Shown here: one piece after another, positions 1 to 64,000 of the stretch | How positions within the stretch are numbered: the first letter of the stretch is position 1 | Layout: every line of letters starts with the position of its first letter | NCBI GenBank assembly: GCA_046756565.1 | Contig: JBHHWO010000003.1 | Span: 144 to 64,143 of the forward strand | Origin: Thermoanaerobaculia bacterium | GTDB taxonomy: Bacteria; Acidobacteriota; Thermoanaerobaculia; Multivoradales; JAHEKO01 | DNA length: 64,000 nt | Reading direction: 5' to 3' | The notes under the pieces: generated by a model | Database searches by the model: none | The model's input: the letters and a program-made list of their open reading frames with translations, nothing else | What the model was told of the DNA's origin: nothing | Made by a program: the position numbers and the translations under genes

Positions 1-77
1 TTGCGTCGTGGGCGCCTTGGCAGCGCACACCATGACCTCGAGCCTTATGCACCGAACCACTGGGACAGGACACTAGC
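1..77. mobile_element. Right-hand part (including the right terminal inverted repeat) of a MITE-like repeat, truncated by the window edge
   Basis: nt 1-77 match nt 21236-21312 at 76 of 77 positions. The match ends with CGAACCACTGGGACAGGACACTAG, the right 24-bp TIR of the complete copy at 21144-21311 (one mismatch). Flanking sequence diverges immediately after ...CACTAG. Confidence 0.6.
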
Positions 78-270
78 AGCCCGTCGTAGAAGTCCAGATG
101 GTCGCGCGACAAGGTCTTACGGTACGCTTGCAAGGCACGAGGAGGACTCGATGCGGTGTCATCGTGGACGACGAGTAACGCCGCAGGCGTGCCGTAACCC
201 CTTGTCGCCCTGAGGGTTGCGGCGGCATGGGCGCTCGCAACGCGACCGTCTCGACTTCTACGACGGGCTG

Positions 271-903
271 CTAGTCTTTGCCAGGGACCGAGGGATTCAG
301 GGGATCGCGGCGCGTTCTCGGGTGAGGCGCCTGGATCTCGGCTTTCTCGTCCTCGATCTGGACCACGCCATTCAGAGGCTGGTCGGTAGTGATCGTTATC
401 GAGTAAAGCCCGGCAAGCTCGTCCCGCGGCGTGCGTGAGTCCTCGATCGCGAGAACATAGTGTCCCGGTCCACCGAGGGTTAGCGTCACGCTCTCGCCGC
501 CCGCCAGCCCCGCCATGTTCCAAGGGGCGAAGGAGTTGGTCAAGATGTTGGTGCCCGTCGTCGGATCGACGCCGGGCGCGAATAAGAACAGCTCCACATC
601 CAAGAAACCGTCGTCGTCGACCATGATCGTGATGCGGGTACCCGGACTCGGCACCGTCAGCCGCCACCAATCGCTGCCCGTGTTCTCCGGAGAACCGGGA
701 GGGCCCGTACCGAGTGCCCCTTGGAGCACGATCGGTGCGATCGACGCTTGCGCCCATGCGGTTCGCGTTCCGAAGAAGCTGCGAATTCCCGGACGCTGAT
801 ACGGCAGGGAACCGGCTACGGCACCCCCCACCATCCAGGCCGCTGCCCGGATCAGTTTGCGGCGCACCCTGAAGATGCCGACCGGCTCTTGGAGGTCTCC
901 CAT
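271..903 (-). CDS. Hypothetical secreted protein (N-terminal hydrophobic signal-like segment; beta-sandwich/PPC-like C-terminal region, tentative)
   Basis: 210-aa ORF with high third-position GC typical of real genes here. N-terminus ...LIRAAAWMVGGAVAGSLP resembles a signal peptide. No confident family assignment. Confidence 0.45.
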   Translation of the reverse strand: MGDLQEPVGIFRVRRKLIRAAAWMVGGAVAGSLPYQRPGIRSFFGTRTAWAQASIAPIVLQGALGTGPPGSPENTGSDWWRLTVPSPGTRITIMVDDDGFLDVELFLFAPGVDPTTGTNILTNSFAPWNMAGLAGGESVTLTLGGPGHYVLAIEDSRTPRDELAGLYSITITTDQPLNGVVQIEDEKAEIQAPHPRTRRDPLNPSVPGKD

Positions 904-957
904 TGCCCAATTACGGTGTGAACAGCTGCGACGAGACTCGCATACCTGACGGCAAAG

Positions 958-2232
958 TCAAGCGCCGTCGATCTCGAGTCCTTCGACCAGGAGAGTAGGC
1001 GATCCGAGATGGCCCGCCAGAGGGACGAATGTCAGGTCGCGGGCCACGCCCTGAATGCCACCGAGCAGACGACGCATCGAGCCTCTGAGCCGAGCGCGGG
1101 TTGTCGCACCCGTGGGCCGTCCTCCTCGTACCGCGAATCCGCCCACCACCAACTCGAAGCGACCGCTCTCCAGGTCGAAGCTGCCGGCATTCTGCGCCTC
1201 GAGCAGGTAGTAGCCGCGAGCGAGATCCGCGAGCAGGGCTCCGGCCGGCTGCTGCCTATTGGGATCGATGAACAGATGCGACGGTCCGATCGCGGGGACG
1301 TCACGATAGCTTTCGCGGCGCACACATCCCCAGCCGCGCCCGGTTTTCGCATCAGCGGTGGCTCCCAGTGCCGATCGCAACTCGCCGCCCTCGATCAACA
1401 CCGTGCGGCCGGTCGGCATGCCCTCGCCGTCGACGGGCGCGGCAAACAGCCCCTCGGGCAATCGGCCGTCATCGATGACCGTCAAGAGCGGCGACCCGAT
1501 ACGTCCGTCGGAAACCGCCAGGCCGACGGCGCGGTCTCGACCACCGAGCAGGACCGGCAGCAAGGCTCCGAGAATCCGGACCGCAACCGGCGGTGCCAAT
1601 AGAAGCACCCCGCGATCCCGCTCGGCCGCTCGGCCGTCGCGGCGTATCAACAGCCGGTCCGCCAGCCGCCGCGCGAGAGCACGCGGCGCGAAGCCCCTGG
1701 CGTTGCGCGCACCGACGAGCTCGGTCACCGCCTCCGTCCCGAGAGCAGCTTCGAGAAACAGAGTCGCCGTCCTCTGCCGCACCCCTTCCTCGACGCCACG
1801 CGTGTTCTCGATCTGCCCGTGGCTCTCGCCGTCCTCGAGCGAAGCGCGGAGCAGCCTCGCCTCCGGCAGCTCACGCGCCAGTTCCTTGCCACAGGCCTCC
1901 AGGATCTCGAGCGCTTCGTGCTCGACCGTGAGCGGCGAGCGAAGCTCGGCAGGCTCTCGCCAGTCGGCGACCGGGCGCGGACTGGGGAGCTTCACCGGAA
2001 AACCGTCGGGTCTCGGCCAGGGACCGATCTTGGGCTCGCCACTGCCGCAGCAGAACAAAGACGATTGGTCCCCGCTCGCGCGGATTGCCCAGCCTTGCTC
2101 GTGGTGGAGCGAGACTAAGCGCCCTTCCGGACCCAACGCGGCCCTGCGGCTCCTTCCCTCCTTCAGGTAGAGCTCGACGTCCTCGAGGCCCGACGGCAGC
2201 AGAGCTTCGGCAACCGCGCTCAGATTTGTCAC
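958..2232 (-). CDS. pmbA: TldD/PmbA-family metalloprotease, PmbA(TldE)-like partner subunit
   Basis: Paired immediately downstream of tldD. Lacks the HExxxH motif but has the conserved PmbA/TldD C-terminal region. I place the start at the GTG at 2232, whose GTGA overlaps the tldD stop (2229-2231); the ORF track extends to the ATG at 2310, which would overlap tldD by 82 bp with an Arg-rich, out-of-frame-looking N-terminus. Confidence 0.7.
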   Translation of the reverse strand: MTNLSAVAEALLPSGLEDVELYLKEGRSRRAALGPEGRLVSLHHEQGWAIRASGDQSSLFCCGSGEPKIGPWPRPDGFPVKLPSPRPVADWREPAELRSPLTVEHEALEILEACGKELARELPEARLLRASLEDGESHGQIENTRGVEEGVRQRTATLFLEAALGTEAVTELVGARNARGFAPRALARRLADRLLIRRDGRAAERDRGVLLLAPPVAVRILGALLPVLLGGRDRAVGLAVSDGRIGSPLLTVIDDGRLPEGLFAAPVDGEGMPTGRTVLIEGGELRSALGATADAKTGRGWGCVRRESYRDVPAIGPSHLFIDPNRQQPAGALLADLARGYYLLEAQNAGSFDLESGRFELVVGGFAVRGGRPTGATTRARLRGSMRRLLGGIQGVARDLTFVPLAGHLGSPTLLVEGLEIDGA

Positions 2233-3560
2233 GGTCCGGCCTCGAGTCCGGCCAGACGGAGGCCGGAACAGGTCGCCCAGACCGGCAGTCGCTGCCCGGC
2301 CTTGGCGCACCAGCCCGCTCCGGCGAACACCGAGCGGCTGCCGACGGCCTCCACCGCGGCCAGAATCTCCCTGACCTTGCCGCGTAGAGTCGAGCGGCCC
2401 ACCCAGTCGGCCAGCTCTCCGGACCGGAACCGCCGGCCGTAGGGGAACTCGACGGTGAGCTCGCCCGACAGCGGGTCCAGACGTCCTCTTGAGATCTCGG
2501 GCAGATAGACGCCTTTCTTGCCGGCGAGAAGATCTTGGTCACTACTCTCGCCGGCCAAGAGCTCGAGATGCGTCGATCGAGGCCCGGGCGGCACGTGACG
2601 GCTCTCCCGCCGTGCGGCTCCGGGCAGCAGATGAGACGACAGGCCGGCATGAAATCGATCCGCCAGCGGCTGGCTGACCTCGCCCCGTTGTAGGAGCCAG
2701 CGCTTGAGCACCGGCAGGCCCTCGTCATCGGTGGTCCGCCGGAGTCCCTCCGGCAGATCGCCGGGACTGTCCAAGACGTCGAGCAGCTCGCTTCCCAGAG
2801 AGACTCCTATGGCGGCTTCCGGGCGCCCACTCAGTACCAAGGTATCGGTCTCGAGCGCGTGCGCAACCGCCTCGTGGAGCAAGACCGCGGTCGCCGCCGG
2901 CCCCAGCACCAGAGGACCCGCAAAGTGCCGCATCGGCTTGTGCGCACGTGCCTGGAAGCGGCCGATCAGGCAGTCGGCGATTCCGGCCGCGGCGTCGGCG
3001 CCGAGATCGGCGGACAGCGAGCCGAACCTGCCCCACGGTGTGGAGACGTCGAAGCTGAACAGCGTCTCGGTCTCGGCGCCGGGGACCAGTCGGCGTCCGA
3101 CGATCTGAAGCTCGCGGCGGAGCCGGGCGAGTCTGAGCCGGAACTCGAATGCGGAGTGACGCTCGCGCACCCGTTGGCGGATGAGCGCGGCGAACCCTGC
3201 AAGTTCCTGATAGTCCGGCTCGCTTCCGGCGTCGATAGGACCTCCGAATGCCTCGGGCGGCGCCAGCTGGGGCACGCGATACGGCGCCGCCGGAGACACG
3301 CGCGCGACGTCTCGCAGAGCCGACTCCAGGGCGCGTGTTCCGAACCCGTCCCGCGCCGCCAGATACGTCTGTCCCTCCCGAACCAAGCGGACCGCGAAGC
3401 CCTGATCGCGGCGCTCGACGACGCCGGGTCCGGGCTCCTCAGAGCGCAGCTCGGACTCCAGCTTGCGCTCCAGGAAGAGATCGATCGCGTCGGCATCGGC
3501 GTCCGCGACCTGCGCGAGACAGCGGCCCAAAGCGCTCGAATCCGCCTCCGAAAACCACAT
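2229..3560 (-). CDS. tldD: Metalloprotease TldD
   Basis: 443 aa. Contains [11 protein letters not shown] (HExxxH zinc motif of TldD), followed by the PmbA-type paralog. Confidence 0.85.
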
Positions 3561-3663
3561 CGAAAAATTGTTTCACAGCGAAGCGGAGCGGCCGGCAAAC
3601 AGCGGTTCGCCGGGTAAGATACCCGCAGGCGCCGCTCCGGCTCCTCCGCCCGCAGCCCACTCG

Positions 3664-5235
3664 ATGTCAGAGAGCACCAAGAGCGCATCCCGCCCGGCAC
3701 CTCGAGACGAGCTCGAGCGGCGCTTGAAGGCGGCCAGAGACGGCGGCGGCCAGGCGCGAATCGAACGCCAGCACGCCTCAGGCAAGCTCACGGCTCGCGA
3801 GCGCGTCGAGCTGCTGCTCGATCCCGGGTCCTTCGTCGAGCTCGACGCCCTGGTAACCCATCGCTGCCGGGATTTCGGCATGGAAGAGAAGACGATTCCC
3901 GGCGACGGCGTGGTCTCGGGCTACGGCACGATCGAGGACCGCACGATGTACGTCTTTGCGCAGGACTTCACGGTGTTCGGAGGATCCCTGTCCGAGACCA
4001 ATGCCGGGAAGATCTGCAAGATCATGGATCTGGCGCTCGAGAATGGTGCGCCGGTCATCGGGCTGAATGACTCCGGCGGAGCGCGGATTCAGGAAGGTGT
4101 CGCCTCGCTCGGCGGCTACGCCGACATCTTCCTGCGCAACACCCTGGCCTCCGGTGTAATCCCCCAGATCAGCGCAATCATGGGCCCGTGCGCAGGCGGA
4201 GCCGTCTACTCGCCGGCGATCACGGATTTCACGTTCATGGTCGATCAAACGAGCTACATGTTCGTGACCGGCCCAGACGTGATCAAGACGGTCACTCACG
4301 AGGAGGTCACCAAGGAGGAGCTCGGCGGCGCCAACACCCACGGCTCGAGGAGCGGCGTCAGTCACTTCACGGTCGCCAACGACGCCGCCTGCCTGCTGGC
4401 GATACGCGAGCTTCTCTCCTATCTCCCGAGCAACAACCTGGAAGATCCGCCCACTTCGGCCAGCGACGACCCCAGCGACCGGGAAGACGACTCCCTGGAT
4501 TCGCTTATTCCCATGGACCCGAACAAGCCGTATGACATCAAGCACCTGATCGCCGGCATCGTCGACGACGGCAGGTTCTTCGAGATCCACACCGACTACG
4601 CCAAGAACATCGTCGTCGGCTTCGCCCGGTTCGGCAATCACAGCGTCGGAATCGTCGCCAATCAGCCCGCCTATCTTGCGGGGGTTCTCGACATCGACGC
4701 GTCGCTCAAGGGTGCGCGCTTCGTCAGGTTTTGCGACGCCTTCAACATTCCCCTGGTCACACTCGAGGACGTACCCGGCTTTCTTCCGGGCACACAGCAG
4801 GAATTCGGAGGAATCATCAAACACGGCGCAAAGCTGCTGTTCGCGTTCGCCGAGGCCACCGTACCCAAAATCACCGTGATCACCCGCAAGGCCTACGGCG
4901 GCGCCTATTGCGTCATGGCCAGCAAGCACCTGCGCACCGACGTCAATCTCGCTTATCCCACCGCCGAGATCGCAGTGATGGGGCCGGAGGGTGCCGTAAA
5001 CATCCTCTACAAGCGTGAGCTTGGAGCGACCGATGACCCCGGCGCGCTGCGCGGCGAGAAGGTGAGCGAGTACCGGAGCAAGTTTTCGAATCCCTTCATT
5101 GCTGCCGAAAGGGGATTCCTGGACGCGGTGATCGAGCCGAGATGCACCCGGACCCACGTCATCCGCGCGCTTCGCCAACTGCGCGGAAAACGGCAGGGAA
5201 TCCCGAAGAAAAAGCACGGCAACATTCCGCTCTGA
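3664..5235 (+). CDS. pccB: Acyl-CoA (propionyl-CoA/methylmalonyl-CoA-type) carboxylase carboxyltransferase beta subunit
   Basis: MSESTKS...[26 protein letters not shown]...[29 protein letters not shown] aligns with the PccB/AccD5 N-terminus. The track ORF starts at 3463, but the homologous N-terminus begins at the ATG at 3664. Confidence 0.85.
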
Positions 5236-5443
5236 AGCCGCGCGAGATCGACCTGACGTAGTCGCTTCGCTCGCTTGACAGCCCCGGGCTCGTGGGACAA
5301 GCTCCATGGCCTGAATTCAGCGGGTTCCCGAACAAATCACGCGGGCGCTCCACCCAAGGAGAGACATGCGAGAAAAAGACAGAGCGCTTCGGCGGAGACG
5401 CCAACGGCGTCTGAAACGACTCAAGAAACGGCGGCGCGAGATC

Positions 5444-5854
5444 ATGGCCTCGGTCAAGACCACGCGCCGCAAGGCTTCGAAGCGCTCGAAAGCCGATGCG
5501 CCCGCGAAGGTAACCGAGCCGGTCGTAGAAGAAGCCGCTCCGGAGGCCGCGGACGAAGCCGCTACCGAAACCGCAGAAGCCGCCGCAGCCGAGGCCGCTC
5601 CCGAAAAGACCACCGCCAAGAAGAAGACCGCGGCCAAGAAGAAGACCACCGCCAAGAAGAAGACCGCAGCCAAGAAGACCGCCAAGAAGAAGGCCGTAGC
5701 CAAGAAGACCGCCAAGAAGAAGACCACCAAGAAGAAGACCACCAAGAAGAAGACCGCAGGCAAGAAGAAGACCACCGCCAAGAAAACCACCAAATCCGCG
5801 AAGAAAAAGACCGCGAAGAAGAAGACCACTAAGAAAACCACCAAGTCGGACTGA
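5444..5854 (+). CDS. Histone H1-like lysine/alanine-rich DNA-binding protein (Hc1/AlgP-like) with KKKTAAK tandem repeats
   Basis: [15 protein letters not shown]... then an acidic/Ala-rich stretch and more than 15 imperfect KKKT(A/T)AKK repeats. The coding frame has high GC3. The upstream in-frame extension from 5366 uses rare AGA/CGA/AAA codons, so I start at the ATG at 5444. Confidence 0.6.
5611..5850 (+). repeat. Imperfect tandem repeat (18-21-nt units AAGAAGAAGACCGCnGCCAAG) inside the H1-like gene
   Basis: Direct reading of nt 5611-5850. The mirror strand gives the spurious FFLAVFF ORF 5317..6807. Confidence 0.8.
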
Positions 5855-5865
5855 TTCCGCGCCTC

Positions 5866-7110
5866 ATGATCGACCGACGCAGCATCGCCGAAGCGGATCC
5901 CGAAGTACAGCGTGCCATCTCGGGAGAAAAGACTCGGCAGAACCGGAGCCTCGAGTTGATCGCCTCGGAGAACTTCGCGAGCGCCGCGGTGCTCGAGGCG
6001 GCCGGCTCGGTACTGACCAACAAGTACGCGGAAGGCTATCCGGGAAGGCGCTACTACGGCGGCTGTGAGTGGGTGGACGAAGCCGAGCGGCTCGCGATCG
6101 CCCGCGCCAAAGAGCTCTTCGGCGCCGAGCGCGCTAACGTTCAGCCCCACAGCGGCACCCAGGCCAACGCCGCGGTCTACTTCGCAACGCTCGCGCCAGG
6201 CGACGTGCTGATGGGAATGGATCTGTCGAGCGGCGGCCATCTGACGCACGGTCATCATCTCTCCTACTCCGGCCGTGACTTCGAGGTCGTGGCCTATGGC
6301 GTCGATCGGGAAACCGAGCGCGTCGACTATGAACACGTCGCCGAGGTGGCGCGCGAGCACAGACCGAAGCTGATCGTCTGCGGTGCCAGCGCCTACAGCC
6401 GCACACTGGACTTCGAGAAGTTTCGCGCGGTCGCGGACGAGGTCGACGCGCTGCTGATGGCCGACATCGCACACATCGCGGGGCTGGTCGCCACCGGCCT
6501 GCACCCGTCGCCGGTGCCGCATTGTCACTTCGTCACGACCACCACTCACAAGACGCTGCGTGGCCCGCGTGGCGGCCTCATCCTGTCGACCAAGGAGCAC
6601 GTCAAGCAGATCAATCGTGCGGTGTTCCCGGGCATGCAGGGTGGTCCCTTGATGCATGTGATTGCCGCCAAGGCGGTGGCCCTGGGAGAGGCTCTGCGCC
6701 CCGAGTTTCGCGACTATCAGGCCCAGATCATTCGCAACGCCAAAGCATTGTCGGCGGCCCTCGCCGAGAACGGTCTGCGTATCGTTTCCGGAGGAACCGA
6801 CAATCACGTGTTCCTCGTCGACGTGACCTCGGTCGGCATCACCGGCAAGATCGCCGAAGAGGCGCTCGAGCGGGCCGACATCACGGTCAACAAGAACACC
6901 ATTCCCTACGACGAGAACCCACCTCTGGTGGCCTCCGGCATCCGGATCGGGACCCCGGCCCTGACCACTCGTGCAATGACCGAGAGCGAGATGGGGACGA
7001 TCGCCGGCTGGATGGCGCGCGTCCTGGCGGCGCCCGACGACGAGTCACTCGCGGAAAGCGTTCGCCGAGAGGTACACGAGCTCTGCGGGCGGTTTCCGCT
7101 CTACGCCTGA
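5866..7110 (+). CDS. glyA: Serine hydroxymethyltransferase
   Basis: Full-length SHMT signature: ...LIASENFAS..., ...[15 protein letters not shown]..., [14 protein letters not shown]. Confidence 0.95.
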
Positions 7111-8429
7111 GCTTGCGGATCCGGCGGATAGAGCGCCTCTGACGCGCGCGACGGTAGGCCGAAGCGCTCGCGAAGCGCGGTTCTCGCCCAGCCCACGAGG
7201 TAGAGCGACCCGCAGACGACCAGGGGCGCATCACCGTCCAGAAGCGCCTCCAGCGCCTTTTCGCGCTCCGCTTCTACCTGGACTTCGCGATGCGGCAGCC
7301 ACGGCCGCAGAGTCTCCGGATCCAGCGCTCGATCGCTGGGTGGCGAGGTCAAGACGATCCTCGCCGCCGTCATCGACACCGCCTCGAGCACCGCCCGGGC
7401 GTCCTTGTCCGACAGGATGCCGAACAGGAGATCGAAGTCACCTTGGATCGCAGTCAAGAACTCCGCAAGAGCCTTCGCGCCCTGGGGATTATGGGCAGCG
7501 TCGAGCCATACCGTCTTTCCGGTCGGCAGCACCACCTTTTCGAGACGCCCGGGCCAGCGACAGCGCCGCACGCCCTCTTCGATGGCCGGCCGGTCGAGAC
7601 CGCTCCAGCCTTCCGCCGCCAGCCGTTCGGCGGCTGCGACGGCCACCAGCAGATTGCGCAACTGGTGCTCGCCTGGCAGAGCCAGCTCGAGCTCGTAGCG
7701 TGCTGCCCGGGTCTGAACGCGCACGAACTGACCGTGGTCCCGAGGCTCCGAGCTGACCCGTTGGATCGAGTCGGCGACTTCCTGCAGCGGCGTACCCAGC
7801 TCGTGTGCGTGAGCGGCGAGTCCATCCCGTGCCTCGGCGGCAGTCGCGCCACTCAGGGCAGCCACGCCGGGCCGGAAGATTCCGGCCTTTTCCCGCGCGA
7901 TCGCCCCGAGCGTTTCTCCCAGCTGCGTTGAGTGATCGATGCCGATCTCGGTCACCACCGAAAGGCTGGGCGAGCAGGAGTTGGTCGCGTCCAGCCTCCC
8001 CCCCATGCCGACTTCGAAGACCGCCAGATCGACTTCGGACCGCGCGAACCAGAGAACGCCTGCCAGAGTCAGCGCCTCGAAGTAGGTTGGCGGCTCGAGG
8101 CCAGCCGTCTCCGCGTTGCCGAGTATCTCCCGCAGAAGATCGGCCAGCGCGGATCGTCCTATCGCAACGCCGTCGATTCTCAACCTCTCCTCGACCGACT
8201 CGAGGTGAGGCGAGGTGAACAGACCTGTGCGGTAGGCACCGGCAGCGACGATGGAGGCCAGAAGAGCTGCGGTCGAGCCCTTGCCGTTGGTTCCTGCGAC
8301 CAGAATCGTCGAAAAGGTCCGCTCGGGACGCCCGAAGTGGTCGAGCAGGTTCTCGACCCGTCCGAGCTCGAGACGCACTCCCCAGCTCTCGAGGACACCC
8401 AGAATACGGTCCGGGTCGCGTTCGACCAT
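7101..8429 (-). CDS. folC: Dihydrofolate synthase/folylpolyglutamate synthase
   Basis: Mur-ligase fold with P-loop [10 protein letters not shown]; conserved accD-folC adjacency; 10-bp convergent overlap with glyA. Confidence 0.9.
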
Positions 8430-8440
8430 TCCTGGGCGGG

Positions 8441-9295
8441 CTAGCTCCGCTGGCCGAGATGGCGCAAACAGGTCGCCAGCGTTCTCTTGAGCTGGCTGCG
8501 CTCGACGACCAGATCCAGAAAACCGTGCTCCAGCAGAAACTCGCTGGTCTGGAAACCCTCGGGAAGGCTCTCGCGGATCGTCTGCTGAATGACTCGCGGC
8601 CCGGCGAACCCGATTAGGGCGCCGGGCTCGGCGACGTTCAGATCGCCCAGCATGCCGAACGATGCGGTCACTCCGCCGGTGGTGGGATCGGTCAGAACCG
8701 ACAGGAACGGAATCCCTTTGTCACGGAGCCTCGCGAGCGCAGCCGAGATCTTTGCCATCTGCATCAGCGACACGACCCCCTCTTGCATCCGGGCACCCCC
8801 GGAGGCCGACACAACGACCAGGCCGCACTTGCGCTTCGAAGCGTACTCCGCCGCTCGGGCGATCTTCTCGCCGACTACCGACCCCATCGAACCGCCCATG
8901 AAGCGGTACTCCATCACCGCGACCACGGCCGGCACGCCTTCGAGATGGCCCTCCACGACGATCACGGCCTCCTCCTCGCCGCTCGTCTTCGAGTTGTCCT
9001 TGACGCGGTCCCGGTAACTCACACGGTCCCGGAACTTCAGCGGGTCCGCCGGAAGCAGACCGCGGAACAGCTCCGTGGGCTGGTCCTCATCGAGCAGAAG
9101 TCGGATCCTCGCGCGGCTGTGGATGCGGAAGTGGTGGCCGCATTTCGGACAGATCTGGAGATTCCGCTCGAGCTCCTTGGAGTAGATGATCTCCCGGCAT
9201 CCGTCGCAACGCACCCACAGTCCCTCGGGGACCGTGCTCCGGGGCCGTTCGGAACCGGCGCTGCGGGGCTTCTTCGATTTGCGGAACCAGGCCAT
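8441..9295 (-). CDS. accD: Acetyl-CoA carboxylase carboxyltransferase beta subunit
   Basis: N-terminal Zn ribbon CDGC...CPKC and a carboxyltransferase domain; 12 bp upstream of folC. Confidence 0.9.
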   Translation of the reverse strand: MAWFRKSKKPRSAGSERPRSTVPEGLWVRCDGCREIIYSKELERNLQICPKCGHHFRIHSRARIRLLLDEDQPTELFRGLLPADPLKFRDRVSYRDRVKDNSKTSGEEEAVIVVEGHLEGVPAVVAVMEYRFMGGSMGSVVGEKIARAAEYASKRKCGLVVVSASGGARMQEGVVSLMQMAKISAALARLRDKGIPFLSVLTDPTTGGVTASFGMLGDLNVAEPGALIGFAGPRVIQQTIRESLPEGFQTSEFLLEHGFLDLVVERSQLKRTLATCLRHLGQRS

Positions 9296-9317
9296 CGGTA
9301 TGCGAAGACTACCCGGT

Positions 9318-11630
9318 TCAGCCGATCAGGAGCTTGATGGCGCTGGCGACCAGCCCGGCCGCAAGCAGACCGGCCATGACTCCCCACCAGAATCGCGCAG
9401 TCTTGGTGCGCGGCAACCTGACGGCGGTCGTGAGGGTCCGTGTCCCGGCAGAGACGGGCTCCTGCTCCGCAGTCGAGATTGTCGAAGCCACGTCTTCCAC
9501 GGCGGGCACATCCGCCGGCTCGGCAAACAGGTCGGTGAAGAACTCACTCAGGGTCTGTTCGCTCGGGGAGGCGTCGAGTGTCCGCAGCAGCGCTCTCAGA
9601 TCCGACTCCAGTTCGCCCGCGCTCTGGTAGCGAACCGACGGTTTCTTGGCCAGCGTCTTGACCAGGATCCTTCGGATTTCCTGGGGCAGGCCCGGGCAGT
9701 GCTTGCGAGGATCGTCGAAATTCCCGGCTCGCACGGCATCCAGCAGAGAGATCTCGTTGTCGGCTTCGTACAGACGGCGCCCGGCGATGATCTCGTACAT
9801 GACGCTGCCGAGCGAGTAGATGTCGCTGCGGGCGTCCACTGCCTTCCCCGAGGCCTGCTCGGGCGACATGTACTGGAGCTTTCCTTTGAGGGCCCCGATC
9901 TCGGTCTGAATCACGGACGAGACGGCTTTCGCGACTCCGAAATCGCAGAGCCTCACGCGTCCGTCACGGCCCAGCAGGACGTTGCGCGGCGACACGTCGC
10001 GGTGGACGAGCCCCATAGGCGCACCCTGGGAGTCCTGGCGAGTGTGTGCGTACTCGAGACCCCGCGCCAGCTGGGCGCCGATCAGGAGAGCCAGCCCGAT
10101 GGGCATCTGCTCGGATCGCTGACGGAGCCGATTCAGCAGGCTGCGCAGGTCCCGGCCGTCAACATATTCCATCGCTATGAAGAAGCTCGACCCGATCTTG
10201 CCGAGGTCGTAGATCTCGACGAGATTCTCGTGACTGAGCTGAGCGGCCAGCTTCGCCTCTTCGATGAACATCGCGACGAATTCGCTGTTTTCTGCGAGGT
10301 GCGGAAGGATCTTCTTGATAGCCACCGTCTTACGGAAGCCCTCCATGCCGAGCATGCTCGCCCGCCAGACCTCGGCCATACCTCCCACCGCGATCCGCTC
10401 GTCGAGCTTGTACTGGCCAAAACGAACACCGCCGCCATCCGTGTCCCCGCGAGCCGGATCCGGAGCGTCCGCCTCAGGCCCGGCGGGCTCGACGCCCGCC
10501 GAGGCGCCAACCGCACTCGGCTCCTCTTCCGGGATCGCCTCATCCGACAGGGCTGCGGCCGGCGCAACCGGGGAGACCGCCGCGGAGACCTCGTCGTCCC
10601 CGCCCTTGAGATCCTCCGACTCCGCATCTTCCGAGAGCTCCGACGCAACCTCGGCTGAGGAGCCCACGGGCTCGGCTTCCGCGTCGGCGGCGCCAGCCTC
10701 GACAGACAGCTCGGGGCTCAGCGTGCGGACCAGCGCTTCTATTGGATCTTCCGGCTGATGCGCCAATTGAGCGTCCGGCAGCTCGTCAGGCTCCGCGGCC
10801 AACTCCTCGGCCTTTGGCTTCTCGGCCGGCTCTTCGATCGACTCCTCGGTCGGTTCATAAGCTTCGGACCCAGCCAGCTCAGCTGCCGTCTCGGGCTCGT
10901 CGGCACTCGAATCGGCAATCTCCAGGGACTCTTCGAATGCCACACCGGACGCCGACTCGGGTTCCCCATCCCCGACCAGCGAGTCGAGCTCGGCCAAAGC
11001 TGCAGTCACCGCGCTGGGCACCTCCTCGGCCAAGTCCTCATCGAAGGGTGGCGGCGCCTCCTCGGTCTCCTGCGAACCGGCTTGGGCAGCGGCGGATTCC
11101 AGCCCGGGCGGAGGAGCCTCAGCTTCCGGCTCAGCCTCGGGCTCCGGCGCCGGCGCCGGATCGGCCTCGAGCTCCGAGGCCGGGAGCTCACCCATCTCCG
11201 AGAGAAGGTCGCCGAAGATCTCTTCGGACCCGAGCTTTTCGCCCATCATGGGTGTGATCGGTCCGGTCGAGTGATGCGGCAACGACATGACCCGCTCGGC
11301 AGCGTCGAGCAGCTCTTGGGCCCGAGGCGGCTTGCTGAGAATCTGATCCGCGCCGGCCTCGAACGCACCGAATGCATCCTCGGCACCCTCCGCGGGCTCC
11401 AGGAGGAGCACTCCGGGTCCGCCGTTCCGCGAGCCGAAGGTACGCACGAGCTCGCTGGCTCCATCGACCTCAAAGTCAACGATCACCAGCCCCGGCTCGT
11501 GATCCGCACTGGCCCGAAGCGCGGCCTCCCGATCCTCTGCAGTGGTCACGAACCAGCCTTGCGAGCCGAGGACGCTGCGTACATGGCGCCCGATGCGGCC
11601 GTCGTTGGAAACCACGAGAATCACGACCAT
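9318..11630 (-). CDS. Hybrid protein: N-terminal receiver (REC)-like domain, long acidic E/A/P-rich linker, Ser/Thr protein kinase domain, C-terminal TM helix
   Basis: REC-like fold in the first ~115 aa (…VIVDFEVDG…ILSKPP). Kinase motifs YKLDERIAVGGMAEVW, AIKKI, HRDVSPRNVLL, DFGVAKA, SPEQ. C-terminal FWWGVMAGLLAAGLVASAIKLLIG. Confidence 0.8.
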   Translation of the reverse strand: MVVILVVSNDGRIGRHVRSVLGSQGWFVTTAEDREAALRASADHEPGLVIVDFEVDGASELVRTFGSRNGGPGVLLLEPAEGAEDAFGAFEAGADQILSKPPRAQELLDAAERVMSLPHHSTGPITPMMGEKLGSEEIFGDLLSEMGELPASELEADPAPAPEPEAEPEAEAPPPGLESAAAQAGSQETEEAPPPFDEDLAEEVPSAVTAALAELDSLVGDGEPESASGVAFEESLEIADSSADEPETAAELAGSEAYEPTEESIEEPAEKPKAEELAAEPDELPDAQLAHQPEDPIEALVRTLSPELSVEAGAADAEAEPVGSSAEVASELSEDAESEDLKGGDDEVSAAVSPVAPAAALSDEAIPEEEPSAVGASAGVEPAGPEADAPDPARGDTDGGGVRFGQYKLDERIAVGGMAEVWRASMLGMEGFRKTVAIKKILPHLAENSEFVAMFIEEAKLAAQLSHENLVEIYDLGKIGSSFFIAMEYVDGRDLRSLLNRLRQRSEQMPIGLALLIGAQLARGLEYAHTRQDSQGAPMGLVHRDVSPRNVLLGRDGRVRLCDFGVAKAVSSVIQTEIGALKGKLQYMSPEQASGKAVDARSDIYSLGSVMYEIIAGRRLYEADNEISLLDAVRAGNFDDPRKHCPGLPQEIRRILVKTLAKKPSVRYQSAGELESDLRALLRTLDASPSEQTLSEFFTDLFAEPADVPAVEDVASTISTAEQEPVSAGTRTLTTAVRLPRTKTARFWWGVMAGLLAAGLVASAIKLLIG

Positions 11631-11718
11631 CCTGAGCGATTCTTAGCAGGCCCGGATCGACTGAGTCAATGCAACCGATGCAGGCTACTATTGGGGCACA
11701 AGGTCGCTGGAGGTATCG

Positions 11719-12462
11719 ATGGCTGGACACAGTAAGTGGGCGCAGATCAAACGGAAGAAGGCGGTGACGGACGCCCGCCGGGGACAACTCTGGACCCGGC
11801 TTCTCAAAGAGATCACCGTGGCTGCCCGGCTCGGCGGCGGTGATCCGGATGGCAACGCGCGCCTCCGAGTAGCGGTGCAAGAAGCGCGCGGGAACAATGT
11901 GCCGGCGGCCAATATCGAGCGAGCGATCAAGCGTGGCACGGGAGAGCTCGAGGGGTTTTCGTACGAAGAGGTGTCCTACGAGGGCTACGGACCCGGAGGC
12001 GCGGCGATACTGGTCGAGGCGGTCACCGACAATCGAAATCGCACGGTGGCGGAGGTCCGGCACCTTTTCTCCAAGCACGGAGGCAACCTGGGAGAGAACG
12101 GCTGCGTGTCCTGGATGTTCGACAAGCGCGGCTATCTGGCGTTCGAGTCCGATTCGATGACCGAAGAGGCCTTCGTGGAGCTCGCCCTGGAGCTCGACGT
12201 CGATGACCTCGCGTCCGAGGAGGACGGGCACGAGCTGTTCACGTCTCCGGAGAGATATCTGGAGGTCCGAGAGGCGGTCGCGGCCAGGGGCGTGGAGCCG
12301 GTGACCGGCGAAGTGGCCATGCTGCCCAAGAACTACGTCGATCTGCCCGAGGACAAGGTGCATACCGTGCTCAAGTTGATTGACGCGCTCGAGGACCTGG
12401 ACGACGTCCAGAGCGTGTGGAGCAACGTCAACATCGAGGCCGTCGCCGCCGGTGCAAGCTGA
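11719..12462 (+). CDS. yebC: YebC/PmpR-family transcriptional regulator
   Basis: MAGHSKWAQIKRKKA... is the canonical YebC N-terminus; ruvC lies immediately downstream, as in many bacteria. Confidence 0.9.
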   Translation: MAGHSKWAQIKRKKAVTDARRGQLWTRLLKEITVAARLGGGDPDGNARLRVAVQEARGNNVPAANIERAIKRGTGELEGFSYEEVSYEGYGPGGAAILVEAVTDNRNRTVAEVRHLFSKHGGNLGENGCVSWMFDKRGYLAFESDSMTEEAFVELALELDVDDLASEEDGHELFTSPERYLEVREAVAARGVEPVTGEVAMLPKNYVDLPEDKVHTVLKLIDALEDLDDVQSVWSNVNIEAVAAGAS

Positions 12463-12970
12463 CCGATCGGCTGCCAACGTACGGATCCTAGGGCTGGACC
12501 CCGGCAGCCGCCACACGGGCTTCGGGGTAATCGACCAGAAGGCAGGCCGACTGCAGCCGGTTCGCTTTGGTCGCTTCTCGCTCCCACCCAAGTCCGACCT
12601 GGCGAGCCGCCTGGCGGAGCTCGACGCTCAGCTGAGCGCGCTCGTAGACGAGCTCGAGCCCACGCACGCCGCGCTCGAAACTCCGTTCCAGGGCCTCAAC
12701 CCCCGGTCTCTGATCATCCTCTCCCAAGCCCGGGGCGTTCTGATCGCGGCACTCGCCCGGCGCAGGATCCCGATCACCGAATACACCCCCACGGAGGTCA
12801 AGAGCGCGGTGTCCGGGTACGGCCGCGCTGCTAAGTCTCAGGTGGGCCGGATGGTCTGCCAAATCCTCGCCCTGGGGAACGAAAAACCGTCCGAAGACGC
12901 CGCCGACGCACTCGCGGTGGCCATCTGTTGCGCCAACCGCAGCCACTTCGAACTGCTTAGGACCGAGTAG
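12452..12970 (+). CDS. ruvC: Holliday junction resolvase RuvC
   Basis: RILGLDPGSRHTGFGVI... matches the RuvC N-terminus and catalytic Asp. I use the GTG at 12452 (11-bp overlap with yebC); the track ORF begins at the ATG at 12380, deep inside yebC. Confidence 0.8.
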   Translation: MQADRSAANVRILGLDPGSRHTGFGVIDQKAGRLQPVRFGRFSLPPKSDLASRLAELDAQLSALVDELEPTHAALETPFQGLNPRSLIILSQARGVLIAALARRRIPITEYTPTEVKSAVSGYGRAAKSQVGRMVCQILALGNEKPSEDAADALAVAICCANRSHFELLRTE

Positions 12971-13182
12971 CCTCCATCGCGCTTTTCTTGTTTTTGCTAT
13001 TGTGCTAGGGTCTCCGCTCGTCTCACTACGGTGATCGTTGTTCGATAAGCCATACGGAATGAAGGTTTTTCGCCCCGAACGATGTCCGGGCCGGCCCCTT
13101 CGGCTGGCCTGCATCGATGGGCGAAAAACATGGAACTGGAGTCTCCGAAGCGGAGTCCAATTCAAGGTAGAGGAGGAATAGC

Positions 13183-13857
13183 GTGGCAGAATTCGGCGGT
13201 ACTTTCGTCAAGATCTTTCGTGATGGCGGCTTTGTCATGTGGCCGCTTCTGGTGTTCTCGATTCTCTCGGTTATCTTCATCATCGAGCGCTGGCTGGCTC
13301 TGCGGCGGGCCAAGATCAACGTCAATGAGTTCCTGGCCAAGACCCGCAAGGAGCTGATCGTCAACCGCTCGGTCAAGAACGCGATCAAGGTCTGTGAGGA
13401 CTATCGTGGCCCGGTTGCCTCGATCCTCAAGGCTGGATTGCTGAAGTACGGCCAGCCCCGTGAAGATGTCGAGAAGACGATCGAGAACGCAGCCCTCTAC
13501 GAGATGGGCCGGCTCGAGCGCAACCTTGTCTGGCTCGCCAGTATCGCCAACGTCGCGCCGCTGCTCGGTTTCTTCGGAACCGTCGTCGGCATGATCAAGT
13601 CCTTCGAGGCGCTGGCCGAAGCCGGTCTCTCGAATCCGGGCCTGGTCGCCGCGGGTATCTCCGAAGCCCTGATCACAACCGCGGCAGGTCTGTTCGTCGC
13701 GATTCCGGCCCAGTTGTTCTACAACTTCTTCATGAGCCGAATCAACACATTTGTGCGCGACATCGAGACTTCCTCGAACATGCTGCTCGAGACCTTCAAC
13801 GAGATGGAACGGAGTGGGATCACCGGCGACGCGCCCAGCCAGCCAGGGCGCGCCTAG
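13183..13857 (+). CDS. exbB: ExbB/TolQ/MotA-family proton channel
   Basis: GTG start preceded by AGGAGG (13171-13176). Three TM segments and the conserved ...LASIANVAPLLGFFGTVVGMI... motif. Confidence 0.85.
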   Translation: MAEFGGTFVKIFRDGGFVMWPLLVFSILSVIFIIERWLALRRAKINVNEFLAKTRKELIVNRSVKNAIKVCEDYRGPVASILKAGLLKYGQPREDVEKTIENAALYEMGRLERNLVWLASIANVAPLLGFFGTVVGMIKSFEALAEAGLSNPGLVAAGISEALITTAAGLFVAIPAQLFYNFFMSRINTFVRDIETSSNMLLETFNEMERSGITGDAPSQPGRA

Positions 13858-13878
13858 GTTTCTAATAGGAACGACGCG

Positions 13879-14322
13879 ATGAGGCTAAAAGCCCGTTCGG
13901 TACAAAACACCGGAATTCCCACGGCATCGATGGCGGATATCGCCTTTCTGCTGATCATCTTCTTCATGGTGACGATCTCGTTCGAGGTCGACAAGACGAC
14001 CGTGACTCTTCCGGAAACCGACCTGCGCTTCGAGATTCCCAAGCAGGCCGCCTATGTCTCGGTCACCGAGAACGGACAGATCCGCGTCTCGAGCGGGGAA
14101 GAGATCAGCGTTCCGGTTCCCGGACCGGATGAGGTGCTCTCCTTTGCCGCCGGCGTGGTCGCGGCCGATCCCGGCAAGGCCTTCGTGCTCAAGGCGGACA
14201 AGGAAGTGCCCTACCAGTACGTCGACGGCGTCATGGACTCCTTGAAGCAGGCCAAGGCGCAGGTCATCTATCTTCTGTCGAATCAGGAGACGGTCGAAGA
14301 TGGTGATGGGACGGAGGGCTAG
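13879..14322 (+). CDS. exbD: ExbD/TolR biopolymer transport protein
   Basis: MADIAFLLIIFFMVT single TM plus an ExbD periplasmic domain. Confidence 0.85.
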   Translation: MRLKARSVQNTGIPTASMADIAFLLIIFFMVTISFEVDKTTVTLPETDLRFEIPKQAAYVSVTENGQIRVSSGEEISVPVPGPDEVLSFAAGVVAADPGKAFVLKADKEVPYQYVDGVMDSLKQAKAQVIYLLSNQETVEDGDGTEG

Positions 14323-14325
14323 GCG

Positions 14326-14763
14326 ATGAAGATCAAGAAAATGCAAGCCAGTGACGAGATCCCGACTTCCTCGATGGCGGACATCGCCTTCCTGCTGATC
14401 ATCTACTTCATGGTGACCACGACTTTTGCGGCTACCCGCGGTCTGGACTTCTCGCTACCTCCCGAGGACGACACCCCGCCGATGGTCGAAAAGGAAGAGG
14501 CGGTGCTCATCGAGATCCAGGCCGGCGGCGTCTACGTGGTCGACCAGAAGCCCATGCCCCTGTCCGAGATCCTCGACTACCTCAAGCCGAAGCTCGAGCG
14601 AAACCCGAAGAAGCCGGTCATCATCCGGCCGCAGCCAGATGCCCAGTACGGCTACATGGTCGCGGTCTTTGACGAACTGCGGCAGGGCGAGGACAAGATC
14701 GGCATGAAGGTGGACAATATCTCCATCCCGACACAGCGCGAAATCGAAATGTTCTGGTTCTAG
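14326..14763 (+). CDS. exbD: Second ExbD/TolR paralog
   Basis: MADIAFLLIIYFMVTTTF...; 3 bp after the first exbD. Confidence 0.85.
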   Translation: MKIKKMQASDEIPTSSMADIAFLLIIYFMVTTTFAATRGLDFSLPPEDDTPPMVEKEEAVLIEIQAGGVYVVDQKPMPLSEILDYLKPKLERNPKKPVIIRPQPDAQYGYMVAVFDELRQGEDKIGMKVDNISIPTQREIEMFWF

Positions 14764-14772
14764 GAGAGCAGA

Positions 14773-15489
14773 ATGGCCGAAGAAGAAAAGGTTCAGCGCA
14801 GCGCGGTGGACGAAGCCACCGACCTGGCGGCGGGCGACCTGATGACCTTCGCGCACGAGTACGACGAGGATCGCAAGACGATGCGCTGGGCAGCTGTGGC
14901 TGCGGTGATTCTGCACATCATCTTCTTCATCATCCAGTTCCCTGAGATGGTGGCCGCGGAACGGGAACAGAAGAAAGCCAAGGTCTACGTCGTCCAGCAG
15001 GTGCGTTTCAAGCCGCCGCCACCCAAGCAGCAGCAGGAGATCCCCAAGCCCAAGTCGAAGAAGGTCCCGATTCCGGATCCGACCCCGGACGAGCCCGAGC
15101 CCATCCGACTCCAGGAAGAGATCGAGCCCGAGGTCGAGATGCCCGACACCGACATCATCATGGGCATTCCGGAAGGGCCTCCTCCGATGGAGCCCACCGG
15201 TCCGATCCGTGTGGGAGGTGACGTCAAGCCACCCAAGAAGACCTTCTTCCCGTCGCCCCAGTACACCGAGATCGCGCGCAAGGCGCGGATCACGGGGGTC
15301 GTGATCGTCGAGGCGATCATCAACAAGCAGGGCAACGTCACCAACGTCAAGGTGCTCAAGGGCCTTCCGATGGGCCTCGACCAGGCGGCCGCCGATGCGG
15401 TCGCGCGCTGGAAATTCGAGCCGGCTACGCTCAACGGCAAGCCGGTGGCGGTGATCTACAACCTCACCGTCAATTTCCAATTGCAGTGA
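14773..15489 (+). CDS. tonB: TonB-family energy transducer (TM anchor, Pro/Lys-rich spacer, TonB_C domain)
   Basis: TM AAVAAVILHIIFFIIQF, a PPPPKQQQEIPKPKSKKVPIPDP spacer, and C-terminal ...ARITGVVIVEAIINKQGNVTNVKVLKGLPMGLDQAAADAVARWKFEPA.... Confidence 0.8.
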   Translation: MAEEEKVQRSAVDEATDLAAGDLMTFAHEYDEDRKTMRWAAVAAVILHIIFFIIQFPEMVAAEREQKKAKVYVVQQVRFKPPPPKQQQEIPKPKSKKVPIPDPTPDEPEPIRLQEEIEPEVEMPDTDIIMGIPEGPPPMEPTGPIRVGGDVKPPKKTFFPSPQYTEIARKARITGVVIVEAIINKQGNVTNVKVLKGLPMGLDQAAADAVARWKFEPATLNGKPVAVIYNLTVNFQLQ

Positions 15490-15728
15490 GGCCGCGCCAG
15501 CGAGAAACGGCTCCAAAGCGAGAGCCGGCCTCGCGGGCGAGGTTCGAAGCCGTCCGTAAGTGAGGACAAACCGGCTGAAACCGGCCTGGGTCTAGCGCCA
15601 TGCAACATGACTGTGAACTCGCGTTCCGAGCCAGGGCTCGGACCGAAGCAGCCAATCCCGTGGCACGGCGCTTGCTCTGTCAAGATGGCGTGTAGGGTGA
15701 AGTGATATCGATCGAAAGGAGACTCGAA

Positions 15729-16904
15729 ATGAAGCTCAGAAACACAACAGCCGTCATCGCCGTGCTGGCCATGATGTTGACGGCCGGCATCGCCAGCGCC
15801 GGTGACTATGAGGACGGCGTTGCCGCCTTCAAGAAGGCCGACTGGGCCACCGCCATCGCCAAGTTCAAGGCCCAGGTCGATAAACAGCCGGAGTGGGCCG
15901 GCGGACACTTCATGCTCGGTTGGGCTTACCTGAAGAACAAGAACACGCGCGACGCGATCACCCATCTCCGCAAGGCCTACGACCTCGAGCCTGCCAACGC
16001 CAACCATCAGATGCGCTTGGGCGAGGCCTACGTCGCGGCCAACCGCAACAGCGATGCAGTCGCGTTTCTGAGCAAGATCGACGCTTCGGCCCTGCCCAAG
16101 AACGCGCAAGGCTACCTGGCGCAGCTCAAGGCGGTCGCGCTCACCAAGAGCGGGCAGGCCGGGAGCGCGGTGGCCGAGTTGAAGAAGTCGGCCGCAGCGA
16201 ATCCCAACGACGCCGACATCCAGTTCCAGCTCGGATCGACCGCTGCTGCTGCCGGTGATACCAGGACGGCCCTGTCGGCGCTCGCCAAAGCCGCTTCTCT
16301 CGACCCCGGCGACAGCAAGAAGCAACTCGCCTATGCCAAGGTCCTGATCGGCCAAGCCGTGCGCATGCCCAAGGGCTCGGCCAAGGACGGCCAGTACCGG
16401 AAGGCCGCCGCCGCGGCCCAGAGAGTCGTCTCCTCGAACGCTTCGTTCGACAATCTGATGCTCCTCGGCGATGCCGAGCTCGGCTCGAAGTCCTACGACG
16501 CGGCGATCGCTACCTACAAACGAGCGTCGGCCAAGAACTCGGCGGACTGGCTCCCCGAGTACTACATCGGCCAGGCCTATACCGCCAAAGGCCAGTACAG
16601 ATCGGCCGAGTCGTCTCTGAAGACGTCTCTCGACCGTGCCAAGACTGCCGCAGACCAGGCCAAGGTCTGGAAGCAGCTCGGCTTCGTCTACGAGAAGCAA
16701 AGGAACTTCACGGAAGCGATCTCTTCCTACAATCGGGCCGGCGACGGCGCGGGGGCGGAACGTGCCCGGAAGAACCAAGAGACGCAAGCCGAGAATAGGC
16801 GGATCGAGGCCGAGAACACCGAGTTGGCGAAGCTCAAGGCCGAGCAGGAAGCTCTGGAAGCCGAGCTGAAGAACCTCCCGGGCGCCGCGCCGCCCCGCTT
16901 CTAG
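15729..16904 (+). CDS. Secreted TPR-repeat protein (TonB-system-associated)
   Basis: ATG at 15729 with AAGGAG 7 nt upstream; signal peptide MKLRNTTAVIAVLAMMLTAGIASA; multiple TPR-like A/L/Y-rich repeats; C-terminal coiled coil. Confidence 0.75.
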   Translation: MKLRNTTAVIAVLAMMLTAGIASAGDYEDGVAAFKKADWATAIAKFKAQVDKQPEWAGGHFMLGWAYLKNKNTRDAITHLRKAYDLEPANANHQMRLGEAYVAANRNSDAVAFLSKIDASALPKNAQGYLAQLKAVALTKSGQAGSAVAELKKSAAANPNDADIQFQLGSTAAAAGDTRTALSALAKAASLDPGDSKKQLAYAKVLIGQAVRMPKGSAKDGQYRKAAAAAQRVVSSNASFDNLMLLGDAELGSKSYDAAIATYKRASAKNSADWLPEYYIGQAYTAKGQYRSAESSLKTSLDRAKTAADQAKVWKQLGFVYEKQRNFTEAISSYNRAGDGAGAERARKNQETQAENRRIEAENTELAKLKAEQEALEAELKNLPGAAPPRF

Positions 16905-16930
16905 TCCGACCCACCGACCGAGTCTTCTAT

Positions 16931-16964
16931 GAGAGGCCGCCGAAAGGCGGCCTCTCTTTCATCT
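16931..16964. terminator. Bidirectional Rho-independent terminator between the convergent TPR gene and ftsX
   Basis: GAGAGGCCGCC-GAAA-GGCGGCCTCTC perfect 11-bp stem followed by TTTCATCT. Confidence 0.8.
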
Positions 16965-16975
16965 CGCATCGGCGT

Positions 16976-17869
16976 CTACCCGAAAACCCCGGTCCTTTCG
17001 CGCAGCGGGATGAGCCCGCCGATGAGACCGGCAAGGCCCCCCAGGCTCAGCAGCGCCAGGATCTGGCTACGGGTAAGGAAGAACTCGAGCAGAGCCCCTC
17101 GCACGAACCACGGTACCTCGGCGGCCGCCAGCCCCCAGTAGCCCAGCCAGAGAGCGCCCAGAGCGAAGCCCGCTCCGAGAACGCCTTGGACCAGTCCCTC
17201 GATGACGAACGGGCCTCTTACGAAGAACTCGGTGGCGCCAATCAGGCGCATCGCCGAGATCTCCTTGCGATAGACGAAGGTGGACAGCCGTACGACGCTG
17301 GCGATGCTGACTGCAGCCGCGACCATCAGAATCCCACCTATGAGCAGGCCCAGAGTGCTCGCCACGGACGCCGCCGTATTCATCGTTTCGAGCCACTCCC
17401 GGTCGTCGTCGACCTCGGCGACACCGGCCAGGTGGGACAACTCGGCGGCCAACCCTGCGACCCGGGTCCGGTCGCCGGATACCTCGAGCTCGATGGATGC
17501 CGGGAGCGGCGAACGCTCGAGATCCTCGGTCACCTCATCCAGCTCCGGAAAGCGGCTGCGGAAGCGCTCGGCGGCCTCTTCAGGGGAGACTTCACGGGCC
17601 ACCACGAACGAGTCGAGCGACTCTAGATACTCATGCAGGCGCTCGCGGTCCGCTGGCGCGATGTTTCCGTCGAGAAACACCACGACCTGCGCCTGAGCGC
17701 GCCAGGTGTCGACCGCCCGCGCCATATTGCCGCCCAGCAGGACCAGGGTCCCGCCGATGAACAGGCTGAGGGCGGTCGTCGCGACCGCGAGCGAGCTGAT
17801 CCGCCATCCACGCAGCAGATTGCGAAGCGCTTCGCCGAAGAAGTACCTGAGCGCCTGAAACAGGCTCAT
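16976..17869 (-). CDS. ftsX: Cell division permease FtsX
   Basis: Four-TM FtsX topology with a periplasmic loop; 4-bp overlap with ftsE. Confidence 0.85.
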   Translation of the reverse strand: MSLFQALRYFFGEALRNLLRGWRISSLAVATTALSLFIGGTLVLLGGNMARAVDTWRAQAQVVVFLDGNIAPADRERLHEYLESLDSFVVAREVSPEEAAERFRSRFPELDEVTEDLERSPLPASIELEVSGDRTRVAGLAAELSHLAGVAEVDDDREWLETMNTAASVASTLGLLIGGILMVAAAVSIASVVRLSTFVYRKEISAMRLIGATEFFVRGPFVIEGLVQGVLGAGFALGALWLGYWGLAAAEVPWFVRGALLEFFLTRSQILALLSLGGLAGLIGGLIPLRERTGVFG

Positions 17870-18624
17870 CCGAACACAGGGGCCTCGGCCGTGGCAGTCG
17901 GAGACGGTTCCAGGGGACGATCCTCGACCAACCGGCCCTCGTCCAGACGCAGGAGCCTTTGCCCGAACTCCCGCCGCAGGTCCGGGTCGTGGGATGCCAG
18001 CACGATCGTGGTTCCATCTCGATGGAACTCGGAAAAGAGCTTCATGATCTCTCTCGAGAGATCCGGATCGAGGTTGCCGGTCGGCTCGTCTGCCAGCACG
18101 ACGTCGGGCTTGTTGACAACCGCCCGCGCGATTGCGACCCGCTGTTGCTCACCCCCGGACAGCTCGGCCGGGTAGGCATCGGCGTGATCCCGCAAGCCGA
18201 CCCGATCGAGCGCGCGCAGGGCCAGCTCACGGCGCCGCTCGGCGTCCATTCCCATGATCAAAGGCAAGAAGCTCACGTTCTCATGCACGGTCTTGCGCTC
18301 GATCAGCGAGAAGTCCTGAAAAACAATTCCCATCGTTCGCCTCAGGAACGGTACCTTCTTCGCCGGCAGCGACCCGACGTTGCGTCCATTGACCACGATC
18401 TGACCTTCGGTAGGCACCTCGGCACGGTAGATGAGGCGCAAGAACGTCGTCTTGCCGGCGCCGCTCTTTCCGGTCAGTACGACGAACTGCCCGCTCGGAA
18501 TGCTCAGGCTGACCTTCGACAACGCCACCCGGTTGCCAGGGTAGGTCATCGACACGTTGAAGAACTCGATCACGACGAAACCCGTGCGGCTGGTATTGCC
18601 AGTGGAAGTCCATCCACTGAGCAT
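17866..18624 (-). CDS. ftsE: Cell division ATP-binding protein FtsE
   Basis: Walker A GKSGAGKTT, ABC signature LSGGEQQRVAIARA, Walker B VVLADEPTGNLD. An alternative GTG start at 18573 would give the canonical IEFxNV N-terminus. Confidence 0.9.
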   Translation of the reverse strand: MLSGWTSTGNTSRTGFVVIEFFNVSMTYPGNRVALSKVSLSIPSGQFVVLTGKSGAGKTTFLRLIYRAEVPTEGQIVVNGRNVGSLPAKKVPFLRRTMGIVFQDFSLIERKTVHENVSFLPLIMGMDAERRRELALRALDRVGLRDHADAYPAELSGGEQQRVAIARAVVNKPDVVLADEPTGNLDPDLSREIMKLFSEFHRDGTTIVLASHDPDLRREFGQRLLRLDEGRLVEDRPLEPSPTATAEAPVFG

Positions 18625-18662
18625 TTCCCCAGCCTGGCTAGTCTAGCGCCCCGTGCTAGCGT

Positions 18663-19373
18663 GTGAGCGTGACCGACGGCACAGTCTCTACGTCCACGCG
18701 CGCCGCTCGAATGCTTCCGCCGGTCCCCTGCTGGAGGTACCACGCAGACGGCGTCGAAGTCCGGTTCGTCGGCAAGACTCCGGGCGATGTCGGCTCCGAG
18801 ATCACCACGGTCCTCGACGCGCTCGACGAGAGTCCCGAAGCGGTCGGCTGGCTTCGCCAACAGCACTCAGCCGAGGTGCGGGCTGCGCTCGAGGGCCCTT
18901 GCGGAAGCGGCGACGGGCTCTGGACGACACGACCCGGGCTTGCGCTCTGCGTCGTTACGGCCGACTGCGTTCCCGTCGTCTGCGCCGCCCGCGGCCGCCT
19001 CGCCGTGATCCACGCCGGGTGGCGCGGCCTCGAGGCGGGCGTCATCGCGGCGACGCTCCGAGCTCTACCGGAGCCCGCGCGTGATCTCGAGGCATGGCTC
19101 GGGCCCGCCATCGGTCCCTGTTGCTACGAGGTCGGCGAAGATGTTGCGGATCGAGTCTGCTCAGCCTCCTCGGAATCGATCCTGATCGTGAAAGACCCGG
19201 GCAGACCCCGACTGGACCTTCACCGGGCCGCTGAGATCCAGCTACTGGAGCTTGGTATCGAGAGAGTGCGGAGGGTCGAGGAATGCACGAAGTGCCATTC
19301 CGACCGGCTCTGGAGCTACCGGGGAAGTCCGGGATCCCGAGGCCGCAACCTGACTCTCGCCTGGCTCGCCTGA
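18663..19373 (+). CDS. pgeF: YfiH/PgeF-family (DUF152) peptidoglycan editing factor / purine nucleoside phosphorylase-like protein
   Basis: Conserved CVPV, HAGWRG, CTKCHSDRLWSYRG motifs. Confidence 0.8.
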   Translation: MSVTDGTVSTSTRAARMLPPVPCWRYHADGVEVRFVGKTPGDVGSEITTVLDALDESPEAVGWLRQQHSAEVRAALEGPCGSGDGLWTTRPGLALCVVTADCVPVVCAARGRLAVIHAGWRGLEAGVIAATLRALPEPARDLEAWLGPAIGPCCYEVGEDVADRVCSASSESILIVKDPGRPRLDLHRAAEIQLLELGIERVRRVEECTKCHSDRLWSYRGSPGSRGRNLTLAWLA

Positions 19374-19383
19374 CCGCCAATCG

Positions 19384-19668
19384 CTATCGGCGGCGACGCG
19401 TCGAGCGGGTCGGATCGATTCCGAGGCTGCGCAGGATCGAAAGATCCCGGCCGTCGATCTTGAACACGGGCCTCGACTCGAGCTCGCACTCGACCCCGGT
19501 ACTCCCGCCCGCCTCCTCGCCTTCGACGCGCCGGTTGACGACGAAGTAGAGCGAATACCCCTCTTCTCTGATCTGCTCGAATAAGTCCCTGACCTCGCTC
19601 GAGCCCGAGAGCGCGCGCACGATCGCGGCCCTCAGGTCCTTCAAGAGATGCGTCGCTCGCGGGTTCAT
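19384..19668 (-). CDS. Small conserved hypothetical protein (94 aa)
   Basis: High-GC3 frame between pgeF and the kinase gene; ends with a basic RSTRRRR tail. No family recognised. Confidence 0.45.
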   Translation of the reverse strand: MNPRATHLLKDLRAAIVRALSGSSEVRDLFEQIREEGYSLYFVVNRRVEGEEAGGSTGVECELESRPVFKIDGRDLSILRSLGIDPTRSTRRRR

Positions 19669-19793
19669 CGCATTGCCTTGTCCGTGCTCTCGGCCCGGTG
19701 ATTATGCGGTGGCGTCCCTGGAGTGTCAAACAAACCAACGCGACTGCCCAATCCCCGTTCCTCACGCCGTCTGTGCTACGGTTCGCGCATCCG

Positions 19794-20786
19794 ATGGACG
19801 GCGTTCGAGCGCGAATCCTGCCCTGGTTGAGCTCTTTGGGCATCGAGCCGCGACGGATCGAGCCGCTGCGCGGCGATGTCTCCGCCCGCCGTTATTTCCG
19901 CCTCGTCGGCTGCGACGCCGTCGTTGCGATGTACCTGCCGGACTCCGCCACCGACGTGAACCGATTCGTCGAGGCTTCGCGTGAGTTCGCTGCAGCGGGA
20001 GTCCGGGTTCCGGAGATTCAAGCGGCCGACGGCGACAGGGGCCTACTCCTGCTCGAGGATCTCGGCAGCGAGTCTCTGTTCGACACATCCGACCGCGATT
20101 GGTCATTGCTCGAGGCGATCTATCGTCAGGCGATCGCTATCACGCTCGCGCTCGGCCGGTACCGCTCCCGCGTCCTGGAGAGCCTCAACCCTCCGTTGGA
20201 CGCTCGGCGTCTGGAGCGCGAACTCCAAGGAGCGTACAAGGAGTTCCTGGCGGAGCCCGAGTTCTGCGGCTCGCCCGACCAGCTCGAGGCGATTCGGTCC
20301 GCACTCGAAGGTGTCTGCCGAGGGCTCGCCTCGGAGCCCATGGTCCCCGCTCACCGGGACTTCATGAGCCGCAACCTCATGCTCGCCGCCGGCGGCGCCG
20401 AGCTCGTAGTCATCGATCATCAGGACGTCTGCATGGCGCCACGCTTCTACGATGCCGCCAGCCTCTTGAATGACAGCTTCTTCCCATCCTCCTCGATCGA
20501 AGGGGCCCTTCTCGATCGCGTCCTGCACGACGACGACGATTGGCTCGCGTACCGGCGATGCGCGGTTCAGAGGACGCTCAAGGCCTGCAGCACCTTCATC
20601 CGATTCGCGCGCCAGGGTCGCGACCGTCACCTGCCGCTGGTAGCGCCCACTCTGGCCCGCGCGGCCGAGAAGCTCGAGCGGTTGCCCGAAGGCGCCCGCC
20701 TTCCGCAGGTGGTCTTCGAGCGCTGGCGCGACGGAGAGCAGATCTCGGCAGGCCTGAAACGTGTGGCGAAACTGGAAAGCCTCTAG
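19794..20786 (+). CDS. Aminoglycoside-phosphotransferase-fold kinase, AmgK-like (anomeric MurNAc/GlcNAc kinase family) candidate
   Basis: ...LRGDVSARRYFRL... (AmgK-like N-terminal motif), catalytic HRDFMSRNLML, downstream ...VIDHQD.... ATG at 19794; the track ORF starts earlier at 19698. Confidence 0.65.
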   Translation: MDGVRARILPWLSSLGIEPRRIEPLRGDVSARRYFRLVGCDAVVAMYLPDSATDVNRFVEASREFAAAGVRVPEIQAADGDRGLLLLEDLGSESLFDTSDRDWSLLEAIYRQAIAITLALGRYRSRVLESLNPPLDARRLERELQGAYKEFLAEPEFCGSPDQLEAIRSALEGVCRGLASEPMVPAHRDFMSRNLMLAAGGAELVVIDHQDVCMAPRFYDAASLLNDSFFPSSSIEGALLDRVLHDDDDWLAYRRCAVQRTLKACSTFIRFARQGRDRHLPLVAPTLARAAEKLERLPEGARLPQVVFERWRDGEQISAGLKRVAKLESL

Positions 20787-20935
20787 AGGATCCTTCGATT
20801 CGTTGATTGCCGCGGAAAACCAATCGGCAAGGGACACGATGGAATCGGCACTGCGACCTACGGAGGCTTCGACAACCAGTCTGGAGGGGACACCTCGGAA
20901 ACGTGGCCCCGGGTGCTAGACTGGCAGCCCCGTCG

Positions 20936-20955
20936 GGGGCGATCCGCATCGCCCC
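20936..20955 (+). promoter_or_regulatory. GC-rich hairpin in the tatA leader immediately upstream of the RBS
   Basis: GGGGCGAT-CCGC-ATCGCCCC. An overlapping alternative stem GCCCC-GTC-GGGGC lies just 5'. RBS AGGAGG at 20958-20963. Confidence 0.3.
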
Positions 20956-20970
20956 ATAGGAGGTAGATCA

Positions 20971-21147
20971 ATGCCCACACTCGGTGTACAAGAACTTCTG
21001 ATCATCCTGCTCATCGTCCTGGTGATCTTCGGCGCTTCCAAGCTGCCCCTACTCGGTAAGGGGCTCGGCGAGGGCATCAAGAACTTCAAGAAAGGCATCA
21101 AGGACGACACCTCCGACAACACCGGCTCTTCCGAGGGCGGCTCCTAG
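20971..21147 (+). CDS. tatA: Twin-arginine translocase subunit TatA/E (58 aa; below the ORF-track length cutoff)
   Basis: [46 protein letters not shown]... matches the TatA TM plus amphipathic helix. AGGAGG RBS 7 nt upstream. Confidence 0.85.
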
Positions 21148-21311
21148 TGTCCTGTCCCAGTGATTCGCTACACAAATCTCGGGCCTTTCTGCACGCTGCC
21201 GGCGTTGCCACTCCTCAACATAGGCCCAGCTATGCTTGCGTCGTGGGCGCCTTGGCAGCGCACACCATGACCTCGAGCCTTATGCACCGAATCACTGGGA
21301 CAGGACACTAG
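21144..21311. mobile_element. 168-bp MITE-like element with perfect 24-bp terminal inverted repeats (CTAGTGTCCTGTCCCAGTGATTCG), flanked by CTC on both sides
   Basis: The left TIR at 21144-21167 is the exact reverse complement of 21288-21311. The internal 21236-21312 is repeated at nt 1-77 of the window. The element begins inside the tatA stop codon. There is no long ORF inside. Confidence 0.65.
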
Positions 21312-21334
21312 CTCGGGACGCCAGCTCTCGTCGA

Positions 21335-22117
21335 CTATCCGCTCACCGGAGACGCGACCTCGCCGTCGAAAAGGTCGACCCGGCCCGAGCTGCGCCAGAC
21401 GTCCTGGTGGTGATCCACGTATCGAGATAACACCTTGCGCACGTACGACCGTGTTTCGCGAAACGGAGGCACGCCGTTGAAGCGCCGCACATTGCCGGGT
21501 CCGGCGTTATACGCCGCGAGCGCGAGTTCCAGATCGCCATCGAAGGACGCCAGCATCCGGCTCAGATAGCGAGCGCCCAGGTCCACGTTGGACGCAGGGT
21601 TCAGCGCCTCCCGGTACCCGTAGAGCTCGGCGGTCGCAGGCATCACCTGCATCAGCCCCAAAGCGCCGACCGGTGACACGGCATCGGCATCGAAGGCAGA
21701 CTCGACTTCGATAACGGCGGCGAGCAGGAACTCGTCCAGGCTGTGCCGCTCCGCCGCCTTCTGAATCAGTTTCGCGTACGGCAAGTGCTCGAGGTGCGCC
21801 AACCGCTCCTCGCGCGGGTTGACCGAGCGAAAGAGCTGAAAGCTCGTCGGACGGGCGCGGACGGCCTCGGCCAGATCGGACGGGCCGACGCCAAGAAAAT
21901 TACGGTCCTCGGGGCCGATCCACTCGACAAGCTCCTCCAGGATCGCGATCTCCTCCGGCGACGGAGGTGGCGGCCGATCGTCCGAGATCGACGGAATCGT
22001 CGGCTGGGGCGAGTTGAGTGCGACGACCACGAAGAACGCAGTGGCCACCGTGACGCGAGACGCGCGAGTTCGAAAAGACATGATGCTTGTAGGTGCGGAT
22101 ATAAGGGCCGAAGGCAC
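21335..22117 (-). CDS. Lytic transglycosylase (SLT-domain) with N-terminal membrane anchor/signal
   Basis: ...EVESAFDADAVSPVGALGLMQVMPATA...AAYNAGPGNV... SLT catalytic motif. GTG at 22117 or ATG at 22081 as start. Confidence 0.8.
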   Translation of the reverse strand: MPSALISAPTSIMSFRTRASRVTVATAFFVVVALNSPQPTIPSISDDRPPPPSPEEIAILEELVEWIGPEDRNFLGVGPSDLAEAVRARPTSFQLFRSVNPREERLAHLEHLPYAKLIQKAAERHSLDEFLLAAVIEVESAFDADAVSPVGALGLMQVMPATAELYGYREALNPASNVDLGARYLSRMLASFDGDLELALAAYNAGPGNVRRFNGVPPFRETRSYVRKVLSRYVDHHQDVWRSSGRVDLFDGEVASPVSG

Positions 22118-22199
22118 TCGGCACCCATCAATCGTGCAAGGGCGATACCACTCCTTATTCGCCCGGCGTTACACCAGTAAGGCGTTGCAGGAATTGAAC

Positions 22200-22478
22200 T
22201 TAGTTTCGAGCGCGGGGCCGCGATTGACGGCCGGGCCGGCGACGGGAGGGTGCCAAATAGTCCGATGGCTGAATGTCGAGACTACCCACCTTATTGCGCA
22301 GCGTGTTTCTATGGATACCGAGATGCTGGGCAGAGCGAGAGAGATTACCGTCGTTTTTTCGCAACGTCGCCAGAATGAATTGCTTTTCGAACTCTTTGGA
22401 GACTTGATTCAGGGTGAGTCCCTTGCCGGCCAACTCGTTTACCAACTTGCCCAACTTGCGGTTCAAGTTCCGTTTCAT
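22200..22478 (-). CDS. Fis-family small DNA-binding protein (HTH_8)
   Basis: ...ATLRKNDGNLSRSAQHLGIHRNTLRNKV... matches the Fis C-terminal HTH (GNQTRAA..LGI.R.TLRKKL). The gene is visibly AT-richer (about 53% GC in the first 60 nt by hand count) than its flanks. Confidence 0.65.
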   Translation of the reverse strand: MKRNLNRKLGKLVNELAGKGLTLNQVSKEFEKQFILATLRKNDGNLSRSAQHLGIHRNTLRNKVGSLDIQPSDYLAPSRRRPGRQSRPRARN

Positions 22479-22566
22479 CCTCGCTCCCTGCCGAATTTGA
22501 GAGACGAAAGGATAGCAGAACCGTGGCCGCCGAAGCTAGCGAAAACGGCTCGATTCGAGGCTTTTC

Positions 22567-23736
22567 TTAGCGCTTCGGATCGATCCGGTCACCGACGTGC
22601 ACGGTGTACCGGGACTCGAGCACTTTGGCCACCGAGGAGCGATCGCGCACCGACAGGATTCCCAGCTCGCCGATGACCACCGGCGGGTGCCCCTTGCGGT
22701 TCATCCGGTAGATCGAGTAGATGTCGCCGGGCGTGACACCGGCCTCCTCGCCAAGGTCGAGATACACCAAGTGATCCCGGCCGATGCTCACCAGCTGGCG
22801 CTCGGAGCGTACGATCATGGGCGCCGTTTCGAGTACCTCCGAGCTGACCGGATCGTTGATGCCGGTCAAGAGCGTGCGACGAGCGAGCGGCACCGGCTCG
22901 GGCACGTAGGGCGTCAGCGCAGCGCCCACCCGAACCGGCATACAACCGTGAACGATCTCGGCAATCGCCGTTTCCTCCTGGACGGACAGGACCCTGACTC
23001 GCCCCACGAAGCTGTAGAACCTGCCGATGGCCGTGCCGCTGGCCGGGTGCTTGACTGTCTCGCGCGGGATGACCACGGTAAACAGATCTCCCGGCAGGAG
23101 GTCGGCCTGGCGTCCTCCGTCCACGTAGACGATGTCTCCAAGGGCCAGGTCGATCTTGACGGTGCCGGTCTCCCCGAGTAAGGAGTCGTAATTCGACTGC
23201 TGAGTGCCGACCAGATTCGGCGACAGGCTTTCGTACTCGGAGCCGATAATGCGCCGCGGGAACTCCTCCTCGAGCTCGCCGATGTATCCTGAACACTGAA
23301 TGTCGTCCTCGCTGCCGAGGGCCGTGGGCGCGGAAGCGCCCCGCGCGAGCCGCAGGCCAGCTTCAGTGTCGTCGTCATCCTCAACCGCGTCGCTCGCGGC
23401 CAAGACATCCTCGATCGGCGTGACTTCGAACCCCACCACCAGCGGATCGCCTGGGTAGATCCAGTGCGCGTCGAGGACGTAGCGATTCTGCTCCCAGATC
23501 TGGGGCCAGAGATAAGGATTGCCGTACAACCTACCGGCCAGGTCCCACAGAGTGTCTCCGGTCTCCACCGTGTGAACTTGCGCGCCTTCCGGGAACGAGG
23601 TCGGTGGATCCCAAGCCGTCCAGTGTCCGTCGACCTGATGCAACTCGGTGGGCGGCTGGTGCGCCGCGATGCCTGCGAGGCCGGCCAGAGCCAGTATCGA
23701 AAAAATCGCAGCAGTTCTCTGGGAGTTCATAGACAT
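22567..23736 (-). CDS. Secreted LysM-domain peptidoglycan-binding protein
   Basis: Signal peptide AAIFSILALAGLAGIAA; LysM TVETGDTLWDLAGRLYGNPYLWPQIWEQN; large C-terminal region of unknown function. Confidence 0.75.
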   Translation of the reverse strand: MSMNSQRTAAIFSILALAGLAGIAAHQPPTELHQVDGHWTAWDPPTSFPEGAQVHTVETGDTLWDLAGRLYGNPYLWPQIWEQNRYVLDAHWIYPGDPLVVGFEVTPIEDVLAASDAVEDDDDTEAGLRLARGASAPTALGSEDDIQCSGYIGELEEEFPRRIIGSEYESLSPNLVGTQQSNYDSLLGETGTVKIDLALGDIVYVDGGRQADLLPGDLFTVVIPRETVKHPASGTAIGRFYSFVGRVRVLSVQEETAIAEIVHGCMPVRVGAALTPYVPEPVPLARRTLLTGINDPVSSEVLETAPMIVRSERQLVSIGRDHLVYLDLGEEAGVTPGDIYSIYRMNRKGHPPVVIGELGILSVRDRSSVAKVLESRYTVHVGDRIDPKR

Positions 23737-23957
23737 TTCGGCCTCCGCTCAGGAAGCTACAGAAGGGAATCGATCGCTTCCAGCCAAGCTATAGCCTTTT
23801 CTTCGCGCCTGTCAAGTTTTAAGGTCACATGCCTCAAGCAGCACTTGAAGTGTAGCAGGTCGCGTGCTGCTGCCAGCCGCCGCAGAGCCCCGACTCGGCG
23901 CCCACGGTGTTCCGACTTCACGGGGCAGAACGCCGTCCAGGCCTGCCGAGTCGTCTG

Positions 23958-24761
23958 TCAGCGAAGGCTGTCGAGTCGCTCTTCGGCGATGGCGGCCGCC
24001 GCCGAGTTGGGGTGCTCTTCGACAACCTGGCGGTACTTGCGCCGCGCACCCTCGCTGTCTCCCAGATCGCGGAGACAATCCCCCACCTTCAGCTCCGCGT
24101 CCGGCACTTTGTTGCCGTCCGGAAAGCGTGACACTGTCTCACGGAACGCCGCCAGCGCGCCGTCTACGTCGCCTCGGGCATAGCGCGCTTCCGCAATCCA
24201 GAATTGCGCGTTATCGCCCAGCACGGTATCGACGAACTGCTGCAGAAACTGCTGAAACGCCGTTTCGGAGTCCACGTAGCGTCCCTGGTGGAAGAGCGTG
24301 TAGCCGCGGTCGTAGAGAGCCTGGGCAGCTGCGGACAGGGTGTTCGAGGTCGAAGCTGCCTCGGCCGGGGCGGCGGGGGCCGGGCCTGGCGCGGGCTCGA
24401 TGGCTGGTAACTCCGCGACCTCCAGTTTCGGCTCCGGCGGCGTTGGAGCGGGCGCGCGCGACGGCAAGGCAGCTGGCGTCGGCTTTCCGGCGGTGGGCAT
24501 CGAGGCTACCTCGGATTCCGGACCCGGCGAACCGGCCTCGAGCTCAGTCACCCTCTTGCGCAGTCTCTTGACCTCGACCTCGGTCATCGCGGCCCGGCGC
24601 TCGAGCTCGACAATGTGCTTCCTCAGTTCTTCAAGCTCACCGGATCCCGGTTCGCTCTTCGACTCGCCCCGCGTGCCCAAGCCGGTCGTCGAGCAGCCGC
24701 CGACAAGCAGCCCGAGAAGCGCGATTCCGGCATAGGCGGCTCGTGGGTTCATACCTTTCAC
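23958..24761 (-). CDS. CpoB/YbgF-like lipoprotein (coiled coil plus C-terminal TPR)
   Basis: Lipobox LLVGGC; N-terminal coiled coil (ELEELRKHIVELERR...); Pro/Ala linker; C-terminal TPR-like YDRGYTLFHQGRY.... Confidence 0.65.
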   Translation of the reverse strand: MKGMNPRAAYAGIALLGLLVGGCSTTGLGTRGESKSEPGSGELEELRKHIVELERRAAMTEVEVKRLRKRVTELEAGSPGPESEVASMPTAGKPTPAALPSRAPAPTPPEPKLEVAELPAIEPAPGPAPAAPAEAASTSNTLSAAAQALYDRGYTLFHQGRYVDSETAFQQFLQQFVDTVLGDNAQFWIAEARYARGDVDGALAAFRETVSRFPDGNKVPDAELKVGDCLRDLGDSEGARRKYRQVVEEHPNSAAAAIAEERLDSLR

Positions 24762-25494
24762 CCCGACTTCTGGTGTACGTACGTACTCTGAGGGAATTCC
24801 TCGGTCAGCCGTTCGCGTGCCTCGGCAGCTTTGTCCTCCTGCTGGAGCGCTTCGAACGCCTCGATGAGGTAGAACAGCACCTTGTCGGTTTCGGCGAAGT
24901 CCGGGAACTCCTCCAGGAGACCCTCGAAGCGGTTGATCGCCGCCTGATGCAGTCTCAGCTTCTGGTTGAAGCGGCCCTTCAAGAACTCGGACTCGGCAAG
25001 TCTCTGGCGCACCGCGACGATTCGCTCTTGCGACAGGGCCGCGTACTGACTGGTCGGAAAGACACGAATTACGTCCTCGAAGGCCTCTAGGGCTTTGCGC
25101 GCGATCGACTGATCGCGATCCGGAGGGCGGACACGTTTTTCCAGGCTCGCCGCGATCTGGAACTGAACATAGTCCGAACGGCTGCTGGTCGGGAAGCGAT
25201 TCTGAAAGTCGCGGTATTTGGCCTCCGCTTTGACGAAGTTCTGAGAGCCGCCCTGCTGGAAGAGAGCGTCGGCGACGAGCAGAAGAGCCTCACGCCCGAC
25301 CGCCGAGTTGGGCTCGACCTCGAACGCGTGCTGGAAGTACTCGCGGGCCTGGCCGAACTTGCCGTTCTCCATCAAGGCCCTGCCGGTTTCCATCGCCTCC
25401 TTCGCCGAAAGCCTGAGAATGGGATCCTCGGGCTCGCCCCCGCCGCAGGCGGACACGATCGACACCAGGACCAGAATGAGCAAGATTCGTCTCA

Positions 25495-25495
<1 letters not shown>
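24758..25495 (-). CDS. bamD: Outer membrane protein assembly factor BamD (YfiO)
   Basis: Lipobox LVSIVSAC followed by TPR repeats typical of BamD (...YFQHAFEVEPNS...). Confidence 0.7.
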
Positions 25496-26144
<649 letters not shown>

Positions 26145-26145
<1 letters not shown>

Positions 26146-26912
26146 TAGCCCGTCACCTCGTCTCGCGTGACCACCAGTGAGACCACGTCCGATCTGCGCA
26201 GCGGGTGACCCGGCAGAGGATGCTGTCTGAGAATCACCCCGGGCGCGATTCCCTCGTAGGACTCGAACTTCACGCTGCCCAGCCGGATGCCCCGCCGCTC
26301 GAAGTAGCGGCGGACGTCCGAATAGCTCCGATAGATCAGATCAGGCATAACGAAAACGGCTTCCCGGTCATCGAGATTCAGGTAAAGATCGACGCCGCTG
26401 CCCCGGCTGACCTGAGTACCCGCCGGTGGATTCTGGGTCACCACGGTTCCCGAGCGCCCGCTCCGGCTAAAGACGTTCGCAACCCTTCCGAGCGCAAGAC
26501 CTTCGGCCACCAGCGTTACCTGAGCGGCCTGGAGAGCCCGCTCCGAAACGTCCGGCACCGTGACGACCTCCTGCCCCAGAGATACAACCGCCTTGACCGC
26601 GGTGCCGCGCTTCACGAGCGAGCCGGAGCGCGGATCCTGGCGCACCACATGCCCTTCCGGCACCGAATCGTCGTAGCGCGCTTCCTCGTCCCAGTCCAGA
26701 CTAAGGCCTTGATCGCGCACCAGCGCCTCGGCCTCGGCCATCGGGGTGCCTTCGAGATTCGGCACGGCAGTCACGCCGCTGCGCACGAAGAAACTGAACG
26801 CGAAGTAGGAGGTCAACACGAACGCACCTCCAAGCAGCGCGGCGTAGGCGACCCACGCCAGCCAGCGCAACGGCCGCGCCGAAAAATCACGCAGTTTCTT
26901 GGATCGACTCAC
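26145..26912 (-). CDS. Stand-alone membrane-anchored protein with three PASTA domains
   Basis: N-terminal TM LAWVAYAALLGGAFVLTSYFAF, then three ~65-aa repeats each beginning VP(N/D)L...G..V.Q.P..G (PASTA pattern). No kinase or transpeptidase domain. Confidence 0.7.
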
Positions 26913-26949
26913 GAGCGAATGGGCGGTTTCCGGGATTGCCGGAAACCGG

Positions 26950-27465
26950 TCAGTTGACCCAGCGGTCCACCAGACGGTTGATCACCTTGCGCGGATAGTT
27001 CGCGGTCGACGATTCGCCCGGCAACGCGCCAAGCGCGGCCTGAACGCCTTCGGCCGCCGCCGGAGCCGGGTTCGCCAGCCAGAGCACTCTCTGGTCGCGT
27101 CCGACCAGCACGCAGATGGCACTGTCGCCATCCCCCTCGGCCCAGTCCGCGCCGTAGGCTCCAGCGAGGTTCCGATCGTCGTGGAGCAGTGGAAACGGAA
27201 GTGCCAGGTCTCGCTGCACGCCCTTGAGCTCGTCGAGCGTGGCCGCGGAGACACCGAGAACCTTGACGTTTCTTCGAGTGAGCCGAGGAAACGCCGCCTT
27301 CAGCGCCGACAGGTCAGCCCGGCGCGCTGCCGACTCGGTACCGGCGAAGAGATAGAGCAGTACCGGAGTCCGAGGCACCTCGTCGCGAAGCATCAGCACC
27401 ACGTCTTCGGTGGAGGCGAGATCGAAGTTCGGAGCTTCGTCTCCTACTTGCAGGAGTTTCGTCAT
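26950..27465 (-). CDS. Bcp/AhpC-TSA-family (thioredoxin-fold) protein lacking both catalytic cysteines
   Basis: VGDEAPNFDL...PVLLYLFAGTESAARRAD...VLGVS... aligns to Bcp (..FYPKAMTPGCTVQAC..), but Cys(P) and Cys(R) are replaced (T..R). Confidence 0.65.
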   Translation of the reverse strand: MTKLLQVGDEAPNFDLASTEDVVLMLRDEVPRTPVLLYLFAGTESAARRADLSALKAAFPRLTRRNVKVLGVSAATLDELKGVQRDLALPFPLLHDDRNLAGAYGADWAEGDGDSAICVLVGRDQRVLWLANPAPAAAEGVQAALGALPGESSTANYPRKVINRLVDRWVN

Positions 27466-27481
27466 GTCAAGACCTCTCGAA

Positions 27482-28804
27482 TCAGGAGCCCGGGAGCATG
27501 CCCTCCGGAATGACCTTGCGTAGATCGAAGTAGATGACCATCACCATCAGCATGATGATGAGGACAAAGCCCACCTGGTTGACGCGCTCTTTCAACGTGA
27601 ACGACAAGTCGCGCCGGAACAGGCTCTCCACCAACAGGATCACGATCTGACCGCCGTCGAGAATCGGCACCGGCATCAGATTGAGAATGGCGATGCTGAT
27701 GCTGATCAGGCCCATCAGATGAAGCAGGTTGCGAAGCCCGGATCGAGCCGCGGCCCCGCTGAGCGCGGCGATCTGAATCGGACCCGACAGCGCGCTCTTG
27801 GCGGCCAGCTTGCCGGTGAAGATCTTCCCCAGCACCGCAAACGTCTGGCGGGTCACATCCCAGTTGAACCGGCAGCTCTGGACTACGGATTCGATCGGGC
27901 CGTAGCGTTGAAACGAGGTCGAAGCCAGGCTGACTCCGATCCAGCCGCGACCTTCGTTCTCCCGTGGCACGACCGTCAGCGTCAGCGAGCTTCCGTCGCG
28001 CTGTATTTCCACCAGAATCGACTGGCCGGGTCGCTCGGACAGGTAGTCGACGAAATCCCTTTGCCCACTCAGGGGCCGACCGTCGACGGCGCGGATCTCG
28101 TCGCCGACCAGGAGACCGGCGGCCTCGGCGGGATCGTTGGGAAACAGCCCCGCGACTCGCGGCAGCATCTCGGGGAAAACGCCGGCGTCGCCGAACTCGT
28201 ACTTCGGGACGGTGTCCGGCACCACGGTCGCCCGGAGCGTCTCACCCGACCGGTCGAGCTCGAGCTCGACCGGTTTTCCAGGAGATGTCAGAATGGCAAA
28301 CCGAACCTCTTCCCAGTTCTCGACGGGCTTATTGCCGATCGCGGTCACCACGTCGCCCGGCTCGAGCCCGGCTCTCGCCGCCGGCGATTCGGGTCGAACG
28401 CCTCCGACCACCGACGGCAGATCCGGGGGCGCAGCCACCTCGATCCCGACCATGAACACCACGGCGATCAGAGCGATCGCCAGCACGATGTTCATCGCCG
28501 GACCGGCCAGATAGATGACGATTCGCTGCCACCGGGGCTTGTTGAGAAACTCGGAGGGGTCGTCACCGACCTCGCTCGGATCCTCGCCGCTCAGCTGTAC
28601 ATAGCCCCCGAGCGGAACCAGTGACACACGATAGTCCGTGCCGGCGCGCTCGAAGCCCCACAGGCGCTTGCCGAAGCCCAGCGAGAACACGTGCGCGTGC
28701 ACCTTGAACAACTTCGCCGCCACCAGGTGCCCACCCTCGTGAACAAAAATAATGACCCCGAGCGCGAAGACAAAGGCGGCCGTGTTGATCAGGAACGTCG
28801 TCAT
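27482..28804 (-). CDS. rseP: Site-2 protease RseP (M50 zinc metalloprotease with PDZ domains)
   Basis: FVHEGGHLVAAK (HExxH); PDZ regions; C-terminal LDGG motif. ATG at 28804 gives the canonical N-terminus; the track ORF starts at 28867. Confidence 0.85.
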   Translation of the reverse strand: MTTFLINTAAFVFALGVIIFVHEGGHLVAAKLFKVHAHVFSLGFGKRLWGFERAGTDYRVSLVPLGGYVQLSGEDPSEVGDDPSEFLNKPRWQRIVIYLAGPAMNIVLAIALIAVVFMVGIEVAAPPDLPSVVGGVRPESPAARAGLEPGDVVTAIGNKPVENWEEVRFAILTSPGKPVELELDRSGETLRATVVPDTVPKYEFGDAGVFPEMLPRVAGLFPNDPAEAAGLLVGDEIRAVDGRPLSGQRDFVDYLSERPGQSILVEIQRDGSSLTLTVVPRENEGRGWIGVSLASTSFQRYGPIESVVQSCRFNWDVTRQTFAVLGKIFTGKLAAKSALSGPIQIAALSGAAARSGLRNLLHLMGLISISIAILNLMPVPILDGGQIVILLVESLFRRDLSFTLKERVNQVGFVLIIMLMVMVIYFDLRKVIPEGMLPGS

Positions 28805-28957
28805 CTGGATGTAAACCGGCTGGATTCGAGCCGGCTGAGCTCGAAAGCCGGCGGTTTCAGAGGCCAAGCAGGCCGCAGAGGGCGCTCATCATACACCGGT
28901 TGACGGCGCCGACGACCTCGCATGGGCTCGTCCCGCGGGAACCTTGCGAGGTGCCTC

Positions 28958-29776
28958 CTAGCTCCCCACCAGAGGCGTGAACCGGCAGATCAGCTCCAGA
29001 ACCGGCCCGCCGACGAACAGGGAGTCGAGGCGGTCGAGTATGCCCCCATGGCCGGGGAGCAGAGCGCCGGAATCCTTGGCACCGGCGGCTCGCTTGATCA
29101 GTGATTCGACCAGGTCCCCGATCTGGCCGGCGGTGGAGATCAACGCACCGGTAGCGAGCAGCCAGGGCTCCAGACCACCCAGGCGCCACGCCCCCCAAAG
29201 GCCCGCCGCGAGCACGCCCAGGACGAGGCCGCCGACCGCGCCTTCCCAAGTCTTGTTTGGACTCACCCGAGCGGCGATCTTTTTCTTGCCCCAGGTGCGT
29301 CCGACCAGAAAGGCGCCGGTATCGGTCGCCCAGATCACCGCCAGCAGCAGGACCATCAGCCAGGGGTCCCGGCCTCTGAGCCGATCGAAGGCGACTACAG
29401 GGAGGGCGAGGTAGAGCGAGCCAAACGCCAGAGCTCCGAGCGCGAGAGCCCGCTCGCGGACCGAGTCTCGGCTCCACAGGGCCGCCAGCGAGGTCCCGAG
29501 GGTCGCCAGGATCACGAAGCCAAAAACCCATGATGCGGATTCGCCGCCAATCCGGCCGTTCAGCGCTCTGGCCAGCGCCGGGGCCGCCAGGAGAACGAAA
29601 ACCGGTAGGCTCCACGCGGCTCGGCCGGCACCGGTAGAGACCGCGAGTCTGGCAAGCTCGACGGCGCCGGCCACGCACACCACCAGGACCACGCCGAAGA
29701 AGCCGGCGCGCGGCAGCTGGAACACCGCCGCGAGCACCAACGGCATTCCCACCGCAGCCGTCAGGACACGTTGCAT
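28958..29776 (-). CDS. cdsA: Phosphatidate cytidylyltransferase
   Basis: ...SPNKTWEGAVGG... and PGHGGILDRLDS CdsA motifs. Real start is the ATG at 29776 (MQRVLTAAVGMPLVL...); the longer track ORF to 30112 overlaps uppS and is Arg-rich junk. Confidence 0.85.
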   Translation of the reverse strand: MQRVLTAAVGMPLVLAAVFQLPRAGFFGVVLVVCVAGAVELARLAVSTGAGRAAWSLPVFVLLAAPALARALNGRIGGESASWVFGFVILATLGTSLAALWSRDSVRERALALGALAFGSLYLALPVVAFDRLRGRDPWLMVLLLAVIWATDTGAFLVGRTWGKKKIAARVSPNKTWEGAVGGLVLGVLAAGLWGAWRLGGLEPWLLATGALISTAGQIGDLVESLIKRAAGAKDSGALLPGHGGILDRLDSLFVGGPVLELICRFTPLVGS

Positions 29777-29799
29777 GAATCGCCGCCGAACCGACTCTC

Positions 29800-30627
<828 letters not shown>

Positions 30628-30665
30628 CTGCTCGCAAGATGCTATAATTTAGCACAATCAAGCGA

Positions 30666-31436
30666 CTATTCGGCCACGCCGCGCACGTATGCGACGCTCT
30701 CGAGTACCAGGCCCTGAGACGGCGCCGTGGGTCCGGCCAGCGACCTGGATCCACCCCCGAGAAGCCGCTCGAACTCGATCACTCGACGTTTACCGAGCCC
30801 GACCTCGAGCAGGGTTCCCACCAGCGACCTGACCATGCCGCGCAGAAACCCCTCGCCCTCGACCCGGAGAATCAGGCCTCGATCGGCCTCGCGCAGATCC
30901 GCGGCGAAGATCCGCCTGTGCGGGTCCGAATGAGCGCCGCCACTGCGCGCAAACGCGGAGAAATCGTGCCGGCCCACGAGAGCTCCGACCGCCGAGCGCA
31001 TGAGCCCGAGGTCGACCGCAGGATCCACTTGAGCCGCGAACAGCGAATCCAGAGGCGAAAGCACCCGGGTTGGGATCATCCGATACGAATAGATCTTGCT
31101 GATCGCGCTTTTCTGGGCGTGAAACTCCGCGGGCATCCGATCGGCGGTCAAGACCCGTATGTCCGGTGGAAGATGTCTATTGGTCGCGTGGACGAGCGCT
31201 TTATCCGGCAGGGTCTGCCATGCCGGAGACTCACCGGGCTGAACCACGATGTGGGCGACTTGGCCGCGAGCATGAACCCCGGCGTCGGTACGTCCGGCGC
31301 CGACGGTGCGTACGCTCACGCCGAGCGCTCTCTCGAGGGCTTCCTCGAGGCGCTGCTGTACAGTCATCGCGTTCGGCTGACGCTGCCAGCCCGCGTATGC
31401 GGTCCCCCGGTAGGCGAGGGTCAGCCTTGGAACCAT
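30666..31436 (-). CDS. truA: tRNA pseudouridine(38-40) synthase TruA
   Basis: MVPRLTLAYRGTAYAGWQRQ...GAGRTDAGVHARGQVAH... (catalytic Asp). ATG at 31436; the track ORF extends to 31790 through an unrelated frame. Confidence 0.85.
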   Translation of the reverse strand: MVPRLTLAYRGTAYAGWQRQPNAMTVQQRLEEALERALGVSVRTVGAGRTDAGVHARGQVAHIVVQPGESPAWQTLPDKALVHATNRHLPPDIRVLTADRMPAEFHAQKSAISKIYSYRMIPTRVLSPLDSLFAAQVDPAVDLGLMRSAVGALVGRHDFSAFARSGGAHSDPHRRIFAADLREADRGLILRVEGEGFLRGMVRSLVGTLLEVGLGKRRVIEFERLLGGGSRSLAGPTAPSQGLVLESVAYVRGVAE

Positions 31437-31447
31437 CGGCCGTTCAC

Positions 31448-32764
31448 CTATTCCTCCTGCGCCCGTCTCATATCCAGCAGGCGCATCGCAGCATAGGGAC
31501 CCCAGAGCGCGGCGAAGATCCAGGGCATCATCGGAGTCTGAGTGAATTGCGGCACGTAGGCAAGAATGCCGGAGCAGCACAGAACCAGCCAGGCTCGGCG
31601 CTCCTCGAGAGCCGCAAAGGGAAGCAGCCAGAGCAGGTACCAGGGATACACAGTGGCCGAGCACAGCAGGGTGGCTTCGAGCACCCGACCGCCGGTGGTA
31701 ACCGGGTCCGGCTTGCGCCAGGCCGCTATCACCAGTCCTCCCAGCAGCCCGGCCAGAAGCAACCGAGCGTGCATGCGCGGATGGTTCCAAGGGTAGAACC
31801 GGTTCCAGTACTCATGCTCCTCGCTACGTTCCTTCCGGCGGTCCAGAATATCCTCGACGAAGTCCCTCGAATCGATCGCATCCAGCCCGCGCCACAGCGG
31901 CTCGTAGAGCGGGCCATTGAACTCCCAGGAGGTGCCGAAGCGCACGTACCCGGACGGGATGCCGCCGACCGATGTCGCGACCGGGCCGAATGCGAAGATA
32001 AGAGTCAGCCCGACAAGGCCGGCGAACACCCAGGGCCGCGGGCTCTGTCTCATCCACGCCGGCACCAGGATCAGGGGTACCAGCTTCGACAGAATCCCCG
32101 CGGCCGCCGCCAGAGCGGCGGTGGTGCTGTCCCGCTTGACCGCCAGAGCCCATACCGCCACCAGAACGAAGCAGACGCCCAGCGCGTCGACGTGCCCCAT
32201 TCCGGCGGTCTCGACCACCGCCAACGGGTTCCACGCGTACCAGATCGCCCCTCCCCGGCCGCATTTCCTGGTCGCCGCCAACCGGCACAGGAAGTAGCAG
32301 GCGATCAGATCGGCGATCGTCACGATCAGCTTCCAGGCCAGGATCGGCCACGGAAATCGGGCGGCTATGCTGAACAGAGTGAGTGCCAACGGCGGATAGA
32401 CCGTGGCGACATCGCGATGGTCGAGCTCCAGCCAGATATCGCCCCGCAACGAGGCAAGCTCGGGCGCGTCCGGCGACAACTCGTATGGGTTGAGGCCAGC
32501 TCCGGCGACCTTGCCGTCCCAAACGTATCGGTAGATGTCGTCGGACAGGGACGGCTGGATGGGCAACAACAGGAGGCGCATGGCTGTCGCGACCAGAATG
32601 ACGACACGGGCCGAGGGAACCGGCTGCCAGCGCCGAGCCCAGACCATGGCCGCCAGCGCAGCGCCGAAACACGCGAGCGCAACACCGAGCCGGGAGCCCA
32701 GGTCCCCGGTCGCCGCAAGCCCCAGGTACGGGACAAGCAATACGAGGTAACGTACGCCCTGCAT
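31448..32764 (-). CDS. Polytopic membrane glycosyltransferase (GT-C fold, DUF2029/GT87-like)
   Basis: More than 9 predicted TM helices; conserved ...SDDIYRYVWDGKV..GLNPY... loop motif typical of DUF2029 mannosyltransferase-like proteins. ATG at 32764 preferred (the track uses GTG at 32845). Confidence 0.6.
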   Translation of the reverse strand: MQGVRYLVLLVPYLGLAATGDLGSRLGVALACFGAALAAMVWARRWQPVPSARVVILVATAMRLLLLPIQPSLSDDIYRYVWDGKVAGAGLNPYELSPDAPELASLRGDIWLELDHRDVATVYPPLALTLFSIAARFPWPILAWKLIVTIADLIACYFLCRLAATRKCGRGGAIWYAWNPLAVVETAGMGHVDALGVCFVLVAVWALAVKRDSTTAALAAAAGILSKLVPLILVPAWMRQSPRPWVFAGLVGLTLIFAFGPVATSVGGIPSGYVRFGTSWEFNGPLYEPLWRGLDAIDSRDFVEDILDRRKERSEEHEYWNRFYPWNHPRMHARLLLAGLLGGLVIAAWRKPDPVTTGGRVLEATLLCSATVYPWYLLWLLPFAALEERRAWLVLCCSGILAYVPQFTQTPMMPWIFAALWGPYAAMRLLDMRRAQEE

Positions 32765-32826
32765 TCGGAACCCGGCCTCTCCATGCGGTCCCGAGGCACC
32801 ACTCAATCTGCGGACCTGGACCCAAA

Positions 32827-34347
32827 ATGACGAGCGACCTGGCACAACTGGTGCTGATTCTGTACTACTCGACTCTCGGCGTCCTGGCTGTTTACGGCGG
32901 ACACCGTCTGGTGCTCGTGGTCCTCTACTTCCGCACCCGGCACCTTAGCGCACCGGTTCCGCCCGAACCGGAGATCTGGCCTCGGGTCACGGTGCAGCTG
33001 CCGCTATACAACGAGCTCTACGTCGCCGAGCGGCTGATCCGGGCGGTCGGAGAGCTCGACTACCCGAGAGACCGTCTCCAGATCCAGGTCCTGGACGATT
33101 CCAACGACGAAACCCGGGAGATCGTGGCCCGCACGGTCGCCCGGCTCCACAGCCGGGGCATCGACATCGAGCACATCCGGCGGCCGGATCGTACCGGCTT
33201 CAAGGCCGGTGCCCTCGAGTACGGTCTCGGGACGGCCACCGGCGAGCTGGTTGCGATCTTCGACGCCGACTTCGTGCCCCACCCGAGCTATCTCCGAGAG
33301 ATCGTGCCGTACCTCGCCGACGCCGAAGGCCGCGACCTTGGCATGGTGCAGGCCTGCTGGGAGCACTTGAACCGCGACTACTCTCTGCTGACGCGCATCC
33401 AGGCCATCTTCCTCGACGGTCACTTCCTGGTCGAGCACGCGGCCCGCAATCGGAGCGGCTGCTTCTTCAACTTCAACGGCACCGCCGGAATCTGGCGGCG
33501 TCAGGCGATCGTCGACGCCGGCGGCTGGCAGCACGATACGCTGACCGAGGACCTGGACCTTTCATACCGGGCTCAGCTGGCCGGCTGGCGCTTCCTGTTC
33601 CTGCCGGATCTCAAGGTGTCGGCGGAGCTCCCCGTCGAGATCAACGCGTTCAAGCGCCAACAGTTTCGATGGGCAAAGGGATCCATCCAGACGGCGCGCA
33701 AACTGCTTCCGACAATCCTCAAGGCTCCGATCGACTGGAGGATCAAGGCCGAGGCATTCGTTCACCTGACCAACAACGCCAGCTATCTGCTTATGGTTCT
33801 CTTGTCCGTGCTGGTATTTCCGGCAATGGTCTTTCGTCGAGGCTCCCCGGTTACGAGCCTGCTGACGATCGACCTTCCTTTGTTTCTGTGCGCGACGGTA
33901 TCGGTACTGGCATTCTACGCGACTAGCCAGTTGTCCGCTCGGGGCGGTGGCAGACTGAGACAACTGGTGCCGCTGATGGGCCTCGGCATCGGCCTGGGCA
34001 TCAACAATTCGCGGGCGGTCCTCCAGGGGCTCATGAAAGACGTCGGCGTCTTCGAGCGAACTCCCAAGTACCGCATCGAGTCCCGCAACGACAAGTGGCG
34101 TACCAAGAAGTATCGCGTCCGTGCCAACCTCGGCACCGTGCTCGAAGGCCTTCTCGCGGGCTGGTTCGTCATCGCGTTTCTGCTCGCCTGGCAGTGGGGC
34201 ATGTGGTCCTCACTTCCGTTCTTGTACCTGTTCCTACAGGGCTACTGCTACATGTACGCTTTGTCGATGGTCTCGAGCGGCTTCGGCGCTTCCCTCACGA
34301 CACGCCCCGCGGTGGTCCCGGCGCCTCTGGACGGCGGAGGGCCCTGA
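32827..34347 (+). CDS. Family-2 glycosyltransferase, membrane-embedded processive type (CESA/CslA-like)
   Basis: D...DDSND, DADF, and QFRWAKG (QxxRW) motifs plus N- and C-terminal TM helices. Divergently arranged with the GT-C gene (62-bp intergenic). Confidence 0.8.
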   Translation: MTSDLAQLVLILYYSTLGVLAVYGGHRLVLVVLYFRTRHLSAPVPPEPEIWPRVTVQLPLYNELYVAERLIRAVGELDYPRDRLQIQVLDDSNDETREIVARTVARLHSRGIDIEHIRRPDRTGFKAGALEYGLGTATGELVAIFDADFVPHPSYLREIVPYLADAEGRDLGMVQACWEHLNRDYSLLTRIQAIFLDGHFLVEHAARNRSGCFFNFNGTAGIWRRQAIVDAGGWQHDTLTEDLDLSYRAQLAGWRFLFLPDLKVSAELPVEINAFKRQQFRWAKGSIQTARKLLPTILKAPIDWRIKAEAFVHLTNNASYLLMVLLSVLVFPAMVFRRGSPVTSLLTIDLPLFLCATVSVLAFYATSQLSARGGGRLRQLVPLMGLGIGLGINNSRAVLQGLMKDVGVFERTPKYRIESRNDKWRTKKYRVRANLGTVLEGLLAGWFVIAFLLAWQWGMWSSLPFLYLFLQGYCYMYALSMVSSGFGASLTTRPAVVPAPLDGGGP

Positions 34348-34349
34348 GC

Positions 34350-34904
34350 GTGGTAGCCCATCCGGACCATGAGCGGCATGGTGCTCCGGCGGTCACCATT
34401 CGGCCGATCCGACCGTCCGACGCGCCACTCCTGGATCGCTGGCGCCTCGAGCCCAGCGTCCGCGAGCACCAACCGCTGTCTGACTCCTCGACCGCGCAAC
34501 TGCTGGCGGACCTGCACCGGCAGAGACACGAGGACCTCTACGCCTCACGGGGCGAGAAGTTCCAGTGGGTCATCCAGCACGATCTGCGACCCGCGGGCTG
34601 GATCACCCTGGTGATCATCAATTGGAGCCACGGGCTCGCCGAGATCGGGTACGCCCTGTCGACCGAGTTCCAACGCAAGGGCCTGATGGGCCAGGCTCTT
34701 CGGACCCTGCTCTCCGATCTTTTTTCCCGCACCGCGGTGCGGCGGGTCGAAGCCCGGTGCGCGGTCGACAATCAGCCGTCGCAACAGGTCTTGGAACGCG
34801 TCGGCTTCGAGCGAGAGGGCTTCCTGCGTGGCTATTTCGTGCTGCGCGGGAAACCGGTCGACAACTACCTCTACGCGATCCTCAAGAGCGACTGGGCCTC
34901 CTAG
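34350..34904 (+). CDS. GNAT-family N-acetyltransferase (RimJ/RimL-like)
   Basis: GTG start overlapping the GT2 stop (TGAGCGTG). ...IRPIRPSDAPLLDRW...EIGYAL...QRKGLMGQALRTLL...VEARCAVDNQPSQQVLERVGFEREGFLR... GNAT motifs A/B. Confidence 0.7.
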   Translation: MVAHPDHERHGAPAVTIRPIRPSDAPLLDRWRLEPSVREHQPLSDSSTAQLLADLHRQRHEDLYASRGEKFQWVIQHDLRPAGWITLVIINWSHGLAEIGYALSTEFQRKGLMGQALRTLLSDLFSRTAVRRVEARCAVDNQPSQQVLERVGFEREGFLRGYFVLRGKPVDNYLYAILKSDWAS

Positions 34905-34911
34905 AAGACGA

Positions 34912-37083
34912 CTACAGGTACTCGAGGCCGGCGTACTTCGCCACCAGCTTGCGTTTGCCTACGCGGTCGAAGTAGACCGTGAGCTTGCTGGCGTCGCCGT
35001 CCCCTTCACTGCCCAGAACGACGCCGTCGCCCAGGGTCGGGTGCCGCACCCGGCGGCCTCGGGAGAGAGCCCTGGGCTCGGCGCTCGAGCCGCTTCGCCC
35101 GGGCTGGGCGCGGCCGAAGAAGCTGTAGACGCCACTGGTTCTAGGACTGGCAAAGAGGTCCGGACTGTCGGTGATTGTCAGGCTGTCCTCGGGGATCTCG
35201 GCGATGAACCGGGATTGTTCCTGATCCTGATAGCGGCCGGCAATCCGGCGCCGGCGGCAGCAGGTCAGAAAAAGCGTCCGCCGAGCTCGGGTCATTCCCA
35301 CGTACAGGAGCCGCCGCTCCTCTTCGACATCCTCTTCCCCGCCGAGTGCGTTGAAGTGCGGCAGCAGGCCCTCTTCCAGACCGGCCACAATGACTGCGGG
35401 AAACTCGAGACCCTTGGCGCTGTGCAGGGTCATCAGCGAGACGCCGCGATCCGACTGCCAGCCATCGATGTCGGACACCAGTGATGCGTGGTCCAGGAAG
35501 GCGCCCAGGAGGTCGTCCTCCTCATGGCTCTTCTCCTCCACGAACTCGTGGATCGCGGTGACGAACTCGCGGATGTTTTCGAACTTGGCTTGTGACTCCG
35601 GGTCCTCCTTGCGGTAGAGCTCGAGGTAGCTGGTCTCTTCCAGGAGCTTCTCGATCAGGTCGGGCAGCGCGAGGCGCTCCGCGGCCTCGCTCAAACCCAC
35701 GATCAGGTCGCGAAAACCGGTCAGTGCCTTGGCGCTTCTCTGCGGGAACCGGCCCGGCTGAAGATGCCGCAGAGCGTCCCACAGGGTCGAGCCGCTGGAG
35801 GCGACGCTCTGATCCAGAAGTTCCCGGGTCGCCTTGCCGATGCCGCGCGGCGGCTGGTTGATCACCCTGCCGAGCGAGAAGTCGTCCTGAGGATTGCGCA
35901 GCAGGCGCAGGTAGGCGACGAGATCCTTGATCTCGGCACGCTCATAGAAGCGCAACCCACCCACCAGAACGTAGGGAATCCGCCGATCCAGCAGTCGCTC
36001 CTCGACCACACGGGTCTGGGCATTGGTTCGGACCAGCACCGCCATCTCGCTCCAGCGCCGTTTGTCGTGCAATTGCTCGAGCGTGTTGGCGATCCAGCGC
36101 GCTTCATCCTGCTCGTCGCCCGCTCGGTAGAGCTCGACCGGATCACCGTCTCCCGAGTCGGTCCACAGCTTCTTGCCACGGCGCCGGCTGTTGTTCGCGA
36201 CCACCGCTCCCGCCACCGTGAGGATGTTCTGGGTGGAGCGGTAGTTCCGCTCGAGCTTGCGGACCTGGGCCTCCGGAAAGTACTTCTCGAAATCAAGTAC
36301 GTTGTCCAGATCCGCTCCCCGCCACCGATAGATGCCCTGATCCTCGTCTCCAACCGCCGTCAGGTTGCCGGCTGCACCGATCAGCTCCAGCACCAGATGC
36401 ATCTGCGCGTGATTGGTATCTTGAAACTCGTCCACCATCAGATAGTGGATTCCGTCCCGGAGACGCTGGCGCACGTCCTCGTGTCCCTTGAGAAGCGCCA
36501 CGGCGAGGCGCAGCATGTCGTCGAAATCGACCCCGGCGGCCTTCTGGAGAAGCCCCTGATAGGTGCGGTAGATGCCTGCGACCTTCTGATCGAAGAAGCT
36601 TCTGGCCTCGGCTTCGAACGCCGACGGATCGAGGAGCCGGTTCTTGGCCGCGCCGATCGCCGCCAGAACACTGCGCGGGGGATAGGACGAGTCGGCCAGC
36701 CCTTCCTGCTGAAGCGCCTTTTTGACCATCCGGATCTGATCATCCCGGTCGAAGATCAGAAAGCCGTGCTTCAACCCCACCCGCTCGCCGTAGCGCCGCA
36801 GGAGGCGCAGGGAGAAACCATGAAAGGTGCCGACGAAGCTCGGCAAAGGCTCGATCCGCACCAGACCTTCGACCCGCTCACGCATCTCCGCCGCCGCCTT
36901 GTTGGTGAAGGTGACCGCCACGATGGCGGCGGGATCGATTCCCAGTCCCTCGACCAGCCAGGCCACCCGGTGGGTGATGACGCGGGTCTTGCCCGATCCG
37001 GCGCCCGCCAGAACCAGCTGCGGCCCTTCCCCGTGGGTGACCGCCTCGAGCTGCTGCGGATTGAGGTCGCGTTCGAGGTCCAA
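34912..37083 (-). CDS. uvrD: ATP-dependent DNA helicase UvrD/PcrA
   Basis: ...LNPQQLEAV...LVLAGAGSGKTRVITHR... (motif I), DEFQDTN (motif II), and a full SF1 helicase core. Confidence 0.9.
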   Translation of the reverse strand: MDLERDLNPQQLEAVTHGEGPQLVLAGAGSGKTRVITHRVAWLVEGLGIDPAAIVAVTFTNKAAAEMRERVEGLVRIEPLPSFVGTFHGFSLRLLRRYGERVGLKHGFLIFDRDDQIRMVKKALQQEGLADSSYPPRSVLAAIGAAKNRLLDPSAFEAEARSFFDQKVAGIYRTYQGLLQKAAGVDFDDMLRLAVALLKGHEDVRQRLRDGIHYLMVDEFQDTNHAQMHLVLELIGAAGNLTAVGDEDQGIYRWRGADLDNVLDFEKYFPEAQVRKLERNYRSTQNILTVAGAVVANNSRRRGKKLWTDSGDGDPVELYRAGDEQDEARWIANTLEQLHDKRRWSEMAVLVRTNAQTRVVEERLLDRRIPYVLVGGLRFYERAEIKDLVAYLRLLRNPQDDFSLGRVINQPPRGIGKATRELLDQSVASSGSTLWDALRHLQPGRFPQRSAKALTGFRDLIVGLSEAAERLALPDLIEKLLEETSYLELYRKEDPESQAKFENIREFVTAIHEFVEEKSHEEDDLLGAFLDHASLVSDIDGWQSDRGVSLMTLHSAKGLEFPAVIVAGLEEGLLPHFNALGGEEDVEEERRLLYVGMTRARRTLFLTCCRRRRIAGRYQDQEQSRFIAEIPEDSLTITDSPDLFASPRTSGVYSFFGRAQPGRSGSSAEPRALSRGRRVRHPTLGDGVVLGSEGDGDASKLTVYFDRVGKRKLVAKYAGLEYL

Positions 37084-37086
37084 CGT

Positions 37087-38910
37087 CTATTCCACGGTCA
37101 CGCTCTTAGCCAGATTCCGCGGCTGGTCGACGTCCGCGCCCCGCCGAACCGCCATGTAGTAGGCAAACAGCTGGAGCGGCACGACGTTGACCACCGGCTG
37201 CAGAAGCTCCGAGACCCGCGGCACCTGAACGACTTCGTCGGCTGCGGTCTCGACCTCAGAAGCCCTGCGATCGGTCAACGCCATGACGATGCCCTCGCGG
37301 GCACGCACTTCCTGCATGTTGCTCACCATCTTTTCGAACACCCGATCGCCGGTAGCTACCGCGACCACCGGCATCTTGCGATCGATGAGAGCGATGGGGC
37401 CGTGCTTCATCTCGCCCGCCGGATATCCCTCGGCGTGAATGTAGGAGATTTCTTTGAGCTTGAGCGCACCCTCTAGCGCGATCGGATAGTTGAGGCCCCT
37501 TCCGATGTAGAGAAAATCCCGCGCCTCGAAATAGACCCGCGCCAGGCGCTCGTAGGCTTCCGCCTCGGCCAGCACCTCCCCCACCGCGCCCGGCAAGTGC
37601 GCCAGATCGGTAAGCAGATCGCCGACTTCGCCTCGGCCGGTCTGCAGGCGCATGTAGACGGCCAGCAGGTAGAGGGCCACCAGCTGGGTCGTGAACGCCT
37701 TGGTCGACGCGACTCCGATCTCGGGCCCGGCGTGGGTATAGATGACGCCTTCCGAGATCCGCGTGGCCTGGCTCCCGACGACGTTGCACACCGAGAGCAG
37801 CTTGGCGCCGCGCTCCCGGGCGGCCTCCATCGCCGAGATCGTGTCCGCGGTCTCGCCCGACTGCGAGATTCCTACGACCAGGTCTCCTGGAGCCACCAAC
37901 GGATTTCGATACCGGTACTCGGAGCCGTAGTCGACCTCGACCGGGATGCCCACCAGCTCCTCGAGCAGGAACTGGCCGACCAGAGCCGCGTGCCACGAAG
38001 TGCCGCACGCGAGAAGGTGGATCCGGCGCGCGGCCTCGATCTCGTCGCCCGACAGCTCCAGCGTGTCGAATCCGACCTTTTCGACCTCGAAGTCGACGCG
38101 CCCGGCGAAGGTGTCCTGGATGGCCTGCGGCTGCTCGTGGATCTCCTTGAGCATGAAGTGCTTGAAGCCGCCCTTTTCGGCCTGGATCGGATCCCAGTTG
38201 AGCCGGACGATTGGTCGCTCGACACTGGAGCCGTCTACGGCCCAGGTCTCAACCTCGCTGTCGGTGAGCCTCGCCAGGTCCCCGTTCTCGAGAAAGACCA
38301 CGTCCCTTGTGAAGGCCAGAAGCGCCGAAGGATCCGAGGCCAGGAAGTTCTCCTCTTCCCCGAGACCCAGCACCAGGGGCGGTCCCTGGCGGGCGGCGAC
38401 GATCTCGCCCTCGGACGACTCGACCGAGATGACCGCAAAGGCATACATGCCCTCGAGCTCGGCTACCGACCGCCGCACCGCCTCGAGCAGATCGCCATCG
38501 AGATGCGAGCTCACCAGGTTGGCGATCACCTCGGTATCGGTGTCCGACACGAAGCTCCAGCCTTCCGCGCGCAGTCTCGTCTTGAGCTCCAGAAAGTTCT
38601 CGATGATGCCGTTGTGGATGAGTGCCAGCCGGCCCTTGCAGTCGTTGAGTGGATGAGCGTTGCGCTCGCTCGGAATGCCGTGCGTCGCCCAGCGTGTGTG
38701 ACCCAGGCCGTAGCTGCCCGCAAGGCCGCTGCCCTCGAGCTTCGCCGCCAGCTGGTCGAGCTTGCCTTCTGCCTTGATCGTCTTGAGCTCGCCGTTGGAT
38801 CGGACCACGACTCCGGCGGAGTCGTAGCCTCGATATTCCAGGCGACGAAGACCATTCACCAGCAGCGGCACCACATTCTGGCTTCCGAGATAACCGACAA
38901 TCCCGCACAT
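37087..38910 (-). CDS. glmS: Glutamine-fructose-6-phosphate aminotransferase
   Basis: MCGIVGY... N-terminal nucleophile Cys; two SIS domains; C-terminal ...KSVTVE. Confidence 0.95.
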   Translation of the reverse strand: MCGIVGYLGSQNVVPLLVNGLRRLEYRGYDSAGVVVRSNGELKTIKAEGKLDQLAAKLEGSGLAGSYGLGHTRWATHGIPSERNAHPLNDCKGRLALIHNGIIENFLELKTRLRAEGWSFVSDTDTEVIANLVSSHLDGDLLEAVRRSVAELEGMYAFAVISVESSEGEIVAARQGPPLVLGLGEEENFLASDPSALLAFTRDVVFLENGDLARLTDSEVETWAVDGSSVERPIVRLNWDPIQAEKGGFKHFMLKEIHEQPQAIQDTFAGRVDFEVEKVGFDTLELSGDEIEAARRIHLLACGTSWHAALVGQFLLEELVGIPVEVDYGSEYRYRNPLVAPGDLVVGISQSGETADTISAMEAARERGAKLLSVCNVVGSQATRISEGVIYTHAGPEIGVASTKAFTTQLVALYLLAVYMRLQTGRGEVGDLLTDLAHLPGAVGEVLAEAEAYERLARVYFEARDFLYIGRGLNYPIALEGALKLKEISYIHAEGYPAGEMKHGPIALIDRKMPVVAVATGDRVFEKMVSNMQEVRAREGIVMALTDRRASEVETAADEVVQVPRVSELLQPVVNVVPLQLFAYYMAVRRGADVDQPRNLAKSVTVE

Positions 38911-40328
38911 CAGCTATTCGATCTCCGCTTCTTCGAGCCGGCCCTGTCCTTGCGATCGGCCCAGCCCTGCAAGTTGCGTTGTCGCGCGCGGCCCACCCCC
39001 AGCCCGCCTTCCGGCACATCCTGGGTGATCACCGAGCCCGCGGCGGTCGTCGCTCTGTCGCCGACTCGAACCGGCGCAACCAGCATGGTATCGCTCCCAA
39101 TGAAGGCGCCGGCTCCGATCTCGGTTCGATGTTTGGCTTCGCCGTCGTAGTTGCAGGTCACTGTCCCGGCACCGATATTGGCTCGATCGCCGATCTCTGC
39201 GTCGCCCAGATAGGACAGATGCCCCGCTTTGACGCCGCTGCCAAAAGTCGAGTTCTTGATCTCGACGAAGTTGCCGACGCGGCAGCCGGTACCGAGGTGA
39301 GCGCCCGGCCGCAGCCTGGCGTACGGGCCCACGCGGCAACCGGCCTCGACGGTCGAGTCTTCGATCACGGTCATCGGGCCGATCTCGGCATCGCGCCCGA
39401 CTCGGGCGTTTCGAATCCACGCGCCCGAGTGGACAATCGCTCCCGACTCGATCGTCGTATCTCCAGCCAGGGTCACGCCGGGATGGATCACGGTATCGGC
39501 CGCGATCGCGACACCGGCTTCGATGACCGTCCGCTGCGGCTCGAGAATCGTCACGCCGGCCACCATCAGCTCGGCGCACTTGCGATCCAGCAGCAGGCGG
39601 TGAACGCGGGCGAGATCCGCTCGGTCGTTGACGCCGAGGGCCTCATCGACATCGGCGAGCTCGAACAGCCCCAGCTGCGTTCCGGCTTCGGCCGCAGCGG
39701 TGAACGCGTCGGTGAGATAGAGCTCACCCAGGGCGTTCGAGGGACGCAGATTGGACAGGTGGGGCTCGATCTCGGCCGACGGAACGACGTAGATTCCCGC
39801 GTTGACCGTGCGCACCGCCAACTCGTCGGCGCTCGCATCCGCAGCTTCGACAATGCGTGCCAAGGTGCCATCCGGCCCGGCGATCACGCGACCGAGCGAA
39901 CCCGGCGAGCTCTGTTCGGCAACCGCAAGCGCCCAGCCGGTCCCCGCGTGGTCGAGCAAGGAGACGAGAGTCGAGCCGGTCACCAGCGGCACGTCGCCGG
40001 AGAGCACCAGCAGCCGTGCCGGCGCGTCGAGAGCCGTGACGGCGCGGGCAAGCGCGTCGCCGGTGCCTCTCTGGTCGAGCTGTTCGACCCACTCCGGTGT
40101 CGGCCCGGAGCCGGCTTGAGCGAAGGTCGAGCGTACCGCCCCGGCTCCATGGCCGATCACGGCCAGGACCCTTTCGCAGCCGGCATCGGCCGCGGCCCGA
40201 AGAACCCACTCGAGCAGGGGCCGGCCCGCCGCACGGTGCAGCACCTTGGGCTTCGCCGAGCGCATACGAGTTCCGCGCCCAGCGGCCAGAACGACGGCAA
40301 CGGTCGGCAGCTGGGAGGCTTCGGTCAT
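38910..40328 (-). CDS. glmU: Bifunctional UDP-GlcNAc pyrophosphorylase / GlcN-1-P acetyltransferase
   Basis: ...LAAGRGTRMRSAKPKVLH... nucleotidyltransferase motif and C-terminal left-handed beta-helix hexapeptide repeats; 1-bp overlap with glmS. Confidence 0.9.
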   Translation of the reverse strand: MTEASQLPTVAVVLAAGRGTRMRSAKPKVLHRAAGRPLLEWVLRAAADAGCERVLAVIGHGAGAVRSTFAQAGSGPTPEWVEQLDQRGTGDALARAVTALDAPARLLVLSGDVPLVTGSTLVSLLDHAGTGWALAVAEQSSPGSLGRVIAGPDGTLARIVEAADASADELAVRTVNAGIYVVPSAEIEPHLSNLRPSNALGELYLTDAFTAAAEAGTQLGLFELADVDEALGVNDRADLARVHRLLLDRKCAELMVAGVTILEPQRTVIEAGVAIAADTVIHPGVTLAGDTTIESGAIVHSGAWIRNARVGRDAEIGPMTVIEDSTVEAGCRVGPYARLRPGAHLGTGCRVGNFVEIKNSTFGSGVKAGHLSYLGDAEIGDRANIGAGTVTCNYDGEAKHRTEIGAGAFIGSDTMLVAPVRVGDRATTAAGSVITQDVPEGGLGVGRARQRNLQGWADRKDRAGSKKRRSNS

Positions 40329-40356
40329 GCTTCTAGTCTAGCCGGGAGCCGAGCAG

Positions 40357-41403
40357 CTATGACGCTTGCCGGTCCGAAACGCGCCTTTGCGCGAGATCCA
40401 GCACCGCGCTCCGAAGCTTGCCCGGGTCGTGGCGGATCAGATCGCCTTCCTCGAGCAGATCGGCCCCGATCAGGGCCGGTCGCCCTTCCGAGGCGCGGTG
40501 CTCGGGCATCCGGACCGGCTCGGCTCCGGCCTCCGCATAGCGACTCACTACCCCTTCCGGAAGGGCGCCCCGGTGCGCGAGGACCACGTCCACGAGATCA
40601 AGACCCGCATGCCGCCGGAGCGCTTCGAGGTGTGCCGCAGCATCCATGCCGTCGGTCTCACCCGGCTGGGTCATCAAGTTGAGCACCAGCGCGACCTGAG
40701 CGTGGCTCCCCGCGAGGGCGTCGGCGATCCCCGCGATCAGCAAATTGGGCAGAATCGAGGTGTAGAGAGATCCCGGACCCAACAAGATCAGGTCCGCGGC
40801 TTCGATCGCTTCGATGGCGGGAGGAAACGCCGCGGCCCGGACCGGCTCGAGCTCCATGGTCTCGAGCGCCTCACCGGACCGGCCGATCGCCGATTCGCCT
40901 TCGTACTCCGTGCCCGAGATTCCCCGACCCCGGAGCCTGACGTCCGTCAGGGTCGCCGGAAGGATCCGCCCGCGCACCGAGAGAATCGATTCGGCGGTCA
41001 GAATCGCCTGCGAGAAATCGCCTGTGATTCCGGTCAAGGCGGTCAGGAACAGGTTACCGAAGGAGTGCCCGGCCAGGCCCTCGCCCATCGCAAAGCGGTA
41101 TTGGAAGAGCTTGGCGACCAGATCCTCGTCGTCGGCCAGCGCCACCAGGCAATTGCGGATGTCCCCCGGTGCGGGCACGCCGAAGTCTCGACGCAGGCGC
41201 CCAGAGGAGCCGCCGTCGTCGCTGACCGTCACGATCGCGGTCAGATCCGAGAGCTCGTCGTCGACCGCGGGCTTCAGAGCCCTGAGCAGTACGGCGAGGC
41301 CGGTGCCGCCACCGACCGCGACGACCCGCGGAAGCTTGGATTCAGTTGCCTGCAAAAAGAGACGCGTGATCAGGGTCGCTCCGCAGGGAGTCGAAATCCT
41401 CAT
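40357..41403 (-). CDS. yvcK: YvcK/UPF0052 (CofD-like) family protein
   Basis: ...VVAVGGGTGL...VTVSDDGGSSG...GPGSLYTSI... Start ambiguous: TTG 41415, ATG 41403 or TTG 41355; all overlap the upstream gene's 3' end. Confidence 0.75.
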   Translation of the reverse strand: MRISTPCGATLITRLFLQATESKLPRVVAVGGGTGLAVLLRALKPAVDDELSDLTAIVTVSDDGGSSGRLRRDFGVPAPGDIRNCLVALADDEDLVAKLFQYRFAMGEGLAGHSFGNLFLTALTGITGDFSQAILTAESILSVRGRILPATLTDVRLRGRGISGTEYEGESAIGRSGEALETMELEPVRAAAFPPAIEAIEAADLILLGPGSLYTSILPNLLIAGIADALAGSHAQVALVLNLMTQPGETDGMDAAAHLEALRRHAGLDLVDVVLAHRGALPEGVVSRYAEAGAEPVRMPEHRASEGRPALIGADLLEEGDLIRHDPGKLRSAVLDLAQRRVSDRQAS

Positions 41404-41974
41404 CGTGAGCCGCAACCACCCGGTTCCGGGCGTTGGCGTCGATCGCCTTGGTCAAGAAATCCGCGGCCTTCTCGTCGTCGCCCTGAAGGGCGTGAATCGC
41501 AGCCGCCAGATACGCGAAGCGCTCGTCCTTCGCGGACCGTCCGCCCCGCATGCAGATATCGAGTGCCTGGTCGAGCTCGCCGCGATTGCGCAGGAAAACG
41601 GCCTCCAGATATGGATCGTCGGCTCCCTGGCCCTTTTTGGCCAGGTTGTGCTCGCAAACCGCCAGATAGCGCCGGGCGCTCTGCCCGAGGGAGGGCAGGT
41701 CGGTTGCCTTGCGCACCTGCTCGAGCATCTTCGCGGCCTCTCGCCACTTCTTCTGATAGGTGGCTTTCACCGCTTTCTCGAACAGCTTGACGTTGGGATC
41801 GTCTGCCAGGTTGGGCGCGACGACCATGTCGTGGGCCGTGAGACCCAGCTCGGTGAGCTTGGCTTCCACGGTATCGGCGTCGGTCTTGAATCGCTCGGCA
41901 AGCTCCGCGAGGCGACGCTTCTTCGCATAGCGCTTCAGGTAGGTCAGGTCTCCGGATTTCCAGCGCTTCGCCAT
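41342..41974 (-). CDS. Hypothetical protein (basic N-terminus, TPR-like C-terminal half) encoded between mglA and yvcK
   Basis: 210-aa high-GC3 ORF with 3-bp spacing to mglA; helical repeat-like ...YLAVCEHNLAKKG... / ...YLAAAIHALQGDDEKAADFLTKAID.... Confidence 0.5.
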   Translation of the reverse strand: MAKRWKSGDLTYLKRYAKKRRLAELAERFKTDADTVEAKLTELGLTAHDMVVAPNLADDPNVKLFEKAVKATYQKKWREAAKMLEQVRKATDLPSLGQSARRYLAVCEHNLAKKGQGADDPYLEAVFLRNRGELDQALDICMRGGRSAKDERFAYLAAAIHALQGDDEKAADFLTKAIDANARNRVVAAHDEDFDSLRSDPDHASLFAGN

Positions 41975-41977
41975 GCT

Positions 41978-42562
41978 CTACCTTTTCCTCAGTTCGACCA
42001 GGATCTGTTTCGCCACCGCCTTGAGCGTGTCGAATACGCCAACGCCCTGGGGAGCTACCGCTTCGAACGTCGGCTCGCGCTTGTAGTTGAGCATCCGGTA
42101 CATCTCGTCGACCGGCATGGCGTTGGGAAGGTCGCGTTTGTTGAACTGCAATGCCGACGGAACCGTCTTCAAGTCGAAGCCGTGATCGCGCAGGTTCGCT
42201 TCCAGATTGCGAATCGACTCGACGTTCGCCTCCATGCGCTCACGCTGGCTGTCGGCCACGAAGATCACGCCGTCCACGCCTTTGAGGATGAGCTTCCGAC
42301 TGGCGTCGTAGAAGACCTGGCCGGGCACGGTATAGAGGTGGAAGCGAGTCGTAAAACCGCGGATCGACCCGAGATCGAGCGGCAGGAAATCGAAAAACAG
42401 CGTTCGGTCCGCCTCGGTAGCAAGTGAGATCATCTTGCCCTTCCGGTCGGGCGCGGTCTTGTTGTAGATGTACTGGAGGTTGGTCGTTTTGCCGCCCAGG
42501 CCGGGGCCGTAGTAGACGATCTTGCAGTTGATCTCCTTGGCCGCATAGTTGATGAACGTCAT
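41978..42562 (-). CDS. mglA: Ras-like small GTPase MglA
   Basis: [36 protein letters not shown]...[33 protein letters not shown]... is near-identical in pattern to Myxococcus MglA. Confidence 0.9.
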
Positions 42563-42608
42563 CGCTGATCTCTGTGCCTATCGACTACCTGTGGAACGAC
42601 TCGCAGAC

Positions 42609-43088
42609 CTATTCGCTGAACAGGGCGTCGATGTCCTCGTCGGTGATCTCCGAGAACGGGCTGGGCTCCGAAACGCCCTCCTCCGGGAGCGCCTTGGCGT
42701 CCATCTCATCGAAGACCTTCTTGAGCTCCACGCTCGCTCGCTTGACTCTCAAACGCACCAGCCCCAGAGACGAGCGCTCGTCGAAGATCACCAGGAGAAT
42801 CGCACGGCGCGCGACGATCGAGATATGGATGTGGTCCCGCTGCCCCTCGTGGAAGAGGACGGAGAACTCCCGTTCACCGATCAGCTTGGCCAGGCCGTCG
42901 GTCGCGGCGACGTTGCCAGCGGTCAGCGAGGCCAGGGAGGTCGAATCGAACTCTTCGGTCTCGCCCGCGGCCGCAATGTGCTGGCCGTTCTTGTCGATCA
43001 GGAAGACCGCCTTGGCGTTGGCGTCCTGGCGGAGCCTGCGCAGGGCGTCCTCTAGACGCCGAAACTCTGTTTCGAAAACTACTTCCAT
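42609..43088 (-). CDS. mglB: Roadblock/LC7-domain GTPase-activating protein MglB
   Basis: Roadblock fold sequence upstream of mglA (...AVFLIDKNGQHIAAAG...); acidic C-terminal tail. Confidence 0.8.
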   Translation of the reverse strand: MEVVFETEFRRLEDALRRLRQDANAKAVFLIDKNGQHIAAAGETEEFDSTSLASLTAGNVAATDGLAKLIGEREFSVLFHEGQRDHIHISIVARRAILLVIFDERSSLGLVRLRVKRASVELKKVFDEMDAKALPEEGVSEPSPFSEITDEDIDALFSE

Positions 43089-43206
43089 GATCGGGACTTA
43101 CCTGGATGGACTCTATTCCCCCGGCACCAAAGGCGCCGCGAAAAATATCACAACCCCCACGGTTTACTCCAAACACTGATGGTACGGTATTTAGCCCTGT
43201 CTGAGA

Positions 43207-44886
43207 ATGGCTTCCGGGCGGGTTTTCGACGGAATCCTCATGCGCGCGCTCGTCCCCCCGAGATCCACGGCGTCTCGCGACCGCGACTTCGAAGGCCTGG
43301 GCTCGGAATCCTGGGATCTCCTGGTCATCGGCGGCGGAATTACCGGCACCGCTGTGGCCCGCGACGCCGCCCTTCGGGGCCTGAGAACGGCCCTTGTCGA
43401 GCAGGGCGACTTCGCGTTCGGAACCTCTAGCCGCTCCTCGCGACTGGTTCACGGCGGCCTGAGATACCTGGCGGACTTTGATTTCTCGTTGGTGCGCGAG
43501 GGGCTGGTCGAGCGCAAACGGCTCCTCGAGGCGGCTCCGGGGCTGGTACGGCCTGTGCGATTCACCTACCCGGTCTATCGCGGCGACCCCGACGGCCTCT
43601 GGAAGGTACACCTGGGGGTGCGTCTCTACGATGCGCTGTCGTTCGGCTACGGACTCGGTGACACCGAAAAACTCAACCGCGATCGGCTCTTGGCGTCCGT
43701 TCCCGGACTGCGCCGGGACGGTCTCGTGGGAGCGGTCACCTACTTCGACGCCGCGACCCACGACACCCGGCTGACCCTGGCGGTGGCTCGCTCGGCGCGA
43801 GACGCCGGAGCGCTTCTGGTGCCGCGCTGCCGGGCACTGGGCCTCACCGGAGACTCCGAATCGAGCCAGGGCGCCGAGATCGCGGACCTTCTGGGCGATC
43901 GACGTGTCCAGGTGCGGGCCAAGGCCACGGCGCTCTGTTGTGGTCCGTGGCAGACCCTCTATCCGCCGGCCACGGTCGAGCTCCGAACCGCGCGCGGCAC
44001 TCACATTTCGCTCAAGAACCGGCGGATTCCGCTCGACGGCTACATCGCTCTGCGCTCGCCTCGGGACGGCCGCTTCGCCTTTGCGATGCCGATCGGTCGT
44101 TACATCGTCTTCGGCACCACCGATACCGACGATCGCGTCGAGCCGGGCTTGGTCCGGCCGTCGGCCGAGGACACCGAATATCTGCTCGAGCTCGCCAATC
44201 ACGCCTTCCCGGCAGTCGACGTGACCGCCGACGACGTCACCGGCGCCTGGGCCGGGTTGCGGCCGCTGGTCGCCGAAAGCGGCGAGGAAGACGCCGACGC
44301 CTTGTCGCGACGCCATCAGATCGTCCCCGGCCCGCCGGGCCTGTGGATCCTCACCGGCGGCAAGCTCACCACCCACCGGCGCATGGCGGAGGATCTGGTC
44401 GACGAGATCGCGCCGTTTCTGGAGCGGGCGGGAGTCGCCGTCGGCGACTGCCGCACACAGGAAGGTCGCTTCTCGTCCGCTTCGCTCGAATCAGGCGGGC
44501 ATCGTCTTGCCGCCGTGGGAGTCTCCGAGGCTGCGATCGATTCGGCCGCCGGCCTCTACGGACCTATGATCGAGGAGCTCTCGGTCCGCGTCCAGACACC
44601 CGAAGGCGCCGAGCCCGACGCCGCGCTTCGCCGAGCCCAGATCGCAATGGCGGTCGAAGATGAGTGGGCGCTTTCCCTCGACGATCTCCTGCTCCGCCGG
44701 CTCGAGCCCGGTCCTCTCGATCTCAAGGCCTGCTGGAGCGAAGCTCCTGCAGCCGCGCACGAGCTGGGCTCGCGGCTCGGCTGGACCGACGACGAGATAA
44801 GGCATCAGGCCGCCGAGCTCCGCGGCGGCATCGAGCGCGATCTCGAAGCGGCTGACGTGCCGCTGCCACGCAGCACCCACGAGTAG
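43207..44886 (+). CDS. glpD: FAD-dependent glycerol-3-phosphate dehydrogenase
   Basis: DLLVIGGGITGTAVARDAALRGL...GTSSRSSRLVHGGLRYL... GlpD/GlpA signature. The true start may be the internal ATG at 43240. Confidence 0.85.
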   Translation: MASGRVFDGILMRALVPPRSTASRDRDFEGLGSESWDLLVIGGGITGTAVARDAALRGLRTALVEQGDFAFGTSSRSSRLVHGGLRYLADFDFSLVREGLVERKRLLEAAPGLVRPVRFTYPVYRGDPDGLWKVHLGVRLYDALSFGYGLGDTEKLNRDRLLASVPGLRRDGLVGAVTYFDAATHDTRLTLAVARSARDAGALLVPRCRALGLTGDSESSQGAEIADLLGDRRVQVRAKATALCCGPWQTLYPPATVELRTARGTHISLKNRRIPLDGYIALRSPRDGRFAFAMPIGRYIVFGTTDTDDRVEPGLVRPSAEDTEYLLELANHAFPAVDVTADDVTGAWAGLRPLVAESGEEDADALSRRHQIVPGPPGLWILTGGKLTTHRRMAEDLVDEIAPFLERAGVAVGDCRTQEGRFSSASLESGGHRLAAVGVSEAAIDSAAGLYGPMIEELSVRVQTPEGAEPDAALRRAQIAMAVEDEWALSLDDLLLRRLEPGPLDLKACWSEAPAAAHELGSRLGWTDDEIRHQAAELRGGIERDLEAADVPLPRSTHE

Positions 44887-44970
44887 GCCTCATCCGCGAA
44901 AGTGTCGGGCGGCGGCCTCTCCCGAGGTAGGGGTCGGAGATGGGGATCGAGGGAGAGAGGGGGAGACCCT

Positions 44971-45795
44971 TTAGGCGGTCTTGCGGGCCGTCGAGCGCTT
45001 CGGCGCCCGCTTGGCCGGTCGCTTGCGCGAGCGTCCGCCCCCGACCAGGCCCGTGATGACGTAGGTGCCGGCGCGCGGGTCCTTCTTGAGCTTGATCAGC
45101 TTGCTCTTCTCCGCGTCCTCCAGGAGCTCGGAGAACGAAGAGTAGCCGTAGTAGCCCTCCGAGAAGGACGGCCGCTTCCTCTGCATGGTCTGCTTGACCA
45201 TCGAGCCCCAGAGAACGTCCTTGTTCTCGCGTTGGAGGGCGTGAATCGAGTCGATCATGAGGGTGAAGGCCTCGGCGTTCTTGTCGGAGACGCCCGACGC
45301 GGTCTTGATCTTCGGGGTCGCCTGCGACTCGCGCCAGACGTCCTCGTAGAAGATGAACTCGTCGCAGTTGTCGATCAGGAGGTTGGCCGACGAGTTCTTG
45401 ACGCCGACGCCGATCACCATCTTGTTGTTTTCCTTCAGCTTGGTCACCAGCGGCGTGAAATCGCTGTCGCCGGTCAGGACGACGAAGGTGTCGATGTGCT
45501 CCTTGGAATGAGAGACGTCCATGGCATCCACGACCATCTTGATGTCGGCCGAGTTCTTGCCGGAGTAGCGCCGCTTCGGGATGTCGATGAGTTCGATTCC
45601 GGCCTCGTGGAACTCGCGCTTGAAGTCGCGGTAGCTCTCCCAGTCGGCGTACGCCTTCTTTACGATGATCTTTCCCTTCTCGACCAGTCGCTCGAGAATC
45701 AGGTTGATGTTGAGTTTCTTGATATCCGAATCGCGCACTCCGAGCGCGATGTTTTCCAGATCGCAGAACAAAGCGATCCGCTTTTCGTCATTCAC
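44971..45795 (-). CDS. NYN (LabA-like PIN-fold) domain protein with C-terminal OST-HTH/LOTUS domain
   Basis: N-terminal ...IALFCDLENI...VLTGDSDFTPLV... (NYN); C-terminal ~70-aa OST-HTH-like region; Lys/Arg-rich tail. Somewhat AT-richer than neighbours. Confidence 0.7.
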   Translation of the reverse strand: MNDEKRIALFCDLENIALGVRDSDIKKLNINLILERLVEKGKIIVKKAYADWESYRDFKREFHEAGIELIDIPKRRYSGKNSADIKMVVDAMDVSHSKEHIDTFVVLTGDSDFTPLVTKLKENNKMVIGVGVKNSSANLLIDNCDEFIFYEDVWRESQATPKIKTASGVSDKNAEAFTLMIDSIHALQRENKDVLWGSMVKQTMQRKRPSFSEGYYGYSSFSELLEDAEKSKLIKLKKDPRAGTYVITGLVGGGRSRKRPAKRAPKRSTARKTA

Positions 45796-45924
45796 GGGTA
45801 TTTCCTCTTATCGGTTCTTGTTTCTCTAGAAGGACTTCCGAGGTCCGGCGCCGTCGTTGTCCCTGGCGACCTTGTCTTGGAACAAGAGAGGTAAGCCGGG
45901 GCCCGAAGTTCCTGTGCGCGGAGC

Positions 45925-47019
45925 TTAGCACGGGGAAGCCGGCAGACGCTCGGCCGCTGCCGCCATCCACTTCGCGAAACCGTTGCGATCCCGCCGTTGG
46001 ATCAGGTCACGCAAGTGCCCGAGCGCTCGCTCCAGCCTGGCAACGGCTTCTTCCGAGTACGGGTTGTCGACCTGAATCTCGAAATAGACCTCGGGGCTCT
46101 CCCGGACCAGAGTCGCCGCCAGTTTCTCGAGCCCCCTGTCGGTCGTGCTGTGAAGCTCCACCGATCGCTCACCGCCGTCGACACGGGCTCCGGCAAACGC
46201 CAGCGTAGAGGCGTGGGCGAGGCTCAGCATGTCGGCCATCAGGCGATCGTGCTCGTCGAGACCGATCCGGATCAGACGGGCCGAGGTCGGCGCGAAGAGA
46301 TCGCTGACGAAGTCCTCGGCGCCTCTGTCGCCGGTGTCGCAGACGACGACATCGCAATCGCGCAGGCTGGTGGTGGTGGGTCCGAAAAGTGGGTGAAACG
46401 AGGACACCCGAACACCTCGGGCCTGAAGATTCCGGATGGCCTCGACCATGGGGGTCTTGATACTCGCCATGTCGCAGACGATCCCGCTGGGCGGTGCGGA
46501 GCACCAGTCGCGGTAGAGCTCTGCGGTACGGCTCGGCGGGGCCGCCGACACCACCAGCTCGACCTCGGTCAGGCGCGATCGAGTCGCCTCATCGATCCCC
46601 CCCGGACTGCGCGGATCGAGAACCGCGACCCGAAACTCCTGGGCCCGCAGAAACGAGACCATCCAGCGCCCCATCCGACCCGCGCCGCCTACGACGATCG
46701 CGCTCTTGCCCTTTCCAGCAGCCGCGAAGCGCAGACGCTGCGCTTCCTGCGCCGTGACCGAGGCCGACATGAGCGTCGAGAGAATGTCGTCGGCCAGGTG
46801 CGGATCCAGACCAGTGGTTTGCGCGATCTCGCGGCCCCGGTCGAGCACCTTGCGCTCCTGACGGTAGTCGACCGTCGGCAGGTCTTGGCTGAGCTTGATC
46901 GCCGCAACCTCACGCGCCAGCTCGATTCGGCGAGCTGCACTTTCAAGGATTGTCTCGTCCAGCTTGCGAATACGATGGCGGGCATCCTCGAGATCCATGG
47001 GCGTCTCCTTGGGCGGCAC
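45925..47019 (-). CDS. tyrA: Bifunctional chorismate mutase / prephenate dehydrogenase (T-protein-like)
   Basis: N-terminal AroQ chorismate mutase helix pattern (LEDARHRIRKLDETILE...RRIELAREVAAIK), then Rossmann AIVVGGAGRMG and a prephenate dehydrogenase domain. Confidence 0.75.
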   Translation of the reverse strand: MPPKETPMDLEDARHRIRKLDETILESAARRIELAREVAAIKLSQDLPTVDYRQERKVLDRGREIAQTTGLDPHLADDILSTLMSASVTAQEAQRLRFAAAGKGKSAIVVGGAGRMGRWMVSFLRAQEFRVAVLDPRSPGGIDEATRSRLTEVELVVSAAPPSRTAELYRDWCSAPPSGIVCDMASIKTPMVEAIRNLQARGVRVSSFHPLFGPTTTSLRDCDVVVCDTGDRGAEDFVSDLFAPTSARLIRIGLDEHDRLMADMLSLAHASTLAFAGARVDGGERSVELHSTTDRGLEKLAATLVRESPEVYFEIQVDNPYSEEAVARLERALGHLRDLIQRRDRNGFAKWMAAAAERLPASPC

Positions 47020-47089
47020 AATGGGTAACTCTGCTCACCCAGTATAGGCAGGAAACAGGCCGGTCCCCTGATACGATCCCGGCCCCGCG

Positions 47090-47725
47090 ATGAACGATTC
47101 CACCTCTGCGAGAATCGCACTCCTGGTCACCGGCGCCTCGGGCATGAGCTTGCCACGAGTGTTGCTCGGTACGCTCGCGAGCCATCCGGCCATCGAGAAG
47201 ATTCACCTGGTGGTCTCGGCGGGAGCCAGCCAGGTGCTCAAGCATGAGCTCGATCGTGACAAGACCGGAGCCGAGGACCTCATTGGCGCTGCTGCGATCG
47301 AACCGGCGGACCGCGAGCGGATTACGGTCCATCGCGACAGCGAGCTTGACGCTGCGGTCGCGTCCGGCTCGTACCGGCTGACCGGAACCGCGATCGTGCC
47401 CTGCAGCGCGGGTACCCTGGGTGCGCTCGCCACCGGCAGCGCGCGTACGCTGATCCAGCGCGTCGGTGCGGTGGCACTCAAAGAGGATTGGCCCCTGGTT
47501 CTCGGTTTCCGCGAAACTCCCCTTTCGATCGTCCACCTCGAGAACCTCCGCCGCCTTGCCTACGCGGGGGCCGTGATCCTGCCACCCGTGCCCGCCTTCT
47601 ACATCGGGGGTGACTCGATGGATCGCTTCCTCGAGCACTACAGCCTCCGGATCATGGATCGACTGGGTCTTGCCGCGGTCGACTCGAGCGAGCTTCGCTG
47701 GCCGCCTCGGGGACACCTTTCCTAG
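47090..47725 (+). CDS. ubiX: UbiX/Pad1-family flavin prenyltransferase
   Basis: ...IALLVTGASG...TAIVPCSAGTLGA... flavoprotein signature. Confidence 0.8.
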   Translation: MNDSTSARIALLVTGASGMSLPRVLLGTLASHPAIEKIHLVVSAGASQVLKHELDRDKTGAEDLIGAAAIEPADRERITVHRDSELDAAVASGSYRLTGTAIVPCSAGTLGALATGSARTLIQRVGAVALKEDWPLVLGFRETPLSIVHLENLRRLAYAGAVILPPVPAFYIGGDSMDRFLEHYSLRIMDRLGLAAVDSSELRWPPRGHLS

Positions 47726-47858
47726 GTGTCCCCTTCTCGGCTGGTTTTCGGAGTCTCCTCCGGTCGCAACGGCGCATCATCCGTACGTCGCGACCTGGGC
47801 GTAGAGGAGGCGGTACCCCGATATACTCGCAGTCCCAAGACCGCCACGTTTCGCGCCC

Positions 47859-48995
47859 ATGAGCACGCCAATCCCCGACATCCGACCCGAGAGGTTCCCG
47901 ATTCCGCTCCAGACTCTGGCCGCGAAGGTCCGCGACGGCGAGCGCCTCGACGAGGCCGACGCACTGTTGTGCTTTTCGACCCCGGACATCCTTCATCTCG
48001 GGCGCCTGGCCGGAGCCGTTCGGACCCAACTCCACGGCGATGTCGCCTATTTCAACGTCAACCGGCATATCAACCCGACCAACATCTGTGTCTACACCTA
48101 CGACTGCAAGTTCTGTGGATTCGCCGCGCTCCCGGGCGAGGGTCATGCCTGGGAGATGTCCCACCAGGACGTCTACGAGCACGCCGCCAAGCAGGGCGGT
48201 GACTCGGTCACCGAGTTCCACATCGTCGGTGGACTTCACCCGGACCTCTCACTCGAGTGGTACTGCGAGATGCTCCGGGGCCTCAAGCAGCGGTTCCCGA
48301 GCGTGCATCTGAAGGCCTTCACCGCGATCGAGATCGGCTGGTTCGCGCAGCACGAAAAGATTCCGATACGCGAGGTACTGGAGCGCCTGCGCGCCGCCGG
48401 CCTGGGATCTCTGCCCGGCGGCGGTGCCGAGATCTTCCACGAGCAGGTCCGCAAGGAGATCTGCAACGGCAAACTCGATTCCGACGAGTGGATCGAGGTT
48501 CATCGGACCGCTCACGGGATGGGCATCCCGTCGAACTGCACCATGCTCTACGGCCACATCGAACAGGCCGACCACAAGGTGGACCATTTGATGCGACTGC
48601 GTCAGCTCCAGGACGAGACCCGCGGCTTCAACTGCTTCATCCCCCTGGCCTATCACCCGGAGAACAACTACATGGGGCTCAAGTACCACACCACCGGTAC
48701 CGAAGACTTGCGCCACCTGGCCGCCTCGCGACTGGTGCTCGACAACGTGGCGCACCTCAAGGCCTACTGGATCATGATCTCGCCGAAGCTGGCTCAAGTG
48801 GCGCTTTCGTTCGGAGCCGACGACATCGACGGGACGGTCGTCGAAGAGACCATCTACCACATGGCGGGCGCAGAAACCGATCAGTACATCTCGCGCGGCG
48901 AGCTCGAGCGAATCGTCCGCGAGGCCGGCTACACGCCAATCGAGCGGAACACTCTCTACCAATCGATCCGCAGCGCGGAAGCCGTGAGCGTGTGA
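47859..48995 (+). CDS. Radical SAM enzyme of the CofH/MqnC/MqnE family (futalosine-pathway menaquinone biosynthesis candidate)
   Basis: ...NICVYTYDCKFCGF... radical-SAM Cys cluster; TIM-barrel-like remainder; adjacent to ubiX. Confidence 0.7.
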   Translation: MSTPIPDIRPERFPIPLQTLAAKVRDGERLDEADALLCFSTPDILHLGRLAGAVRTQLHGDVAYFNVNRHINPTNICVYTYDCKFCGFAALPGEGHAWEMSHQDVYEHAAKQGGDSVTEFHIVGGLHPDLSLEWYCEMLRGLKQRFPSVHLKAFTAIEIGWFAQHEKIPIREVLERLRAAGLGSLPGGGAEIFHEQVRKEICNGKLDSDEWIEVHRTAHGMGIPSNCTMLYGHIEQADHKVDHLMRLRQLQDETRGFNCFIPLAYHPENNYMGLKYHTTGTEDLRHLAASRLVLDNVAHLKAYWIMISPKLAQVALSFGADDIDGTVVEETIYHMAGAETDQYISRGELERIVREAGYTPIERNTLYQSIRSAEAVSV

Positions 48996-49636
48996 CCGAG
49001 TCGCCGCCGGTACACTACATCGCGGTCGATGGGCCGATCGGAGTCGGCAAGACGACTCTGGTCGAGCTCCTTGCGCAGCGCTTCGACGGGGTCAAGCTCC
49101 TCGAAGACGTGGAAAACCCGTTCCTGCCTTCGTTCTACGAAGACCGGCCCGGAGCCGCCTTCCAGACCGAGCTCTACTTCCTGCTCTCCCGATTCAAGCA
49201 GCAGCAGGACGTCGCGCAAAGGAACCTGTTCGATCGCTTGATGGTCGCGGACTATACCTTCCCCAAGAACCGCATCTTCGCCTACCTGAATCTGTCGGAC
49301 GACGAGCTCATGCTGTTCGACAAGCTCTACACGCTACTCGAGCCGCAGCTGGCGGCACCCGATCTCGTGATCTACCTGGTTGCCGATCTCGACACCTGCA
49401 TGGAGCGAATCGACAAACGCAGGCGTGATTTCGAACGAGACATGTCGACCGAGTACATGACCGAGTTGATCGACGCTTACAATCACTACTACCACTACTA
49501 CAACCGCTCACCGCTTCTGGTCGTCGACACCCGCAGCCTGAACTTCGCCCAGCAGCCCGAGCATTTCGATGACCTCATTCAGAGGATCTCGAGGCCGCTA
49601 AAGGGCACTCACTACTATCAGCCGTTGGGCGGTTAG
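48992..49636 (+). CDS. Deoxynucleoside kinase (dCK/dGK family)
   Basis: GTG start in a GTGA overlap with the preceding stop; P-loop AVDGPIGVGKTT; ...ERS... and DR motifs of dNK enzymes. The track ORF from 48257 is an out-of-frame shadow upstream. Confidence 0.75.
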   Translation: MTESPPVHYIAVDGPIGVGKTTLVELLAQRFDGVKLLEDVENPFLPSFYEDRPGAAFQTELYFLLSRFKQQQDVAQRNLFDRLMVADYTFPKNRIFAYLNLSDDELMLFDKLYTLLEPQLAAPDLVIYLVADLDTCMERIDKRRRDFERDMSTEYMTELIDAYNHYYHYYNRSPLLVVDTRSLNFAQQPEHFDDLIQRISRPLKGTHYYQPLGG

Positions 49637-49671
49637 GCGCGCGGAAGTGCTCGTCGAGCCGTGCTAGGGTA

Positions 49672-51555
49672 ATGGGCTTCGAAAGTCTTGCCGCTAGCGC
49701 TTTGCGCCAGGTGCGCATACGAAATCAAGGTGGTCTCGCAGTGACACTCCCGATCGAAGAAGTCCTCGAGGGCAAGTACGAGATCCTCGAGAAGATCGGT
49801 GAGGGCGGAATCGGATCCGTCTACAAGGTCCGCCACCGGTTGCTCGACGAGATCCGGGTCATCAAGGTCCTGCGGCCCCAAGTCGCGGCCAAGGAAGATC
49901 ATCAGGAGCGCTTCCTTCACGAAGCCCGCATGGCGATTCGGCTCAAGCACCCGAACATCGCCCAACTCCACGATTTTTCGATCTCCGACGAAGGCACCGC
50001 CTTCATCGTCATGGAGTTCATCGACGGCATCGCACTCGACGCCCTACTCAAGGCCTCCGGCCCGCCCAGCCTCGATCTGACGCTGGAGATGGCGCAGCAG
50101 TCATTGCGGGCACTGGCCTATCTCCACTCTCATGAGCTGGTTCACCGCGATGTGTCGCCGGACAACTTGATGCTGACCACGTCGTTCGACGGCACCGCGC
50201 GCATCAAGCTGATCGACCTGGGCATCGCCAAGAACCTGGCCGAGGAAAGCAACCTGACACAGACGGGCGTTTTCCTGGGCAAGGTCCGTTACTGTTCACC
50301 CGAGCAGTTCTCGAGCGCGGAAGATCAGACCCGGCCGCTCGATCATCGCAGCGACATCTACTCATTCGGACTACTGCTTTACGAGCTCCTGACCGGTATC
50401 TACCCGTTCAAGGGCGAGACCTTTGCCGAGCTGGCGGGCTGCCATCTGTTCCAGCCGCCGATCGGTTTCGATCAGACGGATCCCGAGGGCAAGGTGCCCG
50501 ATGAGTTGCGCGAGGTCGTGCTGCGATCCATCGCAAAGGATCCCGAGGACCGCTTCTCTACCGCCGAAGAGTTCGTTCAGGAGCTGCTTCCGTTTCGCGA
50601 CACCGAGAGCTCGATCGAGGACGAGCTCAATCGCACGGTCGAGCGAACGACCTCAGCGATCGCTCTCAAGAACTACACTCGCCCGGGTTCCACCCAGGAC
50701 CGTCTGAACGCCGAGTTCGGGCTCGGCACCACGGCCGCGCCCAAGCCGCTGACCGAGGCTCGGCAGCCAGAAGCAGCTGGCGCAAGAGGTACGGCCTCGG
50801 CGGTATTGCCTACAGCCGGCGGCCCGGCCAAGAAATGGTGGTGGATCGCCGGAGGCGGCGCAGCCGTGGTCCTGGCGGGTCTCGGCATCTGGCTCGGTAG
50901 CTCCGTTCTGGGCCGAGACTCGGGCGACACGGCGGGTGACGGCTCCTCCGAGGCGCAGGCTATAGAGATCGCGCAGACCGAGAGATTCACTCTTCCCGAG
51001 GTTGACCCCGACCGGGTGGCTCTCGACGCCGCGCTGCCTCCTCCGCCCACCGGAGACGAAGAGAAAGCGGCCCCTCAGGTCGAACCTGGAACTGATGCTC
51101 CCGGTCCCTCCCAGCTCGGACCGGACCCGGACCCGGAAGACGGACGCCGGCCTCCGCTCGGTGACCCTCAGTTCCAGGGGAGACCCCCACCCCACGGTGG
51201 GCGTCCGCCGCCGGGGAGTCGGCCGGGAGAGCTCGGTCCACCACCGATCGGCCGGACTTCGGAGATCTATGAGACCAGCGTGGGGGTGGTCGCTCCGGTG
51301 CTGGAGATGCTGCCCGAGCCGATGTATCCGGACGGCAAGCGGCCCAAGAACCGTCTCACGGTGGACGTCGCGGTGCTGGTCGACGAGGAAGGCAAGGTGC
51401 TCACCGCCCGGGTCGAGGCCGGCGCAGGGTTTCGGCGCCGCTTTCGCGACGCCGCCATCGAGACCGCGAAGCGATCGAGATTCCGCCCCGCGGTTCGCAA
51501 CGGCGTCGCAGGCCGCATGTGGACCAGTCTCAAGATCGTATTCGAGACCGAGTAG
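49672..51555 (+). CDS. Ser/Thr protein kinase with TM helix, Pro-rich periplasmic linker and C-terminal TonB_C-like domain
   Basis: Kinase motifs IGEGGIGSVYKV, VIKVL, HRDVSPDNLML, DLGIAK, SPEQ. TM WWWIAGGGAAVVLAGLGIWLG. PPxxG-rich spacer. C-terminus ...PEPMYPDGKRPKNRLTVDVAVLVDEEGKVLTARVE...AAIETAKRSRFRPAVRNGV... resembles TonB_C. Confidence 0.8.
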   Translation: MGFESLAASALRQVRIRNQGGLAVTLPIEEVLEGKYEILEKIGEGGIGSVYKVRHRLLDEIRVIKVLRPQVAAKEDHQERFLHEARMAIRLKHPNIAQLHDFSISDEGTAFIVMEFIDGIALDALLKASGPPSLDLTLEMAQQSLRALAYLHSHELVHRDVSPDNLMLTTSFDGTARIKLIDLGIAKNLAEESNLTQTGVFLGKVRYCSPEQFSSAEDQTRPLDHRSDIYSFGLLLYELLTGIYPFKGETFAELAGCHLFQPPIGFDQTDPEGKVPDELREVVLRSIAKDPEDRFSTAEEFVQELLPFRDTESSIEDELNRTVERTTSAIALKNYTRPGSTQDRLNAEFGLGTTAAPKPLTEARQPEAAGARGTASAVLPTAGGPAKKWWWIAGGGAAVVLAGLGIWLGSSVLGRDSGDTAGDGSSEAQAIEIAQTERFTLPEVDPDRVALDAALPPPPTGDEEKAAPQVEPGTDAPGPSQLGPDPDPEDGRRPPLGDPQFQGRPPPHGGRPPPGSRPGELGPPPIGRTSEIYETSVGVVAPVLEMLPEPMYPDGKRPKNRLTVDVAVLVDEEGKVLTARVEAGAGFRRRFRDAAIETAKRSRFRPAVRNGVAGRMWTSLKIVFETE

Positions 51556-51585
51556 CGTCAGGCCGCCCTGCCCCGACGTCTTCGG

Positions 51586-53811
51586 TTACAGGATCTCGAC
51601 TTCGACCGGGCCTTTGAGCCGCATCATGCAGGCCAGTCGGCACGGGCCGGCTTCGAGCTCACAGATCTCCTCCAGCGTCTCACGCTCCTGATCCGAAAGC
51701 TCGTCCACGTTTTCGGCGCCCGACAACACGCGCACGGGGTCGCTGCCGCAGATTCCGGAATGACACTCCGCGGTGATCTGCACGCCCGCGGCTTCGGCCG
51801 CCTCGCAGACGTTGGACCCGGCGGCAACCGGCACCGACTCGCCGGTACCCTTGAAGGTAGCGGTCGGGCCCTCGGCCGCGGCGCTCCCGTCCGCTTCCCG
51901 GGCAGCGCCAACGGCCGGCGGTGACTCGGCAAGGCCCTCGTCCAGAACCTCCTCGGCGCCCCGGCTGAACAGGAAGGACTGCTGTCCCATGCGGATCCGG
52001 TCTCCGTGCTCCAGGAGGCGCGCGGCGCGGACTTTCAAATAGGTGCCGTTGACGCTTTTGAGGTCCTTGATCAGGATCGCTCCGCCCTCGGCGGACACCG
52101 CGAGATGGCGCCGCGAGAGCGTCGTGTCCTCGGCGTCGAGGATCCCCCCGGGCGCCTCGCGTCCGAAGATCATCGGCTTGTCTCCGAGCTCGTAGCGTCC
52201 CTCCTCGGCGCCCGCTGCGTCGTAGTGAATCACCGCCATTTCGCCGCCATCGATCGAGAACAGCAGGAACTGGCGGCCGACACGCACCAAGTCCCGGTCT
52301 CCGACCTCGATCTTCTTGGCAGCTTGCGCGCGCAGGAAAACGCCCGTGGCTCCACCGTCGTCGCGCACGAAATAGCCTTCCTCGCTGTGCGCCACCGATC
52401 CGTGGACATTCGACAGTGTCGAGTCGTCGGCAAACGCCAGATCACAGCCGGAGCGCCCGATGGTCACGACTCCTTTGACGGGCAGCGGATACTCGTCCTC
52501 CTGGACACCCGTGGGAAGCACGCGAATCAAGAGGGGCCCAGCGGAGACCTCTTCGCGGCCGGGCTCCAGGCTCTCCTCGGGCGGGCCGCTAGGCTCCGCC
52601 GACCCGGCCGGCGTCCCGGCGACGGCGGATTCGGAGACCTCGAGCTCCGCCTCCTGGATCTCGACGTCGATCTGCTCTTTGCCGTCGATCCGCTGCCGGA
52701 TCACCTGGGCCACTCGCACGCCGTCACGCAGGGCCGACTTGATGTTGCCGCGATGCTTGACCTCCTTGAAGCCGGCAGGGTCGGCGTCGAAATCCTCGGT
52801 CTCGAAGTAGGCCTGGCTCAGCAGATCTCCCACCAGGTACAAGTTGTTCTGGCAGGTCTCGAGGCACCGATTGACCACCATGCGCTTCCTGTTCTTGGGC
52901 CCGCCGTTGACCATGTGAACCCCGAACGAGTTGAGGAGGGCTTCCGGAATGTCCTCGCCGATGCAGGCGATGACCTGCGGCTTGGGAAACTCCAGCAGAG
53001 TGAGCTCGCCGGGCCGTCCGTCCATCCGGCGCCGGTCGGTGCGAATCGCCAGGTACTCCTCTCGGTCGTCGCCGGTCAAGACGGCCACCGGCTCGCTGCG
53101 CCGGTAGTAGCGGATGTTGCCGTTGCCGACATAGGCGGCGAAAAACGCATCCGCCAGGGCCTTGGAGATCCTCGGCATCTTGTCGCCGCGGTAGGACCAG
53201 TAGACCGAAGTGCGGTCTCGGGCCTCGCTCTTGGCCTCGGAAATGGCGATCACCGCCTCGGCGGCCGAGGTTCCACCTCCGATAACGCAGGCGGGCTGCC
53301 CGACGAATCGCTCGGCCTCGGAAAGCTTGTAGGCGATGCCGTCGGTATTGCCGGGGATATCGAAGCGACGCGGTACGCCGCGGCCCAGAGCCAGGACCAC
53401 ATGACGGGCTTCGTAATGCTCGCTTTGGCGTGTCCGGTGGTTCCACAGTGTCGCGCGATAGCCGCCGTTTTCGAGTAGCTCGAGCTCCGAGAGCTCGGCG
53501 CCCACCCGGACCGGAACCTCGTGCTCTCGATAGAGCTCTTTCCATTGCTCGCACATGTCGTCTTTGTCGATCGGATCAAAATGGAGACAGGAGACCAGGT
53601 TCCCTCCCACCGGGAAGCACATCTGATCGCCGCCACCGAAGCTCGGCAGGATCAGCTTGTCCTTGGCGTAGTCGCGAATGCGCTTCATCAGGTCGTCGTA
53701 GTCGACCACCAGAACGCCGATGCCGAGCTCGACCGCGCGGAAGGCCGTGGCCGTACCGGCCGGGCCACCGCCGGCGATGAGAACGTCCACCGTTTTCGAA
53801 GACCCAGCCAT
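51586..53811 (-). CDS. Multidomain protein: two-dinucleotide-binding FAD/NAD(P) oxidoreductase, two FHA domains, C-terminal ferredoxin-like (2Fe-2S-type) domain
   Basis: VLIAGGGPAGTA and VIGGGTSAAEA Rossmann motifs. FHA 1: TIGRSGCDLAF...VFLR...VGRQFLLF. FHA 2: IFGRE...LSRRHLAV...IKDLKSVNGTYLKV...GDRIRMGQQSFLF. C-terminus ...AECHSGICGSD...CRLAC.... ATG at 53811 (4 bp after the upstream gene's stop); the track extends to 53889. Confidence 0.7.
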   Translation of the reverse strand: MAGSSKTVDVLIAGGGPAGTATAFRAVELGIGVLVVDYDDLMKRIRDYAKDKLILPSFGGGDQMCFPVGGNLVSCLHFDPIDKDDMCEQWKELYREHEVPVRVGAELSELELLENGGYRATLWNHRTRQSEHYEARHVVLALGRGVPRRFDIPGNTDGIAYKLSEAERFVGQPACVIGGGTSAAEAVIAISEAKSEARDRTSVYWSYRGDKMPRISKALADAFFAAYVGNGNIRYYRRSEPVAVLTGDDREEYLAIRTDRRRMDGRPGELTLLEFPKPQVIACIGEDIPEALLNSFGVHMVNGGPKNRKRMVVNRCLETCQNNLYLVGDLLSQAYFETEDFDADPAGFKEVKHRGNIKSALRDGVRVAQVIRQRIDGKEQIDVEIQEAELEVSESAVAGTPAGSAEPSGPPEESLEPGREEVSAGPLLIRVLPTGVQEDEYPLPVKGVVTIGRSGCDLAFADDSTLSNVHGSVAHSEEGYFVRDDGGATGVFLRAQAAKKIEVGDRDLVRVGRQFLLFSIDGGEMAVIHYDAAGAEEGRYELGDKPMIFGREAPGGILDAEDTTLSRRHLAVSAEGGAILIKDLKSVNGTYLKVRAARLLEHGDRIRMGQQSFLFSRGAEEVLDEGLAESPPAVGAAREADGSAAAEGPTATFKGTGESVPVAAGSNVCEAAEAAGVQITAECHSGICGSDPVRVLSGAENVDELSDQERETLEEICELEAGPCRLACMMRLKGPVEVEIL

Positions 53812-53815
53812 CTCT

Positions 53816-54670
53816 TCAACCTTCCTCGACCAAACGTCCCTCGAGGCGGCCGAAGACGACCCGCTCTCCGACCGGAAGCTCGACTTCACCCTCCGTCTGG
53901 GCGCCCGCCACGAACGTGTGGTTGCGGCTGCCTTCGTCGCGCACCAGCACCTTGTCGCCCGTCACGGTCACTACCGCGTGACGGCGAGAGACGTCCGGGA
54001 CGTTCAGGCGCACTCGGGCGTCCTTGGTGCGACCGACGAGGTTTTCGCCCTCGTCGAGCTGGAAGCGCTGGACTCGGCCCGCCATCTGGAGCTCCAGAAA
54101 CAGGCGGCGGCCGGGCGCACCCGGCTGCGCAGGCCTGCTTGCGCTCGCGCTCGCCTCGGCCAGGATCTCGGGAATCGGCACGACGACCTTCTCGACACGA
54201 GTACCGCCGTCGTCCGCCAGCTCCTTGGACGCGGCCGGCTTCTTTTCTGCCAGCTCGTCCTCGGACCGCTTCTCCTCGGCTCCGTCGTCGCGCAGGGCCG
54301 CCGGCAGAATTGGGATCTCGCCGTCCGTTTGCGTCTTGTCGACGGGAGGGATATCGATGGTGTCGAACTCACCGCCTTCGGTATCGAGAGCCTGAAAGAT
54401 AAACCTCTCGCTACCGCCGAAGCAGACCATGCTGAGCGGACCGATCGGCTCCGGCCGCTCGAGGCGCACGCCGTCCACTTCGGTGCCGTTCAGGCTTCCG
54501 AGGTCCTCGATCAGATACCTCTCGCTGTCGGTATCGAACGCAATCCGGGCGTGCTCGGTCGACACCACCGAAGCCTGGATGCACACCGTGCTCTCGGCCG
54601 AGCGCCCGATCGTGGCCTCGGCGCCGATCTCGAACTCACCGTGCTCGCGTGATATCAGTTTTGCCTTCAT
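53816..54670 (-). CDS. Tandem FHA-domain protein
   Basis: FHA 1: ...ATIGRSAESTVCI...VSTEHARIAF...YLIEDLGSLNGTEVDGVRL.... FHA 2: ...LVGRTKDARVRLNVPDVSRRHAVVTV..VLVRDEGSRNHTFV.... ATG at 54670 overlaps the upstream stop by 4 bp. Confidence 0.75.
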   Translation of the reverse strand: MKAKLISREHGEFEIGAEATIGRSAESTVCIQASVVSTEHARIAFDTDSERYLIEDLGSLNGTEVDGVRLERPEPIGPLSMVCFGGSERFIFQALDTEGGEFDTIDIPPVDKTQTDGEIPILPAALRDDGAEEKRSEDELAEKKPAASKELADDGGTRVEKVVVPIPEILAEASASASRPAQPGAPGRRLFLELQMAGRVQRFQLDEGENLVGRTKDARVRLNVPDVSRRHAVVTVTGDKVLVRDEGSRNHTFVAGAQTEGEVELPVGERVVFGRLEGRLVEEG

Positions 54671-56247
54671 GGTGCTTCGTCCAAGTACAAGAGTAGCTCC
54701 GACCGGCGACTCTTGTTGGGGTGGAACAGGTGGCACGTGACACAGCGATCCGACGCCAGGCGAGCGGCATGGCACCGCCGGCAGGAGTCGATCGCCGGCA
54801 GGTTCTGGATCGACGCGTTATCGAGGCTCGTATCCGGAGGGTCTTCGGCTTCGAGCTCGTCTTCGATCGGGATGCGGTCGTGGCAATCCAGGCAGCGCGC
54901 CTGCAGGATGTGCGCGCGATGATCGAACTCCGCCCGCCGCAGGGCTCGCTGGTCCTTCTGGACACGGCCGATGGTGGCGTCCTCGACCCGGTGACACTGC
55001 CTGCAGGGCGTCGTCAGCTCTTCGACCAGAAGCTCGATCGAGACCACCTCGTCTTCCGAGAGGTCGGTGCTCTTATCGCCCAGGGCCAGCTCGAAGACCG
55101 TCTCGTCGAGCGCCGCGAACGGCTCTTCCACCTCGCGCGCGAGCTTTCCGAGGAGATCCTCGATCGCGGCCAGCTCGGCCTGAATCTCTTGCTCCGGCCG
55201 GCCCCGCAACCCGATCGCCTGCTCCTCGAGGGCGCCGATGGCCTCTCTATAGAGCGCTCGCAACTCATGGGGCTCGGTGTTCGGCGAGGTCTCGAGGAGA
55301 TCGGCCAAACCCGCGCTCGGATAGAGCATCTGGCGCAGCATGCGCAGGTTCTCCAGAATCCACGGATCTCGGTGGTGGACCGGCCCCTTCACGACCAGGG
55401 AACCGCGGCGGCGATACTCGTTGGGGTCGGTGAAATACGCCCAGCGGATGCCCGCGCCCTGGTCGGCGATGATCTGCTCGAGTGTAGCCACGCCTGGTGC
55501 TCCAGCGCCGGTGCGGATCGGTAGCCCCGGAGTCGAGACCGTCGACGTCAGGTGGCAGGAGTCGCAGTGCCGATCGAAGTCGATCAGCTCGAAGCTCCGG
55601 CCATCCGGTTTGGCGTTATGGCAGTAAAGGCAGGATCTTTCGACGTCGGTGAGCTTCTGGCGCTTCATCACTTCGCGTACGTGGTGAACGTGGGCAAATG
55701 ACAGGCTCTCGTTATCTGCGATCTGCTCGGCGACGAAGTCGAACTCGGGGTGCTCGCTCGTGAAGGAATCGAAATGGCATCGCTCGCAGCGCTGGTCGGC
55801 GACACGAGTGATCGAGGCATCCCGGCCCTCGTGCTCGAGGTGACAGGTGAAGCACGGCACCTCGTGCTCTCCCGGCACCAGGCGGCGGAAATCGTCGGAC
55901 CGGAAGATGTAGTGAGCAGCGAAGTTGTACACACCCAGCTCATCCCCGAATTTTTCGTGACAGCTCGAACAGAGCTCGTCACTCGCCTGTCGCGCTTCCG
56001 GATCGTGGCAGCTCGCGCACTCACTCTCGAAGGCGGCGTGATTGGACGACAGTGGACCATTTGAAGACAAGGAGCCACGGCCCATGAACTCGTCGACCGC
56101 TATGACGCCGAGTACCAACCCGATCAGAGCCGCTCCCAGGAGCAGCATCTTGTTGCGCGCCGGTCGCGGCGGGTACGCATTGGCGACGGGAAGCTCGCTT
56201 TCGCCGAAGCTCCCTTTCTGGCCGGTCCACTTGTCCTTGGGGCTCAT
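54667..56247 (-). CDS. Membrane-anchored decaheme c-type cytochrome
   Basis: Ten CxxCH motifs (CASCH, CSSCH, CFTCH, CERCH, CLYCH, CDSCH, CRQCH, CLDCH, CRRCH, CVTCH). N-terminal signal anchor MLLLGAALIGLVLGVIAV. ATG at 56247 with a GGAG RBS. The track extension to 56415 overlaps the upstream gene. Confidence 0.8.
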   Translation of the reverse strand: MSPKDKWTGQKGSFGESELPVANAYPPRPARNKMLLLGAALIGLVLGVIAVDEFMGRGSLSSNGPLSSNHAAFESECASCHDPEARQASDELCSSCHEKFGDELGVYNFAAHYIFRSDDFRRLVPGEHEVPCFTCHLEHEGRDASITRVADQRCERCHFDSFTSEHPEFDFVAEQIADNESLSFAHVHHVREVMKRQKLTDVERSCLYCHNAKPDGRSFELIDFDRHCDSCHLTSTVSTPGLPIRTGAGAPGVATLEQIIADQGAGIRWAYFTDPNEYRRRGSLVVKGPVHHRDPWILENLRMLRQMLYPSAGLADLLETSPNTEPHELRALYREAIGALEEQAIGLRGRPEQEIQAELAAIEDLLGKLAREVEEPFAALDETVFELALGDKSTDLSEDEVVSIELLVEELTTPCRQCHRVEDATIGRVQKDQRALRRAEFDHRAHILQARCLDCHDRIPIEDELEAEDPPDTSLDNASIQNLPAIDSCRRCHAARLASDRCVTCHLFHPNKSRRSELLLYLDEAP

Positions 56248-56260
56248 GAGCTCAGCTCCG

Positions 56261-57103
56261 CTAGTAGCGGAGCACCCCCCAAAGATGGAGCCCGAGAAAG
56301 ACGAGCAGCAGAAGCGACGTCGGAACGTGCAGCCAGAGCCAGGCACGCAGGGCCTGTTGCAGTGTGTAGTGCGCGTCGATCTCGAACTTGGCCCGGTAGA
56401 GCTCTTCCAGCTCATCGAGCTTTTCGGCCTCTTCCTCGGGCAGCTTCTCGCGCAGATAGCGGACCGATCGGAGTCTCTCCCGGATACCGCCGGTGATGTC
56501 GAAGAAATAGACCCACCGACGGTTCGGCGCTTGGAGCTTCGTCGCCATCGCGCTGTCGTGCAGATCCCGGATCTCGGTGGCGCTCGAGGCGGCCAGCTCT
56601 GCGGCCCGGGCGCGAATGTCGTCTACGAGCTCCGGAATCCTCTCGTAGAGCACCTCGGTCGACAGACCCGAGGTCATCAGGCGTGGGATCCAGCGCTGCA
56701 TCCCTCGCCCCGCGAGACCGCCGATCACCGTCCAGATGCTCAAGCCGAGCAGCCAGATGGTCACCCATCCCTCGGGCATTCCGAAACCACTGTGAACAAG
56801 AACCAGGAGCAGGAAGAGCGCGCCCCCATACACGTGGAGCACGAGCCAGAGGCGCGACCGGCCGAGGCCGAGGCGGCTGAAGAACGACATCGCCCGCTTG
56901 CGGGCGCTGAGCGCGGTGACCAAGAGCAGCAGCGCCGCGGCGGACCAGCCGAAGATGAGGCTGAGGGTTCCGCCCGGCGCCGCGTCCCACCAGATCGTTC
57001 CGGCGGCATACGCCGACACGACCGCCAGGCACAGGAGCACAAAGCCCCAGACGCCACCGAGTGGAGCTCCCGGCACCGAGAGACCGCTACCCGGTTCGGC
57101 CAT
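56261..57103 (-). CDS. Integral membrane protein with ~5 TM helices and four TM-embedded His (putative di-heme b-type cytochrome)
   Basis: ATG at 57103 in a TGATG junction with the upstream gene. TM helices contain ...LVLHVYGG..., ...LVHSGFG..., ...LWLHVPT..., ...LGLHLWG.... The 355-aa N-terminal extension in the track (to 58168) is an out-of-frame shadow of the upstream gene. Confidence 0.6.
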   Translation of the reverse strand: MAEPGSGLSVPGAPLGGVWGFVLLCLAVVSAYAAGTIWWDAAPGGTLSLIFGWSAAALLLLVTALSARKRAMSFFSRLGLGRSRLWLVLHVYGGALFLLLVLVHSGFGMPEGWVTIWLLGLSIWTVIGGLAGRGMQRWIPRLMTSGLSTEVLYERIPELVDDIRARAAELAASSATEIRDLHDSAMATKLQAPNRRWVYFFDITGGIRERLRSVRYLREKLPEEEAEKLDELEELYRAKFEIDAHYTLQQALRAWLWLHVPTSLLLLVFLGLHLWGVLRY

Positions 57104-58746
57104 CAGGCATCCCCCGTCAAGAGCAATTGAAACTCGTCCAGCGAGCCGATCCGAAACGCGCAGCCCTGCGGGCAGTTGCTGACGCAGGCCGGTCCGTGCC
57201 CCGTGTCCTCGCACAGGTCGCACTTCGAGGCGACCGCCCGGTTCCGTCCCCGCAGGCCGGTCGGAACCATGTCGTCGGGCCACACGGTGGCGGTCTCGTG
57301 CATCACGATGGCGTCGTAGGGGCAGTTGTTGGCGCAATTCGAGCATCCGATGCATACATCCTCGTCGACCGCCACGACTTCGCCGACACCGGCGCGGTGA
57401 ATCGCACCTGTCGGGCAGCCCACCAGGCATACCGGATCGCGACAGTGGTAGCAGGATTTGGCGACCAGCAGATTGCCGTACTTGTTGCCCTCGCGCACGA
57501 AGCGCGGCCTGCCGCCGTGTGTGTCCGCGCAGGCCCGCACGCAGTCGTCGCAACGGGTGCAGGTGTTGAGGTCGATCGCCAGGATGCTGTTGCCCTGGAC
57601 AAGGCCGCTGCGCAGCGCCACTTCGGTGAATTCGGCAAAGCCCACATTGCGGCGCGAGAAACCCGCTTCGCGAATTCGATCGGTGGCGCTCTGCCAGAGC
57701 TGGTCCTCGATCTCCGGCTGGCTCTGAATCAGCTGCTCGACCACCGTCCGGGGGATCTTGATCAGCTCCGCATACTCCACTGACAGTGCAGTCGACTGCC
57801 ATTCGTCCAGGGCCTCGACCACGAACTCGACTTCGCCCAGGGTCATTCCCTTCGACAGATAGGAGACCGCGATCTCGCCGTCGGCGTAGCCCTGCATGAG
57901 CTTGACGAAGCCCGAGCGAACGAGATAAAGGCAGTCGGCGGCCTCCCCGGCCTTGACGATCTCCTCCTCCGGCTCGCACGACACCAGCTCGACATTCTCC
58001 TTGAGCGCGTCGACAAAGACGTCGGTGCAGCCCTGGAAGAGCGGCGTGTTCTTGAGCTGAACCGCCAGCGAGCGCTCCCGGTACAGCTCGTCGAGCTCGG
58101 CCTTGAGCGCCTTCGACTTGCGCTTCATCAGCCGGAGCGCCGCCACCTTGATCTGGACCAGGCGGCACTCGCCGGCGGTCCTGGCGGTCACCGACTGCGG
58201 CCAGCCGCTCATCGAGCCGATCTCACCGATCAGCTCACCCTTGCCCAGGCGCGCCGCTGCGCCCTCAGGCAGATCGAAGTCCATGGTGGCGAGCAGCGTG
58301 ATCCGGCTCGGATCGACCCGAGTCGCCCTGCGCATCAGGACAGTGCCGCCGGCCACGGTGTCGGTCGGCGATTCGGCCGGCGAAGCTCCGATCACCGTGC
58401 GTGAAAGATCGAAGATCGGCCGGGCTCCAGTGGCTTCCGGCCCGACGCCCTGAACGAAGACTTCGACTTCGCCCTCGAGAACGTAAAACGCCAGATCGAT
58501 GTAGGTCCCCTCTTCGAAGAGAACCGAGCCGTTCGCCCAGCGCGCGATCGAGATATCGGGGCTGATCTTCTCGAGGAACCTGTCGTCGAAATCCGAGAAC
58601 AGCTCAATCGCCTTGAGCTCCTCGACCGACGGCTTGTCCGAGATCTCTGCCAGGCCGCTCTCGTCGTCGTACGAGGACCAGCGATCCCGGTACTGCTCCA
58701 ACCGGCGAAACTCGGTCTTGCCCGGCCCGAGGACCTCGTCGCTCAT
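57103..58746 (-). CDS. Fusion of two cyclic-nucleotide-binding (CAP-effector) domains with an NrfC/DmsB-like 4x[4Fe-4S] ferredoxin module
   Basis: CNB 1: ...ELFSDFDDRFLEKI...FEEGTYIDLAFYVLEGEVEV...GELIGEIG...RSVTARTAGEC.... CNB 2: ...LFQGCTDVFVDAL...GEAADCLYLVRSGFVKL...GEVEF.... FeS: CTRCDDCVRAC, CYHCRDPVCLVGCP, CIGCSNCANNCP, CDLCEDTGHGPACVSNCP. No Tat or Sec signal. Confidence 0.8.
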   Translation of the reverse strand: MSDEVLGPGKTEFRRLEQYRDRWSSYDDESGLAEISDKPSVEELKAIELFSDFDDRFLEKISPDISIARWANGSVLFEEGTYIDLAFYVLEGEVEVFVQGVGPEATGARPIFDLSRTVIGASPAESPTDTVAGGTVLMRRATRVDPSRITLLATMDFDLPEGAAARLGKGELIGEIGSMSGWPQSVTARTAGECRLVQIKVAALRLMKRKSKALKAELDELYRERSLAVQLKNTPLFQGCTDVFVDALKENVELVSCEPEEEIVKAGEAADCLYLVRSGFVKLMQGYADGEIAVSYLSKGMTLGEVEFVVEALDEWQSTALSVEYAELIKIPRTVVEQLIQSQPEIEDQLWQSATDRIREAGFSRRNVGFAEFTEVALRSGLVQGNSILAIDLNTCTRCDDCVRACADTHGGRPRFVREGNKYGNLLVAKSCYHCRDPVCLVGCPTGAIHRAGVGEVVAVDEDVCIGCSNCANNCPYDAIVMHETATVWPDDMVPTGLRGRNRAVASKCDLCEDTGHGPACVSNCPQGCAFRIGSLDEFQLLLTGDA

Positions 58747-60914
58747 CGCGATCCTCCTGTCGATCCACCGGAACCGTCAGCGCGGCCGGCCGAGACATTG
58801 GTCGGGCTGACCAGTTTGTAAAGCTCCCGGAGCCGTTTCTGAACCGCCAGGAGAAGCTCCTCGATCGACGCTTCGCCCACCTTGGGAAGCGGTTTGAAAT
58901 CCACGCCCCCCGATGCAATTCCCGCCGCCGAGCCGACGGTGGCCCCCGGGGTCAGCGGTCGCGGCGTCGGCGGGCGGAGTACCCACTCTTCCGAGCGGCG
59001 CTGCTCGGCGAACGTCGTCGTCGACCGAACCGATCCCGAGCTTTCACTCGAGCTCGCACTCTGCCCACGACCGCCCCCGGAAGAGCCCGCCGGCAGCGTC
59101 GCCACGCGCACGTCGGGTACCGGGCCCCGGGACGCGATCACGGCCCTCGCCGACGACGAGATCTCGCCGTCCGCCAGCCGGTGCTGCCAGTGGCGCACTT
59201 CGTTCATGCCGCGCACATAGTCGAAGTCCGACCCGGACGGATGCCCTGCCGACAGCAGGCGCCGATCGGTGACGTAGTGGCAGCCGGTGCAGGTCTCGGC
59301 CCGCGTCTTCGACTGGCGCAGATCCTTCTTGCCCAAACCGAGCGCCGCCAGGTGCCCGGGCCGCTGCCGGCCCAATTCTTTGCCGGCTTCGTTCTTGTGC
59401 GGCTCGAGCCAGTCCGCCGCGGGCCCGTGGCAGCTCTCGCAACCGACCCCGTCGAGCACCTCCCGCGACTCCTTGCCCGAGAGAATCGTGCCGTGGCAAT
59501 CCATGCACACCGCGCGACCGGTGGTCATTTGCGATGTCTTGACGCCATAGAGGCGCGCGATCCTGAGGACGTCGGGATCGCCGTCGAAGAACGGATTCAC
59601 CGAGCGGGAGTGCTCATGACCGAACCACCATTGGTTCTGCTCGGTGTGACAGCCGGCGCAATTGACCGGACCGATGGTCCTACGCTGCGAAGCCGGCCGG
59701 ATACGGATCTTGAACCCTCCCGCGACCCCCGCCGCCCCGGTCGATGCTGCTCGGGCGCCCGGCTCCGCAGAGGCGCCGCCGCTCGAGGCGGGCACGGTCG
59801 AGCCGGGAGAGCTTCCTTCGCTCGGCGGAGTCCGATCTCGCACACCGGAAGCACCGCCACCCGCGGCCGGGGTCCCGTCGGCCGCGGCGACCTCGAAGTC
59901 TTCCTCGGGCTCGATTCCACGAACCAGGTCATCGAGAGATGCGAGCTGCGATGCGTCGGCAGCGCCCAGAAAGCTCCTCGTCGCGCGCGCGATCGTGTCG
60001 GCGGCAGCGAGGAGAGACGCCTCGTTGCCGGGCACCGTGCGCACAGCCTTGACCGCGGCCAGCATCTCATCGACCTGAGAGATCCCGGCTGCGCGGCTGA
60101 CCGCTCGCAACTCGGACACCGCGCTTCGCACCCTGCGGCTCATCGCTTTCGAATAAATGCCGTCGACGGTCGCCTTGGCCATTCCGCGCAGGCTGTACTC
60201 GAGATCGAGCGCCCGGCCGACGACGTACATAACGCGCTTGCGCGACATGGAACGTTCGCGATTGACCGGATCGGTACGGTCGCGAAAGGATCTCAGGAAG
60301 TTGTGTCGAATCTGACCCTGGCTCCACTCGACCAGCTCGAAGCCGGCGCTGCCGGTCGTGTGTCCCCCTTCGTTCACGAGACGTTCGAGCGGTACCGAGT
60401 GGCAGCTGAAGCAGTTCGCGGCGACCGGATACAGGTCGGACGGCCGCCGCATTCCGGCGTTGCGGCTGTCCGCGATGCGCTGGCGGCGGTGCGCTGCCGA
60501 TTCTCCCGTATGGTCCTCGGCCGCACCGTAGTCGTTGTGGACGTCGAGGTAGTCCGCCCCGGCGCCGTGACACGACTCGCAAGAGACGCCCGAGACCACT
60601 CGGATCTGCCCGCTCTGGATGACCGGCGTGTAGTGGCAGCTGAAGCAGAGGCTGTCGCGCTTGATCAGGCGAAAGCCCATCTTTTTGGCGATCGTCTCCG
60701 CCTGCTCCTTCTTGTGAAGTGTCTTGAATCCGGTCGCGTGCGGAGTTGTCTTCCAGACCACCGCCTCGTGGATGTGGCATTCACCGCATTTCTCCGCCGT
60801 AACCACCTTGTTCGGGTCGATCTTGGCGTACTCGAAGAAGGGCGGTTGGGCCCGCAGGGGCGCGCACAGCGCCAGGCCGATCAGCAACACCCCCGCTACG
60901 ACTGGTCGTTTCAC
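58743..60914 (-). CDS. Secreted octaheme c-type cytochrome with Ser/Gly-rich low-complexity segments
   Basis: Signal peptide MKRPVVAGVLLIGLALCAPLRAQ. Eight CxxCH motifs (CGECH, CFSCH, CESCH, CFSCH, CAGCH, CMDCH, CESCH, CTGCH). Confidence 0.8.
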   Translation of the reverse strand: MKRPVVAGVLLIGLALCAPLRAQPPFFEYAKIDPNKVVTAEKCGECHIHEAVVWKTTPHATGFKTLHKKEQAETIAKKMGFRLIKRDSLCFSCHYTPVIQSGQIRVVSGVSCESCHGAGADYLDVHNDYGAAEDHTGESAAHRRQRIADSRNAGMRRPSDLYPVAANCFSCHSVPLERLVNEGGHTTGSAGFELVEWSQGQIRHNFLRSFRDRTDPVNRERSMSRKRVMYVVGRALDLEYSLRGMAKATVDGIYSKAMSRRVRSAVSELRAVSRAAGISQVDEMLAAVKAVRTVPGNEASLLAAADTIARATRSFLGAADASQLASLDDLVRGIEPEEDFEVAAADGTPAAGGGASGVRDRTPPSEGSSPGSTVPASSGGASAEPGARAASTGAAGVAGGFKIRIRPASQRRTIGPVNCAGCHTEQNQWWFGHEHSRSVNPFFDGDPDVLRIARLYGVKTSQMTTGRAVCMDCHGTILSGKESREVLDGVGCESCHGPAADWLEPHKNEAGKELGRQRPGHLAALGLGKKDLRQSKTRAETCTGCHYVTDRRLLSAGHPSGSDFDYVRGMNEVRHWQHRLADGEISSSARAVIASRGPVPDVRVATLPAGSSGGGRGQSASSSESSGSVRSTTTFAEQRRSEEWVLRPPTPRPLTPGATVGSAAGIASGGVDFKPLPKVGEASIEELLLAVQKRLRELYKLVSPTNVSAGRADGSGGSTGGSR

Positions 60915-62410
60915 TAGAACTTCAAGACCAGTTCAAAGCGTCCGCCAAAGCCGGTCAGGTCGTCCGAGGCGCCGAGGCCCTCGATGTAGCTCGCGAAGCC
61001 GTCCCAGACCAGGACCACGTGTTTTCCCTTGGCCATCTGGTAGCGAACGGTCGCGGCAGCCTGGTTAGCCACTCCGGAGGCCGTTCCGACCCGAAGACCG
61101 AGTTCGCCGAGCAGCTGGCGGCGAGCCAAGGGACCGTAGAACTTCTGGTAGCCGATCGCGCCGCCGGCGACGTTCCGCGCCCGGCTCGACAGCGGCGCCC
61201 CGTAGTTACCCAGGCCGACCGCGGCAAACGAGACTCCCGCGGGACCCAGCGGCCCGCCCGAAGCCGGCCCACTCGCCGCCGCCGAGTACTCGTCGAGCGC
61301 CAGGAAAGTCGTGAAATAGAACAGATCGAAGCTGTGGTGCGGGGTCCAGGACACCTCGCTGAAGAGCAGCGTGCCGTCGGTGGCAAACGCAGTCTCCTCG
61401 TCCAGGGCAAGCGAGCTCAGGAGTCGAAACGACGTATTGATTTTCCCGATGCGCTGAACCGCACTCACACCGACGCCGACAAGATCGCCGCTCGAGTCGC
61501 TACCGGTCACGTAGGCGAGATCGACATCGATGGTCGAGGTCCGGACATCGGTCGAGGTCAATACCGCAAACAGCTCGGCGTCGCCGTCTTCCACATTGTT
61601 GCGATGCAGGTCGCTCGCCCCGAAGAACAAGGTCGCTCGAAAGTTCGACGTGTTCTTGGGCAACAGGGTGTTGCGAGTGATCCCGACGCCATCTATCGAG
61701 TCATTGATCAGCATGCCTTCCTGGAAGATCAACAGCTGCCGGCCGATCGAGAAACCGACGTCGGTGCGTCCGAAGTCCTGCTTGTCGATCCCCGGAAAAA
61801 TCTCGCCGAACTCACCCTCGAAGTACAGACTCTGGATCTCGGCGTTGAGCTCATCGCGGAAGGCGTCGTCGTCGCCAAACAGCGCCTGGAACTCGGGGCT
61901 CCGCGAGCTGGGCTCGAGGATGTAGCTGGTGAACCGGCCGTCCTGGTCGAAATTGCGGAAACCCAGCACCAGCCGCTCGGTTCCGGTGAGCTGCAAGTTG
62001 GCGAACAGATCGAGCCGATTGGCCCACTCGGTGATCCGGAAGTCGTCGACCTCGAAACTCTGGATCGCGCTGCGCAGCGTGCCGAAAACGATCAAGGTCG
62101 GCTGCCACACGGCGCCGGTCGGAAGCTTGAACCCCGGATTGATGTTGCCGGTGCCCAGATACGGATTGCCCAGCTCGAGCAGAAGCCGTGGCCGCTCGGG
62201 AAGATCCTCGAGCAGCGGAATGTACTCGTCGGTAACCGCGCTCGAGTCATGGGCGCCGTCGTCGCTTTCGCCGTGCGCCTCCCCGACCTCGGGGTCTGAA
62301 GCGACTTCCACCGCGACCGCCGCATGGGCCGGTACACCGGCTCCGGTGGCAAGCAACAGAATCAGACCACCGGCCGCCGCGAGGAGTCCGAGGTCTCTCC
62401 TGCGAGTCAT
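60914..62410 (-). CDS. Outer-membrane beta-barrel protein (porin-like) encoded inside the cytochrome operon
   Basis: Signal peptide ...LLAAAGGLILLLATGAGVPAHA. Alternating amphipathic beta-strand pattern throughout. C-terminus ...GGRFELVLKF ends in the aromatic residue typical of OMP terminal strands. Confidence 0.6.
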   Translation of the reverse strand: MTRRRDLGLLAAAGGLILLLATGAGVPAHAAVAVEVASDPEVGEAHGESDDGAHDSSAVTDEYIPLLEDLPERPRLLLELGNPYLGTGNINPGFKLPTGAVWQPTLIVFGTLRSAIQSFEVDDFRITEWANRLDLFANLQLTGTERLVLGFRNFDQDGRFTSYILEPSSRSPEFQALFGDDDAFRDELNAEIQSLYFEGEFGEIFPGIDKQDFGRTDVGFSIGRQLLIFQEGMLINDSIDGVGITRNTLLPKNTSNFRATLFFGASDLHRNNVEDGDAELFAVLTSTDVRTSTIDVDLAYVTGSDSSGDLVGVGVSAVQRIGKINTSFRLLSSLALDEETAFATDGTLLFSEVSWTPHHSFDLFYFTTFLALDEYSAAASGPASGGPLGPAGVSFAAVGLGNYGAPLSSRARNVAGGAIGYQKFYGPLARRQLLGELGLRVGTASGVANQAAATVRYQMAKGKHVVLVWDGFASYIEGLGASDDLTGFGGRFELVLKF

Positions 62411-64000
62411 CGTCCCGCCTCCCCGGTCGCGGCGCCTCCGGTGCCACCGGCCGTCCGGACTTCCCCGACCCGGGCCTCGATCTCCTGCTGCCAGAGCACC
62501 TGATGGCCGGCGACCACCCGCTCGGCAATCTGTTTGGTCGTCAGGCCATAGTCGAAACCGACGATCCTGATTCGGTTGACCAGGTTGACCGGCAGCATTC
62601 CGGCCACCAGCTCGACCCGGATCTTGTAGGTCCCCGAACCGCTGAGCTGGGACGGCTTCACCTTGTACTTCGGGTAGCGCCGGCCGGCGGGCTCGATATT
62701 CTGCTTGTGCTTGCGCGCCCCGCGCGGCCGGCCGGTGAGAATCGTCGAGGTCGTCGACGGCCGCAGAAACGGCAGCGGATCGGGCGAGAAGTTGAGTGCC
62801 AGAATCTGCTCGCGCTCGCCGCCGCGCACCATCCGGGTCAAGAACCGGCCCTGGAGGCTGAACAGCTGCTTGTCGAGCGGCAGCTCGCCGTTGTGGACGT
62901 AGAGCGAGTGGTTGTCGCGCAGATCGCCGTTGGGATCGAGATCGCCGGACCGGAAAACGACGTTGCCGTCGGGGCCGGTTACAGTCACCCGCAGGAATAC
63001 CACTCGCTCGGCGTCGAATCCCGTCGGCACGCCGTGCCCGTCGGTGCCATTGGCGACCTCGACCTGAAACACCAGGCCCTTCTCGGGATCGGCCTTCAGA
63101 ATCTCGACGCCCATCAAACGGTAGGCCACGCGGAGAATATGACGGCGCTGGCGATTGGCCTCGGCCAGAAGCTCGATGTTGTCGGTCAGGATGTCGCGAG
63201 CGTCGTAGCGGTCATCGGCCGAGCTCCAGTGCTCGGGAAACTCGTAGTCCTCGGCCACATTTGTCTCGAACTCGTCCGTGCCCCAGCCGGCCTCGTGGTC
63301 GTAAGTCAGCCACTGCCGGATAGTTGCCAGCTCCGAGGCGGCGGTGTTGTGCGGAAAGATTCCGGGATGGATGACCGAGTGGTCAGGCCCGATAAACATG
63401 TGGTTGGTGATCCGTCGTGTCCGCGTCGGCTTGCCGCCGACCACGGCGGCAGGGCCCTCCGGGTAGCCCGAGTCCACACCCGGCTCCGTGCCCATGTGGC
63501 AGTCCTGGCAGGAGACGCCCTTCCTGGCCGCCGGCGAGGTCTTGAACTCGCTGAACGCCTCTTCCAACCGGAAGCCGTTGACCAGATTCACATCGTGACA
63601 GGTCGCGCAAAAGCCCGAAGTGGTGAGCTGTAGGAATTTCTCTGCCTTTCCGTGGATCGCTCGCCCAGCCTTGCCCCGCTCGGGATTCACCCGGTAATCG
63701 GAGCTCTCGATGACGCGCGCGACCTCGACGTTGCCCTCGGGACCGTAGACGGGATCGAAAAGGTCACCGCGCTCGATCGCCAGGCGACCGGAGAGCTTGC
63801 CGTAGTTGCGGTTGACGCGATGGCAGACGACGCAGGTCACGCCCTCGCGCGAGGTCGGGTGCCGGTCCATGTTGGTCATGAACTCGGGCTCCTCGAGATT
63901 CATCCCTACCGGATCGTGGCAGCGGATGCAGAAGTCTCCGTTGGTGCCGTTGGTGATGACCAGGACCGCCCCCTGCATCGCGTTGAAGATCGGGCTCATC
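62407..64000 (-). CDS. Multiheme c-type cytochrome, partial (N-terminus lies beyond the window end)
   Basis: At least four CxxCH motifs in the visible part (CIRCH, CVVCH, CATCH, CQDCH). The frame is open to the window edge. Stop overlaps the OMP start (ATGA-type, 4 bp). Confidence 0.7.
   Translation of the reverse strand, partial: MSPIFNAMQGAVLVITNGTNGDFCIRCHDPVGMNLEEPEFMTNMDRHPTSREGVTCVVCHRVNRNYGKLSGRLAIERGDLFDPVYGPEGNVEVARVIESSDYRVNPERGKAGRAIHGKAEKFLQLTTSGFCATCHDVNLVNGFRLEEAFSEFKTSPAARKGVSCQDCHMGTEPGVDSGYPEGPAAVVGGKPTRTRRITNHMFIGPDHSVIHPGIFPHNTAASELATIRQWLTYDHEAGWGTDEFETNVAEDYEFPEHWSSADDRYDARDILTDNIELLAEANRQRRHILRVAYRLMGVEILKADPEKGLVFQVEVANGTDGHGVPTGFDAERVVFLRVTVTGPDGNVVFRSGDLDPNGDLRDNHSLYVHNGELPLDKQLFSLQGRFLTRMVRGGEREQILALNFSPDPLPFLRPSTTSTILTGRPRGARKHKQNIEPAGRRYPKYKVKPSQLSGSGTYKIRVELVAGMLPVNLVNRIRIVGFDYGLTTKQIAERVVAGHQVLWQQEIEARVGEVRTAGGTGGAATGEAGR

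Follow-up and report, generated by a model that had tools for sequence, protein, structure and literature searches.

The window, by which we mean the entire 64-kb stretch of DNA analysed, contains on its minus strand a complete ORF of 770 amino acids whose features and conserved neighbours are as follows.

9318..11630, minus strand: complete ORF of 770 aa, with pseudo-receiver, acidic disordered linker, Hanks kinase and C-terminal TM anchor
11280..11630, minus strand: REC-fold pseudo-receiver, aa 1–117 (Pfam, AF2, Foldseek, residue mapping)
10431..11279, minus strand: acidic E/A/P/S-rich intrinsically disordered linker, aa 118–400, containing KLGSEEIFGDLLSE (charge, pLDDT)
11196..11237, minus strand: conserved post-REC motif KLGSEEIFGDLLSE, aa 132–145 (family conservation)
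9528..10430, minus strand: Hanks-type protein kinase domain, aa 401–701 (Pfam, invariant columns, PknA/PknB alignment, AF2)
9408..9527, minus strand: juxtamembrane segment, aa 702–741, mostly predicted disordered (pLDDT <50 at 712–741)
9324..9407, minus strand: C-terminal TM helix or tail anchor, aa 742–769, RFWWGVMAGLLAAGLVASAIKLLI, followed by G770 and the stop
8441..9295, minus strand: accD, 22 nt downstream of the kinase gene on the same strand
11719..12970, plus strand: yebC and ruvC, divergent conserved neighbours across an 88-nt intergenic region
13183..16904, plus strand: a TolQ/ExbB-like protein, two TolR/ExbD-like proteins, a 238-aa TonB_C protein and a TPR protein, listed for context only

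The codon composition of the ORF (GC3 0.79 vs GC2 0.47) is of the coding type, and the anatomy proposed in the first-pass annotation, a REC fold, an acidic linker, a full Hanks kinase and a single C-terminal TM helix, was recovered by Pfam, AlphaFold and hydropathy analyses. Likewise, the HMM scan suggested there returned both Response_reg and Pkinase above threshold, the former only marginally. This is a real gene, predicted from its motifs to encode an active, membrane-tethered Ser/Thr protein kinase. No terminator-like site was found between the kinase gene and accD, and in scans for promoters and terminators no hit exceeded the background of shuffled sequence; co-transcription of the kinase gene with accD-folC is probable.

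AlphaFold models the N-terminus as a (βα)5 fold (pLDDT 90), which the receivers of Spo0F, NtrX and KdpE match at TM 0.80–0.85 in Foldseek, and the Response_reg hit (residues 4–111, 33.6 bits, E 4.7e-8) lies just above the Pfam gathering cut-off (GA) of 30.2 bits; the head has, then, the fold and the profile of a canonical receiver (PF00072). Alignment with KdpE, together with canonical spacing rules, places the active-site quintet at S8, N9, D52, E78 and K100. The phospho-acceptor Asp is present, with D52 aligning to KdpE D52 at the end of β3, as is the conserved Lys at the end of β5, followed by Pro (K100-P101); these are the Asp of 'VIVDF' and the 'KP' named in the first-pass annotation. The Mg2+-binding acidic pair after β1 is missing, with S8/N9 opposite KdpE E8/D9, and in an independent family alignment of 116 sequences its second position is S, Q, P, A, G or N, never D. 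Also missing is the Thr/Ser at the end of β4, which is E78 by the K-22 spacing rule, a rule that recovers T/S in CheY, KdpE and PhoB, or L77 in the HMMER register; S or T occupies position 78 in 5 of 156 orthologues and position 77 in none.

A receiver without any one of these five residues is by definition a pseudo-receiver (PsR; PMC12632262), and the query lacks three, both positions of the acidic pair and the Thr/Ser. By its residues, its REC domain is thus a pseudo-receiver, because S8/N9 replace the metal-binding acidic pair and E78 the Thr/Ser; it is not an aspartate-less receiver (ALR; PMC4395418), because the Asp is kept. In this it resembles the PsR domains and atypical response regulators already described, PF00072-type (βα)5 domains without conserved active-site residues (PMC12632262; PMC4395418). 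The first-pass annotation had read the protein as feeding a two-component phospho-Asp input into a Ser/Thr kinase, a claim to be given up if the acid-pocket residues were absent on alignment, and S8/N9 decide against it. Nor did a search for a cognate histidine kinase retrieve any HisKA or HATPase_c domain from the scanned ORFs of the 64-kb window.

Related loci were collected with an alignment of the kinase, as a REC-only alignment was too divergent. The query combines an N-terminal PsR with the post-REC motif, a kinase with HRDVSP[RQ]N, a TM helix and a location between yebC/ruvC and accD/folC, and by these features is an orthologue of a widespread family of Acidobacteriota (Thermoanaerobaculia/Holophagae). 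The slot is fixed in the family, with yebC-ruvC divergent and then gene-accD-folC: AccD lies downstream of the family gene in 36 of 47 loci and RuvC upstream in 37 of 48. Among 156 non-redundant orthologues, the set used for quintet and motif counts, none has the full canonical quintet, and Asp is all but absent from the Mg-binding position. K occurs at the Lys position in 85 of 115 relatives. The acceptor position holds S in 59, N in 46, D in 27, G in 12 and T or A in 6 each; the Asp is therefore absent from 129 of the 156, which nonetheless keep both domain and motif, so that most orthologues are true ALRs, unlike the query. All of the ca. 25 proteins in the query's clade keep D52, and those closest to the query also keep K100-P101; at the DD positions this D-containing clade has S/T plus A/G/S/N/P, and its K is often N, S, R, H or G.

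The PsR and motif form a module that is always N-terminal (169 clusters at E<=1e-30) and that also persists, with tether and anchor, in ca. 22 natural clusters without a kinase. Two of these, P0181 and P0187, are PsR-TM-TonB_C proteins, the first occupying the same yebC/accD slot; about 20 consist of PsR, acidic linker and TM, among them P0220 and P0244, which carry the RFWLGVAAGLL anchor of the query's clade. We set aside P0121, in which PsR and motif are fused to a hybrid histidine kinase, as its only source is one 3.6-kb contig whose GC content shifts close to the fusion point, and it may be a chimeric assembly.

The linker, initially described as ca. 250 aa of acidic, low-complexity sequence, is indeed both, but spans 280 aa (residues 121–400) with 78 D+E against 6 K+R. 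Against 300 equally long segments drawn from the remaining predicted proteins of the 64-kb window, its acidic fraction (0.279, z=5.2) and net charge (−72, z=−6.1) are extreme, and AlphaFold predicts it to be disordered (pLDDT <50). The repeated DNA reported for it did not hold up as a true tandem repeat, since TRF gives only repeats of ca. 2 copies of 12–30 nt at 11118–11183. Across the family the linker varies from 95 to 620 aa, and strong acidity is found mainly in the query's clade and the kinase-less forms. The 14-residue motif near its start, KLGSEEIFGDLLSE in the query and occurring once in the 64-kb window, has the family consensus [KR]-L-T-S-x-[DE]-[IL]-F-G-D-[VL]-L-A-E, with F139 conserved in 141, G140 in 133, D141 in 138 and L143 in 138 of the 156 orthologues; 125 of them have T at position 134 and 118 have S at position 135, the query keeping S135. 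AF2 gives the motif a low-confidence helix (135–145, pLDDT ~50) with no confident docking or contact.

The kinase domain is matched by Pkinase over residues 410–669 (124 bits), modelled at pLDDT 80–98 over 401–701, and carries the VAIK Lys (K439), αC Glu (E458), HRD Asp and catalytic-loop Asn (HRDVSPRN; D545, S547, N550), DFG (D563), activation-loop T576 and SPE expected of a Hanks-type enzyme. K439, E458, D545, N550, D563 and S589-P590-E591 are invariant in the family alignments, and on these motifs the kinase is active-looking. The Lys typical of the catalytic loop of Ser/Thr kinases (HRDxKxxN) is missing, with S547 where PknA has K, a change that may bear on activity and specificity; the S-P of HRDVSPRN is invariant family-wide and followed by R or Q at +4. 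Among solved structures, the kinase domains of Mycobacterium tuberculosis PknA and PknB are closest (E ~1e-42); they share with the query the VAIK Lys, HRD, DFG, activation-loop Thr, SPE/APE and a single TM helix after the kinase. The query differs from them in the Lys to Ser change in the catalytic loop, an 8-residue insert before HRD, the lack of PASTA or any other extracytoplasmic sensor, and the N-terminal pseudo-receiver, absent in PknA/B. The PASTA kinase model NF033483 (PknB_PASTA_kin) scores 268 bits over profile positions 7–349 only, below its cut-off of 450, and a Pfam scan found no PASTA repeats in the protein. A stand-alone PASTA protein sits farther away than the flanks of related loci extend.

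The C-terminal helix (742–769; Kyte-Doolittle peak 2.2) is Gly/Ala-rich and also appears in the AlphaFold model. The tail-anchored end is no assembly artefact, because seven independent relatives (P0002–P0008, 58–79% identity) end alike and accD starts 22 nt later. In most family members the TM helix is followed by a Pro-rich spacer and then, in the periplasm, by a TonB_C domain (PF03544); P0062, for instance, has this domain, and the query, which ends one residue after the helix, lacks it. In a crude, unbootstrapped NJ tree, the query's clade is nested between TonB_C clades, and C-tails shrink from ~200 to 140 to 75 aa, with intermediate forms keeping a remnant of a charged periplasmic helix; on this rough tree and truncation series, TonB_C was apparently lost from the query's clade, and loss is favoured over gain. 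Pseudo-receiver with motif, Hanks kinase and TonB_C have each been lost independently in nature.

Two known systems resemble parts of this layout. Bacillus subtilis YabT (PMC3708118) is likewise a Hanks kinase with a TM segment and no extracellular receptor domain, so that activation has to reach it on the cytoplasmic side; unlike the query, it depends on a DNA-binding motif for activation and is described with no REC-like domain and no long acidic tether. Myxococcus xanthus GltJ (PMC11135422) is laid out like the full-length relatives: its cytosolic regulatory part contains a functional linker motif, and one TM helix leads into a flexible periplasmic stretch and TonB-C. The family's genomic neighbourhood contains TolQ/TolR-like motor genes; GltJ differs in having ZnR and GYF domains and no kinase, and the cytosolic parts are not homologous. 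This analogy holds for the family and not for the window protein, whose TonB_C part is lost.

We consider it probable (roughly 0.7) that the gene encodes a membrane-tethered, active-looking kinase with a pseudo-receiver head that likely receives no phospho-Asp signal from a histidine kinase, and that it belongs to a TonB_C-less clade of a syntenic family. The C-terminal helix would hold the Hanks-type kinase at the cytoplasmic face of the inner membrane. In its full form, a family protein begins with pseudo-receiver and motif, followed by the disordered tether and the kinase; behind the TM helix come the Pro-rich spacer and, in the periplasm, TonB_C. The window's clade has presumably lost all that lies behind the helix. 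The REC-fold head most likely functions without Asp phosphorylation by a histidine kinase; with the 14-residue motif it probably serves, independently of phosphorylation, to bind partners, to oligomerise or to regulate, and the long acidic, flexible tether would keep it near the membrane-bound kinase. Phosphorylation-independent partner binding or regulation is the most likely role of the head, a proposal resting on conservation because AlphaFold docks the motif without confidence.

A broader reading, which we regard as tentative and rather doubtful, takes the whole family as an undescribed trans-envelope signalling device, in which a cytoplasmic PsR/motif head on its long tether, usually with a kinase, would be joined by a single TM helix to a TonB/TolA-like domain in the periplasm that contacts the outer membrane or peptidoglycan. 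The window protein would then be a natural truncation, a purely cytoplasm-facing kinase; its conserved Asp, together with Glu78 and Lys100, might hold the head in an 'on-like' state. If true, this would give the Acidobacteriota a counterpart of PASTA kinases or GltJ-type TonB-C switches. TolQ/TolR-like motor genes and ftsEX lie beside the family locus.

It is unlikely that PsR and motif serve as a cis-regulatory or substrate module, with the fused kinase phosphorylating the L-T-S motif, or the acceptor position in relatives, and so relieving autoinhibition or driving dimerisation in a self-contained one-protein switch. The prevalence of T and S at positions 134/135, retention of S135 in the query and the Ser/Thr that 65 of 156 members have as acceptor residue are compatible with such a switch, and activation of PrkC is described as needing phosphorylation of a disordered region (10.1101/2025.11.01.686061). 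However, the ca. 22 kinase-less clusters retain module and motif, and module function therefore cannot depend on the fused kinase; 64 members have N, G or A as the acceptor residue, which speaks against a phospho-site common to the family at this position, and the AF2 model offers no confident contact.

We also judge it improbable that the head is a functional phospho-acceptor REC, with D52 phosphorylated by a small-molecule donor or by a histidine kinase encoded at another locus, and the Hanks kinase thereby switched on or off. The canonical fold, the Response_reg match above threshold, the clade-wide D52 and K100-P101 would fit this, but the loss of both metal-binding acidic residues and of the Thr/Ser, the substitutions at the DD and K positions within the D-containing clade itself, the 129 Asp-less orthologues that keep domain and motif, and the lack of a histidine kinase within 64 kb argue against it. 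As a counterpoint to the pseudo-receiver reading, the clade-wide D52 with K100-P101 makes a residual or unorthodox phospho-Asp chemistry conceivable, and a partner histidine kinase may be encoded outside the 64 kb. Finally, a decaying remnant, that is, a truncated, non-functional copy of a TonB_C-bearing kinase, is very improbable: the periplasmic part of most family members is missing, but the ORF is intact with coding-type GC3, the catalytic motifs are all intact and invariant, and P0002–P0008 have the same tail-anchored end, with the syntenic position kept. Purifying selection on the clade is already suggested by conservation.

The family is apparently undescribed. Literature searches on the family, on REC-Hanks fusions and on kinase-TonB fusions found nothing specific, and a 2005 survey of kinase architectures mentions neither a REC-Hanks nor a kinase-TonB combination. 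Pseudo-receiver-type domains are enriched on uncommon output domains (PMC12632262; PMC4395418), and S6 Table of PMC4395418 lists Pkinase~Response_reg, Pkinase~T2SE_Nter~Response_reg and fungal Pkinase~Pkinase~Response_reg; in the two of its four parts examined, the N-terminal REC-to-Pkinase order does not occur. From known PsR proteins, those of the query family differ by an N-terminal PsR, a disordered tether of 95–620 aa to the kinase, a family-specific motif and membrane anchoring.

Had it held, the first-pass annotation would have revealed a direct His-Asp to Ser/Thr relay in one polypeptide; it does not, and the finding that stands is a large family, fixed in its synteny, from classes of Acidobacteriota that have been little studied. 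Bacterial pseudo-receiver function has been called a mystery (2025 J Bacteriol review), and the independent module losses provide a natural deletion series for asking what these domains do; the family also permits a test of the coupling of a kinase to a TonB-like envelope-spanning protein. For annotation, a Response_reg match on a kinase should not be equated with two-component input unless the active-site quintet is checked.

The TolQ/TolR-like block adjoins all tail-anchored or TonB_C-less members with enough flank and conserved synteny. A complementarity between fused TonB_C and a separate exbB-exbD-exbD-tonB block was rejected, as ten loci with fused TonB_C also have the block; the residual association (8/10 vs 10/36, Fisher p=0.008) is phylogenetically confounded. 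TonB-like coupling of the query's anchor to ExbB/ExbD is likewise unsupported, since this anchor is Gly/Ala-rich and contains no His, unlike the TM segment of the separate TonB protein (AAVILHIIFF), which has one.

The ORF at 9318..11630 of the minus strand is a real gene, encoding a protein of 770 aa, and its codon-position GC (GC3 0.79, GC2 0.47) is in line with that of the other genes of the window, which has 65% GC. The first-pass annotation had described a receiver-like domain, an acidic linker, a Hanks kinase and a tail anchor in a single polypeptide; Pfam, composition and AlphaFold confirmed this architecture. The HMM scan that it called for found both domains, Response_reg at residues 4-111, with a score that barely exceeds the gathering score (33.6 bits, E 4.7e-8; gathering score 30.2), and Pkinase at residues 410-669 (124 bits). 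Among NCBIfam models, the top matches are to generic PknB-like kinases and to OmpR/KdpE-type receivers, every one of them well under its curated cut-off. The full-length model predicts the kinase domain with confidence, and helix 742-769 is the sole strongly hydrophobic segment, with the stop codon one residue further. The linker is indeed acidic and of low complexity, with a length of 280 aa instead of the ca. 250 first estimated: residues 121-400 contain 78 Asp plus Glu vs 6 Lys plus Arg, and the acidic fraction (0.279) and net charge (-72) are, respectively, 5.2 and 6.1 SD off the mean of 300 equal-length windows from the window's other predicted proteins. It is predicted to be disordered (pLDDT <50), and the repeated sequence reported for its DNA turned out to be low-complexity only, with no real repeat array.

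Residues 1-122, modelled with AlphaFold using 48 family sequences as input, show a textbook (beta-alpha)5 topology (pLDDT 90.2), and Foldseek comparisons against the PDB retrieved the receivers of Spo0F, NtrX, KdpE and PhoP, with TM-scores of 0.80-0.85. We mapped the five receiver active-site residues (acidic pair, acceptor Asp, Thr/Ser and Lys) by aligning the domain with HMMER to the solved receiver of KdpE, and with a family alignment including KdpE. Both alignments place S8 and N9 at the metal-binding acidic positions (E8/D9 in KdpE, D12/D13 in CheY), D52 at the phospho-acceptor position and K100-P101 at the conserved Lys. They differ by one residue for the Thr/Ser position, which is E78 or L77, neither of them Ser or Thr; a K-minus-22 spacing rule, yielding T87 in CheY, S79 in KdpE and T83 in PhoB, points to E78. 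By definition, a receiver without any one of these five residues is a pseudo-receiver (PMC12632262, a 2025 J Bacteriol review) and, since residues of the quintet are missing, the domain classifies by sequence as a pseudo-receiver; as it retains D52, it does not count as an aspartate-less receiver. The two-component wiring initially proposed, with a phospho-Asp input into the Ser/Thr kinase, is therefore not supported: the acid-pocket residues, whose absence had been set beforehand as refuting, are missing on alignment. Likewise, the search for a cognate histidine kinase in the 64-kb window retrieved none, with no HisKA or HATPase_c domain in its predicted genes or in the larger intervening ORFs.

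The family agrees with this classification: none of 156 non-redundant orthologues has a canonical quintet. Their acceptor position is occupied by Ser (59), Asn (46), Asp (27), Gly (12), Thr (6) or Ala (6), Asp is practically absent from the second acidic position, and at most five contain Ser/Thr at the T position. In the clade that keeps the Asp, which includes our protein, the first acidic position is also gone (S/T vs E elsewhere), and the conserved Lys is often replaced by N, S, R, H or G. As a separate observation, 65 of the 156 orthologues have Ser or Thr at the acceptor position, in a protein with a Ser/Thr kinase of its own; this residue might conceivably be phosphorylated in them.

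The nearest solved structures to the kinase domain are PknA and PknB from M. tuberculosis (E about 1e-42). K439 (in VAIK), E458, H543-R544-D545, N550 and D563-F564-G565 are invariant in family alignments, as are the activation-loop T576 and S589-P590-E591, and with these motifs intact the kinase looks catalytically competent. It is atypical in two respects: it contains an 8-residue insert ahead of the HRD motif, and the catalytic-loop Lys is replaced by Ser (HRDVSPRN; HRDVKPGN in PknA). Species-representative genomes, Myxococcota and Nitrospirota among them, contain over 600 matches to the pattern LVHRDVSP[RQ], which is therefore the signature of a broad subgroup of kinases rather than a defect of our gene. 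A second Hanks kinase of 627 aa (49672-51555, plus strand), with the catalytic loop HRDVSPDN, comprises an N-terminal Pkinase domain, a TM helix, a spacer rich in Pro and, at the C-terminus, TonB_C, without a REC-like head; the kinase-TonB_C architecture is thus present in the same genome as a paralogue. Adjoining it on the minus strand are two FHA-domain proteins (51586-53889 and 53816-54775), both candidate phospho-Thr readers, one combining Pyr_redox_2, FHA and 2Fe-2S ferredoxin domains and the other containing two FHA domains.

A search of 5.8 billion proteins retrieved an identical protein and graded relatives named Acidobacteriota or Thermoanaerobaculia. Many are of ca. 1000 aa and contain Pkinase plus TonB_C (PF03544), with Response_reg detectable or not. 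The automatic names given by JGI to relatives already read 'serine/threonine protein kinase/CheY-like chemotaxis protein'. In BLAST comparisons, the REC-like N-terminus was present in 116 of the best 120 matches, the remaining four being N-terminally truncated fragments. A family scan covering a single genome for each species yielded 80 loci; in Thermoanaerobaculia, Holophagae/Holophagales and 'Ca. Sulfomarinibacter' these encode the REC-like domain, linker, kinase, TM helix, some 250 aa and TonB_C. For instance, relative P0062 shows, after the TM helix, a spacer rich in Pro and Ala, a charged helix (DEVKRREEELKKKYEDELARRKAELDKL), another Pro-rich stretch and finally TonB_C, a periplasmic layout like that of TonB/TolA. 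Linkers vary from 95 to 620 aa across the family and are unalignable apart from a motif following the receiver fold; they are strongly acidic in the query clade (net charge -20 to -121; family median -3).

In the window, yebC and ruvC lie divergently upstream of the gene, and accD and folC, followed by SHMT, downstream on the same strand. Of 48 loci, 37 have RuvC no more than 2.5 kb upstream, and 36 of 47 have AccD no more than 3.5 kb downstream; because this housekeeping slot is conserved, the family genes are orthologues inherited vertically over at least class-level divergence. The accD start lies 22 nt past the kinase stop and no terminator-like site was found between them; co-transcription is plausible, only by inference. 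In TonB_C-bearing relatives, a conserved ORF of 77 aa, which Pfam does not recognise and which is absent from the 22-nt gap of the window, separates the family gene from accD at these related loci:

L002, 13115-13348: 77-aa ORF
L003, 5834-6067: 77-aa ORF
L086, 2756-2989: 77-aa ORF

The seven nearest relatives (P0002-P0008, 58-79% identity) share the anchor RFWWGV.AGLLAAGL... and stop within a few residues of it. The next nearest (P0009-P0014) have an extra 50-60 residues including a charged-helix remnant, EVRRREAELRE, and more distant relatives have 140-210 residues there without TonB_C. A neighbour-joining tree built from the kinase domain, crude and without support values, places the query clade between TonB_C-bearing clades; it was rooted with the hits of the family scan from Myxococcota, Nitrospirota and Desulfobacterota, which are ordinary kinases with an N-terminal kinase domain. 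A stepwise secondary loss of the periplasmic part is the most parsimonious reading. The same clade keeps the acceptor Asp, and TonB_C is missing from 25 of the 27 members with Asp.

Some 15 residues past the receiver fold, the family shows the motif [KR]-L-T-S-x-[DE]-[IL]-F-G-D-[VL]-L-A-E (KLGSEEIFGDLLSE in our protein, residues 132-145), with Phe139, Gly140, Asp141 and Leu143 conserved in, respectively, 141, 133, 138 and 138 of 156 sequences. AlphaFold predicts it as a helix (135-145) that is not docked with confidence, its pLDDT being only about 50. We ran a profile built from the REC-like domain and the motif against 1.84 billion representative proteins and retrieved 169 clusters (E<=1e-30), all of them matched at the very N-terminus. 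Most are kinase or kinase plus TonB_C proteins, and the short members end inside the linker and look like contig-end fragments. About 22 clusters correspond to complete-looking proteins without a kinase domain. Two of these, P0181 and P0187, consist of pseudo-receiver plus motif, linker, TM helix, spacer and TonB_C, and P0181 (L086, 703-2703) occupies the family slot, in the order yebC, gene, 77-aa ORF and accD. The other ca. 20 (among them P0147, P0148, P0220 and P0244) contain pseudo-receiver plus motif, a highly acidic linker (net charge -21 to -102), a TM helix and a short tail; P0220 and P0244 have the RFWLGVAAGLL anchor of the query clade, the acceptor Asp and the charged-helix remnant. 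Since members without kinase and without TonB_C retain them, pseudo-receiver, motif, tether and membrane anchor are the invariant core of the family, with kinase and TonB_C each dispensable in some lineages. This argues that regulating an attached kinase is not all that the head does, and that it functions without need of Asp phosphorylation. In P0121 (L085, 320-2068), beside yebC, the head and motif are fused to a hybrid histidine kinase (HisKA-HATPase_c-REC). Its only source is one MAG contig of 3.6 kb, whose GC content shifts close to the junction; the protein may reflect a genuine domain swap or an assembly chimera, so we set it aside as evidence for such a fusion.

The protein is most likely a cytoplasm-facing, membrane-tethered Ser/Thr kinase, probably activated by the usual route of activation-loop autophosphorylation at T576; its Gly/Ala-rich TM helix, with small-xxx-small spacing, possibly pairs two copies, helping activation. 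Pseudo-receiver and motif would mediate partner binding or self-association without phosphorylation, with the long acidic tether leaving the head free to range around the anchored kinase. It is speculative to see in D52, E78 and K100 a mimic of an activated receiver.

The neighbourhood, which also includes SLT and LysM proteins, fits an envelope theme, as context and not proof, and contains this block:

13183-18624: TolQ/ExbB-like protein, two TolR/ExbD-like proteins, 238-aa TonB_C protein, TPR protein (weak YbgF/CpoB hit) and ftsX-ftsE

The motor-like genes score better with Tol than with Exb NCBIfam models, all under cut-off, and the block is kept beside the kinase in many relatives, not all. 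We also tested, and rejected, that the fused TonB_C and an adjacent exbBD-tonB block are mutual replacements.

For the full-length relatives, the nearest functional analogy documented here is GltJ from Myxococcus, which combines a regulatory region in the cytosol, including a functional linker motif, with one TM helix, a flexible region in the periplasm and TonB-C, and works alongside a TolQR-like motor (PMC11135422). Both pseudo-receivers and aspartate-less receivers are already well documented. The S6 Table of PMC4395418 lists co-occurrences of Pkinase and Response_reg (Pkinase~Response_reg, Pkinase~T2SE_Nter~Response_reg and fungal Rim15-type), in that table mostly aspartate-less receivers, and there are known examples of membrane Hanks kinases that lack an extracellular sensor, e.g. 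YabT (PMC3708118). Our protein joins two known kinds, a Hanks kinase and a pseudo-receiver. In our literature search we found no description of the family (N-terminal pseudo-receiver plus motif, tether, HRDVSP kinase, TM helix and TonB_C), of its fixed genomic slot or of its kinase-less or TonB_C-less variants. Its main value lies in this natural modular deletion series and in the kinase-TonB_C coupling of the relatives, and not in the two-component/Hanks bridge first proposed.

Other genes of the window deserve mention. Directly upstream of rpe, a 255-aa membrane protein (26145-26912, minus strand) contains three PASTA domains and no kinase domain, covering only positions 333-562 of the PknB-PASTA-kinase profile; a 'sensor without kinase' and a 'kinase without sensor' share this genome. 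A Roadblock/LC7-domain protein (42609-43088, minus strand), whose fold is found in MglB-type GTPase regulators, neighbours an ORF of 537 aa without Pfam match (40814-42427, plus strand). Finally, the minus-strand region 54667-63999 contains a multihaem c-type cytochrome cluster (c554, c3/c7 and NapC/NirT-like), together with a cNMP-binding 4Fe-4S protein and two large ORFs without family.

Follow-up and report, generated by a model that had tools for sequence, protein, structure and literature searches.

A miniature element, very probably derived from an IS630-family insertion sequence, at the tatA stop codon of a Thermoanaerobaculia genome

Introduction

A palindromic repeat sits exactly at the end of the tatA gene in the stretch of Thermoanaerobaculia DNA analysed here, which has a length of 64 kb and which we call the window. 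What kind of element is this, how did it come to lie on a stop codon, and was the TatA protein altered by it? A first-pass annotation of the window had described a 168-bp MITE-like element whose left end supplies the stop of tatA, with a second copy at the start of the window. We compared the locus with syntenic relatives and with members of the same repeat family in other genomes.

Results

Anatomy of the repeat

The 24-mer CTAGTGTCCTGTCCCAGTGATTCG is found at 21144–21167 on the plus strand and at 21288–21311 on the minus strand without a single mismatch, and once more at 53–76 on the minus strand with one mismatch. No match to it arose in any of 100 dinucleotide shuffles, and the exactly reverse-complementary 24-bp ends reported by the first-pass annotation are thus borne out. 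The 168-bp unit with its inverted repeat also stands, but the element proper is a 162-bp body, A1, accompanied by a duplicated TA within CTAG (Table 1). The perfect repeats of this body measure 21 nt, or 24 nt if CTA and TAG are counted, and the inverted repeat runs inward to 38 nt at 87% complementarity; A1 is a near-palindrome throughout. It had been described as having no ORF. It is indeed non-coding, but two ORFs can be called mechanically across it, of 54 and 46 aa and none longer; a protein search returned no homologues of them. A tblastn search of the 64-kb window revealed no transposase gene (best E = 0.13).

Table 1. Features of the window and of family members in other genomes. Positions are those of the window unless a locus label (L) is given.
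Feature	Position	Strand	Remarks
tatA	20971–21147	+	58 aa; Pfam TatA_B_E in homologues; stop TAG 21145–21147
Convergent lytic transglycosylase (SLT) gene	21335–22117	-	Without the MITE, stop 23 bp from the tatA stop
Unit as first drawn	21144–21311		Target C + TA + MITE body + TA + target G; perfect 24-nt inverted repeat
MITE body, copy A1	21147–21308	+	162 bp, GTGTCCTGTCCC...GGGACAGGACAC; boundaries drawn from 16 further complete members of the family
A1 left TIR	21147–21167	+	21 nt; identical to the right-end repeat of IS630-family elements
A1 right TIR	21288–21308	-	21 nt
Left copy of duplicated TA	21145–21146		With G21147, the present tatA stop; TA/TA in 17/17 complete copies
Right copy of duplicated TA	21309–21310		With G21311, the original TAG; from the reconstructed empty site
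MITE copy A2	1–73	+	Right 73 nt of the same body, cut by the window edge; TA at 74–75
Element B	76–271		196 bp, palindromic, MITE-like, unrelated to A; TA at 74–75 and 272–273 within CTAG
Hypothetical gene ORF	271–903	-	TAG stop (complement of 271–273) = last base of B + TA
MITEs of 159–160 bp	L007, L010, L013, L016, L024, L036		~70% identical to A1, full length
Elements of ~265 bp	L006, L014, L031		One MAG
IS elements of 1191–1194 bp	L001 3085–4275; L002, L008, L018, L019		Same termini as the MITE

Empty sites and the end of tatA

The order of genes around the repeat (APH, tatA, convergent SLT, HTH_8, LysM) is kept in three relatives, L068 (GCA_024224155.1), L069 (ERZ25072999) and L070 (Logan SRR29324593). 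In all three, 164 bp are missing and tatA is closed by CTAG, which settles the comparison of tatA 3′ ends that the first-pass annotation had proposed. When the A1 body and one TA are removed from the window, ...GGC TCC TAG CTCGGG... is obtained. As the reconstructed empty site keeps the TAG, and as tatA of the relatives ends in CTAG, the stop codon existed before the insertion and the TatA protein of 58 aa was not altered by it. The left end of the element supplies the stop only in the sense that the present TAG is made of TA and the element's G21147.

The exact TatA sequence of the window has no match on record, and close homologues were used for comparison. Those at 81–91% identity have 55–63 aa with similar acidic/Ser-Gly tails, a length range that includes the 58 aa of the window protein. 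Thus, of the suggested change in the tatA C-terminus or 3′ untranslated region, the former is contradicted by both the empty sites and the homologues, and the latter did take place. The insertion widened the spacer between tatA and the SLT gene from 23 to 187 bp; in the three relatives the two stops are 18 bp apart or overlap.

A1 is accordingly a small element with terminal inverted repeats and a TA target-site duplication, has no transposase of its own and is matched by empty sites. The MITE reading holds for an element that is non-coding, has inverted-repeat ends, recurs within the window and is missing from syntenic relatives.

Family members and IS630-type parents

We scanned a genome collection, one genome per species, with AGTGTCCTGTCCCAGTGNTTCG as the query. 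The scan yielded 36 loci from MAGs of Acidobacteriota (Vicinamibacterales, Terriglobia, Bryobacteraceae), Gemmatimonadota (Gemmatimonadaceae) and a Rokubacterium, with 3–7 loci apiece in related MAGs. Aligned in register, the ends have a constant terminus, GTGTCCTGTCCC..., with TA, usually CTA, before it. This terminus is shared by three size classes of 159–160 bp, ~265 bp and 1191–1194 bp, and by longer variants. The closest full-length MITEs (~70%) come from Vicinamibacteria MAGs, that is, from another acidobacterial class. The subfamily of A1 itself, searched as TATGCACCGAANCACTGGGACAGG, gave no matches in the JGI metagenome collection.

Each of the 1.19-kb elements carries one ORF. In L001 this ORF encodes 388 aa, with helix-turn-helix domains at the N-terminus. 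It reaches 280 bits (cut-off 100) with the NCBIfam model NF033545, 'IS630 family transposase', and 4.8e-25 with Pfam DDE_3. The protein of these autonomous partners is 62–65% identical to annotated IS630-family transposases on Roseomonas, Ralstonia and Sinorhizobium plasmids. A search for an autonomous IS with matching terminal repeats had been recommended, and five such IS630-type elements of 1.19 kb are thus present in other genomes.

Each MITE end can be matched to the right end of the IS (GTGTCCTGTCCCAGTGRTTCG) over 21 to ~30 nt; similarity to the left end of the IS extends over only 12–14 nt. The MITE therefore consists of two such right ends, which enclose a palindromic core of unrelated sequence. 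No clear counterpart of the MITE interior was found in the 1.19-kb IS, and weak matches were seen only inside the longer variant L011.

The longer IS variants, L011 601–2240 and L012 4819–6496 (1.64–1.68 kb), contain ~450 bp of extra sequence, located between one end and a transposase gene that is truncated or frameshifted. Profile comparison shows a weak resemblance between this segment of L011 and the interior of the MITE (E = 3e-5 and 3e-4). The transposase frame of the parent IS reads through the right-end repeat (L001 3112–4278, ...TTGTGH; Roseomonas plasmid L073, CDS 398–1498, ...TTESGH), and its stop is a TAG made of the duplicated TA and a flanking target base. As the frame is closed in this manner, the insertion site determines the stop of the transposase.

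Target site and duplication

TA is present on both sides in 17/17 complete MITE or IS copies, and C stands before the TA at 43 of 48 ends. Two copies are informative with regard to the length of the duplication. For L036, the target is TTAA (cTTA...TAAa) and for L014 it is CTAC (CTA...TAC), and in each of them the two flanks have only TA in common. Thus, only TA is duplicated, and not CTAG.

The CTC found on both sides of A1 had been put forward as a possible 3-bp target-site duplication. The family contradicts this, since the 3 bp outside CTAG differ in 15 of the 17 complete copies, all of which have TA/TA. Apart from A1, they match only in L018, and since an equivalent match occurs at one other copy among 17 we treat the CTC at A1 as chance. 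Judged from these alignments, the true duplication is the TA inside a CTAG target. TA duplication by cut-and-paste transposition is a hallmark of the IS630 family, and TA within CTAG is the preferred target of IS630 (PMC2170065 and its references to Tenzen 1990 and 1991).

The outer 3-mers of A1 and L018 would also fit a MITE from another family that has CTAG in its own ends and generates a 3-bp duplication, CTC in the case of A1. A related option is a 4-bp duplication of CTAG as in IS5-type elements, since IS5-related MITEs that duplicate CTAG exist, e.g. MITEPsy1 (PMC3189936). We regard such an origin as very improbable. Besides the disagreement of the outer 3-mers in most copies, neither a 4-bp nor a 3-bp outer duplication fits L036 (TTA...TAA) and L014 (CTA...TAC), on which count the IS5-type assignment of A1 was rejected, and the full-length elements with these ends encode a transposase of the IS630 family and not of the IS5 family.

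IS630 ancestry, on the other hand, agrees with two observations, namely ends that match those of a transposase-encoding IS, and a TA duplication with a preference for CTAG. Taken together, the anatomy of the element, the TA duplicated at its flanks, the bias towards CTAG, the empty sites in relatives and the autonomous elements with matching ends in other genomes lead us to conclude that A1 is very probably a non-autonomous MITE derived from an IS630-family (Tc1/mariner-type) IS, which landed in the CTAG of the tatA stop without a change in TatA.

Distribution of CTAG in the window

The window contains 38 CTAG sites, compared with 79–208 expected; the genome has 65% GC. We sorted these sites with a crude gene model of 51 gene calls, in which genes make up 87% of the window. 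Eleven are stop codons (10 from the crude gene model plus that of tatA), 17 are intergenic and 10 are within genes. The 51 crude calls end in TAG 23 times, compared with 24 times in TGA, and 10 of these 23 TAG codons follow a C, so that stop codons hold a large share of a tetranucleotide that is otherwise rare. With the rare CTAG lying mostly at stops or between genes, a transposon that seeks CTAG is steered to gene ends, and this explains the position of A1.

An excess of family ends exactly at the stops of long ORFs (at least 100 open codons) was not found, with 9 cases vs 13 and 6 in the other frames. The position at a stop codon is therefore best read as a by-product of CTAG targeting and not as a rule of the family.

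The 9-mer CTAGTCTAG, present at 18638–18646 and 40333–40341, was considered as an excision footprint and rejected, as it is conserved in L068, just upstream of start codons. Both occurrences are located a few bases upstream of a minus-strand gene start, the first being kept as TAGTCTAGCG in L068. Such a motif may resemble the −10 box of a promoter (TAnnnT) and belong to transcripts with short leaders.

The second copy and element B

Positions 1–76 of the window correspond to positions 93–168 of the repeat unit with 98.7% identity. The recurrence had been given as 77 bp; 76 bp with one TIR mismatch do recur, but the 77th base is flank. No further copies were detected in the 64 kb beyond A1 and A2 with nhmmer and a profile built from the family.

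Two visible copies, one of them cut at the window edge, might simply have arisen by segmental duplication, or by misassembly at an inverted repeat. We give this reading next to no credence. The flanks of A1 and A2 diverge immediately beyond the TA, where the SLT gene follows in one case and element B in the other. Moreover, A1 interrupts a gene order that three relatives share and has a clean TA duplication, and the family is present in many independent assemblies, including multi-megabase contigs. A true repeat also agrees with independent short-read (Logan) contigs of SRR29324596 that are 100% identical to the window: these end 27 nt inside A1 (the end of L037 is at 21285) and, in the case of L071, ~30 nt inside element B (about window 241), as expected for repeat-induced breaks. 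These contig ends, about 27–34 nt into the elements, suggest that A1 and B are each either repeated or variable in the sample.

Both MITE copies had been placed at 3′ ends of genes. This is correct for A1 at tatA, but A2 is separated from ORF 271–903 by element B, whose terminus is GCAGCCCGTCGTAGAAGTC, with an inverted repeat of 35 nt at 94% and a predicted fold of −140.8 kcal/mol (z = −13.5). A2 and element B have one TA (74–75) in common. This arrangement is consistent with the successive insertion of two TA-duplicating elements at one CTAG. The product of ORF 271–903 is 100% identical to ACE5GX_00560 of a Thermoanaerobaculia MAG, and in homologues that share 65% identity with it the gene closes with ...gaCTAGt and is not followed by an element. 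Element B has true relatives only in the metagenome loci L039 (136 bp long) and L041 and, in part, in L057. Most other matches to its repeat turned out to be unrelated coding sequence (peptide D-F-Y-D-G-L-L) and were discarded. The scan with the B repeat did not find an autonomous partner.

Hairpin fold and a candidate role as RNA

The 168-nt unit is predicted to fold as one long imperfect hairpin, with −89.4 kcal/mol (z = −10.5) on the plus strand and −112.9 kcal/mol (z = −12.3) on the minus strand. To assess its conservation we aligned eight diverged copies, A1 (window 21145–21310) and L007, L010, L013, L016, L024, L034 and L036. In this alignment 92.8% of cells are paired, compared with 31–47% with a slid partner, and 14 pairs are changed on both sides, compared with 1–5 when slid; the observed values were not attained in any of 500 shuffles. 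When all eight are put in one orientation, it is always the same strand that has the more stable fold, by 4.5–23.5 kcal/mol. This consistent bias implies an enrichment of G-U-type pairs on one of the strands.

Such a pattern could arise if the hairpin were kept for a function, either as RNA, for instance as a 3′-end stabiliser or as a barrier to transcription between tatA and SLT, or as single-stranded or cruciform DNA. Pairing and two-sided changes beyond the slid and shuffled controls speak for this, as does the better-folding strand in every copy, and ERIC-type MITEs have been reported to alter mRNA stability (PMC2229807). At A1 itself, however, neither a T-tract terminator, a promoter consensus nor an IHF site was seen in or next to the element, and the Rfam 15 covariance models gave no relevant match in 20800–21700 up to E = 10. 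Relatives also cope with convergent genes that overlap or are spaced by 18 bp. Furthermore, covariation and strand bias may stem from a few palindromic master copies or from the needs of transposition. We therefore consider selection for such a function rather unlikely, although a role of the hairpin as RNA, as read from the fold, is possible.

One could also read the fold and the parent IS jointly. Selection would then act on the single-stranded form, be it an RNA hairpin that shapes convergent 3′ ends or a structure used in transposition, and in the parent IS a transposase C-terminus set by the insertion site, where the frame is closed by TA and a G or A of the target, could drive the CTAG preference. 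This reading is speculative, and we doubt that it is correct.

Discussion

The following course of events would account for the locus. An IS630-family DDE transposase, supplied in trans, would bind the ends of the MITE and excise it by cut-and-paste. Insertion at a TA, preferably within CTAG, would duplicate the TA. At tatA, the target was the CTAG in which the final sense base of the gene meets its TAG stop, and the stop was rebuilt from the duplicated TA and the first G of the element, so that TatA was left unchanged. Both tatA and the convergent SLT gene thereby gained a hairpin of ~164 nt in their 3′ regions. That the MITE is mobile we infer from comparative anatomy. Mobilisation in trans would presumably depend on a cognate transposase elsewhere in the source genome, and any effect on transcripts would likewise be a presumed one.

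This work adds a previously undescribed MITE, along with its parents in the IS630 family, to what is known of uncultured phyla from soil and sediment, namely Acidobacteriota, Gemmatimonadota and Rokubacteria. Its main value is for annotation, and it explains contig breaks in assemblies of these phyla. Insertion into a stop codon needs no special biology, only a transposon that prefers CTAG and a genome that confines CTAG to gene ends. The MITE family could serve as strain markers, and if the hairpin affects transcripts, MITEs could be a source of 3′-end variation.

Comparison with known systems

REP and BIME sequences, which are mobilised by RAYT, are palindromes of 20–40 bp with a GTAG or CGTC head and without target duplication. 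A1 was ruled out as a member of this group by its size of 162 bp, its TA duplication and ends in common with a DDE-type IS. Correia elements duplicate TA. Together with the ERIC/IRU elements of Enterobacteria, those of Neisseria are palindromic repeats of 100–160 bp that are co-transcribed with their neighbours and form long RNA hairpins (PMC2229807). A1 resembles both in kind, but the hosts are unrelated, and no IHF site, promoter or terminator consensus accompanies A1. MITEPsy1 of Pseudomonas syringae, which is related to the IS5-family ISPsy2, also targets CTAG (PMC3189936), but it duplicates 4 bp whereas the A1 family duplicates TA alone.

The closest agreement is with the IS630/Tc1/mariner group. 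IS630 of Shigella sonnei and ISY100 are like the present family in TA duplication, CTAG preference and short TIRs (PMC2170065). Elements of the group encode a single DDE transposase with an N-terminal helix-turn-helix, and the full-length relatives described here pass the NCBIfam IS630 model; A1 differs from IS630 elements in having no transposase and a length of only 162 bp. A precedent for such a derivative is the pneumococcal MITE RUP, which has been attributed to IS630-Spn1 (PMC2229807). RUP has 107 bp and resides in a low-GC Firmicute, whereas A1 is a near-perfect hairpin of 162 bp in a high-GC member of the Acidobacteriota, and no sequence relationship between the two is expected. As a small, non-coding element that has ends matching those of an IS630-family IS and is inserted at TA (PMC2229807), RUP is nevertheless the closest analogue of A1 in kind.

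Follow-up and report, generated by a model that had tools for sequence, protein, structure and literature searches.

A conserved mglBA-TPR-glmR-glmU-glmS gene run in Thermoanaerobaculia and a glmU-linked TPR protein family of Acidobacteriota

MglA and MglB form the best-studied bacterial polarity switch. To our knowledge, its outputs are all machines for motility or predation, except for one link to the placement of the Rod complex. Group-1 MglA proteins are recognized by a P-loop (GxxxxGKT), an intrinsic Arg finger (Arg53), and a Thr-x-x-Gly-Gln motif in place of DxxGQ (Thr78/Gln82). Among the genes of cell wall precursor synthesis, glmU and glmS are essential in model bacteria, and glmS of the Firmicutes is controlled by a ribozyme. 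The mglBA operon of Myxococcus xanthus has been described with masABK as its divergent upstream neighbor (PMC3546991), and an earlier survey reported that the neighborhoods of group-1 MglA genes "vary widely," with none conserved (PMC4316618). MglA and MglB control peptidoglycan synthesis by the Rod complex in M. xanthus spore germination (bioRxiv 10.1101/818641; review PMC8144978), a case already in the literature of the polarity axis connected to cell wall synthesis. Unlike the locus described here, that case involves neither UDP-GlcNAc precursor genes nor an operon organization. Two TPR proteins, SgmX of M. xanthus and Bd2492 of Bdellovibrio, are functionally tied to MglA (PMC7519303, PMC3983030). 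Bacillus GlmR (YvcK) binds UDP-GlcNAc and stimulates GlmS (PMC7525490, PMC6171935), activities known only for the Bacillus and Listeria proteins (PMC7525490, PMC10128056), and in the Firmicutes its gene sits in a yvcJ-glmR-yvcL (whiA) operon (PMC10986989).

We analyzed a 64-kb stretch, hereafter the window, of a metagenome-assembled genome of Thermoanaerobaculia (Acidobacteriota). Seven genes follow one another on its minus strand: mglB, mglA, a gene for a 210-aa TPR protein, yvcK/glmR, glmU, glmS, and a uvrD/pcrA-type helicase gene (Table 1). From mglB to uvrD, the junctions measure 46 nt, 3 nt, an overlap, 28 nt, -1 (the glmU stop and the glmS start share 1 nt), and 3 nt. Orientation and positions agreed with the original prediction, the spacings it gave were identical when reread from the sequence, and its naming of mglB, mglA, yvcK, glmU, glmS, and uvrD was upheld by profile and structure-sequence matches. 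The TPR gene starts in the same frame as mglA. The start of yvcK/glmR is ambiguous (TTG 41355, ATG 41403, or TTG 41415), and its overlap with the TPR gene amounts to at least 14 nt with TTG 41355 and more with ATG 41403; in related loci, the conserved part of yvcK/glmR begins exactly at the TPR stop. A convergent plus-strand ORF, with its end at 34904, comes after the helicase gene.

TABLE 1 Genes of the run and predicted promoter, with positions in the window
Feature	Position	Strand	Description
Promoter-like element TTGGAG-17 nt-GATATT	43144..43172	-	Predicted; extended -10 type, the TG lying two bases ahead of the -10 hexamer
mglB	42609..43088	-	Roadblock/LC7 GTPase-activating protein, 159 aa; Pfam Robl_LC7 (PF03259), 50.9 bits (cutoff, 23)
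mglA	41978..42562	-	Ras-like polarity GTPase, 194 aa; match to M. xanthus MglA
210-aa TPR gene	41342..41974	-	NCBIfam TPR_END_plus; unnamed Acidobacteriota family
yvcK/glmR	40357..41355 (or to 41415)	-	CofD family, putatively UDP-GlcNAc binding by family; TIGR01826, Pfam CofD
glmU	38910..40328	-	Bifunctional GlcNAc-1-P uridyltransferase/GlcN-1-P acetyltransferase; TIGR01173, 512.3 bits (cutoff, 366.85)
glmS	37087..38910	-	Glutamine--fructose-6-phosphate transaminase; TIGR01135, 799.6 bits (cutoff, 418.05)
uvrD/pcrA-type SF1 DNA helicase gene	34912..37083	-	Final gene of the run; Pfam domains

The mglA product is approximately 83% identical to M. xanthus MglA (6hjh_A) over residues 1-193 (E 7e-96), in line with the high similarity to the myxobacterial polarity GTPase that had been proposed, and it also matches Thermus MglA (3t12_A; E 5e-75). 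Its P-loop, Arg53, and LYTVPGQ motif (Thr78/Gln82) align identically with those of M. xanthus MglA. By full-length similarity and motifs, the protein is a member of the group-1 MglA family. MglB aligns with M. xanthus MglB (6h5b_B; E 1.7e-51) from residue 3 to residue 159, a stretch that takes in the C-terminal SPFSEITDEDIDALFSE helix; the Roadblock/LC7 domain and the similarity to MglB are both present, and the gene lies directly upstream of mglA. It scored 76.3 bits against the Thermus-type equivalog NF052242, short of the cutoff of 200, and since it is of the Myxococcus type with a C-terminal helix, it was not placed under that model. The order mglB-mglA and the short spacer are those of the M. 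xanthus module (PDB 6hjh, 6h5b, 6izw), whereas the mglBA pair of the window opens a run of seven genes that includes those for cell envelope precursors. Among the annotated ORFs of the window, scanned beyond position 16900 and except for some small ones, neither Rom nor MglC nor any pilus or gliding gene turned up.

yvcK/glmR reached 340.1 bits with TIGR01826, above the curated subfamily cutoff of 196, and 328.6 bits with Pfam CofD. A clear orthologue of YvcK/GlmR beside glmU and glmS suggests a likeness to the GlmR-GlmS-UDP-GlcNAc circuit of B. subtilis, and this position fits the reported role of GlmR as a UDP-GlcNAc-binding stimulator of GlmS. In contrast to the Firmicutes, glmR lies here within the putative glmU-glmS operon, is preceded by the TPR gene and mglBA, and has no ribozyme in its company: an Rfam search of positions 34000-44000 at a permissive threshold gave two matches, both far under the gathering scores, and neither a glmS ribozyme nor any other credible RNA. 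The helicase has the Pfam domains UvrD-helicase (266 bits) and UvrD_C (254 bits) and a PcrA/UvrD tudor domain, and it scored below the NCBIfam equivalog cutoffs for PcrA (741.9 against 911.2) and UvrD (670.2 against 1144.45). Given its full set of SF1 UvrD-type Pfam domains, it was assigned to the UvrD/PcrA-family helicases, with no finer orthology.

The promoter-like element sits in the 118-nt gap between mglB and a divergent glpD-like gene, 56-84 nt before the ATG of mglB. Its pattern has no other match in the window on either strand; the strict sigma-70 scan missed it, its -35 hexamer matching at 3 of 6 positions. An element of the same type is found at a similar position upstream of mglB in related loci, with the exact 17-nt spacing in 23 of 76 (chance expectation, 0.018 per stretch), and the predicted promoter region includes a conserved TGTGATAnTTTCGCG stretch. 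Sequence scans gave no internal promoters or terminators that would separate mglBA from the downstream genes. No terminator-like site was seen on the minus (coding) strand of the run, and no internal promoter-like site was found within it by a pattern scan, a consensus method that cannot exclude promoters within coding sequence. The predicted co-transcription of the seven genes is likely, as the spacings are tight, a terminator-like site and Rfam elements are lacking, the one promoter-like element is conserved, and the gene order is maintained in related genomes.

The conservation of this order was assessed in 80 species-representative genomes of the clade in which the 210-aa gene has a homologue. 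mglA lies directly upstream of the TPR gene in 75 of them, a contig end cuts 1, and mglBA is absent in 4; the order mglB-mglA-TPR-(yvcK)-glmU-glmS holds in 75 of the 79 informative species-level genomes. The linkage of the TPR gene to glmU, which comes after it in 74 of 80 (74 of 78 informative), is equally strong. yvcK adjoins in 64 of the 80 related loci and is absent from approximately 16. The TPR start follows the mglA stop by 3-25 nt in nearly all clade members. A search seeded with MglA returned the same order through yvcK at 6 of 6 loci, with glmU directly next in 3, after a 5-kb insertion in 2, and beyond the contig end in 1. The upstream flanks differ, with glpD here, glpK/GDPD in three related loci (L081-83), and a Ser/Thr kinase gene in three others (L084-86). 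The arrangement is beyond chance, and the 210-aa ORF, whose presence at mglBA loci elsewhere had been put forward as a check, occurs at them across the whole Thermoanaerobaculia/Holophagae-type clade.

The four clade members that have no mglBA at the locus keep the TPR gene with yvcK, glmU, or uvrD. Their TPR genes are intact and carry the clade motif GGRxxKD(E/D)RFAYLAA. In one of them (L027, OZ245024.1), a divergent glpD is followed by TPR-yvcK-glmU-glmS-uvrD, and an element of the same promoter type, TTGACG-17-GATACT, is located upstream of the TPR gene.

Outside this clade, the TPR family spans the Acidobacteriota, with 296 word-index matches and 643 cluster representatives at E<=1e-10. 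Among 10 distant contexts, the TPR gene lies directly upstream of glmU in 9, several of which abut or overlap glmU by 4 nt, and directly upstream of yvcK in 1; glmS and then uvrD follow in 3 of the 10. mglBA is close by in only 1 (L088), where it is divergent, beside TPR-glmU yet inverted, and the other 9 have no mglBA within 6 kb. A family-wide association with mglA, which we took as the mark of a gene belonging to the MglA module, was thus not found: it holds in 75 of 79 genomes of one clade versus 1 of 10 contexts, a divergent one, in other branches. The original prediction of the 210-aa ORF as a specifically MglA-associated factor did not hold up against this phylum-wide distribution with glmU as the usual downstream partner. 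The TPR gene seems to belong to the older stock of the glmU operon and not to the Mgl module. As 9 of the 10 distant contexts keep glmU and the four clade members without mglBA keep the TPR gene, the ancestral unit was probably TPR-glmU-glmS(-uvrD), which mglBA and yvcK joined later; whether mglBA was inserted or lost is judged here from the distribution of the genes and not from a rooted phylogeny. A link of the TPR protein to MglA is possible all the same.

By its recognizable motif and its modeled helical-repeat fold, the 210-aa protein is a TPR repeat protein. It scored 48.8 bits with NCBIfam TPR_END_plus (cutoff, 32), and the Pfam TPR models stayed below their cutoff (22.2 against 32.7). 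The AF2 model (pLDDT 88.6) has helices at residues 7-16, 22-28, and 33-43, followed by ten more after residue 60. It divides the protein into an HTH-like three-helix head (residues 1-45; 41840-41974), a linker (46-58), and a TPR core (59-208; 41351-41800) that closes with the TPR end-of-group motif. Most of the family carries a histone-H1-like Lys/Ala/Pro tail, basic and disordered, in place of this head. Modeled alone, the head kept a pLDDT of 84.8, and its nearest folds in Foldseek were HTH and winged-HTH DNA-binding domains, none significant (E>=1.1). Against Pfam at E<=10, residues 1-59 had no more than weak, subcutoff matches, to FeoC-like (E 0.013), HP0268, and DUF4250. A GcrA-like or Myb-like N-terminal HTH, considered for the head, was rejected, with no match to a curated Pfam model and no significant Foldseek match. 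DNA binding by the head would be a guess from the model. Since the binding of H1-like tails to DNA is not sequence specific, they fit a classical operator-binding repressor poorly; these tails could instead bind RNA, membranes, or polyphosphate.

Sequence and fold searches of the PDB with the TPR protein returned generic TPR matches only (PcrH, MamA, designed CTPRs, and PlcR). Its putative N-terminal DNA-binding-like helical head and C-terminal TPRs recall the RRNPP regulators such as PlcR, which combine an HTH with TPRs, as does the position of its gene ahead of those that it may control. The protein differs from them in its three-helix head, its much shorter length, and the basic tail of most of the family, and an RRNPP-type regulator was discarded as a candidate, with no HTH_3/XRE Pfam match and a PlcR Foldseek match that was not significant (E 0.036, TM 0.32). 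SgmX and Bd2492 are likewise TPR proteins, SgmX being approximately five times longer than the 210-aa protein, and the searches gave no sequence relationship of the TPR family to either beyond generic TPRs. Neither has been reported as the product of a gene directly downstream of mglA, the position of the TPR gene here, and the family of the window is mostly found without mglBA.

We favor, with moderate confidence, the explanation that the locus is one seven-gene operon built on an old TPR-glmU-glmS(-uvrD) core, in which the TPR protein serves as an accessory or regulatory factor of UDP-GlcNAc synthesis. All seven genes would be transcribed from one sigma-70-type promoter ahead of mglB, and translation would be coupled where genes overlap or lie 3 nt apart. 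mglBA would have entered behind the promoter and before the TPR gene in the Thermoanaerobaculia/Holophagae-type lineage, and glmR would have come in behind the TPR gene and before glmU. MglA and MglB would thus be co-expressed in this lineage with the cell envelope precursor genes. The 210-aa protein would be cytoplasmic and made of two parts, a variable nucleic-acid-binding-like head and a conserved TPR core of approximately 150 aa. It would most likely act beside GlmR as a DNA-tethered sensor or adaptor that tunes the expression or activity of glmU and glmS. With glmU as its constant partner gene, we take it for a factor of this pathway that has so far gone undescribed.

The TPR protein might instead be an effector or regulator of MglA, in the manner of SgmX or Bd2492, that relays the polarity state of MglA-GTP to GlmR, GlmU, and GlmS, such that precursor supply or location tracks polarity. 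TPR partners of MglA-GTP are known (SgmX, PMC7519303; Bd2492, PMC3983030), and MglA and MglB steer peptidoglycan synthesis by the Rod complex in germinating Myxococcus spores (bioRxiv 10.1101/818641). The close and nearly constant spacing behind mglA, the linkage in the informative genomes and in all MglA-seeded contexts, and the retention of mglBA beside TPR-glmU despite the inversion in the one distant case also point this way. Given that mglA and glmU are equally linked to the TPR gene inside the clade, a role with MglA is possible. Nevertheless, the family reaches far beyond its linkage with mglBA, distant contexts keep glmU or yvcK when mglBA is missing, and the clade members that lack mglBA at the locus have an intact TPR gene with the clade motif. 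In addition, a nearly frozen MglA (75-99% identity) contrasts with a fast-evolving TPR protein (36-76% identity among clade relatives), whose homology extends to generic TPRs only. We therefore regard an effector of MglA as unlikely. A neutral account, in which mglBA inserted into, or stayed at, the head of a strong constitutive housekeeping operon and the order is kept by descent and promoter dependence, with no functional link to the UDP-GlcNAc genes, appears about equally doubtful. The terminal uvrD gene likewise lacks an obvious link. The mixture of unrelated functions, a DNA helicase next to sugar-nucleotide enzymes, is consistent with it, as are the dispensability at the locus of both mglBA (absent at 4) and yvcK (absent at some 16) and the variable group-1 MglA neighborhoods of the earlier survey (PMC4316618). 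The neutral account explains poorly an order that survives between species with TPR proteins only 36-50% identical and wholly different upstream flanks, a persistence that outlasts usual neutral synteny, and the fact that mglBA stays beside TPR-glmU after the inversion.

The original prediction also proposed a link from polarity to peptidoglycan precursors. This idea was weakened, as it draws on probable co-expression in one lineage: the distant TPR contexts, the mglBA-free locus with a divergent glpD, the masABK neighborhood of M. xanthus, and the earlier survey together limit it to that lineage. A broader conjecture, that the TPR family is a phylum-wide regulator of UDP-GlcNAc that was wired to MglA-MglB in the Thermoanaerobaculia/Holophagae, with MglA-GTP coupling polarity or surface behavior to precursor supply through the TPR protein and GlmR, seems to us quite improbable. 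If true, the TPR family would fill the role played elsewhere by the glmS ribozyme or GlmY/GlmZ, and MglA would have an output unrelated to motility machines. We found nothing published on the control of UDP-GlcNAc synthesis in Acidobacteriota, for which the glmU-tied TPR family is a candidate. Likewise, a near-Myxococcus-type mglBA at the head of a putative glmU/glmS/glmR operon across a class-level lineage of Acidobacteriota is a place to seek a nonmotility role of MglA. If neither idea is true, the locus is a conserved mixed housekeeping operon.

Two ORFs resembling gene fusions turned up among the homologues. A 307-aa "MglA" (P0174), considered as a candidate fusion, was rejected as an assembly artifact, being a chimeric duplicated MglA whose tail is garbled. 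A metagenomic ORF (P0312) appears to join the TPR core to the GlmU N-domain, in favor of the TPR-glmU core, but it comes from a single contig, its C terminus is garbled, and the fusion may be a frameshift artifact.

The minus strand of the window, part of a Thermoanaerobaculia (Acidobacteriota) metagenome-assembled genome (MAG) of about 65% G+C, carries seven co-oriented genes: mglB, mglA, a TPR gene, yvcK (glmR), glmU, glmS and uvrD. The spacings from mglB to uvrD were 46 nt, 3 nt, an overlap, 28 nt, -1 nt and 3 nt, in agreement with the original prediction. The P-loop, Arg53 and TVPGQ motif of Myxococcus xanthus MglA are all intact in the window MglA. The sequence of the 210-aa TPR protein matches 'hypothetical protein ACE5GX_00765 [Thermoanaerobaculia bacterium]' at 100% identity. 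The whole analysis was performed in silico, and the loci of relatives used for comparison (L001-L096) are mostly MAG contigs.

Features of the window, with coordinates and strand
Feature	Coordinates	Strand	Description
mglB	42609-43088	-	Roadblock/LC7 domain; E 1.7e-51 vs M. xanthus MglB, C-terminal helix included
mglA	41978-42562	-	E 7e-96 and ~83% identity across 193 residues vs M. xanthus MglA
TPR gene	41342-41974	-	210-aa ORF
N-terminal head of TPR protein	41840-41974	-	HTH-like, three helices
yvcK/glmR		-	TIGR01826, 340 bits vs cutoff 196
glmU		-	above equivalog cutoff
glmS		-	above equivalog cutoff
uvrD		-	UvrD/PcrA-family helicase; last of the seven genes
Promoter-like element	43172-43144	-	TTGGAG-17 nt-GATATT, extended -10 TG; in 118-nt gap between mglB and divergent glpD-like gene
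Region with TGTGATAnTTT(C/T)GCGC	43089-43206		upstream of mglB
glpD-like gene	43207-44886	+	FAD oxidoreductase at operon head
NYN/LOTUS gene	44971-45795	-	NYN domain + OST-HTH/LOTUS; third-position G+C 0.90, unusually high
Kinase gene	49672-51555	+	Ser/Thr protein kinase with C-terminal TonB_C domain
FHA oxidoreductase gene	51586-53889	-	pyridine-nucleotide-disulphide oxidoreductase fused to FHA domain
Redox run	57103-63999	-	cNMP-binding + 4Fe-4S protein, multihaem cytochromes
Envelope/division genes	16976-28867		further downstream, past uvrD

The seven genes are probably co-transcribed, as predicted from sequence, and a promoter upstream of mglB would drive them. The single unit proposed originally stood up to a scan for internal promoters and terminators: between 34500 and 43600, no terminator-like hairpin was found on the coding strand and a strict sigma-70 search returned nothing. 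No Rfam family, the glmS ribozyme included, was detectable at the locus. The TTGGAG-17-GATATT pattern matched once in the entire 64-kb window, both strands considered. Related genomes have the same type of element at the same distance 5' of mglB, with the exact 17-nt spacing at 23 of 76 loci (expected, 0.018 per stretch). A similar element, TTGACG-17-GATACT, precedes the TPR gene in L027, a locus without mglBA. In model bacteria, glmU and glmS are essential; with 3 nt between the end of mglA and the start of the TPR gene, any promoter serving glmU and glmS separately would have to fall within coding sequence. Directly 3' of the -10 hexamer, a TGTGATAnTTT(C/T)GCGC motif is conserved upstream of mglB (L001-L080). 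It exceeds what a promoter needs and might serve as an operator or represent a conserved start-site region.

Starting from an alignment of the 210-aa family, a pattern search yielded 80 loci, one per GTDB species, in which neighbors were counted by tblastn with the seven window proteins. All but one were labelled Acidobacteriota, Thermoanaerobaculia, 'Multivoradales' or Holophagales. In this clade the synteny anticipated for the ORF was upheld, with mglA directly upstream at 75 of the 80 loci (a contig end truncates 1, and 4 lack it) and mglB upstream of mglA at 73. yvcK directly follows the TPR gene at 64 loci, glmU follows the TPR gene or yvcK at 74 (2 undetermined, 4 not adjacent), and glmS comes after glmU at 54. 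From stop to start, mglA and the TPR gene mostly lie some 3 to 30 nt apart, and further at some loci. Six contexts found independently with MglA as the seed showed the order mglB-mglA-(172-200 aa protein)-CofD, with glmU and glmS directly next in three and otherwise mainly after a 5-kb insertion. In L084-L086 (9115-14400), yvcK is separated from glmU by an XRE-type HTH gene plus unrelated genes spanning about 5 kb; mglB-mglA-TPR-yvcK can thus remain whole where the yvcK-glmU junction is broken. The upstream flanks vary (glpD in the window, glpK/GDPD in L081-83, a Ser/Thr kinase in L084-86), and the conserved unit is therefore the block itself.

Across these loci identity is 75-99% for MglA but only 36-76% for the TPR protein. 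The conservation of MglA is extreme, reaching ~83% to Myxococcus, in another phylum, next to a TPR protein that falls to 36% (L001-L086). The exception to the taxonomic labels, L024 (CAXMQZ010000109.1, 'uncultured Polyangiaceae bacterium'), shows the acidobacterial arrangement in full. At 90% identity, its MglA is nearer to that of the window than Myxococcus MglA is; the contig is probably mis-binned, transfer being less likely. The four clade loci lacking mglBA retain an intact TPR gene with the clade motif GGRxxKD(E/D)RFAYLAA, followed by yvcK, glmU or uvrD. One of them, L027 5208-7624 (OZ245024.1, a complete chromosome), is the same locus as window 41342-44886: the NYN/LOTUS gene and the divergent glpD-like gene are followed by TPR-yvcK-glmU-glmS-uvrD, with mglB and mglA cleanly missing.

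A specific association of the ORF with MglA was not supported by ten distant family contexts, whose gene content was checked by tblastn: mglBA was present within 6 kb in only one (L088, divergent), whereas the TPR gene lay immediately upstream of glmU in nine (abutting or overlapping by 4 nt in L088, L094 and L095) and upstream of yvcK in the tenth, L092. glmS and then uvrD followed glmU in three (L087, L091 and L093), and lpxC is the gene upstream in L094. The constant partner of the TPR family is thus glmU, more loosely glmS and uvrD, and not mglA. A 403-aa ORF, P0312, on a 4149-nt JGI metagenome contig, reads as a basic tail and TPR core joined in frame to the nucleotidyltransferase domain that forms the N terminus of GlmU (…LVEPEEALHVLILAAGLGKRMKS…). 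From about residue 355 on, the final ~50 residues look garbled and frameshifted, and the fusion may stem from misassembly or a frameshift instead of being real.

AlphaFold2 with 32 homologues gave a confident model of the 210-aa protein (pLDDT 88.6), with short helices at 7-16, 22-28 and 33-43, a flexible linker at 44-58 and ten TPR-type helices. The C terminus matched the NCBIfam 'TPR end-of-group' domain above cutoff; Pfam TPR models fell below threshold, and PDB sequence and fold searches returned generic TPR proteins only. Modelled alone, the head also folded confidently (pLDDT 84.8). It had no significant PDB fold match (all E>=1.1), the nearest folds being almost all DNA-binding HTH or winged-HTH (Lrp/AsnC, OxyR, PurR, FapR, Rex, homeodomains, FeoC); a Pfam scan gave just a weak FeoC-like match.

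A profile search across 1.84 billion cluster representatives retrieved 64 members at E<=1e-30 and 643 at E<=1e-10, and every source name attached to confident matches was Acidobacteriota, Terriglobia included. Most matches cover the core alone (positions about 57-208), and the N termini vary. A 286-aa branch shares the HTH-like head, with a long linker that is acidic or rich in proline. Most other branches, like the Holophagales-type members of the mglBA-linked clade, have a histone-H1-like Lys/Ala/Pro tail of 30-140 residues; other extensions are rare. These N termini appear interchangeable on one conserved core (L039-L080, L088-L096; single proteins P0331, P0355 and P0346), and in L030 and L051 the head is accompanied by a linker rich in Ala/Lys/Pro. 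Both alternative modules look like nucleic-acid binders.

In the simplest history, the ancestral operon would have been TPR-glmU-glmS(-uvrD); in the Thermoanaerobaculia/Holophagae-type lineage, mglBA would later have settled downstream of the promoter and ahead of the TPR gene, and yvcK would have come to separate the TPR gene from glmU. We infer the direction of these events only from distribution. The yvcK-glmU-glmS grouping makes functional sense, since GlmR of Bacillus is a UDP-GlcNAc-binding protein that stimulates GlmS (PMC7525490, PMC6171935). The TPR protein may assist or regulate UDP-GlcNAc synthesis as a previously undescribed factor. Because both N-terminal modules resemble nucleic-acid binders, we prefer a mechanism in which the TPR protein is tethered to DNA and works as a sensor or adaptor on the expression or activity of glmU/glmS. 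We lean modestly towards this overall picture and are less confident of the DNA-binding detail; H1-like tails poorly suit a sequence-specific repressor, the weakest step of the proposal.

Direct coupling of the TPR protein to MglA, as first suggested, now seems unlikely, being based on lineage-specific co-expression only, even though within the clade the mglA linkage is as tight as that of glmU. That linkage also outlasted an inversion in L088 (4660-8225, JACQSX010000045.1), where mglA (66% identical) and mglB (47%) directly adjoin TPR-glmU on its upstream side but are encoded on the opposite strand, so that the mglBA neighborhood persists without co-transcription. Moreover, TPR proteins are known partners of MglA-GTP (SgmX, PMC7519303; Bd2492, PMC3983030), and in germinating Myxococcus spores MglA/MglB steer peptidoglycan synthesis by the Rod complex (bioRxiv 10.1101/818641). 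Neutral hitch-hiking of genes in a housekeeping operon appears similarly improbable; uvrD in the same run shows that mixed operons occur here.

The individual genes of the run are of known kinds. Our literature search found no paper naming MglA together with YvcK. A 2014 survey of prokaryotic small GTPases stated that group-1 MglA neighborhoods 'vary widely' (PMC4316618), and the M. xanthus mglBA operon differs in having masABK as its divergent neighbor (PMC3546991). Both the class-wide mglBA-TPR-(glmR)-glmU-glmS operon and the phylum-wide basic-tail/HTH + TPR family tied to glmU are apparently undescribed.

Glycerol-metabolism genes flank the operon head in different lineages: the glpD-like gene in the window and L027, where the NYN/LOTUS gene also adjoins it, and a GDPD phosphodiesterase and FGGY kinase in L081-L083 (4143-6388). 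Elsewhere in the window, the adjoining TonB_C kinase and FHA oxidoreductase (49672-53889) may form a phospho-signalling pair. The cytochromes of the redox run are c554/c7-like and NapC/NirT-like, and the run includes a 498-aa ORF without a Pfam match. The many cell-envelope and division genes past uvrD include ftsE/ftsX-like genes, an SLT lytic transglycosylase, BamD/YfiO, a triple-PASTA protein and an RseP-type M50 protease, together with uppS/cdsA-like ORFs called by eye from translations alone.

Follow-up and report, generated by a model that had tools for sequence, protein, structure and literature searches.

The kinase gene and the redox cluster that faces it

The DNA analysed here, referred to as the window, is a stretch of 64,000 nt from a Thermoanaerobaculia bacterium (Acidobacteriota; GCA_046756565.1, contig JBHHWO010000003.1, positions 144-64,143). 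It contains a Ser/Thr kinase gene on the plus strand and, convergent with it, a cluster of eight minus-strand genes. Three of these encode multihaem cytochromes, and the products of the other five are a FAD-FHA-FHA-2Fe2S reductase, an FHA-FHA protein, a His-rich membrane protein, a cNMP/4Fe-4S protein and a porin-like protein. The genes and the spacer between them were located as follows.

49672-51555, plus strand: Ser/Thr kinase gene, an ORF of 627 aa (public gene model from GTG 49741, 604 aa)
51556-51585, unstranded: tail-to-tail spacer of 30 bp, between the kinase stop (51553-51555) and the minus-strand stop (51586-51588)
51586-53889, minus strand: FAD/NAD(P)-type oxidoreductase with two FHA domains and a 2Fe-2S ferredoxin domain; probable start ATG 53811
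53816-54775, minus strand: FHA-linker-FHA protein (FHA, 105 bits in two stretches); probable start 54670
54667-56415, minus strand: decahaem cytochrome c anchored in the inner membrane (10 CxxCH, one N-terminal TM helix); probable start 56247
56261-57100, minus strand: polytopic membrane protein with invariant His, without family match; candidate dihaem cytochrome b
57103-58746, minus strand: cytoplasmic protein with cyclic-nucleotide-binding and 4Fe-4S ferredoxin domains, from domain matches
58743-60914, minus strand: secreted multihaem cytochrome c (8 CxxCH)
60914-62410, minus strand: candidate porin-like outer membrane (OM) protein (signal peptide, no Cys, C-terminal ...ELVLKF, no Pfam match)
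62407-63999, minus strand: multihaem cytochrome c, 5' end probably cut by the window end (orthologues 605-665 aa)

The public protein P0001 (604 aa), recorded as 'MAG: TonB family protein [Thermoanaerobaculia bacterium]', is 100% identical to the window kinase and begins at GTG 49741. Because this gene model starts there, after a good Shine-Dalgarno sequence (AAGGTGG), 49741 is probably the true start and 49672 the alternative one. The stop codons of the kinase gene and of the facing minus-strand gene are 30 bp apart, as given in the original prediction, which had been made for this locus before the present analysis. No convincing intrinsic terminator was found in the 30-bp spacer by pattern scan or by folding (z-scores of -0.2 and -1.1, not significant).

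The genes of the cluster are tightly packed, with 4-nt overlaps or gaps of no more than about 13 nt. The probable start of the FAD-FHA-FHA-2Fe2S gene agrees with the public protein P0121 (741 aa), and that of the FHA-linker-FHA gene overlaps the stop codon of the upstream cytochrome gene as ATGA. At least 873 proteins belong to the FAD-FHA-FHA-2Fe2S family. The four FHA domains that had been predicted for the facing operon were found, two in each of these genes. The pThr-binding residues G-R and S-x-x-H are kept in all four, and the Asn in three of the four. These domains are closest to those of GarA/OdhI, which are kinase-controlled regulators of enzymes.

The three cytochromes contain 10, 8 and at least 4 CxxCH motifs, the lowest count coming from the gene probably cut at the window end. 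Similarity to MtrC/MtrF was below threshold (Mtrc-MtrF_II-IV_dom, 26.9 and 22.4 bits against 30), and no homology of the cluster to MtrA/MtrB/MtrC or to PCC components was found above threshold. The polytopic membrane protein gave no matches in PDB or Pfam sequence searches and has no recognised redox motif. The porin-like protein ends in Phe and is conserved across loci. A PP2C phosphatase was seen neither among the main ORFs scanned at 43-64 kb nor among the called genes of the linked loci described below.

Domain architecture of the kinase

The kinase protein was resolved into a cytoplasmic kinase part, one transmembrane helix, a spacer and a C-terminal domain, all on the plus strand.

49777-50577: Hanks-type kinase domain, from the Pfam Pkinase match, motifs read directly and the full-length model
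50254-50268: activation-loop motif LTQTG, its first Thr invariant in 39 orthologues
50686-50718: juxtamembrane motif GSTQDRLNAEF, its Thr and Phe invariant in 39 orthologues
50836-50913: single TM helix (aa 389-414), preceded by KK; N-in topology
50914-51240: Pro/Gly/acidic periplasmic spacer, disordered by composition and by pLDDT <50
51241-51552: TonB_C-fold domain (Pfam match spanning 51358-51546), with the basic patch FRRRFR and the last-strand motif GRMWT

The Pfam Pkinase profile (PF00069) matched aa 36-302 with 154 bits (E 6e-45, threshold 31.7), and this region was modelled with a pLDDT of 80-98 in the full-length protein. The catalytic set is complete, comprising the G-loop GEGGIGSV, the Lys in RVIKVL, the alpha-C Glu in HEARMA, HRDVSPDN, DLG and SPE. 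Since every catalytic residue is present and also invariant across the 39 orthologues, a pseudokinase was rejected. The LTQTG of the activation loop resembles the TQT autophosphorylation site of PknB, and the GSTQDRLNAEF motif is a candidate pThr docking site.

The cytoplasmic kinase part ahead of the membrane is about 365 aa long and ends at the only hydrophobic helix of the protein, WWWIAGGGAAVVLAGLGIWLGSSVLG, which contains no His and no other polar residue. The spacer of roughly 110 aa follows, and 26 Pro and 16 Gly were counted in the 121 aa between positions 415 and 535. The pLDDT stayed below 50 over this spacer, and the full-length model contained no folded domain besides the kinase and TonB_C domains. 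The Pfam TonB_C profile (PF03544) matched aa 563-625 with 35.4 bits against a gathering score of 24.6, and the NCBIfam profile TIGR01352 (tonB_Cterm) scored 29.1 against a cut-off of 27.1; in some orthologues TonB_C is near or just under the Pfam threshold (20.6-30.5 bits), yet clearly homologous. The AlphaFold2 model of the last 104 aa had a mean pLDDT of 92.5, and its 14 best PDB matches were all TonB C-terminal domains (6i97_D, 1u07, 8rd6 and 2gsk_B among them; probability 0.95-1.00, TM 0.5-0.7), which ruled out a chance profile match. The predicted order of a complete Hanks-type kinase domain, one TM helix, a Pro/Gly-rich spacer and a TonB C-terminal domain was therefore borne out in each of its parts.

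The fusion of a kinase with TonB_C is by itself not new, since 105 of the 120 best kinase homologues carry a TonB_C tail and the architecture is common in Acidobacteriota. A literature search for the Pkinase and TonB_C fusion returned no paper. Hanks kinases with a TonB C-terminal ectodomain uncoupled from ExbBD form a large, uncharacterised family, one orthologous group of which now has a defined genomic target and becomes experimentally tractable.

Linkage between the kinase clade and the cluster

The co-occurrence of kinase and facing operon in related genomes, which the original prediction had proposed as one check, was found repeatedly. Twelve loci have a kinase with TonB_C convergent with the redox cluster across spacers of 5-74 bp, and in 11 of the 12 an FHA gene is the direct tail-to-tail neighbour. 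The kind of FHA gene that abuts the kinase varies, being FAD-FHA-FHA-Fer2, FHA-FHA or a single FHA protein. The tail-to-tail arrangement of TonB_C kinase and cluster was present, for instance, in the window and in L001, L079, L082, L007 and L099; at L099 the kinase lies next to the cluster and an FHA gene is missing. A neighbour-joining tree placed all the linked kinases of the TonB_C family in one clade, apart from the unlinked TonB_C paralogues. Six members of this clade were then taken as a blind sample by kinase sequence only (P0016, P0040, P0025, P0029, P0032 and P0015), and all six faced the cluster tail-to-tail; in every case an FHA gene lay directly against the 3' end of the kinase gene. 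The cluster was absent at the out-of-clade P0063 and at about 20 out-of-clade acidobacterial kinase loci; P0011 was uninformative on context, its contig ending 500 bp past the kinase.

The search was also made from the other side, with clusters found through their own proteins and not through the kinase. A flanking kinase was present in 9 of the 11 such clusters with a readable flank, and L119 and L120 have FHA genes and no kinase on the visible flank. Counted among these flanking kinases are co-directional ones with PEGA tails (L084, L096 and L097), divergent ones (L090 and L091) and a tail-anchored one (L118). The tails of the kinases flanking these independently found clusters were TonB_C, PEGA, PEGA-like, TPR, a membrane anchor only, or without any membrane segment. 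As the cluster kinases elsewhere end so differently, TonB_C is not required for the pairing with the cluster, and the same variation of the tail indicates that a periplasmic input step is not conserved. The clade-specific linkage and the flanking kinases at independently found clusters together make the pairing of kinase and FHA proteins well supported by comparative genomics. Furthermore, the linkage of kinase, FHA and cytochrome genes suggests an electron-export pathway under protein-phosphorylation control.

Possible control of the redox cluster and comparison with known systems

Taking these results together, we consider it reasonably probable that the product of the gene is an active Hanks-type Ser/Thr kinase spanning the membrane, and that it is dedicated to regulating the eight redox genes beside it. 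Their products would form a route for electrons from the cytoplasm to the surface of the cell, with the FAD/2Fe-2S reductase and the cNMP-binding 4Fe-4S protein on the cytoplasmic side, the His-rich membrane protein and the membrane-anchored decahaem cytochrome in the inner membrane, and two more multihaem cytochromes and the porin-like protein beyond it. The kinase may autophosphorylate on the TQT of its activation loop, probably also on the invariant juxtamembrane Thr341 (GSTQxRLxxxF), and/or phosphorylate Thr residues of the FHA proteins. Such pThr marks could be read by the four canonical FHA domains, by which the reductase and the FHA-FHA adaptor would be recruited to, or released from, the membrane complex and electron input would be gated. 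The TonB_C domain on its long Pro-rich stalk would be a non-energised arm spanning the periplasm, most likely docking a clade-specific envelope partner and so setting the clustering and activity of the kinase. It would thus be an exchangeable input or anchor module and not the core of the system.

The pairing may also be real with TonB_C as only a passive tether, that is a periplasmic/peptidoglycan or OM anchor or a dimerisation handle, and with redox state or a cyclic nucleotide, for instance, controlling the kinase from the cytoplasmic side. We regard this as possible, though on the unlikely side. Within the same clade, kinases function with a different tail or with no tail. L004 has one kinase that is soluble and one that spans the membrane and ends in a PEGA-like tail, as does L009, and the L118 kinase has a C-terminal TM anchor only. 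The G(R/K)MWT motif of the last TonB_C strand is nearly invariant in cluster-linked and unlinked paralogues alike, which suggests a generic and not a cluster-specific ligand. In addition, the N-terminal extensions of the porin-like protein and its orthologues were inspected for a TonB box; every one of them, also where the partner is a PEGA kinase, is acidic and rich in His, and no TonB-box-like strand is conserved among them. The cluster also has cytoplasmic sensor domains of its own (cNMP_binding). A passive role is opposed by the conserved basic patch that the cluster-linked clade keeps on TonB_C as its own (FRRRFR in the window), with a net charge of 0 to +7 in linked kinases versus -5 to 0 in most unlinked ones, and this patch favours a specific periplasmic partner. 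The conservation of TonB_C across the family (35-73% identity over about 100 aa) likewise exceeds the need of a mere spacer end. The signalling scheme of the original prediction is therefore retained in part. The kinase-FHA pair acting on the redox module is supported by the comparative genomics, and the proposed input through contact of TonB_C with a TonB-box partner in the periplasm is weakened by the variable tails, the lack of a conserved TonB-box-like strand on the porin-like protein, a TM helix without His and the commonness of the fusion, the clade-specific basic patch speaking for it. TonB_C may still act as a sensing input.

It is improbable that the kinase acts on the cluster without the FHA route, by phosphorylating the cNMP/4Fe-4S protein, the cytoplasmic tail of the cytochrome or a transcription factor, or through interference of convergent transcription, while the FHA domains read the marks of other kinases. 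Such an action would fit L099, where the kinase stands beside a cluster without an FHA gene, and the short spacers and the lack of a terminator in the window, which together imply that the 3' ends overlap. Kinases are, moreover, numerous in such genomes, with two in the 64-kb window and tandem arrays in several loci. The FHA gene nevertheless abuts the kinase tail-to-tail in all TonB_C-kinase loci save L099, whatever else varies, and pairing of Ser/Thr kinases (STKs) with FHA proteins is the established rule for such neighbouring genes, as in GarA/OdhI and Fha1.

Judged by its sequence, the kinase protein is no energy-transducing TonB, because its TM helix lacks the His that couples TonB to ExbBD. 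It shares a TM helix, a Pro-rich spacer and the TonB_C fold with TonB of E. coli and with the TonB of the window (14773-15489), which had been predicted as bona fide and indeed gave a TonB_C score of 81.7 bits. This layout, the public name 'TonB family protein' and the TonB-dependent receptors located 3-5 kb away in two relatives (L114 and L117) could be taken to indicate a true paralogue of TonB with an incidental kinase domain, energised by ExbBD and transducing to an OM transporter or to the porin-cytochrome complex. We hold that to be very improbable. The real TonB has AAVILHIIF, with its His, in the TM helix and is encoded in an exbB-exbD-exbD-tonB operon (13183-15489), whereas the kinase helix has neither His nor the S-x-x-x-H signature, no exbB or exbD adjoins the kinase gene in the window or in the linked loci, and a large cytoplasmic kinase precedes the helix. 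The last TonB_C strand differs as well, bearing G(R/K)MWT, which the real TonB lacks. Least credible of all is a fortuitous adjacency, in which a member of a hugely expanded kinase family was inherited beside the operon: the TonB_C-linked loci all come from one lineage (Thermoanaerobaculia-like Acidobacteriota) and so are not independent events, but the linkage holds over kinase-domain identities from 87% to about 55%, with entirely different neighbours upstream, and unrelated kinases (33-35% identity) flank clusters in other arrangements in distant lower-GC lineages.

Returning to the kinase as a dedicated regulator of the cluster, a more specific version, which we put forward only tentatively and think rather doubtful as a whole, is a dedicated pThr switch for extracellular electron transfer. 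Here the TonB_C arm would contact the porin-cytochrome complex or an envelope protein reporting its state, the contact would lead to pThr marks, and the FHA-tagged NAD(P)H/FAD/2Fe-2S reductase and the FHA-FHA adaptor would join the complex of 4Fe-4S protein, cytochrome b and decahaem cytochrome. If so, electron input to the cell surface would be gated post-translationally. To our knowledge, control of multihaem-cytochrome respiration is described almost entirely at the level of transcription. The kinase clade beside the cluster and the FHA domains borne by a reductase point to a fast post-translational gating of electron export or import, the hosts being abundant, uncultured Acidobacteriota and their neighbours.

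Among known systems, PpkA-PppA-Fha1 of the H1 type VI secretion of Pseudomonas aeruginosa is a threonine phosphorylation pathway in which pThr-dependent FHA binding switches a trans-envelope machine. Like the window kinase, PpkA is a Hanks kinase that crosses the membrane and has a non-enzymatic domain in the periplasm, and its gene accompanies one for an FHA protein beside a trans-envelope machine. Its ectodomain is vWA in place of TonB_C, and the output is secretion, whereas the window cluster encodes a cytochrome/Fe-S redox chain, has FHA domains fused to a FAD/2Fe-2S enzyme and has no PP2C seen nearby. Similarly, the actinobacterial STK-FHA pairs, PknB/PknG with GarA/OdhI and PknF with the tandem-FHA module of Rv1747, have the same pThr-binding FHA residues as the window and include kinase-controlled regulators of metabolic enzymes, and the FHA-linker-FHA layout of 53816-54775 resembles the regulatory module of Rv1747. 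These pairs differ in belonging to another phylum, in having a PASTA ectodomain or none, and in their targets, which are TCA-cycle enzymes and an ABC transporter.

A precedent for TonB_C as a docking arm on a signalling protein is found in GltG and GltJ of the Agl-Glt gliding machinery of Myxococcus xanthus, in which a cytoplasmic signalling domain, FHA in GltG, is followed by a single TM helix, a long periplasmic segment that is disordered, and a TonB-CTD-like domain docking to partners in the periplasm or OM (PMC11761067). Unlike the window kinase, these proteins have no kinase domain, and the GltG TM helix engages the TolQR/ExbBD-like motor AglRQS, a linkage not seen at the window kinase. 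Porin-cytochrome conduits for extracellular electron transfer, of the MtrCAB/PCC type, combine multihaem cytochromes with an OM porin, as the window cluster may do with its porin-like candidate, though similarity is limited to the sub-threshold MtrC/MtrF matches. Syntenic porin-MHC clusters, in which multihaem cytochromes occur with a porin-like OM protein, were described in Acidobacteriota in a preprint that does not mention FHA or kinase (bioRxiv 10.64898/2026.05.27.727921).

The only association of FHA with a multihaem cytochrome that we found in the literature is that of Ferrigenium straubiae, where a membrane-associated nonahaem cytochrome c with a cytosolic FHA domain is encoded beside a motif-less TM protein and a 4Fe-4S protein; the 2026 preprint states that an FHA-cytochrome association was previously unreported, and the word kinase does not occur in it (bioRxiv 10.64898/2026.01.22.701106). 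By description alone, the window has the same trio of a 4Fe-4S protein in the cytosol, a multi-TM protein without a recognised motif and a multihaem cytochrome with one TM helix, again in association with FHA. In Ferrigenium the cytochrome itself carries the FHA domain as a fusion, whereas the FHA domains of the window are on separate proteins. The Ferrigenium case gives independent support for FHA acting on such a module. If the pThr switch proposed above is correct, iron oxidisers such as Ferrigenium would follow the same logic of FHA, multihaem cytochrome and 4Fe-4S protein. The kinase described here is a candidate upstream partner for the FHA-cytochrome association.

The kinase and its C-terminal domain

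The ORF spanning 49672–51555 (+) is real. Its product is 100% identical to P0001, a public protein of 604 aa from a Thermoanaerobaculia MAG named 'TonB family protein', albeit with a later start at GTG 49741, which lies 23 codons downstream of 49672 and is preceded by an AAGGTGG ribosome-binding site. Pfam placed a protein kinase domain at aa 36–302 (154 bits) and TonB_C at aa 563–625 (35.4 bits; gathering score 24.6), and the C-terminus passed the NCBIfam tonB_Cterm cut-off (29.1 vs 27.1). When the last 104 residues were modelled from an alignment of homologous tails (pLDDT 92.5), the 14 best solved-structure matches were all TonB C-terminal domains, drawn from E. coli, Pseudomonas, Salmonella, Neisseria and the FusB homologue. 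Domain searches and fold thus agreed with the TonB_C-like end of the original prediction. Pfam, sequence reading and the full-length model also bore out the complete kinase domain, the single TM helix (aa 389–414, with KK directly before it) and the Pro/Gly-rich spacer (121 residues with 26 Pro and 16 Gly); the model ran from a well-folded kinase through a short juxtamembrane helix, the TM helix and about 110 disordered residues to TonB_C, with no further folded domains. The catalytic residues are all invariant among orthologues, which argues that the kinase is active.

The juxtamembrane motif GSTQxRLxxxF (window 50686–50718) forms a short helix in the kinase model and recurs at the equivalent position in about 35 of 48 related kinases, with its Thr and Phe invariant. 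It is common to a large acidobacterial kinase family regardless of the C-terminal domain (TonB_C, PEGA-like or none), whose members form tandem arrays with varied C-terminal modules, and it may be a pThr docking site.

The kinase–TonB_C fusion is not unusual, as 105 of the 120 best kinase homologues in the protein collection end in a homologous domain. The homologues are nearly all from Acidobacteriota and are named 'TonB family protein' or 'serine/threonine-protein kinase' in the databases. The literature search found no publication on such a fusion, the nearest published parallel being the Myxococcus gliding machinery proteins GltG/GltJ, in which a signalling domain is carried on a TonB-CTD stalk (PMC11761067).

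The bona fide TonB reported earlier in the window was recovered within a canonical exbB-exbD-exbD-tonB operon at 13183–15489 (+), and provided an internal control for a real TonB in this genome. Its TM helix contains a His (AAVILHIIF), unlike the purely hydrophobic helix of the kinase, and exbBD genes were absent beside the kinase here and in every related locus. Despite its TonB_C domain, the kinase therefore lacks two features that define a TonB energy transducer, and it is very unlikely to be one. TonB-dependent receptor genes were observed 3–5 kb from TonB_C kinases in two related loci (L114 8105–17102 and L117 2827–5130), a proximity too rare to judge in genomes where these receptors are frequent.

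The adjacent redox cluster

A gap of 30 bp separates the stop codons of the kinase gene and the convergent gene, as originally stated. From the window end to 51586 the minus strand reads as one dense operon, in which adjacent genes either overlap by 4 nt or lie no more than about 13 nt apart.

Genes of the redox cluster, all on the minus strand
Gene 1, 5' side at the window end: multihaem cytochrome, probably cut by the window end
Gene 2, 60914–62410: putative porin-like protein with signal peptide, no Cys and C-terminal Phe
Gene 3: eight-haem cytochrome
Gene 4: cytoplasmic protein with cyclic-nucleotide-binding domains and a 4Fe-4S module
Gene 5, 56261–57100: 279-aa polytopic membrane protein with four or five invariant His
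Gene 6: decahaem cytochrome with one N-terminal TM helix
Gene 7: FHA-linker-FHA protein
Gene 8, 51586–53889: FAD/NAD(P)-type oxidoreductase, two FHA domains and 2Fe-2S ferredoxin, fused

The two genes nearest the kinase encode two FHA domains apiece by Pfam, which gives the four expected; all four keep the Gly-Arg and Ser-x-x-His pThr-binding residues, and their best PDB sequence matches are GarA/OdhI. With the ORF, domains, TM helix, spacer, intergenic gap and FHA count confirmed, every element of the first description of this region was correct.

The gene 5 product matched nothing in Pfam or PDB; across nine orthologues its H89, H103, H244 and H258 do not vary, which makes it a candidate dihaem cytochrome b. 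As such it would connect the 4Fe-4S protein of the cytoplasm with the decahaem cytochrome. The FAD oxidoreductase-FHA-FHA-2Fe2S fusion of gene 8 belongs to a large and well-conserved family (873 proteins at E ≤ 1e-30, the best 120 at ≥54% identity), including proteins labelled KSB1 and Deltaproteobacteria, and its relatives are named only 'FHA domain-containing protein' or 'FAD-dependent oxidoreductase'. In the porin-like protein, the signal peptide is followed by an acidic, His-rich N-terminal extension and then by a strongly conserved segment, IPL..P.RP..L.E.G.P.LGTG, which is kept in clusters of low-GC lineages too.

An intrinsic terminator was not found between the convergent kinase and reductase genes, so antisense effects between them may occur. 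No phosphatase gene was seen near the kinase or cluster. Just upstream of the kinase lie genes for a UbiX-type flavoprotein and a CofH/MqnC-like radical SAM enzyme (47090–48995, +) and a deoxynucleoside kinase (48980–49636), a block syntenic only in the closest relative, L001.

Linkage of kinase and cluster in related genomes

The linkage was traced from both sides. A kinase-side scan using one genome per species returned 78 loci; when these were searched with the operon proteins, four acidobacterial loci (L001, L004, L007 and L009) proved to have it convergent with the kinase, and about 20 others were without the cluster. A neighbour-joining tree built from the kinase domains placed every linked kinase of the family in a single clade and grouped the unlinked TonB_C kinases separately. 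Clade members were then chosen without knowledge of gene context and their contigs inspected: all six with a readable flank (P0016, P0040, P0025, P0029, P0032 and P0015) were tail-to-tail with the cluster, with an FHA gene abutting the kinase in each. P0011, with its kinase at a contig end, was left out of this count, and the out-of-clade kinase P0063 showed no cluster linkage. The kinase and operon thus co-occur in relatives, as the original prediction required. Upstream neighbours differ completely from one linked locus to the next, and the specific linkage is therefore with the cluster side; the TonB_C-linked loci form one lineage and are therefore not independent events. Kinases are abundant in these genomes, and the window holds a second Hanks kinase with an N-terminal response-regulator receiver domain (9318–11630, −; Response_reg + Pkinase).

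From the cluster side, 32 metagenome loci were recovered with an aligned set of decahaem cytochromes, and 873 relatives with the reductase. Among 11 clusters with a readable flank, a kinase directly followed the last cluster gene in seven.

Kinases at the 11 readable clusters
L079, L082, L099: convergent TonB_C kinases after the cluster
L118: convergent same-family kinase with a C-terminal membrane anchor only
L084, L096, L097: co-directional kinases, just 33–35% identical, with PEGA or Ig-like tails
L090, L091: divergent kinase at the opposite cluster end (2/11)
L119, L120: no kinase on the visible side (2/11)

FHA content also varied by locus, from both FHA genes to the reductase with a single-FHA protein, a single FHA, FHA-FHA, or none (L099). 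Since both kinase tails and FHA content vary, the constant feature is a Hanks kinase beside the redox cluster, usually with FHA proteins, and the ectodomain is exchangeable.

Some of these loci showed further peculiarities. Two linked-clade kinases stand in tandem beside the cluster in L004 (22–3337) and L009 (3454–6925), one soluble with a helical tail and the other with a TM helix and a PEGA-like tail that has no Pfam match. The cluster-linked TonB_C kinase of L082 (7657–9635, −) is split by a frameshift within the kinase domain, either a sequencing error or a pseudogene. In L118 (12382–15488, MAG labelled Deltaproteobacteria), an FHA-GGDEF gene follows the TM-anchored convergent kinase, which hints at a link of the same pThr signalling to c-di-GMP.

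A possible mechanism and known systems

Gene order and conserved residues make the pairing of kinase, FHA proteins and cluster moderately probable, and the mechanistic details less so. The kinase would probably autophosphorylate on its activation-loop TQT, as PknB does, with the invariant GSTQ Thr as a possible further site. The FHA domains would bind pThr on the kinase, on one another's linkers or on the complex. A membrane module of 4Fe-4S protein, His-rich membrane protein and decahaem cytochrome would in this way recruit, or release, both the NAD(P)H/FAD/2Fe-2S reductase and the adaptor with its two FHA domains. The result would be a gate for electrons that pass to the outer cytochromes and porin or come from them.

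That TonB_C is replaceable at other clusters argues that it serves as an accessory, for input or anchoring, rather than as the system's core. Its conservation suggests that it is not a neutral appendage either: the domain is 35–73% identical across the kinase family, and G(R/K)MWT is nearly invariant on its last strand, the strand which in TonB pairs with the TonB box. When the window domain (51241–51552) was compared with paralogues in L003, L005, L010, L013, L014, L021 and P0063, the cluster-linked domains showed a basic (F/A)(R/K)R(R/K)(F/Y)(R/K) patch at the helix start (FRRRFR in the window) and net charges from 0 to +7, whereas in most of the unlinked paralogues the sequence is SGLGF(N/E)E and the net charge lies between −5 and 0. 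This pattern would fit a clade-specific periplasmic partner, but none was identified. In every orthologue of the porin-like protein, whether or not it is paired with a PEGA kinase, the N-terminal extension is acidic, and no TonB-box-like strand is conserved on it.

The proposed logic resembles that of known kinase–FHA pairs, namely PpkA–Fha1, which controls type VI secretion, PknB/PknG with GarA/OdhI, and PknF with Rv1747. The present system differs from these in that its output would be a cytochrome/Fe-S electron path, FHA domains form part of a redox enzyme, and the ectodomain of the kinase is a TonB_C that is not coupled to ExbBD. For Ferrigenium, a preprint of 2026 (bioRxiv 10.64898/2026.01.22.701106) reports the same trio as in the window cluster: alongside a 4Fe-4S protein and a motif-less TM protein there is a multihaem cytochrome with one TM helix, whose cytosolic end is fused to an FHA domain. 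According to the authors of the preprint, no earlier case of FHA with multihaem cytochromes was known; a kinase is not mentioned there. This fusion gives independent support for FHA action at the cytoplasmic face of such complexes, and the kinase described here is a candidate for the missing partner of the FHA–cytochrome association.
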